Numbered from the stretch's first letter, positions 1 through 32,000 are shown. The stretch is DNA of 32,000 nucleotides from Caldivirga maquilingensis IC-167 (GCF_000018305.1 NC_009954.1:2045568-2077567); one strand, 5' to 3'. A program made the numbers and translations. The notes: generated by a model not told the origin, from the sequence alone.

Positions 1-145
1 GCAAGTATGACCATTGCCCTATAGGCGTACTTAAGGTCATACTCCGCATTATTAATTAGCATAATTAGCGATATCGGTGAGGTCTTTATAAACCATTTCA
101 CTTAATTAACATTGAAATCAATAAATAACCGAAGGCTTAAACCCA

Positions 146-811
146 ATGAGTGCACTGGGAATGAGGAGGAGCATAGTACTGGATCCCCTTGAATCACACC
201 TCTCTAGGTTAGTTTACATGAGGGTTATGAGCGGCTTAGGCCTAAACTTCAGTAATGACGCAAAGGCAGCTGAACTAGCCAGCCACTACTGCAGCGGTGA
301 CCCGGATCAATTATGGTCCTTAAACTGGGAAACAGTGACAATCTACATGCCGCCTTATGCCGGTGAACCTAATCCACGTGGATTAATTATAGCTGTTGAG
401 GGTTATACACTACGTAGGCTACTTAATGATGGTGTCGTCCCCGACATAGTTGTCACCGACTTTGATTATGAACCAGATAGCCTAATTGGGTTTAAGGGCA
501 TTGTTATTGGTCACGCCCATGGTGACAACGTGAATGCGTATGTTAAGTATGCTAGGCACGTAAGTAGGCTAATACCAAGTGTCCAGGTTTGGCCAGTGGA
601 CTGCTCAATCCTAGTACCAGGCTTCACTGATGGTGATAGGGCGGTTTACCTAGCCGCCTACATGGGTTCACGGCGAATTACAGTAAGGGGGTTTAACCCC
701 GATGCACCAATTAAGAGGAGTGATGAGGTTAAGAGGATGAAGCTTAAGTTAGCTGAATACTTCATTAATAGGGCAAGTAGGTTAACTAATATTAGTATTA
801 GTAAGTATTAG
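146..811 (+). CDS. MptE-like (DUF115) 6-hydroxymethylpterin pyrophosphokinase family protein
   Basis: 221-aa ORF. Motifs 'PDIVVTDFDYEPD' and 'GHAHGDN' match my recollection of the archaeal MptE/DUF115 signature (..TDlDg.. / HAHGDN). Confidence 0.5.
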   Translation: MSALGMRRSIVLDPLESHLSRLVYMRVMSGLGLNFSNDAKAAELASHYCSGDPDQLWSLNWETVTIYMPPYAGEPNPRGLIIAVEGYTLRRLLNDGVVPDIVVTDFDYEPDSLIGFKGIVIGHAHGDNVNAYVKYARHVSRLIPSVQVWPVDCSILVPGFTDGDRAVYLAAYMGSRRITVRGFNPDAPIKRSDEVKRMKLKLAEYFINRASRLTNISISKY

Positions 812-847
812 CCGTTGATGTTTTCAAGCTTAATAAACTTATAAATC

Positions 848-1783
848 TTGGAGAGTTTAATCCAGGTGCATGAGAATGCATCAGGGTGCGTAACCGTAGT
901 TATTCCAGTTAAGAATGAGGAGGAGGGGCTTGACTTCACATTAAGGGAATTAAGGGAATTAGGGTTTAATGACGTAATAGTTGTTGATGGGCACTCCACT
1001 GATAATACTGTTAACGTTGCAAGGAAGTATGGGGCATTAGTGGTGGAGCAGCCTGGGGAGGGGAAGGCTGATGCGGTGTATTATGGTTTAAGAATGGTTA
1101 AGAAACCTTACGCCCTAGTAATAGATGGTGACGGTACGTATGATCCATCCTACATACAGGCAATGTTAAGTAAAGCCATTAATGAGGACTTAGATGAGGT
1201 TCTCGGAGCCAGGACCTGGGGTAGGGAGAATATACCATTAATTAACAGGTTCGGTAACAGAATCCTCACCTCCCTATTCAACTTAATGTTTGGGACAAAC
1301 CTATCGGATGTATTAACAGGCATGTACTTATTAAGGACAAGTATGGCTAAGGCCATAATACCCTCCACCAGTGGATTCAGCGTGGAGGTTGATATTGCAT
1401 CACAAGTCGCATCCATGGGTAAGGTGGGGGAAGTACCCATTAAGTATCGTAGAAGGATCGGGGACCCTAAGTTGAAGTGGACTCACGGCATAAGCATAGG
1501 CTTTGACATGATTAGACTAATGGCAAGGTTCAACCCCTTACTCATACTAGCTCTATTGGCTAGTTTACTCGTGTTTCCTGGAATAGCGATAACAATATAT
1601 GTGGCTTCCCAATTAATAGTTAACCACATTAACCACTTCATATGGGGTATTATAGCCTTCCAGCTTGACACCACGGGTTTGCTTGGAATCCTAATCTCAC
1701 TAAACACGCTTATGATTAAGAGAATGGAGTATAGGGTTATTAGACTATTCACTAAGAGGGAGGCTGAATGCGCATTAGAGTAA
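848..1783 (+). CDS. Family-2 glycosyltransferase (dolichyl-phosphate sugar synthase-like) with C-terminal TM segments
   Basis: 'VVIPVKNEEEGL', 'VVDGHSTDNT' and 'DGDGTYDP' (DxD) are typical of GT2. The C-terminus is hydrophobic. The start is non-ATG (TTG 848 or GTG 866), with an AT-rich TATA-like stretch just upstream. Confidence 0.8.
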   Translation: MESLIQVHENASGCVTVVIPVKNEEEGLDFTLRELRELGFNDVIVVDGHSTDNTVNVARKYGALVVEQPGEGKADAVYYGLRMVKKPYALVIDGDGTYDPSYIQAMLSKAINEDLDEVLGARTWGRENIPLINRFGNRILTSLFNLMFGTNLSDVLTGMYLLRTSMAKAIIPSTSGFSVEVDIASQVASMGKVGEVPIKYRRRIGDPKLKWTHGISIGFDMIRLMARFNPLLILALLASLLVFPGIAITIYVASQLIVNHINHFIWGIIAFQLDTTGLLGILISLNTLMIKRMEYRVIRLFTKREAECALE

Positions 1784-1866
1784 TTAACCCAAGTACCCAC
1801 TTATGATTGAATCTCATCTTCATAGGTGACTTAAGTGAACTTAAGGCAACCCGGTGATGAAAGGAA

Positions 1867-2943
1867 CTAGATTACGCCTGTTTGCTCCAAGGCAGCCTCA
1901 GCAGCCTCCCTGGTTAAGCCATTTGAACCAAGTATAGTGTACCTGTCTGGCCTAATTCTATGAGCATTCATTAACGCCTCAACCACCAGTTCCTTATCGT
2001 ATCCAAGTTCCTTAAAGCTTGTTGGTAGGCCAAGCATCTTCATTATTTTAATTATCCTCCTCCAATTAGCACCATGTAGGTAAAGCATAATCACTGAGCT
2101 TAAGGCAACCTGCATACCATGCATTGCCTGCTTCACCCCATATTCCCTAGCCAGTAAGTCAAGGGAATGACTAAAGAGGTGCTCAGACCCACTGCATGGC
2201 CTTGTACTACCAGCTATAGCCATGGCTACCCCGCAGCCTAATAGGGCTTTAACAACTATCCTAGTCTCCTCTTCACCATGCCTAGTTAATTTATTCACGT
2301 TATTCATTATTATCATGTGGCTTGATAAGGCTAACATGGCTGCTGATTCACTGTAGTCTTCACCCTTAATCCTATGGCCAAGTCTCCAATCCATTAAAGC
2401 CACCTTCTTACCCAGTAATTCCCCAATACCGGCTAGTAGGAATACCCTAGGTGCCTCAGCAACTATGCCAGTATCCACTATTATTGCTAAGGGGGTTTTC
2501 CTAACCTTACCCACACCTAACTTGTTTAAATCATCCTGCATTAGGAATGAAATATACGGTGACGCTATACCATCATGACTAGCTACAGTTGGTATTGATA
2601 TTAAATGCTTATTAAGCTTATAGGCTATAACCTTACTAACATCAATAACCCTACCCCCACCTACACCGGCGATGAAGTCAACATCAGAGAACGCACTCAT
2701 ACCCTTCACTACGTCGCTTAATTCAATTTCATCATCACTAATTATCTGGCAATCAACGCACTGTTCACTAACCTTAGATGCAATATGCCTACTGTGAATG
2801 TGACCAGTTATTATTAAACCCCTCCTTAATCCAAGGTAAGTAAGCACCTCTGAAACCTTACCTATGGCGTTAGGCCCAAAAACAACCTGCCTCGGAACCT
2901 CAAACAACTCCAAGCCCTTAACCACGAAGATAACAGTTTGCAC
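1867..2943 (-). CDS. egsA: Glycerol-1-phosphate dehydrogenase [NAD(P)+]
   Basis: 358 aa. 'GVGGGRVIDVSK', 'ASHDGIASP' and 'GSEHLFSH' fit the G1PDH / iron-ADH-like fold of the archaeal ether-lipid backbone enzyme. Confidence 0.85.
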   Translation of the reverse strand: MQTVIFVVKGLELFEVPRQVVFGPNAIGKVSEVLTYLGLRRGLIITGHIHSRHIASKVSEQCVDCQIISDDEIELSDVVKGMSAFSDVDFIAGVGGGRVIDVSKVIAYKLNKHLISIPTVASHDGIASPYISFLMQDDLNKLGVGKVRKTPLAIIVDTGIVAEAPRVFLLAGIGELLGKKVALMDWRLGHRIKGEDYSESAAMLALSSHMIIMNNVNKLTRHGEEETRIVVKALLGCGVAMAIAGSTRPCSGSEHLFSHSLDLLAREYGVKQAMHGMQVALSSVIMLYLHGANWRRIIKIMKMLGLPTSFKELGYDKELVVEALMNAHRIRPDRYTILGSNGLTREAAEAALEQTGVI

Positions 2944-2992
2944 CCTTTATATTTATACTTATAACGATGCACCTAAGGGTCCTTGAATGGTG

Positions 2993-4438
2993 TTAATACC
3001 TCCTTGATAATCTAAGCCAGTACTCAGCCTTCTTCTCACTGCAGGCTGCGTCACGAAGGTCACTTGGGGTTTCATCAGTATCCAGTGGTATGCCTAATGC
3101 ATCGGATTCAGTGAGCTCCATTATTCTCCTACCGCATTCATCATCGCCACTCCACGGAACCTCAACCACACCACCCTCATTGAGCAATGCCTTAGCTTCA
3201 CTTACATTGCTGCTTCTCCTAACGTGGCTCCTTAACCACTCCCACGTTGACTTACGCATATTATCCTCTATAGCCTTCATTAATTCCCTCACGGCATCAA
3301 CGACATTACTCCTCTCCACGGCATACTTCTCGAATGTATCCCTCCTGGTTAATGTTACTGCATTATCCTTAACATCACTCGGCCCCACCTCCAGCCTAAT
3401 TGGAACACCCTTAAGCTCCCAGTGGTAGTACTTCCAGCCAGGTGTCTTATCCCTCCTATCATCAACATGAACCCTCACACCGGCATTAAGTAATTCACCG
3501 CTTACACCCTTAGCGTAATTCAATACGCTTTGATCCTCACCATACATTATCGGTATTACCACTACTTGAATTGGAGCGTACCTTGGGGGTAGGAGTAAAC
3601 CCCTATCATCACCGTTAACAGCGATCATTGACGCTATGATTCTCTCAGATATTCCGTAACTGGTGGTGTGAATGTAATGCATTTGCCCATCCTTACCCAG
3701 GTACTTCACGTCAAAAACCCTTGAGAAGTTCTCACCCAGGTAGTGAACAGTGCCTATTTGCATTGTCCTACCGTCGGGCATTATTGTATCGAAGGCTATG
3801 GTGTATACTGCACCTGCGAATTTATCCCAATCCGGTCTCCTACTTATTAAGTACGGTATGCATAATTCATCCATAATCCTCCTATATATGCCTACAGCCT
3901 CCTTAACCTGCCTCTCAGCATCATCCCTATCCGCATGGGCAGTGTGAGCCTCCTTAAACATTGAAATCTCCCTAAGCCTAATCATTGGGTGAGTCATCTT
4001 TGTTTCAGCACGAAACACACTGACTATTTGATACACCCTCAATGGTAAATCCGTGTGATCCCTTATCCAAAGCTTAAACATAGGCATCATAGCAGTCTCA
4101 CTGGTCGGCCTCAACACTAGGCGCTCCTCACCACCAGTACCCTTACTAACCCAGAAGACTTCACTCTCAAAACCCCTAATATGCTCACTCTCCTTTGAGA
4201 AGAACTCATAGGGGATGAACACGGGGAATAATACCTCCTGGTGCCCTGTCTCATCATGTAGGCGACGTATTAACGCCTCCACATTACGCCTAATAGCGAC
4301 ACCGTAAGGCCTCCATATGTAGGCCCCCTTAACAGGGTACCTGTAGTCATACACTTCAGCATCCATTATTACCTTATTAAACCACTCAATGAATGAAACC
4401 CACCTACTCCTAGGCCTCCCCTGAGGCCCCCTAACCAC
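2993..4438 (-). CDS. proS: Proline--tRNA ligase (archaeal/eukaryote-like type)
   Basis: 481 aa with class II aaRS core motifs ('LRPTSET', 'VFRAE', 'GTVHYLG'). It has an anticodon-binding domain and a C-terminal extension ending in Tyr ('SRRY'), typical of archaeal-type ProRS. The start is GTG. Confidence 0.9.
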
Positions 4439-4531
4439 CTTTAGGTTAACCGTGGCAATACAAATCCCCTGTGGTTATTGTCTCAGGTTTTATAAACATA
4501 AGCCTATTCAGTATTCAGGAGACGGATGAGG

Positions 4532-4543
4532 AATAATTAAAAG
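4532..4543 (+). promoter_or_regulatory. TATA-like box for the tldD-like gene
   Basis: 'aataattaaaag' is centred about 27 nt upstream of ATG 4565, the leaderless geometry that recurs across this window. Confidence 0.35.
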
Positions 4544-4564
4544 CCGCAACAGCGCAGTGAAATT

Positions 4565-5992
4565 ATGGAGGATGAATTAAGGAGGCTTCTAGATAAGGCC
4601 CTCAGCCTAGGTGCCTCATACGCTGAGGTTAGGTATCAGGTTGATTCAGAGAGGAGTATTAGGGTTAGGAATGGTGTACTTGAAATGTCATCAACAGACT
4701 CAACGGAGGGGTATTCGGTTAGGGTACTTTACAAGGGGGCCTGGGGCTTCTCCTCTGGGCCAAGTCCATCAATTGAGCTTGCTGAAACCGCCTTCAAGAT
4801 GGCTAGGGCAGCATCCTTATTAAAGCCTAAGGGTGCTTCACTAGCCCCCGGTGAGTTAGCATCATTAAGGTATGATGTTGTTGAGAAGGTTAAACTCAAT
4901 GATGTTCAAATTGAGGATGCCGTAAAGTACATGATGGATTTAGACAAGGCAATTAACGTGGATAAGAGACTAACCGTTAGGATACTTAACTTAAACATGA
5001 TGGAGACTAGGAAAACCATAATTAATAGTGAGGGGGCATTAGTGGAGAGTAGGGTTCCTAGGCTTGAGTTATTCATGATAATTATAGCCCATGACCCAGG
5101 TAGGGGACTTAGCCAACAGAGAAGCGAACAATACGGTGGTAGTGGTGGTTGGGAGTTGACGAAAACCCTCCGCATAGAGGAGGATGCCAAGGGGAATGCT
5201 GAAACATTGGTTAAAATCATTGATGAGGCGAAGCCCATTAAGAGTGAGGAGAAGCTTGACGTAGTATTCTCACCTGAGTTGGCGGGTATATTTGTTCACG
5301 AATCCATAGGCCACCCCAGTGAGCTAGATAGAATAATGGGTAGGGAGGGGGCGGAGGCTGGGGAATCATACATGAAGCCCAGTGACCTAGGGAATTTGAG
5401 AATTGGAAGTGAACACGTCACCATAATTGATGATCCAACGATACCGAATAGCTACGGTTACTACCTGGTTGATGAGGAGGGGGTTAAGGCTAGGCCTAGG
5501 ATCCTTGTTAATAAGGGTGTTGTTAATGAATTCCTAATGAATAGGGAGTACGCGGCGTACATTGGGGCACGTAGTAATGCCGCGGCTAGGGCAAGTGAAT
5601 TCAATAGGGAGCCGATACCGAGAATGGCTAATACTTACTTAGCCCCAGGTGATTGGAAGCCTGAGGAGTTGATTAGGGAGACTAGGAATGGGTTGTATTT
5701 CGTTTCTTACCAGGAGTGGAACATTGATGATAGGAGGTGGTTCGGTAGGTATGGTGGATTGGAGGCTTATAGGATTACTAACGGTGAATTAGGTGAATTA
5801 GTTCTAATGCCGTACGTGGAGTTAACCACCAAGGCCCTTTGGAGTAGTGTTGACGCAGTGGCCAATGACCTATCCTTCAACGCCGGTACCTGCGGTAAAG
5901 GTAACCCATCGCAGGGTGTACCCGTGTGGTTTGGTGGCGTAACCTTTAGGGCTAAGAATATACTGGTTAAGCCCCCTGTCTTAAATCAATAA
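4565..5992 (+). CDS. tldD: TldD-family metalloprotease
   Basis: 475 aa with the 'HESIGHPSE' (HExxxH) motif. Overall TldD/PmbA-like layout, including the C-terminal 'GTCGKG' region. Confidence 0.85.
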   Translation: MEDELRRLLDKALSLGASYAEVRYQVDSERSIRVRNGVLEMSSTDSTEGYSVRVLYKGAWGFSSGPSPSIELAETAFKMARAASLLKPKGASLAPGELASLRYDVVEKVKLNDVQIEDAVKYMMDLDKAINVDKRLTVRILNLNMMETRKTIINSEGALVESRVPRLELFMIIIAHDPGRGLSQQRSEQYGGSGGWELTKTLRIEEDAKGNAETLVKIIDEAKPIKSEEKLDVVFSPELAGIFVHESIGHPSELDRIMGREGAEAGESYMKPSDLGNLRIGSEHVTIIDDPTIPNSYGYYLVDEEGVKARPRILVNKGVVNEFLMNREYAAYIGARSNAAARASEFNREPIPRMANTYLAPGDWKPEELIRETRNGLYFVSYQEWNIDDRRWFGRYGGLEAYRITNGELGELVLMPYVELTTKALWSSVDAVANDLSFNAGTCGKGNPSQGVPVWFGGVTFRAKNILVKPPVLNQ

Positions 5993-6013
5993 CCCCTGTA
6001 TCCCGGATTTGGC

Positions 6014-6565
6014 TTAATTAATCCTGGTTAAGTAGGTTGCTAAATTATTGAAGGCCCTTGACCTATGCGACAACTTATTCTTTAAATCCTCACCCATCTC
6101 AGCGAACGTTAAGTCATAGCCCTCGGGAATGAAGACTGGGTCATACCCAAACCCACTACTACCCCTCGGCTCCTCACTTAACCTACCCTTAACAATACCT
6201 GTGAATAACTTAACCTCATTATTAATGCATAAGCCCACAACGGACTTAAAGTACGCACCCCTGTCCCTTGAGCCTTGAAGAAGCCTCAACAGGCCCCTTA
6301 ACCCTATTGTCCTATAAACGTACTCTGAGTAGGGTCCGGGGAAACCGTTAAGGGAATCCACGAATAAGCCGTCATCCTCAACGACAAGCCAATCAACGCA
6401 ATTTAACCTAAGAGCGTAATTAACGATCTCCTCCAAGCTATCACTCTGAATCTCAACCTTATTAATCGAATTCTCCATCACTATACTTATACCGTACTGG
6501 GAGAGTATTGAAGTAGCCTCCTTCAACTTATGTTGATTCCTAGTCACGAACCTTAAGGTCACCAT
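6014..6565 (-). CDS. Non-canonical purine NTP pyrophosphatase (HAM1/RdgB/ITPase family)
   Basis: 183 aa. Motifs 'TRNQHKLKE', 'GFPGPYS', 'GFGYDPVF' and 'SHRSRA' are typical of the family. Confidence 0.85.
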   Translation of the reverse strand: MVTLRFVTRNQHKLKEATSILSQYGISIVMENSINKVEIQSDSLEEIVNYALRLNCVDWLVVEDDGLFVDSLNGFPGPYSEYVYRTIGLRGLLRLLQGSRDRGAYFKSVVGLCINNEVKLFTGIVKGRLSEEPRGSSGFGYDPVFIPEGYDLTFAEMGEDLKNKLSHRSRAFNNLATYLTRIN

Positions 6566-6651
6566 AATAGGTCCCTAATACATGGGGAAATATACCTTTA
6601 GGTGTTTCATTACGACAGTAATACTTATTAATTCACAACACTCACCCACTA

Positions 6652-6939
6652 ATGCGTAGAGACACTGCGATTGGTGTTGCATTAATGGTGATTGGGGCAG
6701 TGGTAATAGTGGCTTACGGTTGGTTAGTCTTCGCCACCCCATGGTGGCGTATTGTACTTGAGTTAACAGGCTTCATAGCAGTCGCCGCCGTATTCGGTAT
6801 ACTGGCGTGGATTGGGTACGCCCTAGCAACCACACCACCACCAAAGCCCATTGAGGAGATTGAGAAGGAGATTCAGGAGGAGCTGCAGAAGCTTCAGGAG
6901 GAGGAGAAGAAGCAGGAGGGTAGTAAGGGGTCATCTTAA
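6652..6939 (+). CDS. Small membrane protein (2 predicted TM helices plus a Glu/Lys-rich tail)
   Basis: 95-aa ORF with two hydrophobic stretches followed by 'EEIEKEIQEELQKLQEEEKKQE'. I recognise no family. Confidence 0.45.
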   Translation: MRRDTAIGVALMVIGAVVIVAYGWLVFATPWWRIVLELTGFIAVAAVFGILAWIGYALATTPPPKPIEEIEKEIQEELQKLQEEEKKQEGSKGSS

Positions 6940-6979
6940 CATTCAAGGTTACTTAGTAATGCATTAAAATTAAAACATG

Positions 6980-7294
6980 TTAACTCCTCCTAATACCCTG
7001 TAGGGATTTTAAGTCATTGATACCGATTATGACCTTATCTAAGTAATCCGTTATAAGCACCATGGTGTATATCGACTTATCACCTATCATTAAATCAACG
7101 TGACTGTAATTAGCCTTAACTAGTGAGCAGCATGAACCAATGGTGGCCTCACCTTCAATTAATAAGCCTAATTCAACTGCAATATGCCTTGGTAAAATAC
7201 TGTGAAATGAACCGTTAACTTCACCATTAACTGTAACGCTTAATCCACTCCTCCTATTAATTACCTTAACAATCATTTCAAATCTAGAAGCCAT
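6980..7294 (-). CDS. Hypothetical protein (possibly a retropepsin-like fold lacking the catalytic Asp)
   Basis: 104-aa ORF. The pattern 'VNGEVNGSFHSILPRHIAVELGL...IIGINDL' resembles small archaeal clan-AA aspartic protease-like proteins, but NGS sits where D-T/S-G is expected. This is a weak call. Confidence 0.3.
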   Translation of the reverse strand: MASRFEMIVKVINRRSGLSVTVNGEVNGSFHSILPRHIAVELGLLIEGEATIGSCCSLVKANYSHVDLMIGDKSIYTMVLITDYLDKVIIGINDLKSLQGIRRS

Positions 7295-7385
7295 ACTGGT
7301 TTAATTAAACCTAACTCGTGATGAATCTAGGTATGAGGCAATAGTTTTAAGCCTATCATTAATTAAGCTTAAATCAGGGGGTGCC

Positions 7386-7673
7386 ATGGGGAGTGGGGTT
7401 AGGGTAAGGGTAATTGTTAAGGGTATTGTGCAGGGTGTGGGTTTTAGGTCATTCATTAGGCGTCATGCCACGGCCCTCGGTTTAACAGGCTATGTTAGGA
7501 ACCTGCCTGATGGTGAGTCCGTTGAAATAGTGGTGAGTGGACCGGAGGATAGGGTTAATGAGTTAATTAAGTTAGCTAAGAGGGGTCCACCCGCTGCTGT
7601 TGTTGATAGCGTGGAGGTGGAGCCTTATGAGGGTGTTGAGGATTTCACAGGCTTCTCAGTAAGGTATGATTAA
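7386..7673 (+). CDS. acyP: Acylphosphatase
   Basis: 95 aa with the 'VKGIVQGVGFR' phosphate-binding loop and 'GYVRNLPDG'. Confidence 0.9.
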   Translation: MGSGVRVRVIVKGIVQGVGFRSFIRRHATALGLTGYVRNLPDGESVEIVVSGPEDRVNELIKLAKRGPPAAVVDSVEVEPYEGVEDFTGFSVRYD

Positions 7674-8674
7674 GCCAGGTGAAAAACCAGTATTATGTAG
7701 GCTACATAACCCATTAAACCCAGTACCGCTACATCAGGGGTTAACCTCCTCCTCACTATATGGTAAATCACCACCATTGAAATGACCTCAACCACTATAA
7801 CGCTTACTAATGCACCTAACGTTAACCTCCAGTGGGTTAGAAGTAGACCTAATGCCGGGTATATTGTGGAGTAAAGGACCTTCTCACCCACTAATGCGGC
7901 TACAGCCATGGTGTCCCTATTCTTAAGCACCCATATTACTGCGGTTATTGATTCAGGTAAGACAGTGGCTAAGGGGACGATGATTATTGTTAATGATAAT
8001 GCATCAATAGAGAGCAGGGAGGAGGCCTCATTAATGGCGTAAACCATTAGCCTTGAGCCAATTATTAAGATAACTAGGGCTAAAGCCGCTTGGGTAATGG
8101 CTAAGGCGTATTTACGCCTACTTAAGCCAATGATAAATGACAGGTATGGTTCCTCATAATCCTCAATCACCAATCCCTGGTGAGAGTACATTAACTTAAT
8201 GTAAATTAAGTAGGTTAGAATGAGCAGTAAAGCAACCGTGTACTTTACGGTAACATTACTTATTAAGGCTGGTAGAAGTATAGTTGGGTAGAGTGCGGTG
8301 AAGAGTAGGTAAGGGATTATTAATTCCTTATTAACCTCAAGTACCGTATCATCCCTAATCCCCATTAACCTACCTATGGTTACGAAGAGGAAGAGGAATG
8401 GGAAGACTATTGTGGATATCATGAAGGGTTCACCCATTACAGTCCCAATTCCAATATCCTGCCCAGACTCACCACCGTATAGGTAAAGAGCCACTGCAAA
8501 TATAATTAATTCAGGCATTGATGTAAAGATGGGTGATATTATTGCCCCAATGAAGGATTCACCAATCCTAGACCTCCCACCCATGTACTCTAAGGCATTA
8601 GTGAACAGTAAACCCCCAGTGAAGGTTAAGGCAACTCCAATGGCAATTAAAACAACTACGTCCACTATCCCCAT
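7670..8674 (-). CDS. Ca2+/cation antiporter (CaCA) family membrane protein
   Basis: 334 aa and polytopic. It carries alpha-repeat-like 'FTSMPELIIF' and 'TVLPESITAV'. Its stop overlaps the acyP stop convergently by 4 nt. Confidence 0.7.
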   Translation of the reverse strand: MGIVDVVVLIAIGVALTFTGGLLFTNALEYMGGRSRIGESFIGAIISPIFTSMPELIIFAVALYLYGGESGQDIGIGTVMGEPFMISTIVFPFLFLFVTIGRLMGIRDDTVLEVNKELIIPYLLFTALYPTILLPALISNVTVKYTVALLLILTYLIYIKLMYSHQGLVIEDYEEPYLSFIIGLSRRKYALAITQAALALVILIIGSRLMVYAINEASSLLSIDALSLTIIIVPLATVLPESITAVIWVLKNRDTMAVAALVGEKVLYSTIYPALGLLLTHWRLTLGALVSVIVVEVISMVVIYHIVRRRLTPDVAVLGLMGYVAYIILVFHLA

Positions 8675-8808
8675 TCATTAAGGTGAATTAATCAGCCTAT
8701 TTAAACTAAACTCAAGGTATTGTTGATGAGGCCCATCCCTAGTTACTTAAGTAGTAACGCATTGTGAACCACCCCAGGTTTTATTAATCCCTAAGCCGTG
8801 GTTTAAGC

Positions 8809-9219
8809 ATGTCCAGTAACCCCTGGGATGTAGTCTCGGAGTACGTGAACTCGCTTAGTGGATTAAAACCATTATTAGTCATAATGCATGGGTTATGGGT
8901 AACCGGTGAAGCATTCCTGATGGAGTCTAAACCACCCGTAGACTTGATAATCATCGCCGATAATGCACCAGTAGGTGTTAGGGAGGATGAGGTTAAGGGC
9001 TTAAGGATTAAGGCCAGGTTCCTCACACCGGAATCAGCGTTAAGCATGGTTGAGCAATGTGATGAGGAGTTAATTAACGCAATCTACACTGGTACATTTA
9101 TAGTGAAGGATGAGGAATTCTATAAGCGTATTGAGAATGCTTTAAATGAACAAATTAGGGAGGGTAGGTTAACTTGGGATAGTAAAAGGGGTCTTTGGGT
9201 TAAGGCATCCTTGATTTAA
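8809..9219 (+). CDS. Hypothetical protein, possible minimal nucleotidyltransferase fold
   Basis: 136 aa. 'HGLWVTGEA...PPVDLIIIAD' loosely resembles the GS-x(n)-D-x-D NTase motif. This is a weak call. Confidence 0.3.
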   Translation: MSSNPWDVVSEYVNSLSGLKPLLVIMHGLWVTGEAFLMESKPPVDLIIIADNAPVGVREDEVKGLRIKARFLTPESALSMVEQCDEELINAIYTGTFIVKDEEFYKRIENALNEQIREGRLTWDSKRGLWVKASLI

Positions 9220-9222
9220 GGC

Positions 9223-10050
9223 TTAACTGGATTTAACAACCATGAATAAGCCAATGATAGTAATCACTGCACCCACTACTTCAAGGGGTGTTACACTTGA
9301 TTTAATCATTAATGCACTGAAGTAGAGGGCTAGTATTGGTGTTAAGAGTAGTATTGACGATACTGTACTCGGCCTCTCACTGCTAATTGCCTTAAACCAG
9401 AGCATGAAGCCTAGTACCTGGGCATCAAGCACCACTAGAAGAATCAGTAAAATACCCTTAATGGTTAAGGATAATGCAGGATCAATGGGTAAAGCCAATG
9501 CAGTCACAGGTATTGATAATACTGATGATGATGCATTAGCCACCAATGGGTTAACATCCCTAAACCACATTGAGTAAAGAACAGTCCCAAGACCCCACAG
9601 TAAACCAGCCATTAAACCCACAACCACCCCAAGGCTAAGGGACAGTGAACTCAATGAAGCCACAGCAACCCCCATGAAACCCAATAAAACACCCCCAATC
9701 CTCATTAAACTCAACCTACGTTTAAGCATCAACCACTCAAAAACAGCCACAAAAAGCGGCTGCGTATATATCATTAACGCCGCTAAACCTGGATTAGGGG
9801 AGTAGAGTATTGACATGTTTATCAAAACCAGGAAAAGCCCCATGTTAAGCACCGACACTATAAGCATCCTTGAATTCAATATAAGCCTCCTAGCCAAAGG
9901 ATACATGAGTAATGAGGCGGCACCCACCCTAACCACTGAAATAACCATAGGCGAAGCATAAGCCTCAGCCATCCTTGTAAGCGGATACGCCACACCCCAC
10001 ACCAAGGCCAACGCAATAGAGTAAATCAAACCACCACTTAGCCTACTCAT
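9223..10050 (-). CDS. EamA/DMT-family transporter
   Basis: About 10 TM helices with duplicated EamA-like halves. The ORF is open to 10074, but the TATA-like 'ttttaaa' (10074-10080) abuts that ATG. The ATG at 10050 lies about 27 nt downstream of the TATA, so I prefer it. Confidence 0.7.
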   Translation of the reverse strand: MSRLSGGLIYSIALALVWGVAYPLTRMAEAYASPMVISVVRVGAASLLMYPLARRLILNSRMLIVSVLNMGLFLVLINMSILYSPNPGLAALMIYTQPLFVAVFEWLMLKRRLSLMRIGGVLLGFMGVAVASLSSLSLSLGVVVGLMAGLLWGLGTVLYSMWFRDVNPLVANASSSVLSIPVTALALPIDPALSLTIKGILLILLVVLDAQVLGFMLWFKAISSERPSTVSSILLLTPILALYFSALMIKSSVTPLEVVGAVITIIGLFMVVKSS

Positions 10051-10192
10051 CTCCCTGCACCAAATAACCCACATTTTAAACCTAACCCCTCACCGTGAAG
10101 TAAAGGAAGCCCAATTCCTCCAGGAATGAAATTAAATAATAAAGCCTAACTGAATCAAGTAAGCAACCCGCATGATGAAGATAATCATTAAA

Positions 10193-10440
10193 TTTGGAGC
10201 GCCAGAGTAGCGATAATATTAATACTGCATGCAATGATCATTAGTAATGCTGATACTACGATGCTTGTTTACCTACTCACTTAGAATTTGGACTGTCAGA
10301 GTCGAGGTAGTATTAATACTATCGCTACTCTGGCGCTCCAAAACTCAATGAGGAAGAAATTCATTGCCGGAATCATACAATTAGCATTCACTGTACATTA
10401 ACTTTAGTATTAATATTACCTCGACTCTGGCGCTCCAAAA
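10193..10440. repeat. Four copies of a ~34-bp motif arranged as forward ... forward/reverse ... reverse (MITE-like or foldback inverted repeats)
   Basis: L1 is 10193-10226 ('tttggagcgccagagtagcgataatattaatact'). R1 is 10309-10343, and its reverse complement differs from L1 at 1 position. L2 is 10287-10320 and R2 is 10406-10440, and they are also near-complementary. L2 and R1 share the palindrome 'agtattaatact' (10309-10320). Confidence 0.8.
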
Positions 10441-10550
10441 CTATGGTAACCTTGTTGATCGCGGAAGGGGCTAGGGGATTGTAATGAATTATCGTAAAAA
10501 CATAGGCTGGAGCTATGCATTATATGCCTAGTTAACTCATTAATATTAAG

Positions 10551-10632
10551 TCTCTGACCCCCTCCCCGCCCTAAAGGGCGAGGGTTCCGTTGGGGTCTCG
10601 GGTGTTACCCCCCCCCCCCCCTTTGTGGGGGC
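10551..10632. other. GC-rich structured island with a C14 homopolymer (possible small structured RNA; function unknown)
   Basis: An outer 6-bp stem (10556-10561 / 10592-10597) encloses the hairpin cgccc-taaa-gggcg (10567-10580). A C14 run (10608-10621) is followed by 'tttgt' and ggggg (10627-10631). The island contrasts strongly with the AT-rich flanks. Confidence 0.35.
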
Positions 10633-10735
10633 TACTTGATTATGATCAAAAAGGAATACCCCTAAACCATGTTGATGGATTCTTGAATTCAGACTCAGTG
10701 AGCATAGCCTACTACTAATGCTTGGTTTAAAGCCT

Positions 10736-11311
10736 CTATGGTGGGGGTGGTGCTGTGAAGACGTAGTATTGTTCATTCCCCTGAAGCTCCCTTATAATCC
10801 TCTCAACGATAAGCCTCTGCACATTAATCCCAATCCTATTCTTAAAGTCATCAAAGCTTTCAAAGGGCTTCTTAACCCTCTCCTCAAGCACCTGGTTAAG
10901 GGTCTTCTTACCAATACCCTTAAGTAATTCAAGACTATGTAGTTTTAATGTAAGTGGCCCGGCCTTATTAATCCAGTCTATGAAGAACTTCTCCCTAACC
11001 TTAACAATCTTCTCCACCACAGCCTCAAGCTCCTGCTTAGCCTGTGGCGTTAATTCATCGTACTTAAGCCTCCTAACAATCTTATTCACTTTATCCCTAA
11101 CCCCATTACCAATGTAAACCCTCTCCCCAATCTCCACAGTAGCCTCATGCTTAAGCGTAACCTCAAGAAGCGTGAAGTACTCCTCCCCAACAACCTGCAG
11201 GTAAGTGTCCCTCCTAGGGAAGCCCCTCCTAATAATCTCAGCCTCCTTCATTAAAGCCTCCTCAGGCGGTATTATGTCTAGGACGTAGGCGTAATCCTCC
11301 TTCCTAACCAC
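10736..11311 (-). CDS. DUF655-family HhH nucleic-acid-binding protein
   Basis: 191 aa with an N-terminal 'EDYAYVLD..' OB-like part and a C-terminal helix-hairpin-helix 'LELLKGIGKKT'. It lies directly downstream of the Rpo4/F-like gene, as in many archaea. Confidence 0.65.
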   Translation of the reverse strand: MVRKEDYAYVLDIIPPEEALMKEAEIIRRGFPRRDTYLQVVGEEYFTLLEVTLKHEATVEIGERVYIGNGVRDKVNKIVRRLKYDELTPQAKQELEAVVEKIVKVREKFFIDWINKAGPLTLKLHSLELLKGIGKKTLNQVLEERVKKPFESFDDFKNRIGINVQRLIVERIIRELQGNEQYYVFTAPPPP

Positions 11312-11317
11312 ACTTAA

Positions 11318-11665
11318 TCACCCTAACTTAGCCCTATGGGAGTTAAGGAGATCCACAATCTCCTTAAGATCCTCCTCCTTAAAGGGCCTCTTCTCAACAC
11401 TTATTATTGCCTGAAGCTCCTCAGGGGTTGAGGGCATAATGTTAACCACCTGAATAGCTGTAATCCTGGCTAAACCATACTTACTCGTCAACTCCTTAAT
11501 AAGGGCCTCAGCATCCTCAGGCTTAACCTTACTATACCTCCTAAGGTAATCCAGGGTAATGTTTATTACCTGTGACTCTAAGCCATACTTAGTTACAATA
11601 TCCTCAAGTAATCTAAGCGCCTCCGGGTTACTCACGTCAATGTAATCCTTAACTTTCCTAACCAC
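11318..11665 (-). CDS. rpoF: DNA-directed RNA polymerase subunit Rpo4/F
   Basis: 115-aa helical protein. Its size, its linkage to the DUF655 gene and the 'ITAIQVVNIMP..EELQAI' HRDC-like region fit Rpo4/F. Confidence 0.6.
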   Translation of the reverse strand: MVRKVKDYIDVSNPEALRLLEDIVTKYGLESQVINITLDYLRRYSKVKPEDAEALIKELTSKYGLARITAIQVVNIMPSTPEELQAIISVEKRPFKEEDLKEIVDLLNSHRAKLG

Positions 11666-11888
11666 ATGAGTTCACCGGAATAATGTTTATAAAGATTATT
11701 ACTGAGTAGCATGAGTCATAAAGTGTTTAAAGAATCCTTAACCTCATTTAATTAAAGCTTAGAACCCTATACAGTAGTGATTACCCTGGGCCAAGGGTGA
11801 GTGATATTAGGGAGAACTTATCATTAACATAACGCATAACTTACCCAGGAACATGTCAAGGCTTTATCGATATGCCTTATGTATTATT

Positions 11889-11922
11889 GAGACACTAATG
11901 TTTAAAAACCTAGCAGTGTCTC
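11889..11922 (+). promoter_or_regulatory. TATA box bracketed by a perfect 8-bp inverted repeat (candidate operator) upstream of the ZIP transporter gene
   Basis: 'gagacact' (11889-11896) and 'agtgtctc' (11915-11922) flank 'tgtttaaaaacc'. The TATA centre lies about 27 nt upstream of ATG 11933. Confidence 0.4.
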
Positions 11923-11932
11923 GTGGGTAGTT

Positions 11933-12772
11933 ATGGTTCCATTAATTGCATTGATTATGGGCCTTTACGCCGGCCTTACAGTCTACCTAGGCTTCTCCAT
12001 AGTGCTCCTCAGGAGGATAAGTATGCAGAGGTTAGGCTTCATGAATGCAATAGCTGGGGGATTATTGGGTTACCTTTTTGTGGAGCTGGCCATGGAGCTA
12101 GTTGAGAAATCCGAAGAGTTAGCCAGTGAGGGACTCTGGTGGGACTACACAGTGTTCATCATAACCACGAGCATATCGTTACTCTGCACACTGGCTCTTC
12201 TCTCATACATAGAGAGGCGCATAAAGAGGAATAAGGCCTCATGGTCAAGGCTGGGGTATAGGCTTGACCCATCATCCCTGAGCACCCTGTTGGCTGTGGG
12301 TTTAGGCATACATAACCTCGGTGAGGGTTTAGGCATAGGCTCCGCGCTAGCGTTAACCAACCTGGGTCTGGCTGCATTATTATCCATAGGCTTTGCAGTA
12401 CATAACGCAACAGAGGGCTTCGCCATATCTGCACCCCTATTAGCCAGCAGGGTGATTAATGATAGTGGAGACACTGATGCAAAGTATCCCCTAAACCTAC
12501 CCAGGAGATTACTCGTACTTGGTGCAGTGGCCGGGTTACCCACAACAATAGGGGCCTTGGCGTTATCCGCCGTGAAACCCAACGAGTTGTTGATAATGAA
12601 TGCTTTAGCAGTATCATCAGCCTCAATAATCTACGCCACATTTAACGTAAGCATATCAGCCCTAGGTCAACTAAAGGAGGAACCTTTCAAGTTCTGGCTA
12701 GGCATATTCCTGGGTGTAGTGTTAGCCATATTAGTGGAGACTATCCTAGCCATACTCAACATAAATATTTAG
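11933..12772 (+). CDS. ZIP-family divalent metal (Zn/Fe) transporter
   Basis: 279 aa and polytopic. 'GLGIHNLGEGLGIG' and 'AVHNATEGFAI' are HNxxEG metal-site motifs. Confidence 0.8.
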   Translation: MVPLIALIMGLYAGLTVYLGFSIVLLRRISMQRLGFMNAIAGGLLGYLFVELAMELVEKSEELASEGLWWDYTVFIITTSISLLCTLALLSYIERRIKRNKASWSRLGYRLDPSSLSTLLAVGLGIHNLGEGLGIGSALALTNLGLAALLSIGFAVHNATEGFAISAPLLASRVINDSGDTDAKYPLNLPRRLLVLGAVAGLPTTIGALALSAVKPNELLIMNALAVSSASIIYATFNVSISALGQLKEEPFKFWLGIFLGVVLAILVETILAILNINI

Positions 12773-13639
12773 CCCCACCCAGGATCACCTCAATATTATT
12801 TACCATCTTCTTAACCAATCCATGGGCAGTATCCTCGCCCAGAAGTAATCTTCACGCATAACCTTACTCCTAAGGTTCCTCATAATAATAAATAATTATG
12901 CTAACCATACTCTTTATATTTACATAGGAAAACCTGTAAACAGCAATTGAATACGCAGGCTACTCAGCAATCAATTACATTACTGAGTAATGTCTTAATC
13001 CTCGTCATAGGCCCTCCTCTCTACTGGCTCGTTTCCTCTAGCTCCTCAATGCGTCAACCACTTCATGGAGTATACCCGTAGTAAACCCTTCTCGATGACA
13101 CTTTCTGGTATCCTAAACTCCCAAGCCACTGTCTTGAGGACGTAAACATTACCCATTAGTGTGAACCTCCTCTTAACCATCAATAAGCTTTAAATTACCT
13201 TCATATCCACAGTGGAGGTACTTAGCTAATGTCGTTAACCCTGATTACATCGGATTCTCTGACCATACTTAATCAAGTACTTGGTACCTCCATGCATTAG
13301 TGGTGTAATTAGGTAAATCCTGATCCTTGAGTAACTGATGCATTATGCTAAGACGTTGAGTGGTAATGATTCATCAATATCACTTAAGCCCGTAACCTCA
13401 CTGATTAATTGCCTGACCCTGACTTGTCCAGGTTTATAATTAAGAATATATGATGAGGATAAGATAGTTAACATCATAAATCGTGTTCAGTGGCTTCCCT
13501 GTGGTAATTCTGATGGGCTTTAATGTTACTGTTAGGCCTGCGTCTTGAGCATAGTTAATGGTGAGGAAGAATCCAAGCCCTAGCTCTAACGGGTCTAGGT
13601 GATTCCCACCTAGTTTTAAGGTGGTGAGGGAGCCAGTTC

Positions 13640-13646
13640 TTTTAAA
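13640..13646 (+). promoter_or_regulatory. TATA-like box for the oxidoreductase operon
   Basis: 'ttttaaa' is centred about 27 nt upstream of ATG 13670. Confidence 0.3.
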
Positions 13647-13669
13647 CCTACTACTCTTTAACTTAACTA

Positions 13670-15400
13670 ATGGTTGATCAGGGTCAGGGACGATTAAGTA
13701 ACCCGGTAATGTTAAGTAGTCCGAGGACTGGTGAGGTTAGGGGGTTTATTTGCTGTGAGTGGTGGTGTAGTGGTTACTGGCTTAGTAATGGTGCATTGAA
13801 TCAATGTGAAGGACGGGTTAATGCTCAATCCCGCTTAATGGGCTTCTTAAGCGGCTTAGCTAGGCCATCAGTATTGCCTAGGAGTAGGCTTGTTAAGGTT
13901 GCGTGGCCCATTGCTACCAGGTTCGCTAAGGGTATGAGGCATGTTGATGCGTCTCAGCTCCCTGAGCCGCCTAAGGCTAAGTTGATTAATGTTGTAACCG
14001 ATGTACTGGTGATTGGTGGTGGGTTAAGTGGCTTGGTTACGGCTATGGAGTTGAGTAGGCTTGGGTTAAAGGTGACTATTGTTGAGGGGAATAGTGAATT
14101 AGGTGGTAGGATTGCTGAATTAGAGGGTCAGGGTAAGTTCAAGGTTTCCGACTACGTTAATGAGGCTAAGGCTAAACTCACTGATGGGGTGTTAACGGGG
14201 GTTGTGTTTGATGGTTTCCTTGAGGATGCGGCCATTGGGCATTCATTAGATGGGGGTAGTCTACTTGAATTCAACTATAAGGTTCTCGTATTGGCCACTG
14301 GGTCTAGGGAAGTCCCCCTGGTTTTTCCAGGCAACTATAAGGTACCCATGTATACTGGTTTAACCTACCTTAAACTGGTTAAGGCTGGTGTTATTAAGGG
14401 TGAACCAATACTGTATGGTACCGATGAGTGGGGTCTTGGGGTTGCTAGGGAATTAATTAGACTTGGCTTGAATCCACTTGTCATGGATCACGCCATACAG
14501 CCCAGGACAGGTAGGCTTAATGACTTGAAGGATTTAAGAACATTAATGGGCGCCTACATAAGTGGTGTCGAGGTTGAGGGAACTAGGTTTAGGTTAAGGT
14601 ACCAAATCCCTGAGGGCCCTAAGAAATTCACCACTGGTGAAGCCACTGGTGATGCATTAATCTCCACAGTCAGGGTGCCTGCAGTGGAGCTTCTTGCTCA
14701 ATTAGGCGCTGAATTAGTTTATGATGTTGTGCTTGGTGGTATAGTGCCTAGGCATAAGTGGGGTGGGGAGGTTATTGGGTTGAGGAATGTGTACGTTGTC
14801 GGTGAGGTCACTGGAATGATACCATTATCCGTTATTCCACTTCAAGCTAAGGCCGTTGCCTACTCAATAGCAGCCACATACGGCCTAGTTAAACCTGAGG
14901 AGGCTGATAAGGCTATTGCTGAGTTTAAGAATGCATTAGTAACCAGTAACCCAGCTGCCTTAGATGCCTTTAATAGGCTTGAGAAGGGTCTTCACGATGT
15001 GGGTTACTTCCAGGAACCAAATGTACCAGAGGTGCCTCAATGGGCTAGTGACTGGTACTTCCTGGATAAGGCTGATGACCAGTTAATATGCTTCTGCGAG
15101 GATGTTTCACTAGGTGACTTACTTAGGGTTACTAGGGAATTCCTGGGGTTGAAGGAGATTAAACTGTATATTCTTCACGATGAGGTTCCAAAGCGCCGTG
15201 AACTCAAGATGCCTAGGATGGAGTACATTAAGAGGGCCACCGGGTTAGGTACGGGTGCATGCCAGGGTAAATTATGCATGGTTACCGCTAACCTAATACT
15301 GGCTAGGTTAATGAGGAGGAAGCCCTATGAATTCGGGCTCTTTAGGCAGAGGCCTCCATTGAATCCAATACCCATGGGTACACTGGGTGATGCGGAGTGA
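13670..15400 (+). CDS. FAD/NAD(P)-binding oxidoreductase alpha subunit with a BFD-like [2Fe-2S] motif (proline dehydrogenase / opine oxidase / sarcosine oxidase-alpha-like)
   Basis: It has the dinucleotide fold 'VLVIGGGLSGLVTAMEL...VEGNSELGGR' and a C-terminal 'CFCEDVS...GTGACQGKLC' motif. The first ~56-88 aa are atypical, and alternative in-frame starts exist at 13838 and 13934. Confidence 0.7.
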   Translation: MVDQGQGRLSNPVMLSSPRTGEVRGFICCEWWCSGYWLSNGALNQCEGRVNAQSRLMGFLSGLARPSVLPRSRLVKVAWPIATRFAKGMRHVDASQLPEPPKAKLINVVTDVLVIGGGLSGLVTAMELSRLGLKVTIVEGNSELGGRIAELEGQGKFKVSDYVNEAKAKLTDGVLTGVVFDGFLEDAAIGHSLDGGSLLEFNYKVLVLATGSREVPLVFPGNYKVPMYTGLTYLKLVKAGVIKGEPILYGTDEWGLGVARELIRLGLNPLVMDHAIQPRTGRLNDLKDLRTLMGAYISGVEVEGTRFRLRYQIPEGPKKFTTGEATGDALISTVRVPAVELLAQLGAELVYDVVLGGIVPRHKWGGEVIGLRNVYVVGEVTGMIPLSVIPLQAKAVAYSIAATYGLVKPEEADKAIAEFKNALVTSNPAALDAFNRLEKGLHDVGYFQEPNVPEVPQWASDWYFLDKADDQLICFCEDVSLGDLLRVTREFLGLKEIKLYILHDEVPKRRELKMPRMEYIKRATGLGTGACQGKLCMVTANLILARLMRRKPYEFGLFRQRPPLNPIPMGTLGDAE

Positions 15401-16560
15401 TTAGGCGAGTGGTGCATAGTGCTGATGTAGTAGTCGTTGGGGGCGGTGTTGTTGGCTTAGCCACAGCCTATAATTTAGCTAAGAGGGGGGTTAAGGTTGC
15501 GTTAGTGGATAGGGGGGTTATTGGTGGTGGTAGTTCAACGAGAAACGCCTCAAGGTTCAGGGTTCAGTTTGGGAATAGGGAGAACACTAGGTACGCCATT
15601 GAGGCTGTGAGGGAGTTAATGAGGATTAGGAGTGAGTTAAACTGGAACCCAATGATAAGGAGGGGTGGGTACCTTTGGTTATTTAGGAGTAGTGAAGCCA
15701 TGAGGAGCTTCGAGGAGATTAATAACAGTATTTGGAAGCCCCTTGGTGCATCAGTTAAGTTAATGGATAGTGGGGAATTAGCTAACAAGTACCCTTACAT
15801 TAATAGTAAGCTTTACGTTGGAGCAGCCTTTGGGCCTCAGGACGGTGAACTGCACCACGACTACTTAATGTACGGGTACTTGAGTAGGCTTAGGGAAATG
15901 GGGGCGTTGATAATTGATGAGACTCCTATCAATAAGATAAGTGTGGTTAACGGTGAGGTTAAGGGTGTTGAGGGTATTGGTGCTGTGGTTAATGCTAAGA
16001 CAGTCATCGTCACTGCTGGTGCATGGAGTGGTGAAATACTTAAGACAGCTGGTGTTGAATTACCCATTAACGCAATTAGGAAGGAAATAGGCATAACAGC
16101 ACCAGTGAGGTTCTTCATTGAACCCTCACTAATAATAGACACACATACCAACGCCTACTTCGGCCAGACCCTGAGGGGTGAGATCATTGGATCCATTGAG
16201 GTTAATGAGGAGCCTGGGCTTAAACCCTTCAATAACACGCTTAAGTGGTTGAGGGCTTGGGCTAAGGCAATGAGCGAAGTTATGCCTGCATCAAGGAGAA
16301 TACCCTTAATGAGGATTTGGTCAGGCTACTACGAGGTGACTCCAGATAACAGCCACATTATGGGTAGGCTCGACTCATGGCCAAGGGGACTATACGTTGC
16401 AGCAGGCTTCAGTGGGCATGGTTTAATGTTTGGTCCATTAACCGGTAGGTTAATGGCTGATTACGTGCTCGATGGTAAGGTAAGCCCCATAATGGAGCCA
16501 TTCCTACCTGACAGGTTAAGTAAGGGTAAGTTGATAAAGGAGCATTTAGTGATTGGTTAA
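15397..16560 (+). CDS. FAD-dependent oxidoreductase beta subunit (DAO family; sarcosine oxidase-beta / L-proline dehydrogenase-like)
   Basis: 387 aa with 'VVVVGGGVVGLATAYNLAKRG..V.LVD' and a C-terminal 'GFSGHGLM' motif. Its GTG start overlaps the upstream stop by 4 nt (gtga), indicating translational coupling. Confidence 0.8.
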   Translation: MIRRVVHSADVVVVGGGVVGLATAYNLAKRGVKVALVDRGVIGGGSSTRNASRFRVQFGNRENTRYAIEAVRELMRIRSELNWNPMIRRGGYLWLFRSSEAMRSFEEINNSIWKPLGASVKLMDSGELANKYPYINSKLYVGAAFGPQDGELHHDYLMYGYLSRLREMGALIIDETPINKISVVNGEVKGVEGIGAVVNAKTVIVTAGAWSGEILKTAGVELPINAIRKEIGITAPVRFFIEPSLIIDTHTNAYFGQTLRGEIIGSIEVNEEPGLKPFNNTLKWLRAWAKAMSEVMPASRRIPLMRIWSGYYEVTPDNSHIMGRLDSWPRGLYVAAGFSGHGLMFGPLTGRLMADYVLDGKVSPIMEPFLPDRLSKGKLIKEHLVIG

Positions 16561-16565
16561 ATACA

Positions 16566-16865
16566 CTACTTATTCTCCTCAGGCTTAGGTTCATTGGTCT
16601 TGGCCTCCCTAGCCTTAGTAGCCTTGGCCTCATTCTCAATAATCCTTAGGTAATACTCAATCTCAGGTATATTATACTTCTTAGCCACCTCCATACCGTA
16701 GTCAGCAATCTCCCTATACTCATCCTCACTCTCCTTAATCATTAACCTAGCCGTATACACCACGCACTCCGTTAACTTCTCCTTGAACTTAAGCTGATTA
16801 ACCGCATTATTAGCCTTAACAGCCCCCTCAAGTTTAACCTCCCACTTCCTACAGGGATTAACCAT
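16566..16865 (-). CDS. Hypothetical protein with a Lys/Glu-rich C-terminus
   Basis: 99-aa ORF with protein-like composition. I recognise no family. Confidence 0.4.
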   Translation of the reverse strand: MVNPCRKWEVKLEGAVKANNAVNQLKFKEKLTECVVYTARLMIKESEDEYREIADYGMEVAKKYNIPEIEYYLRIIENEAKATKAREAKTNEPKPEENK

Positions 16866-16959
16866 GGTAAGTCCACTTCCCGGGGTTTTAATAAGCTTTA
16901 AATTAAGACACCCCTTAACTAAAATGCGCCCACCCTCAATTTAAGTTAAAATAATCCTA

Positions 16960-17382
16960 TTAATAAGGTGCGTTAAGACTATTGTTAAGTAAGTCAGCTA
17001 TCACGGCCTTTGCATCATTACTATGCATTACCACATCTTTAAGCACCTTAACTGCATCGATTAGGCGTAAATCCTGCATAAGCCTCATTTGATTATAAAT
17101 CACTGAGTAATACCGCATACCACTAACCCTACTAGGGCTTACTAATGTAAACACCAGTGTCCTTAAACCCAACTTAGCGCTCACTGTTACTGAGCCGTCA
17201 TTAAATATTGTAACGTTCATTGGTGCATCACCCCATCCAGGATGCCTTTGCAGAACAAGCTCCATTACTCTTAAGACACCATCAACGTTACCATCATTAA
17301 TAGCTAATTTAGCATACTGCCCACTGAGTATCATTTCAACAGTACCCACTATTACTGCATTATTAACAATGTTATCCACCAT
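16960..17382 (-). CDS. Hypothetical protein
   Basis: 140-aa ORF. I recognise no family. Confidence 0.4.
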   Translation of the reverse strand: MVDNIVNNAVIVGTVEMILSGQYAKLAINDGNVDGVLRVMELVLQRHPGWGDAPMNVTIFNDGSVTVSAKLGLRTLVFTLVSPSRVSGMRYYSVIYNQMRLMQDLRLIDAVKVLKDVVMHSNDAKAVIADLLNNSLNAPY

Positions 17383-17547
17383 GAAATCACCAATACTAGT
17401 AGGTTTTAAAATATGGGAGTTATCTTCTTAATTCCATTAATGGTTTTTAATTCATTAGAGGATTAAGCTAACGGAGGGGGCTTACGCTTTAGGATTGGTA
17501 GATTCATTGTCTTTAATTATGGTGTAATTATTATGGAGAGGCGTGGT

Positions 17548-18603
17548 TCACCTCTCCTTGAGTATACTAATGCCCTTAAGGTAATAGCCGACTTCCCCAT
17601 TCTTAATATGCATGTTCCCGAATTCTATTCCAAGTTCAATATCAACCATGGTTAAGTTCTCTAGGTAAGCCTTATCCTTAATTGGGTAATTTGGTAAGCC
17701 TGTCCCGCATTTCTCATTGGGTACGAATTGAAGGATTGCATTTAAGAATGGGGCTAACTGAAATTCAACCGTTGCAGCCCTCCATCCACCAGCTATTGTA
17801 GTGTTGCCGGTGTCCTGTGGTACTACTGCGACGTAAGTCCATGGGAAGTTACATGAGACTAATACTGCCCAAGTCACATTACTATAAACACCATTAACTA
17901 TGATTGGTATTTTAGTCTCCCCAACCTTAGCCCATGTTATGCCGGTGTTATTGAAGAATAACCAAATCATCAACTCTAAGTCAGGTTTAGTAACAGTCCC
18001 AACTTCGCTTGGATTATGCAGTATCCAAATATCGAAGGCGAAGTCCTCCGGGAATGTGCTTGGTGAATACGCCACTGAGTAAGTTAACTTAATCCAATCA
18101 TAACCGCCACCATTAGGTTGAAGCAGTTCACTAATCTTAGCTGGTAATGTTAAATTAGGATTACGTAGATTGTAAACTGGGTAACCATCCCAAGGCTTGT
18201 AACCAACAATTATTATTTCAGGGTAAGCCCATTGAGCAACCCCCTTATCCTGAACATTAGTGAAGTTACCGTAGTAGCATAATGAGCCGTTTAATGGATT
18301 AAAGGCTAAGTAGGATACACCATTGAAGGAAGCCACATTGTAGAGGTTATTCTCAATCCTGTAACTCAACCTAACGTCACTTAATGTAGTTACATACCTA
18401 GACAAGTATGCTTGCGAGGCACTGGTTGAGATTAACGTAATGTTAAACTGACTTGAACGACATAGGTTAATTAACGCAGTCATATTAATGGGTAGCTCCT
18501 GAGCCTGGCTCACTGAGGGCTTATGAATTAAAAGCAACGCACCTACACCTATTATCACCAGTACCACTATTATTACAGTCACTGTGATTAACTTAGTGTT
18601 CAT
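17548..18603 (-). CDS. Membrane-anchored glycoside hydrolase family 12-like protein (endoglucanase-like)
   Basis: There is an N-terminal TM helix. 'AYPEIIIVGYKPW', 'FDIWIL', 'ELMIWLFF' (the E-x-M-I-W nucleophile motif) and 'ELGIEFG' (the second catalytic Glu context) resemble GH12. The protein has many N-x-S/T sequons. Confidence 0.6.
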   Translation of the reverse strand: MNTKLITVTVIIVVLVIIGVGALLLIHKPSVSQAQELPINMTALINLCRSSQFNITLISTSASQAYLSRYVTTLSDVRLSYRIENNLYNVASFNGVSYLAFNPLNGSLCYYGNFTNVQDKGVAQWAYPEIIIVGYKPWDGYPVYNLRNPNLTLPAKISELLQPNGGGYDWIKLTYSVAYSPSTFPEDFAFDIWILHNPSEVGTVTKPDLELMIWLFFNNTGITWAKVGETKIPIIVNGVYSNVTWAVLVSCNFPWTYVAVVPQDTGNTTIAGGWRAATVEFQLAPFLNAILQFVPNEKCGTGLPNYPIKDKAYLENLTMVDIELGIEFGNMHIKNGEVGYYLKGISILKER

Positions 18604-18697
18604 AGGTTTTAAGACTTGGTTAAGTGTTTATAAGTAGTAATTATTCAAAACTTCAATAAGATGGTACATGAGGTAGGTTTTTCGCTTTCAACTAAGC

Positions 18698-19966
18698 CTA
18701 TATCTCAATGGCTTCACCTGTTGTTAATGTTACGTGTATGTTTCTTTCATCCAAGTGTTCACTAAGCCTTAACGCGTTTCTCGGGCTTGAGTGGACTATA
18801 AGTATGTTGGTTTCATCCTTAAAGTAACTAATGAAGTTAATCAACTCCTCCAATCCACTGTGCGCTGAGAAGTCGAACCAGTAAACCTTAGCATTAACCC
18901 TAATCTCCTCATTATCAACCTTAACCACACCCTTGGTTAATAATTCGTATCCAGGTGAATCTGGGGCTTGGTAACTGGGTAGTATTACCGCATTCCTCCT
19001 ATCACCCCCAAGCCTCTTAAGGTAATATACCGCTGCACCACCCTTAAGCATGCCGGCTGGTGTTATTATTACTGCCTGATCCCTTAATGCGTTCTTCCTA
19101 TAGTAATTACCCATTACTTCACTACTGTATGTTATTGCCTTAGCGTATAGGTTTGGGTCCCTTAGGAATTGAGGGTACTTGCTTATTATCCTATTAGCTA
19201 TCCTGGCTAAGCCATCAATGTATATTGGTACATCAGTGATGTTATGCTTAATTAAGGTGAGGAGTAGTTCCTGTGTCCTACCTATGGTGAAGCTGGGTAT
19301 TAGGACTGAGCCCCCTTCATCCAATGTAGTCTTAACGGCATTAATAAACTCCTCCTCAAGCTTCTCCCTAGGTGGATGCGTTCCACCTGCGTATGTAGCC
19401 TCCATTACCACTAAGTCAATGTCCCTGGGTATTGAGTAGACATCAGCCCCATTAAGTAGGTTGGATTGCGAGAGATTGAAATCCCCAGTGAACAGTATCC
19501 TGAAGCCATCAATGTTTAGAAGCGTCATCATACTGCCTGGCACGTGCCCAGCGTTGAGGAATGTTAAGGAGTCGCCATTTAGGTTAACGGTATCATTGAA
19601 GTTAACCGGGTTAACCCTCCTTAAGGTATTCCTAACCTCCTCCTCCTCATAAGGCAGGTAATAGCCACTTAACTTAACGGTATCCTTAAACATTATCTCA
19701 GCTAACTCAGCCGTTAAGGGGGTTGCGTAGAGTGGTGGTGATGCGCTAATGTATAATCCAGGCAATGCCCCACAGTGATCTAGATGAGCATGACTAAGCA
19801 CAACAGCTGAAAGATCCCTCGGCCTAACATGCAGTGGGAAGACCGGCTTACCCTCATCATCGAAGTTAACCCCATAGTCAAGTAGCACCGAGTTCCTTGA
19901 ACCCTTAACTAGAATAGCCATCCTACCTACTTCACCGCCTCCACCAAGAACCTCAACGGTAACCAT
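18698..19966 (-). CDS. Beta-CASP metallo-beta-lactamase-fold ribonuclease (aCPSF2-like)
   Basis: 422 aa with 'LSHAHLDHCGALP' (HxHxDH), followed by beta-CASP-like motifs and a C-terminal 'VHSSP' region. Confidence 0.8.
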   Translation of the reverse strand: MVTVEVLGGGGEVGRMAILVKGSRNSVLLDYGVNFDDEGKPVFPLHVRPRDLSAVVLSHAHLDHCGALPGLYISASPPLYATPLTAELAEIMFKDTVKLSGYYLPYEEEEVRNTLRRVNPVNFNDTVNLNGDSLTFLNAGHVPGSMMTLLNIDGFRILFTGDFNLSQSNLLNGADVYSIPRDIDLVVMEATYAGGTHPPREKLEEEFINAVKTTLDEGGSVLIPSFTIGRTQELLLTLIKHNITDVPIYIDGLARIANRIISKYPQFLRDPNLYAKAITYSSEVMGNYYRKNALRDQAVIITPAGMLKGGAAVYYLKRLGGDRRNAVILPSYQAPDSPGYELLTKGVVKVDNEEIRVNAKVYWFDFSAHSGLEELINFISYFKDETNILIVHSSPRNALRLSEHLDERNIHVTLTTGEAIEI

Positions 19967-20082
19967 TGGTTAAACCAACCCTTAAACAAGCTGAAACACC
20001 GATAATATTAACCTTTCGCCGCCTCCCACTGTTAAGGCCTTTAATTTAAGCATATTAAGCCCAATTAAACTGAATCAACGCA

Positions 20083-20907
20083 ATGAATGGTGTACTCTAC
20101 ATTGTGGGTATTGGACTTGCACCCAATCAAATAACCCAGGAGGCTATTGAAGTCCTTAAGAACACTGGTGCAGTATTCATTGAGGAGTACACGTCAATGT
20201 TTGAGGTTAAGCCAAGCGAATACTTAACCAGGATAATAGGTAAACCAGTGACACCGGTTAATAGGCGGGAGTTAGAGGAGGAGAATGGCAGTATATTAAT
20301 CAAGGCTGTTAAGGAGTATGGCTCCGCAGCCTTAGTTACAATAGGTGACCCAATGATAGCCACAACACACTCAGCACTACTGATTACTGCCGTTGAGGCG
20401 GGGTTCAGTGTTAAGGTAATTAACGGTATTAGTATAGTTTGTTCAGCTATTAGTCAAGTAGGCTTATCACCATATAAGCTTGGCCCAGTGGCCACGGTAA
20501 CCTACGAGAGGGGTGGGGTATTGAGTAGGAGGGCTTATGAAGTGCTTTTAAGCAATATAAGTAATGGGCTTCACACACTCCTACTCCTTGATATTAAGGA
20601 TGGTGGCGGCTTCATGAGTATCAAGGAGGCTGCTGAAGTATTAACTAGGATTGAGGATGAGGTTAAGTTAGGCTTAGTGAATGATGACCTAGCGGCAGTA
20701 TTTGGTTCCAGGATTGGTTGGGTTGATCAAGCAATTAAAGTCACCTCAATAACCAAGCCACCTGACCTAAAACCACCCAGCATAATAGTGGTGCCGGGTT
20801 TACTTAACCCAGTGGAATTAGACTTACTTAAGCTAGTTCACGGTGCTGATGAAGGCTTACTCAAGAGGCATATCGAGCACGTTAAGTCGTTTTTAAGGAA
20901 CCCATAG
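20083..20907 (+). CDS. dphB: Diphthine synthase
   Basis: 274 aa. It has a tetrapyrrole-methylase fold with 'LYIVGIGL', 'IEEYTS' and 'VTIGDPMIATTH', typical of archaeal DphB/Dph5. Confidence 0.85.
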   Translation: MNGVLYIVGIGLAPNQITQEAIEVLKNTGAVFIEEYTSMFEVKPSEYLTRIIGKPVTPVNRRELEEENGSILIKAVKEYGSAALVTIGDPMIATTHSALLITAVEAGFSVKVINGISIVCSAISQVGLSPYKLGPVATVTYERGGVLSRRAYEVLLSNISNGLHTLLLLDIKDGGGFMSIKEAAEVLTRIEDEVKLGLVNDDLAAVFGSRIGWVDQAIKVTSITKPPDLKPPSIIVVPGLLNPVELDLLKLVHGADEGLLKRHIEHVKSFLRNP

Positions 20908-22186
20908 CTTCACTTAAGACTTCACTAACCCTTCTTAATGCAGTGGCCCAGGTTGATTCAGGATCCTTAAATTCACCTGGGTCAACCACTAGTAGGTACA
21001 TTGACTTACCATCATTCAACCTTAAATTAACGTACCTACTTCGCCTACTTAATAGTAGTTCATAGAGCCTTGATGTTGCATCATCCTCATCATCGAAAAC
21101 TATCCCCTTATTAAGGCCTGGGAAGACGAGTATTCCCACGTTTGCGTTGTGCTCATACATGTATGCCATGACCTTAAACCTCCCAGCGGTTATGTAGCTT
21201 GGGTTAGTTGAGAACTTACACTCAAGCACTACACTACGCCTATTCTTAACATATACGTCGGGCTTACCCACAATATGCTTAATGGCTTCTTTATTAGATT
21301 CCTCAGTTAATTCATCAACCCTCTCAATAATACCCATGCTGATTGGTTTATTGAACATTAACTGCACAGAATCCCCAGTAATTGGATTAATGTAAAGTGA
21401 GTTAGAGCTCTTAACGTAACCCATTCCCCTTAAAGCAGTACTCACTAATGCGTATACAAGCACCTCATATAGCCTCCATGATAACATGACTAACGCATTA
21501 TTACCCCTAATCCTCCTATGCCTTACGTAAACACCACTATGCAGATGCTTAGTTAGGATTAGTGATTCATAGGCGATTCTCAGCCATCTTGGTGCACTTA
21601 ATGAGAATCTACCATACTCCTCCTTAATGATGATCCTATAGTTGGCTTTAGGCAATGAAGACACCTTAGGCCTTAATACATTAAGCAATCTACTTAAATT
21701 ACCTAGATCACTCCTTAATCTTAGTGCTAATTCATGATTAGGGTTAAGGCTTCGTATTACTTCCCCTAACCTCCTTACGGCCACCTTAACCCTCCTAATC
21801 ACCATAGTTGAGATCTCCCTAAGTAGCATGTATTCTGGGGCATTAATGCTGGGTAGGTAGGTTAAATAGGAGTAAAGGCTCATTGGGTATGTTACAATGG
21901 TATGCGGTACACTTAATGAACCAAGTACCTCACTGCCCTGCTCAACACTGAATTCCCTATAGGTAAGCATATCCCTGAGTGCGGAGTCTATGGAGTGTCT
22001 CAGCATCTTTAAGGATAATGAAGCAATCATTAACCTAATATACGCCTTAGTTAATTTATCAACCTTAACACCCATCCCCAATCCAATAAGTTCCTTAACA
22101 TTAGAGTATGATGAGAAGTAGTATTTACTAACCAAGTATGCTAAATTCCTTAGCCTTTCCTCCTGCTTAGTATTTTGCCTACTCAT
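20882..22186 (-). CDS. McrC-like PD-(D/E)xK nuclease subunit
   Basis: 434 aa. 'WRLYEVLVYAL' is followed by 'GKPD(310)VYVKNRRSVVLE(322)CK(324)' (nt 21215-21259) and 'FKVMAYMYEH..GILVFPG', matching the McrC layout. Its ATG overlaps the upstream stop as ATGA (22183-22186). Confidence 0.7.
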   Translation of the reverse strand: MSRQNTKQEERLRNLAYLVSKYYFSSYSNVKELIGLGMGVKVDKLTKAYIRLMIASLSLKMLRHSIDSALRDMLTYREFSVEQGSEVLGSLSVPHTIVTYPMSLYSYLTYLPSINAPEYMLLREISTMVIRRVKVAVRRLGEVIRSLNPNHELALRLRSDLGNLSRLLNVLRPKVSSLPKANYRIIIKEEYGRFSLSAPRWLRIAYESLILTKHLHSGVYVRHRRIRGNNALVMLSWRLYEVLVYALVSTALRGMGYVKSSNSLYINPITGDSVQLMFNKPISMGIIERVDELTEESNKEAIKHIVGKPDVYVKNRRSVVLECKFSTNPSYITAGRFKVMAYMYEHNANVGILVFPGLNKGIVFDDEDDATSRLYELLLSRRSRYVNLRLNDGKSMYLLVVDPGEFKDPESTWATALRRVSEVLSEAMGSLKTT

Positions 22187-23952
22187 TGTTGATCACCTTT
22201 ATTCTGTCTTAGAAATGATCCTAAGCGTTCATCAATTTCACTAAGTATCCTAGTACTTATCACACCTAGGGATGATTTTAAAGCCTCATTAAACTCAGTT
22301 AAGAGTGTTGATTCATTGTTTGAATCAAGTTCACCTACCTGAATCATCCCATTAATTATATGTAATGCATTTAAAACGGCACCGGTTGATATGCAAACCC
22401 GTTCCCTTAATTTCCTATCGCTTCTGAGGTAGTTTATGTATTTAATTATGCTGTTAAGCATGTTATCGGGAATGCTAGGCCTCAAGGCTTTAACTTCATC
22501 TTCAACATCAGTAGTATTGGATGGGCATTTAACCTCAATTACCTGGAACCTCCTAACCAGTGCATTACCGATTAAGAATAGATTCCTTAAATCCACTGCA
22601 TTAATTATTGCTATTACCCTTAGTTTCCCCAATGCCTCATCCTTATACTTACTGTAATTCTGCATGAATCTACTAGCCTCTTCATCAGCCCTATCACTAT
22701 TAACCCACTTCCCAACCTCATCAACCAATTCACTGATTAACTCCCAATTCTCTGGGTTAGGGGATCTGAATATTGTGAAGAATTCACCAAAGGCCTTATC
22801 GACATCAGCCCTATTTAACTCATCTATTATTAGGAAGAATGGTGAATCATATCCATTCGCCAACCTCTCCGCAGCCTTATTATACGCCTTAATCAGGAAA
22901 CCTGAAACCCATTTAACGGAACCACTCTCAATGGTTTCACCCCCGATTACATCTCTCCTAAACCAAAGGGAGTTAGCAGTCTTAATCATGTAACCGCCAT
23001 CCCCGGAAACACTCCTAGCCAGTAACTCAGCTAACGTGGTCTTACCCATACCTGGTGGACCAACTAACATAACATTACCCAGTAATGCACTCACGATGAA
23101 TCTACGTAATAACGCTTCATCAATACCATGCAATTTCCCCTTAATTTCACTTAATAACTCATTAATTAATTCCTTGTTAAACCCCCTAGATAATTTATTA
23201 CTTTGAGGAAATTGCCTAAGTACTGTGAATTCCTCGTAGAATTTAATCATAGAGTTAGTCTCATTATCAGTTAATAGACCCTTTATTATCTTATTCCAAA
23301 ATATATCAATTATATCTTTATCATCATAACAAATATTACCTCGGGGAATCAATTTTTCTCTACCCAATTCTTTTAATAATTTATTAATAATGAGCTTGTC
23401 TCCGGCATTTTTTAATTCATTTTCAACTGAGTCGTTATAATCTTCATACTTTATCAGTAGCTTACGAACCTCCTCATCAATCCACAGTATCCTAATTCTC
23501 CATCTAATCAGCCAATATCTATTCTCTTTCTCTTCCTCCCTCCAATACTTAAAGTTCCTATATACGTCAAAGTTTATATCAGTGATTAGACCAAAACCTA
23601 CGTAGCCTGCATTATTTATGTAGAATAAGCCGATTAAGGGCTTAATATCATTAAGGTTCCTAATTGCTTTATTATCAGCTAATAATAATCCCTCTCTATA
23701 TTTACTAACCAGTGCTCTAAAGGGAAGGCCGGTTGACTCATCAACTGAGGAAGAACTCTGCAAACTGGCTCCCCATAAAGTGTAGCCTTTTTCTCCTCGC
23801 ATGGAATACTTAAATGACCAAAACCAATGCTCTGCACGACCTGGGAAAGTACATATATTGACTTCTTTCCTGTCTCTTAACCATTCAAGTAAGTCCTTTA
23901 AATTAGTTAATTTACTAAAGGGCTCCCTATAGGTTAACCAATCCCCATACAC
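22183..23952 (-). CDS. McrB-family AAA+ GTPase with an N-terminal EVE/PUA-like domain
   Basis: 589 aa. It has Walker A 'GPPGMGKT' (nt 23038-23061), the McrB signature 'FLIIDELNRADVDKAFGEF', the NxxD motif 'NAVD' and 'RRFQVIEV'. The N-terminal ~165 aa resemble the EVE beta-barrel pattern. The start is GTG. Confidence 0.8.
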   Translation of the reverse strand: MYGDWLTYREPFSKLTNLKDLLEWLRDRKEVNICTFPGRAEHWFWSFKYSMRGEKGYTLWGASLQSSSSVDESTGLPFRALVSKYREGLLLADNKAIRNLNDIKPLIGLFYINNAGYVGFGLITDINFDVYRNFKYWREEEKENRYWLIRWRIRILWIDEEVRKLLIKYEDYNDSVENELKNAGDKLIINKLLKELGREKLIPRGNICYDDKDIIDIFWNKIIKGLLTDNETNSMIKFYEEFTVLRQFPQSNKLSRGFNKELINELLSEIKGKLHGIDEALLRRFIVSALLGNVMLVGPPGMGKTTLAELLARSVSGDGGYMIKTANSLWFRRDVIGGETIESGSVKWVSGFLIKAYNKAAERLANGYDSPFFLIIDELNRADVDKAFGEFFTIFRSPNPENWELISELVDEVGKWVNSDRADEEASRFMQNYSKYKDEALGKLRVIAIINAVDLRNLFLIGNALVRRFQVIEVKCPSNTTDVEDEVKALRPSIPDNMLNSIIKYINYLRSDRKLRERVCISTGAVLNALHIINGMIQVGELDSNNESTLLTEFNEALKSSLGVISTRILSEIDERLGSFLRQNKGDQQ

Positions 23953-23974
23953 TATAATTAATGTTTATCTAATG

Positions 23975-23983
23975 CTTTAAAAG
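23975..23983 (-). promoter_or_regulatory. TATA-like box for the McrBC-type operon
   Basis: The minus-strand sequence 'cttttaaag' is centred about 27 nt upstream of the GTG start at 23952. Confidence 0.35.
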
Positions 23984-24136
23984 ATGTCGCTAAAGGGGCT
24001 CATTAATGAGTCTCCTAGCCTTAATGTAGCCTTGATTTAAAAGGGACTAGAAGTATGCCGCGTATAGTTGCTATTCCTAGTATTTAAAACACATTAATGC
24101 GCTGGGGTGCTGTATTATTTTTCATAATGCTAACCT

Positions 24137-25066
24137 ATGGTACTTATGGCTATTGCCTCACTTGAGGAAGCTTTAAATATGAATAATACACTTAATACCT
24201 TGTTGATTATGGAGAAGAGAACTGAGGGTAAGGGTGAGGTTAGGAGGAGTGAGGATGTTGAGAGGGAGGCCTTTGGTATTGATGCCCTTGATGATGCCCT
24301 TGAGGGTGGATTACCTAGGGGTACTTGGACTGTGGTCACTGGGGAGCCTGGTGTTGGGAAGAGTATACTATGCATGCACTTCGCCTACACTGGTTTAGAG
24401 GATGATGAACCAGTTATTTACGTTACCACGGAGACTAGTTTCCGTGACGTGGTTAGGCAGGCTAGGCAATTCAACATGGATCTCACTCAATTTAAACCAG
24501 TTAACCTGAGTGACGTGTTGAGTGGTAGGGTTAAGCCTGAGAACGCTAAACTAGTAGTTATTGACTTATTCGGCCTTTACAGGCAGTACCGTGAAATGGT
24601 TAAGGAGGCTGGGGAGGAGGGGCGTAGGCCCAGTAGGGCATTGAGCATTGAGGTTCTTGAGGGGGCTGTTAGGAAGGCTTATGAAGTGTTAGGCTTCAGT
24701 GAGGGTAAGGTTAGTGAACCCAGTAGGTTAATTATTGATTCCATGACGGCCTTCTGGGCTGATAAACCGGCTATGGCTAGGGCCTATAGTTATGCATTAA
24801 GGCAGAGCCTCTATAGAAGCAACATCACGGCACTACTGGTGAGTCAATACGCACCAACCACTGAAGCCAGCTTCGGCTTTGGGCTTGAGCACATTGCCGA
24901 CGGTATAATACACATGTGGATGGATAAGGTGGAGCAGACTAAGACCATAAGGAGGTGGTTAATCATTAAGAAGATGAGGTTAACAAACCATGCAAAGGAC
25001 GCATACCAAGTGGATATACAGCCGGGTAAAGGATTAATCCTCATTGAGGCCAATGAAACTCAATGA
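24137..25066 (+). CDS. KaiC-like / RecA-superfamily ATPase (single domain)
   Basis: 309 aa with 'FGIDALDDALEGGLPRGTWTVVTGEPGVGKS' (Walker A), 'LVVIDLF' and 'RLIIDSM' (Walker B-like). There is a ~45-aa N-terminal extension. Confidence 0.75.
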   Translation: MVLMAIASLEEALNMNNTLNTLLIMEKRTEGKGEVRRSEDVEREAFGIDALDDALEGGLPRGTWTVVTGEPGVGKSILCMHFAYTGLEDDEPVIYVTTETSFRDVVRQARQFNMDLTQFKPVNLSDVLSGRVKPENAKLVVIDLFGLYRQYREMVKEAGEEGRRPSRALSIEVLEGAVRKAYEVLGFSEGKVSEPSRLIIDSMTAFWADKPAMARAYSYALRQSLYRSNITALLVSQYAPTTEASFGFGLEHIADGIIHMWMDKVEQTKTIRRWLIIKKMRLTNHAKDAYQVDIQPGKGLILIEANETQ

Positions 25067-25118
25067 AGGGAACCTGAAAATAAAAAGACGCAGTGGCTGT
25101 GAGCATGGTTGACCACGT

Positions 25119-26066
25119 ATGGTTAAGTTCCTGGTACTGGGCCTAGGATTCATAGCAACACACGTTGCAGAGGGGTTATCTAAAATCGGGCAGGTTACTG
25201 TAACATATAGGTCACTGAATGGTGTTAATGAGGTTTATGCAAAGGTACTAAGGGGTAGTGTTGAATTAACTAGGCTTAATCCACTTACTGATGAGGATGA
25301 GTTAAGGGGTTTAATTAAGAATTCCGACACAGTGATTAACCTAATTGGTGCATTGGGTAATGATGCCCAGCTCCTTAGGACAGTTCACGTAGTTATTCCT
25401 AGGCAGGTCGCCTCATTAATAGCTGAGTACTCACCCTCAACAATGCTGGTGCATGTTAGCGCATCCAATGTTATGGGGCCTATTGGTAAATTCATTAATG
25501 AGGAGCCTAAGCACTGTGAGGGGGCTAGGCCATCAACACCCTATGAGGAGACGAAGTGCCTTGGCGAACAGGTGGTTTACTCAATGTCCCAATCCGCTGG
25601 TTTCCCACTAGCCATAATTAGACCAACCCTAGTTTACGGTAAGTATAATGCTCACCCTCAATTCCTTCAAATATACAACATGGCTAAGAGGGGTATTGTA
25701 CCTAGGATTAACGTTAAATTAATGGCCATCAGCGCCGTTAAGCTCACTGAGTTGATTGCTAGGCTGCATGAATTGAGGCCAAGGGGCCTTTACCTATACG
25801 CCACTGAGTGTGAACCAGTTGAGGTGACTAGGTTCTTTGAGGTTATGGTTAAGGCACTTGGGAGGAGGCCATTGAGGATACCGGTACCTAATGCCTTATT
25901 GAAGTTAGCATTACCAAGTGATATTAAGCCACTGTTCAAGTACGTTAATGTGGTTTACAGTTGCTTGAAGGCTAAGGAAATTGTGGGTGACTTAGGATTC
26001 ATGGAGAGTGAGGTTTATGAGAATGCATTATTCATTAAACAGTATGAGGATTACATTACTGTGTAA
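25119..26066 (+). CDS. NAD-dependent epimerase/dehydratase family protein
   Basis: 315 aa with an N-terminal Rossmann-like 'VLGLGFIATHV' and a 'PYEETK' (YxxxK) catalytic motif. Confidence 0.7.
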   Translation: MVKFLVLGLGFIATHVAEGLSKIGQVTVTYRSLNGVNEVYAKVLRGSVELTRLNPLTDEDELRGLIKNSDTVINLIGALGNDAQLLRTVHVVIPRQVASLIAEYSPSTMLVHVSASNVMGPIGKFINEEPKHCEGARPSTPYEETKCLGEQVVYSMSQSAGFPLAIIRPTLVYGKYNAHPQFLQIYNMAKRGIVPRINVKLMAISAVKLTELIARLHELRPRGLYLYATECEPVEVTRFFEVMVKALGRRPLRIPVPNALLKLALPSDIKPLFKYVNVVYSCLKAKEIVGDLGFMESEVYENALFIKQYEDYITV

Positions 26067-26076
26067 TTAATGGTCC

Positions 26077-26577
26077 TTAGGTGGATTGCTTAAGTATTAC
26101 CACTCCCCTAGGATCCTTAACCCTAACTGCTAAGATTTCCCATAACCTAAACTCATGGTCACCATCCCCAGCACCTAAGTACACTAAGGCTGTATCCACC
26201 CCAACGGCTACATCAATTACTGACTGATGGGTTGAGGCAAGTATTGCTTCATCATCCCTTAACTGCGGTATTACTACAACATCCTTAATAAGGGATTTAA
26301 CCCTAGTTAACTCCATGACACCGGTCCTCTCATTAACCATAAGCAACCTAGTATACCTACTAGGACTAGTGAAGAGTACGTAAGGCTCAGGCACGTAGTT
26401 TGCGTATAATGCATTAACGGCGCTTGAAACCTCATTAACTGCTGAACCAGGGGTGTCCCATGGTGATATCGCCATGGTTTTAACCTTAGGGTTACTTAAT
26501 ATACCGTTAAGTATCATTGAATCCTCTTCGTAGGTGAACCTGACCGCGGCTTGATCAATGGTAACTGAGTAAACCAC
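26077..26577 (-). CDS. Encapsulin (family 1, Linocin_M18-like) shell protein, C-terminal two-thirds only; probably the intact remnant of a disrupted gene
   Basis: 'PYVLFTSPSRYTRL...ERTGVMEL...DVAVGVDTALVYLGAGDGDHEFRLWEILAVRVKDPRGVVIL' aligns by eye with the P/A-domain region of T. maritima and M. xanthus encapsulins, as I recall them. It starts at an internal GTG, and the upstream frame is broken (see findings). Confidence 0.6.
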   Translation of the reverse strand: MVYSVTIDQAAVRFTYEEDSMILNGILSNPKVKTMAISPWDTPGSAVNEVSSAVNALYANYVPEPYVLFTSPSRYTRLLMVNERTGVMELTRVKSLIKDVVVIPQLRDDEAILASTHQSVIDVAVGVDTALVYLGAGDGDHEFRLWEILAVRVKDPRGVVILKQST

Positions 26578-26863
26578 CTCACCCCTGGCTCTAGCGTACT
26601 CAACCTGTCTCTGTTAAATTAGTGAATTTAATATAGCTAACCTAAGCGCCTCCCCAACTTCATAGAATTCCCTATCCCTAATTACTTCCACAGGATTTTT
26701 GAGAAACCATATTAATAAATCACGCTTATTAAATTTAAATTTCGCTATTGGGTAATCAACCCATGCTTCATCCTTTAAATTGCTTTAAAGGAGCATTAAG
26801 TTAATTTACTGCATTCAATATTTGAATCACTACTTAATAACCCCTCAAGCACTATGCCTATTC

Positions 26864-27631
26864 ATGAGCATTGATTTAAGGGGTAAGGTCATTTTAATAA
26901 CTGGCGTAACCCACGGTATCGGGGAGGCCACTGGTAGGTTATTAAGGCAATTGGGGGCTGTGGTTTACGGTGTTGGTAGGGATGAGGCTAAGGGTAGGTT
27001 ACTTGAGTCTGAGGCTGGTGTAGTGTTTAGGAGGGTTGATTTATCGAAGAGGGGTGAGGTGCTTGACTTCATTAAGTGGTTTGAGTCCGAGGTTGGTACT
27101 ATTCATGCATTGATTAATAATGCCTCAAGGAACTCAAGGTTCAGTATCCTTGACACAACCCTGGAGGAGTGGGATAGCATGATTGAGTTAAACTTAACCT
27201 CACCCTTCCTGCTTTCTCAAATGGCCGCTAGGCTAATGATTAAGAGGGGGATTAAGGGTAAGATAATTAATGTTGCGGCCATACAGGCGCACTTCCCCCT
27301 TGAATCATCATTCCCCTACGTAACCACTAAGGGTGGCTTAGTGGCAATGACTAGGAGTATGGCTGTTGATTTAGGTAAGTACGGTATACAGGTTATAACA
27401 GTAACCCCAGGGCCTGTTTACGTTAAGGGTGGGGAAGTACCCAGGAGTCTTGATGAGAATGCGGCAACGTTAATAGGTAGAATGGGTAGACCCATGGAGG
27501 TTGCCTGGTTAATAGCCTTCCTAGTATCAGACTTAAACACATTCATGACGGGCAACGAGATAATAATAGATGGTGGCAGGGTTATAAGTAGGAAACCGGA
27601 CCCAAGGGAGGTAACCACCGGTGAGGTTTAA
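26864..27631 (+). CDS. Short-chain dehydrogenase/reductase (SDR)
   Basis: '[11 protein letters not shown]' (TGxxxGIG), 'NNAS' and 'YVTTK' (YxxxK) are present. I prefer ATG 26864 over TTG 26822 because a TATA-like 'acttaataac' lies about 28 nt upstream. Confidence 0.85.
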
Positions 27632-27978
27632 GTAAGCTGTTCAAGTATTAAACCCATACACCATGCTTAAAGTAATGCCCACCCAACGCAAAGCCTGTAA
27701 TGAAGAATGATGCAATAGCATGCGGACTAAGCCTAGTCATAACAACTGGCTAATCCTAGTAGGGAATTGCAGTGATTAACTAAGTATATGCATTAATGCC
27801 CACAACAATAGGTAGGGCCAGTCACTGGGCTAGTAAGGTGTACGTAAGCATTATGGTTACTGGCATGGCTTTAAGGTAAATAACCTTAGATTACTTTAAA
27901 CCAATGCCATCACACCTAGTTTACTTAAACTATTACCATTAACATAAATTATTTAAATCTAGCAGACTGAAAAACACC

Positions 27979-28815
27979 GTGGTTAGTGAGTTGCTTTTTA
28001 CTGTTATTGGATTGTCTGTTACTGTGATTAGTGTACTTGGTGGTTCATTGTATTGGCTTGGCGGTAAGTTTAAGGAGATTGATTTAAGGTTTAAAGGCAT
28101 TGATGAAAAATTTAATCAAATTAATGAGAGGTTTAATCAAATCAATGAGGGGCTTAAGACCATTAATGATAGGCTTAAGCAGGTTGATGAGAGGTTTAGG
28201 CAGGTAGATGAAAGATTCAATCAAATTGATGAGAGGTTCAGGCAGATTGATGATAGATTTAAACAGATTGATGAGAGATTTAGACAAATGGATGAAAGAT
28301 TCAGGCAGATGGATAATAGATTTGGGCAAATAGATGAGAGATTTAAACAGATTGATGAAAGGTTTAGGCGTATTGATGAAAGATTCAGTGAGTTGAAGGG
28401 TTACATGGATGAGAAGTTTAAGGATGTTGACGCTAGGTTTAATCAATTAGGTAATAGGGTTGATAGGGTTGCTGAGGCCTTTGGGGATTACCAGGAGTTC
28501 TTCGTTGAGTTCCTAACCACTGAGGGTGTTATTAAGCGGGATAAGGCTGATATGGTTAGGAATGAGGCTAAGAGGATTATGAGGTTAATTAGGATTAACC
28601 CATTGAGTAGGGAGGAGTATGAGAGGCTTAAGGAGCTTCTCGATAAGGATGATTTAACTTATGATGAGGCCATTGAGTTGAGGGATTTGGCTAGGAAGAT
28701 AATTAAGGAGTATGGTGAATACCCTGAGGCTTGGAAACTACACATATATGCATCAATAATGGTTGGTTTAGCCATGTTGAAGAAGGGCAGGGAGGGTGAG
28801 GGGAGGCAATCGTGA
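27979..28815 (+). CDS. Membrane-anchored coiled-coil protein with about 15 tandem 'ERFxQID' heptads
   Basis: 278 aa. An N-terminal TM helix is followed by ~105 residues of near-perfect heptads and then a helical C-terminal domain. The start is GTG. Confidence 0.7.
   Translation: MVSELLFTVIGLSVTVISVLGGSLYWLGGKFKEIDLRFKGIDEKFNQINERFNQINEGLKTINDRLKQVDERFRQVDERFNQIDERFRQIDDRFKQIDERFRQMDERFRQMDNRFGQIDERFKQIDERFRRIDERFSELKGYMDEKFKDVDARFNQLGNRVDRVAEAFGDYQEFFVEFLTTEGVIKRDKADMVRNEAKRIMRLIRINPLSREEYERLKELLDKDDLTYDEAIELRDLARKIIKEYGEYPEAWKLHIYASIMVGLAMLKKGREGEGRQS
28075..28392 (+). repeat. Intragenic 21-bp tandem repeat (about 15 units) encoding the heptads
   Basis: Units such as 'gatgagaggtttaggcaggta' and 'gatgaaagattcaggcagatg' recur. 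The periodicity also produces the artefactual antisense ORF 28084..28446. Confidence 0.9.
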
Positions 28816-28822
28816 TTTATGC

Positions 28823-29284
28823 CTACTTCCATAGGCTTCTGAAGTACGGCTCAATACATCTCCTGAAGATTAACCAGTAGATGTCGCTATTCGGCTTAAG
28901 CCTAATGTAGCTTAAGGGTGGTTTAAACCAGGGGAATACGCTGATTAATTGATCCAGGGTGAGTGGCTTAATGCATCTTCTTGGTTCTGAAACAATAATC
29001 ATCATTCCCTCCCTATCCTCATCAACGTAATTCCAATCCCCCTCCCTTAAACCAAGGTCATTAAGCCCCTTGGCAATCCGCATTAACTCACTCCTCCTAC
29101 CAATGTAAACCCTCTCAGCCTTGAAGAATCCCTCAATGGCCTTCCTGGGTGATGATAAGTAAAGAACCACAGTGTCCCCTGGGGTTACTGGGCCATTCAC
29201 AAGTCTCCTTAACTCAGCCTTCTTCCTACCATCCAGTATTGCGTCGCCGAAGCCTGGCTTAATGGACATTAGGATTAACTCCAT
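28823..29284 (-). CDS. ASCH (PUA-like) domain protein
   Basis: 153 aa. 'MSIKPGFGDAILDGRKKAELRR...GDTVVLY' is the typical ASCH N-terminal pattern. Confidence 0.6.
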   Translation of the reverse strand: MELILMSIKPGFGDAILDGRKKAELRRLVNGPVTPGDTVVLYLSSPRKAIEGFFKAERVYIGRRSELMRIAKGLNDLGLREGDWNYVDEDREGMMIIVSEPRRCIKPLTLDQLISVFPWFKPPLSYIRLKPNSDIYWLIFRRCIEPYFRSLWK

Positions 29285-29368
29285 TTAAGTAGTACCCAGT
29301 AATATGCTTAAAACCCTAATGCCTAATTGTAGTTAAGTAATTTAAGCCCAGTGCGCAGCGTTGGATTA

Positions 29369-29905
29369 ATGCCCATACTGTGCATAACCGGCTTACCTGG
29401 TTCAGGGAAGTCCACTGTGAGTGGTATATTGGCTGAAATGGGTTTTAGGGTTATTGTAATGGGTGATTACGTTAGGAGGGAGGCTGAGAAAATGGGGATT
29501 AGTAGTGGTGAGGCGGCCACTAGGCTTAGGTTAATGTATGGTTCAAGGATCATTGCAAGACTGGTGCTTGAGGATTTACGTAGGCTTAGTAATGGTAGGG
29601 TGGCTGTTGAGGGGCTTAGGAGTAGGGAGGAGTATGAGGCCTTTAGGGAGGAGTATGGGGAAGTTAAGTTAATATTCACTGTGGCTAGCCTAGGGGTTAG
29701 GTTTAGGAGATTAGCCAGTAGGGGTAGGCCTGATGACCCTAAGAGCATAATGGACTTAATGGCTAGGGATTACAGGGAGCTTGCCTTCGGGCTAGGGGAC
29801 TTAATTGGCTTAGCCGATTACGTGATAGTTAATGAGGGGTTGAGTATGGAGGATTTAAGGAGTAGGGTGGCTTTAATAGTGAGGGAGGTTTACGGTGAGG
29901 CTTAA
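29369..29905 (+). CDS. UPF0200-type P-loop nucleotide kinase-like protein
   Basis: 'ITGLPGSGKST' P-loop. I prefer ATG 29369 over GTG 29351 because a TATA-like 'gtaatttaagc' lies about 28 nt upstream. Confidence 0.7.
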   Translation: MPILCITGLPGSGKSTVSGILAEMGFRVIVMGDYVRREAEKMGISSGEAATRLRLMYGSRIIARLVLEDLRRLSNGRVAVEGLRSREEYEAFREEYGEVKLIFTVASLGVRFRRLASRGRPDDPKSIMDLMARDYRELAFGLGDLIGLADYVIVNEGLSMEDLRSRVALIVREVYGEA

Positions 29906-30303
29906 TGCTGGGTGAAGTTGAGGTTGAGGTTTACGCTGAGGTTAAGCCCACTGAGAGTGAGGTTAAGGTTAAGAGGGCTGTCTTAAACATTATTGAGTTG
30001 GATGAATTAGAGGTTATTGATGTTAATGGGGTTAAGTACATCCACGGTAAGGCAAGGGGATTAAGCTACCTGAGTAGGATTAGGGATTTAATAAGGAGGG
30101 AGAGGATTAGGGATACTGCAAGGGATTTACTCAACCACAGTGTGGTTGGTGATGAGGTGGTTATTAATGTTAATAAGCAGGCGGCGTACGTTGGGGTACT
30201 ATCCTTCGCCATGGGTGAGGTGGAGAGTCCCCTAGGCCCAATAACGATTCGCATCAAGTCAAGTAACCCACAGCAGTTAATAATGTGGTTAACCTCAGGT
30301 TAA
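29905..30303 (+). CDS. UPF0201-type small protein (the usual archaeal partner of the UPF0200 kinase)
   Basis: 132 aa. Its ATG overlaps the upstream TAA by 1 nt (taATG). The conserved archaeal gene pair is recalled from memory. Confidence 0.5.
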   Translation: MLGEVEVEVYAEVKPTESEVKVKRAVLNIIELDELEVIDVNGVKYIHGKARGLSYLSRIRDLIRRERIRDTARDLLNHSVVGDEVVINVNKQAAYVGVLSFAMGEVESPLGPITIRIKSSNPQQLIMWLTSG

Positions 30304-30317
30304 GACTAGGGCACTGT

Positions 30318-31169
30318 ATGGGTAAAACCAACGCCGTAGTATCATTAGCCGTGGCAGGCTTCACGGTATCATGGGCATCAATACTAATAATTTGGAGTGG
30401 GGTAAACCCCATTGCTGTATCCTTCTGGAGGACTACACTGGCTTCATTAGCCTTAACACCACTCATGATTAGGGACTTGAGGAGAAATGGCCTAAACATA
30501 CCCCTTAGGCTAATTGCATTAAGTGGTCTTGCCTTAGCCATACACTTCATGACCTGGATAACATCACTATACTACACCACAGTAGCCATGAGCGTTACCA
30601 TAGTCTCCACCTACTCAGTATTCACAATACCCATTACCATAGCCCTTGGGAGGAGGGTTAACGCATTAACAGTGATTGGGGCCTCCCTAGCCTTAACTGG
30701 TGTAGCAGCCATGATGTACTCATCCTACGGCTTAAACACAGGTAGCCTAATGGGTGATTTATTAGCCTTAGCTGGATCCATCTCTGGAGCATTCTACTTC
30801 ACCATTGGTGAATTAGCCAGGGTTAAGGCATCAACCCCAGTTTACTCAACACTAGTCTACGCATCAGCAGCATTATTCACAGTACCCGCTGCGTTACTAA
30901 TGGGGGTTAACTTAACCCTACCCAGCTTTAAGTCACTGGTTATGATTTCCTTAATAGTGGCTGGACCCATGTTGATGGGTCACACATTACTGAACTACTC
31001 CCTGAAATACCTCCCAGCCACCGCTGTGTCGACGGTAACCCTGGTTGAGCCAGTGGGTTCAACGGTGTTAGCTTACCTACTCCTACACCAGTCAGTGGGT
31101 TTAATTGAAGCGTTATCAATGACTGTGACTTTAATTGGGGTTTACTTATCGATAAGGGGTGGATTATGA
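30318..31169 (+). CDS. EamA/DMT-family transporter
   Basis: 10-TM profile with two EamA-like halves. I prefer ATG 30318, although the ORF is open from 30285. Confidence 0.75.
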   Translation: MGKTNAVVSLAVAGFTVSWASILIIWSGVNPIAVSFWRTTLASLALTPLMIRDLRRNGLNIPLRLIALSGLALAIHFMTWITSLYYTTVAMSVTIVSTYSVFTIPITIALGRRVNALTVIGASLALTGVAAMMYSSYGLNTGSLMGDLLALAGSISGAFYFTIGELARVKASTPVYSTLVYASAALFTVPAALLMGVNLTLPSFKSLVMISLIVAGPMLMGHTLLNYSLKYLPATAVSTVTLVEPVGSTVLAYLLLHQSVGLIEALSMTVTLIGVYLSIRGGL

Positions 31170-31208
31170 TTAGGCTCTTTAATGCTTGATTGAATGGGTT
31201 ACATCCTT

Positions 31209-31856
31209 CTATGACCTGGATTGACCAACAGGTACCCTGAACTCCTCCCAACTAACCGGTAAATCCTCATTAGGCTTCAACTCACCCCTCTCCCTAAGTA
31301 CCTGCCTAGCCAGTAACCAGAAGACTAGGGCTAGGCTATTCCTACCCTTATTATTGCAGGGTATCATTAAGTCAATGAACGTTGGGTCACTATCAGTGTC
31401 CACTAGGGCTATTACGGGTATTCCGGTTAATGACGCCTCGTTAATCGCCTGGAAGTCCGTCTTTGGGTCAGCGACCATGAGTAGGTCAATGTCAATGTGG
31501 TGGGTTAAGTAGGGGTTTGTTAATGTACCTGGGATTAACCTACCTGTGACTGGTAGGCAACCCACGAATTTACAGAACATTTGAATGGGCTTGAAGGCGT
31601 ATGGCTTAGTGGAGTGAACCATGACCCTGGATGGTGGATACCTCGTAATCATCCTTGCAGCAATCCTAATCCTCTCATCAATCCTCTTCAAGTTAAATAT
31701 CCTCAACCCATCAGGCCTAACACTGAAGATGAAGCCCCTCTCCTGCAGGTAATTATTAGAGACCCTGGCCCCAAGCCTAACCGCAGCAGCCATATACCTC
31801 TCCACAGGCACTAAATACTCCTCCCCCTGCTCAGGTTGCTTAGTTTCATTACTCAT
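31209..31856 (-). CDS. rps2: 30S ribosomal protein uS2
   Basis: 215 aa. 'GARVSNNYLQERGFIFSVRPDGLRIFNL' and 'IPVIALVDTDSDP' are typical of archaeal uS2. Confidence 0.9.
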   Translation of the reverse strand: MSNETKQPEQGEEYLVPVERYMAAAVRLGARVSNNYLQERGFIFSVRPDGLRIFNLKRIDERIRIAARMITRYPPSRVMVHSTKPYAFKPIQMFCKFVGCLPVTGRLIPGTLTNPYLTHHIDIDLLMVADPKTDFQAINEASLTGIPVIALVDTDSDPTFIDLMIPCNNKGRNSLALVFWLLARQVLRERGELKPNEDLPVSWEEFRVPVGQSRS

Positions 31857-31876
31857 TAAGAACCCAAGTACCGGCT

Positions 31877-31889
31877 TTATTTAAATTTT
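31877..31889 (-). promoter_or_regulatory. TATA-like box for rps2
   Basis: The minus-strand sequence 'aaatttaaataaa' is centred about 27 nt upstream of ATG 31856. Confidence 0.35.
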
Positions 31890-32000
31890 AGCGTAATGAG
31901 GCATTAATTCAAAATCCAGAATCAATATTGAGTAGAGGGATGGAAAAGAAAAAAGAATTTAATAAAAGATTTTAAGATTCACCATTTAAATTTTAAGGCC

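What the first reader, a model, noticed from the sequence alone, without database searches (positions are those of the whole stretch)
20882..23952. Two-gene McrBC-type (modification-dependent restriction-like) cassette embedded among archaeal housekeeping genes
The 589-aa protein carries the diagnostic McrB-family GTPase motifs. These are Walker A GPPGMGKT, 'FLIIDELNRADVDKAFGEF' (DExNRA..FGE) and the NxxD motif 'NAVD'. The 434-aa partner starts inside the upstream stop (ATGA, 22183-22186). It carries 'RLYEVLV', then 'KPD-x11-ECK' (PD-ExK) and 'AYMYEH', which is the McrC layout. Both proteins look highly diverged from the E. coli prototypes. The McrB-like protein has a long non-canonical N-terminal region of about 290 aa ahead of the AAA+ core. 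This is the best candidate in the window for a poorly characterised archaeal defence system.
Basis: partly seen in the sequence, partly recalled or inferred. Interest (0 to 1): 0.75.

Follow-up and report, generated by a model that had tools for sequence, protein, structure and literature searches.

The report
Divergent archaeal McrBC-type restriction cassette
Two overlapping genes in Caldivirga maquilingensis encode a diverged but intact McrBC-type enzyme (a motor that probably reads a modified DNA base, plus a nuclease) that most likely cuts modified foreign DNA; it is a new member of a known defence family, not a new kind of system.

Summary
Two co-directional minus-strand ORFs (589 aa, 22183-23952; 434 aa, 20882-22186) overlap in ATGA, and every quoted motif is at the stated place.

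The 589-aa protein has a McrB-type AAA+ core. Its family profile matches E. coli McrB at 99.3 % (E 2.4e-20). Walker A, DExNRA, N451-x-x-D454 and R467-R468 are invariant in 31 homologues.

The 434-aa partner is invisible to Pfam, NCBIfam and PADLOC McrC models, but it is McrC-like by four independent lines:
- The best structural match is T. gammatolerans McrC (E 1.8e-7).
- It has profile-level homology to a bona fide DUF2357 protein (94.6 %).
- The E241/D310/(E/D)322/K324 nuclease site is intact and conserved.
- It is adjacent to the ATPase in 22 of 24 related genomes.

The "non-canonical" N-terminus is a YTH/PUA-like modified-base reader (residues 1-160) plus a helical linker. Related ATPases carry EVE or EcMcrB-type readers instead, so this is a swappable specificity module.

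The target modification and the nucleotide used are unknown. Verdict: a new, uncharacterised member of a known kind; moderate-to-low interest.

The parts
22183..23952 (-). McrB-like AAA+ NTPase gene, 589 aa, GTG start (GenBank ABW02808.1). The RefSeq model WP_052290738.1 starts 63 codons downstream at TTG 23763.
   Evidence: ORF. Homologues align from residue 1, with invariant C34, W43, Y49, S50 and W60 upstream of the RefSeq start. Accessions and lengths.
23976..23982 (-). TATA-box-like TTTTAAA about 27 nt upstream of the GTG; a candidate archaeal promoter for a leaderless bicistronic transcript.
   Evidence: Read directly from the sequence. The spacing rule is general knowledge of crenarchaeal promoters. 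Inferred, not tested.
23473..23952 (-). N-terminal YTH/PUA-like modified-base reader domain (residues 1-160; beta-barrel core 32-158).
   Evidence: AF2 model of residues 1-278: pLDDT 84, pTM 0.81. Foldseek against PDB hits YTH domains (YTHDF3 4.8e-4; YTHDF1, Mmi1, YTHDC1 with N6mA DNA), then MJECL36, ASCH, SRA and EVE-like. No Pfam or PDB sequence match.
23119..23472 (-). Helical linker module (residues 161-278) between reader and motor, with invariant C208 and Y239 and near-invariant N206.
   Evidence: Helices 160-274 in the model. Conservation.
22183..23118 (-). McrB-type AAA+ core (residues 279-589): Walker A 23038-23061, conserved ANSLWFRRDVIGGE 22936-22977, Walker B/DExNRA 22780-22836, consensus loop N451-A-V-D454 22591-22602, tandem Arg R467-R468-F469 22546-22554.
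   Evidence: AAA_5 1.2e-12. EcMcrB chains are the best PDB hits. hhalign against EcMcrB 99.3 %, E 2.4e-20, residues in register. Invariance. Coordinates.
20882..22186 (-). McrC-like partner gene, 434 aa (ABW02807.1 / WP_012187026.1). Its start codon overlaps the upstream stop (ATGA), and its 3' end overlaps the convergent dph5-like gene by 26 nt.
21422..22186 (-). McrC 'finger'/DUF2357-like N-terminal domain (residues 1-255): helical bundle plus a long beta-hairpin stalk (residues 76-111, 21854-21961) carrying invariant G89 and T109 and near-invariant R77, E78, F79, T96, Y100 and P101.
   Evidence: AF2 model pLDDT 79.5, pTM 0.75. Full-length Foldseek alignment to T. gammatolerans McrC 6ut7_G, E 1.8e-7. 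hhalign to DUF2357 protein P0270 94.6 % over columns 91-357. G89/T96 align with EcMcrC G74/T81. The finger-domain description comes from PMC7680126.
20882..21421 (-). C-terminal PD-(D/E)xK nuclease domain (residues 256-434). Active-site candidates are E241 (helix WRLYEVLV, 21455-21478), D310/E322/K324 (21215-21265) and K338/Y342 (21152-21181).
   Evidence: Invariance in 28 close homologues and 61 distant ones. D310/E322/K324 align with EcMcrC D244/D257/K259. Weak Cas4 matches. Can2 and BstYI nuclease structural hits.

Best explanation
The cassette encodes a Type IV (modification-dependent) restriction enzyme of the McrBC type.

Shown:
- The 589-aa protein is a three-part McrB homologue. It has an N-terminal YTH/PUA-like beta-barrel, a helical linker, and a McrB-clade AAA+ core with all catalytic residues.
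- The 434-aa protein is a McrC homologue. It has a helical-bundle-plus-beta-stalk 'finger' domain and an intact PD-(D/E)xK nuclease.
- The two genes are translationally coupled (ATGA) and are kept together across Thermoproteota.

Inferred by analogy with the E. coli and T. gammatolerans complexes:
1. The reader domain flips out and cages a modified base in invading DNA. The candidate is N6-methyladenine, as for the YTH domain of T. gammatolerans McrB, but the specificity is unknown.
2. The AAA+ domains form an NTP-bound hexamer.
3. One McrC inserts its stalk into the pore and stimulates NTP hydrolysis through the N451-x-x-D454 loop.
4. Two such complexes dimerise through McrC.
5. NTP-driven translocation brings the nuclease domains to cut both DNA strands.

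The host is presumed to lack the targeted modification, and no methyltransferase accompanies the cassette. Whether the motor uses GTP, ATP or both cannot be read from the sequence.
For: - ATPase: AAA_5 1.2e-12. EcMcrB chains are the best PDB matches at 4e-8, and T. gammatolerans McrB scores 7.5e-5. hhalign of the family profile against EcMcrB gives 99.3 %, E 2.4e-20, with N451/D454/R467/R468 on N333/D336/R348/R349. These residues are invariant in 31/31 sequences.
- Partner structure: the top Foldseek hit is T. gammatolerans McrC (6ut7_G), E 1.8e-7, 442 aligned columns.
- Partner profile homology: the family profile reaches proteins that pass the Pfam DUF2357 threshold (P0270, 28.1 bits against a cut-off of 23.3). 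hhalign to P0270 gives 94.6 %, E 6.7e-8.
- Partner motifs: these are in register with EcMcrC. The nuclease triad plus E241 is conserved.
- Linkage: a partner-family ORF is adjacent in 22 of 24 species-representative loci of the close AAA+ subfamily. The gene order varies (B-then-C, C-then-B, divergent), which argues for functional rather than accidental linkage.
- Reader: YTH/PUA-like fold. It is replaced by EVE or MrcB_N (the EcMcrB 5mC reader) in ATPases of the same subfamily.
- Context: no methyltransferase in the 32-kb window. The cassette is the lowest-GC 3-kb stretch of the window (0.383 against 0.438). It evolves faster than its neighbours (68-76 % against 81-96 % identity to Caldivirga UBA161).
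Against: - There are no experimental data for any member of this archaeal subfamily.
- The partner has no direct significant match to curated McrC models. The Foldseek TM-score to T. gammatolerans McrC is only 0.33.
- PADLOC models do not recognise either protein as McrB or McrC.
There is no sequence support, and the aromatic-cage residues could not be mapped.
- The activating basic residue of McrC (Arg263 in T. gammatolerans, Lys157 in E. coli) could not be identified with confidence.
- The cassette sits beside the same beta-CASP/dph5 genes in Caldivirga and Thermocladium and has no mobility marks. That is less typical of a mobile defence island.
- YTH domains also read RNA.
Confidence: 0.78

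Rival explanations
1. This is an RNA-directed McrBC-like system. The YTH-like domain reads a modified base in RNA (viral or cellular), and the complex cleaves or remodels RNA, as proposed for CoCoNuT-type McrBC relatives.
For: McrBC relatives predicted to target RNA exist (PMC11090510).
Against: The only characterised YTH-McrB fusion (T. gammatolerans) binds m6A DNA (PMC7680126; PMC7641849). The motor has the NxxD loop, not the NxD variant that marks the CoCoNuT branch. There are no RNA-binding accessory domains (CSD, HEPN, SmpB-like) in either protein. The same AAA+/partner subfamily also carries MrcB_N, a DNA 5mC reader.
Confidence: 0.07
2. This is a domesticated chromosomal-maintenance factor. 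The pair recognises damaged or aberrantly modified bases in the host genome and acts in repair or replication quality control rather than defence.
For: It sits among housekeeping genes and next to the same beta-CASP/dph5 genes in two Caldivirga species and in Thermocladium. It has no mobility signatures and was not found on viral contigs. The S. solfataricus homologue lies beside a HerA/NurA pair.
Against: Distribution is patchy, and several copies are split or frameshifted (Vulcanisaeta, Thermocladium modestius, Metallosphaera yellowstonensis). The sequence diverges faster than its neighbours. The GC content is low. Reader-domain swapping is the hallmark of an arms-race specificity module. 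The family is very small, with 131 cluster representatives among 1.84 billion.
Confidence: 0.07
3. This is an inactive or decaying remnant. The genes are intact ORFs but no longer form a working enzyme.
For: Relatives in other genomes are visibly disrupted. No expression data are available.
Against: Both ORFs are full length. All catalytic residues of motor and nuclease are retained. A promoter-like element and translational coupling are present. The orthologues in Caldivirga UBA161 are also intact.
Confidence: 0.05
4. This is a generic MoxR/AAA_5 chaperone-like ATPase that happens to sit next to an unrelated hypothetical protein.
For: Some source annotations of homologues say 'MoxR-like ATPase' or 'AAA family ATPase'. 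The partner has no Pfam domain.
Against: The McrB-specific DExNRA, MNxxD and RRRF motifs and the 99.3 % profile match to EcMcrB. The partner is McrC-like by fold, profile and motif. The two genes are co-inherited in 22 of 24 loci.
Confidence: 0.03

Closest known systems
Thermococcus gammatolerans McrBC (TgMcrB with YTH N-terminal domain, plus TgMcrC; PDB 6UT3-6UT8)
   Same: Two-gene archaeal system. [quoted passage not shown] TgMcrC is the best structural match of the partner.
   Different: Sequence similarity is very low: 13 % identity for the partner in the Foldseek alignment, and the TgMcrB AAA+ match is only 7.5e-5 over 28 residues. The target base is unknown.
Escherichia coli K-12 McrBC (EcoKMcrBC)
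   Same: Overlapping mcrB-mcrC genes. The AAA+ core is homologous (99.3 %), with identical catalytic logic. The McrC motifs G-x-I/L-D/E-x-x-x-T and D...D/E-x-K are alignable.
   Different: The NCBIfam McrB equivalog score is 33.7 against a cut-off of 637. The partner-to-EcMcrC profile match is not significant (11 %). There is no adjacent Type I R-M system.
EVE-McrB and YTH-like-McrB fusions catalogued by Bell et al. 2020 (PMC7641849) and the McrBC census (PMC11090510)
   Same: A PUA-superfamily modified-base reader fused to a McrB-like GTPase, mostly in archaea, with NxxD-type motors.
   Different: This Thermoproteota subfamily's reader is not detected by the Pfam EVE or YTH models, and its McrC is not detected by the Pfam DUF2357 or McrBC models. 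I could not verify whether these particular proteins were included in those censuses.

Membership tests
McrB-like AAA+ NTPase | Walker A GxxGxGKT and Walker B D-E-x-N-R-A | tested here: met
   GPPGMGKT 298-305 and IIDELNRA 375-382. G298, K304, T305, D377, E378, N380 and R381 are invariant in 31/31 sequences.
McrB-like AAA+ NTPase | Consensus loop MNxxDRS (NxxD) replacing sensor I (PMC7680126) | tested here: met
   I-N451-A-V-D454-L-R456-N (family consensus M-N-L-V-D-x-R-N). N451 and D454 are invariant. The loop aligns with EcMcrB M-N333-T-A-D336-R-S. The final S is N in this family.
McrB-like AAA+ NTPase | Tandem trans-acting arginines (sensor-II substitute plus Arg finger), A-L-R-R-R-F | tested here: met
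   A464-L-V-R467-R468-F469. R467, R468 and F469 are invariant and in register with EcMcrB R348/R349.
McrB-like AAA+ NTPase | Significant profile similarity to characterised McrB | tested here: met
   hhalign against EcMcrB 99.3 %, E 2.4e-20 over 192 columns. phmmer against 6hz4 gives 4e-8.
McrB-like AAA+ NTPase | Passes the curated equivalog or defence-system models (NCBIfam PRK11331; PADLOC) | tested here: not met
   NCBIfam gives 33.7 bits against a cut-off of 637. No PADLOC McrB hit. It is therefore not an orthologue of EcMcrB, only a family member.
McrB-like AAA+ NTPase | GTP preference, hexamerisation, stimulation by McrC | not testable with these tools
   GTP read-out lies outside the AAA+ core and differs between homologues (PMC7680126). 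Some homologues are promiscuous (LlaI preprint).
McrC | Direct match to Pfam PF10117 (McrBC) or PF09823 (DUF2357) | tested here: not met
   No Pfam, NCBIfam or PADLOC McrC hit for the window protein. The family profile against PDB sequences finds nothing. hhalign against EcMcrC gives only 11 %.
McrC | N-terminal finger domain (helical bundle plus long beta stalk) homologous to DUF2357 | tested here: met
   The model shows a beta-hairpin at 76-111 on a helical bundle. Full-length Foldseek match to T. gammatolerans McrC, E 1.8e-7. 8 of 61 distant family members hit DUF2357. P0270 passes the gathering threshold and aligns to the family at 94.6 %, E 6.7e-8, including columns 91-250. G89/T96 fall on EcMcrC G74/T81.
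McrC | C-terminal PD-(D/E)xK nuclease with intact catalytic residues | tested here: met
   E241, P309-D310 and K324 are invariant; E322 is E in 20 and D in 8 sequences. The same residues are invariant in 61 distant members. They align with EcMcrC D244/D257/K259.
McrC | Conserved basic residue that activates the McrB site (T. gammatolerans Arg263 / E. coli Lys157) | tested here: inconclusive
   A near-conserved Arg (R192, before the P199-x-W201 motif) is a candidate from the alignment. The region aligns ambiguously with EcMcrC and the wider clade.
McrC | Encoded next to, and co-inherited with, a McrB-like gene | tested here: met
   ATGA overlap here. Adjacent in 22 of 24 close loci and in S. 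solfataricus, M. sedula and Acidilobus.
YTH / PUA-like modified-base reader | [quoted passage not shown] | tested here: met
   Model elements are E32-38, H40-52, E57-62, H79-89, E106-112, E116-128 and E149-158. Foldseek hits to many YTH domains (best 4.8e-4, probability 1.00), then ASCH, SRA and EVE-like.
YTH / PUA-like modified-base reader | Sequence membership of Pfam YTH (PF04146) or EVE (PF01878) | tested here: not met
   0 of 22 family members hit either model at E<=1. There is no PDB sequence hit either.
YTH / PUA-like modified-base reader | Aromatic cage for the flipped modified base | tested here: inconclusive
   Invariant W43, Y49, W60 and F134 and near-invariant W137 lie where cage residues would be expected by topology. 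No residue-level structural superposition was available.
Type IV restriction system | Nuclease system without a cognate protective methyltransferase | tested here: met
   No DNA methyltransferase domain in any ORF of at least 100 aa in the 32-kb window. The rest of the genome was not examined.

The most novel reading that the evidence does not exclude
This Thermoproteota-centred McrBC lineage may do more than standard m6A or 5mC restriction. Its sequence-orphan PUA-like reader, Cys-containing helical linker and DUF2357-invisible McrC could recognise a modification not yet linked to McrBC, for example one specific to crenarchaeal viruses, or a modified or damaged base in RNA or host DNA. Its stable position next to beta-CASP/dph5 across Caldivirga and Thermocladium could reflect a domesticated, non-defence role.
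Probability: 0.12. Interest if true: 0.6.

Novelty: new member of a known kind. Interest (0 to 1): 0.3.

Why it matters
McrBC is the textbook motor-driven Type IV restriction enzyme, but no crenarchaeal (Thermoproteota) member has been characterised. A 2024 review of archaeal R-M systems does not mention McrBC at all.

This family shows that standard tools (Pfam McrC/DUF2357, PADLOC) miss an intact McrC lineage and its reader domain. As a result, defence inventories of Sulfolobales and Thermoproteales, which are model hosts for archaeal virology and genetics, probably under-count Type IV systems. Such systems could affect transformation with methylated shuttle vectors.

The family also offers thermostable material for studying how YTH/PUA-type readers are coupled to the McrB motor through a long helical linker. 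None of this changes the concept of what McrBC is.

Tried and rejected
- Direct curated-model searches for the partner (Pfam, NCBIfam, PADLOC) found no McrC, only faint Cas4-type PD-ExK matches.
- The partner profile against PDB sequences returned only coiled-coil noise. The distant-member profile found only Cas4 (4ic1) for the nuclease core.
- Direct hhalign of the partner family against EcMcrC gave 11 % probability, although the aligned segment is the catalytic one.
- The viral contig scan with the partner profile found no relatives.
- Insertion marks were searched for and not found: no tRNA genes in the window, and no convincing flanking direct or inverted repeats (the 19-nt pair D11 lies inside the dph5 and KaiC coding regions and is taken as chance).
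- The sigma-70 and terminator scans were uninformative, as expected for an archaeon.
- Partners of the wider bacterial and archaeal AAA+ relatives were scanned in the hope of finding clean McrC hits. Only one weak DUF2357 hit appeared, which shows that the curated models under-cover a broad McrC clade.
- The MoxR-chaperone reading was considered and rejected (see rivals).
- A recent-insertion reading was considered and rejected. The orthologous cassette sits beside dph5 and beta-CASP in Caldivirga UBA161 and beside beta-CASP in Thermocladium.

Full report
**1. Observation**

The window comes from Caldivirga maquilingensis: the database holds proteins 100 % identical to the ATPase over its deposited 526 residues and to the whole partner. 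The ORF listing returns two co-directional minus-strand ORFs at exactly the reported coordinates. They are 22183..23952 (589 aa, GTG start) and 20882..22186 (434 aa). The second ATG lies within ATGA at 22186-22183 and overlaps the first gene's stop. E. coli mcrB and mcrC also overlap at their junction. The flanking genes are housekeeping or metabolic: a TP_methylase/diphthine-synthase type, a beta-CASP RNase, a KaiC-like ATPase, an epimerase and an SDR.

**2. Start codon**

RefSeq (WP_052290738.1) models only 526 aa, starting at TTG 23763. The original GenBank entry (ABW02808.1) has 589 aa. Homologues from Acidilobus, Caldisphaera, Sulfolobales and other lineages align from residue 1. They share invariant C34, W43, Y49, S50 and W60 upstream of the RefSeq start. 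A TTTTAAA box lies about 27 nt upstream of the GTG, which fits a leaderless crenarchaeal transcript (this last point is inference). The long form is therefore correct. The short form removes the first strand and helix of the N-terminal domain.

**3. The ATPase is a McrB-family motor**

- Pfam gives AAA_5 (1.2e-12, residues 293-469).
- The best NCBIfam hit is the McrB equivalog, but far below its cut-off (33.7 against 637 bits).
- The best PDB sequence matches are E. coli McrB chains (4e-8), and T. gammatolerans McrB also appears.
- A 31-sequence family profile aligns with the E. coli McrB AAA+ domain at 99.3 % probability, E 2.4e-20.
- In that alignment Walker A, D-E-x-N-R-A, N451/D454 (on M-N333-T-A-D336) and R467/R468 (on R348/R349) are in register. 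All of these residues are invariant.
- Niu et al. (PMC7680126) name these residues as the catalytic water-positioning loop, the sensor-II substitute and the arginine finger.
- The loop is NxxD, not the NxD form of the CoCoNuT branch.
- GTP specificity is set by elements upstream of the AAA+ core that differ between homologues. Some McrB relatives are nucleotide-promiscuous. I therefore make no call on GTP against ATP.

**4. The N-terminal 278 residues**

An AlphaFold2 model built on a 22-sequence alignment is confident (pLDDT 84, pTM 0.81). It shows an alpha/beta barrel at residues 32-158, followed by helices at 160-274. Foldseek against the PDB returns YTH domains as the leading matches: YTHDF3 at 4.8e-4, then YTHDF1, Mmi1, and YTHDC1 bound to N6mA DNA. 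MJECL36, ASCH, SRA and EVE-like proteins follow, all of them PUA-like modified-base readers. There is no sequence-level support: 0 of 22 members hit any relevant Pfam model, and there is no PDB sequence hit. The assignment is therefore at fold level only.

Within the same AAA+ subfamily, paired with the same partner family, the N-terminus is instead one of the following:
- EVE (P0045);
- MrcB_N, the 5mC reader of E. coli McrB (L020, L022, P0086);
- unassigned (Caldivirga MU80, Thermoproteus tenax and others).

That is the behaviour of a swappable specificity module. YTH-like and EVE fusions to McrB in archaea are already described (PMC7641849; T. gammatolerans McrB binds m6A DNA). One difference from T. 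gammatolerans McrB is a helical linker of about 118 residues, against seven residues there. The linker carries invariant C208 and Y239. C34 in the barrel is also invariant.

**5. The partner is McrC-like, but only remote methods show it**

Pfam, NCBIfam and PADLOC give nothing beyond faint Cas4 PD-ExK matches. Its family profile finds no PDB sequence and matches E. coli McrC at only 11 %. Four independent lines nevertheless converge.

(a) Structure. The AlphaFold2 model (pLDDT 79.5, pTM 0.75) has a helical bundle, a long beta-hairpin at 76-111 and a C-terminal alpha/beta nuclease domain. Its best PDB match is T. gammatolerans McrC (6ut7_G, E 1.8e-7, probability 1.00, 442 columns). The low TM-score (0.33) is what one expects for a multi-domain protein with flexible domain orientations. 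The architecture matches the published finger domain (antiparallel helices, helical bundle, beta-sheet stalk) plus PD-(D/E)xK description.

(b) Profile homology. An exhaustive profile search of 1.84 billion cluster representatives finds only 131 relatives. Of 61 distant full-length relatives, eight hit Pfam DUF2357 and one hits PF10117. P0270 passes the DUF2357 gathering threshold. It aligns with the family profile at 94.6 %, E 6.7e-8, over 250 columns spanning stalk, bundle and nuclease.

(c) Motifs. A bridging alignment places E. coli McrC G74/T81 (G-R-I-E-F-A-K-T) under invariant G89 and near-invariant T96. It places D244/D257/K259 under D310/E322/K324. E241, D310 and K324 are invariant, and E322 is E or D. 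The equivalent residues are invariant in the 61 distant members too.

(d) Linkage. Among the 24 loci of the close AAA+ subfamily, taken from one genome per species, 22 have a partner-family ORF directly adjacent. One of the two exceptions (L026) ends at the contig edge. The order is usually B-then-C, but it is C-then-B in S. solfataricus (hhalign E 2e-70), in L018 and in L027, and it is divergent in L019. Linkage that survives rearrangement argues for a functional pair.

**6. Context and evolution**

- The window contains no DNA methyltransferase or other defence gene.
- The cassette is the lowest-GC 3-kb stretch of the window (0.383 against 0.438).
- There are no tRNA genes or flanking repeats, and no viral-contig relatives.
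- In Caldivirga sp. UBA161 the orthologous pair sits next to the same dph5 and beta-CASP genes. On its other side, however, are Rpb4 and DUF655, which in this window lie 12 kb away. A rearrangement breakpoint therefore lies just upstream of the McrB-like gene.
- In Thermocladium the ATPase directly follows beta-CASP.
- Neighbouring proteins are 81-96 % identical between the two Caldivirga species, whereas the McrB-like and McrC-like proteins are 68 % and 76 % identical.
- Several relatives are split or frameshifted.

Taken together, this is an old resident that evolves fast and is sometimes lost, not a recent insertion.

**7. Mechanism**

*Shown:*
- the domain composition;
- intact catalytic residues;
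- translational coupling;
- conserved pairing;
- reader modularity.

*Inferred by analogy with the E. coli and T. gammatolerans complexes:*
- the motor forms an NTP-bound hexamer;
- McrC inserts its stalk into the pore and stimulates hydrolysis through the NxxD loop;
- McrC dimerises two such complexes;
- translocation leads to double-strand cleavage.

*Unknown:*
- the target modification (m6A is only the default guess from the YTH fold);
- the nucleotide preference;
- the activating basic residue of the partner (R192 is a candidate only);
- whether the invariant Cys pair matters.

**8. Comparison and novelty**

The closest system is T. gammatolerans McrBC, which has the same architecture but very low sequence identity. 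NCBI already names the Sulfolobales homologues 'McrB family protein'. UniProt calls the partner '5-methylcytosine restriction system component-like'. What this analysis adds:
- evidence for the partner's McrC identity;
- the start-codon correction;
- the observation that curated McrC/DUF2357 and PADLOC models miss this clade and many partners of the wider clade.

No crenarchaeal McrBC has been characterised; a 2024 review of archaeal R-M systems does not mention McrBC. This is a new member of a known kind. Interest is modest (0.3).

Noticed in passing
window 23761-23952: The current RefSeq model of the ATPase (WP_052290738.1, 526 aa) starts at TTG 23763 and drops 63 conserved N-terminal residues of the reader domain. 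The GenBank model (ABW02808.1, 589 aa, GTG 23952) agrees with the homologues.
   Followed up: yes
window 10736-11665 versus L005 2931-3860: Rpb4 and DUF655 genes directly flank the McrB-like gene in Caldivirga sp. UBA161, but in this genome they lie about 12 kb away and inverted. A rearrangement breakpoint therefore sits immediately upstream of the cassette.
   Followed up: partly
window 20882-20907: The 3' ends of the McrC-like gene and the convergent dph5-like (TP_methylase) gene overlap by 26 nt. The same overlap is present in Caldivirga UBA161 (L005 7271-7296).
   Followed up: partly
They could form a disulfide or a metal site. This could not be assessed without model coordinates.
   Followed up: no
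L023, L024, L027, L033, L018 (6153-7237): Several relatives have the ATPase or partner split over two ORFs: Vulcanisaeta distributa, Thermocladium modestius, Metallosphaera yellowstonensis, and a second partner copy in Sulfolobaceae RB850M. These are either pseudogenes or draft-assembly frameshifts.
   Followed up: no
L001 (S. solfataricus) 1-11244: The S. solfataricus homologous pair lies between a SLFN-g3-type helicase, an ATPase_2/WHD_MCM protein and a HerA/NurA pair. This is possibly a defence- or repair-enriched neighbourhood.
   Followed up: no
L035-L089 downstream ORFs: The partners of the wider bacterial and archaeal 'ADxDKAFG' McrB-like clade share G-R-I-D-W-x-x-T, D-x-P-E-N and R-P-D...E-x-K...Y-K-x-x-G-Y motifs. 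Even so, 8 of 9 tested have no Pfam McrC or DUF2357 hit, so curated models under-cover a large McrC clade.
   Followed up: partly
window 26077-26577 (-): A 166-aa ORF matches only the C-terminal part (positions 104-252 of 253) of the Linocin_M18/encapsulin profile. It is either a truncated encapsulin gene or a mis-set start.
   Followed up: no
window 27979-28815 (+): A 278-aa coiled-coil protein (only low-specificity coiled-coil Pfam matches) lies in a second low-GC stretch (0.38-0.40) with strong positive GC skew.
   Followed up: no
window 22664-22993 (+): A 109-aa ORF lies antisense inside the McrB-like gene. It is Ser/Leu-rich and most likely a spurious shadow ORF.
   Followed up: no
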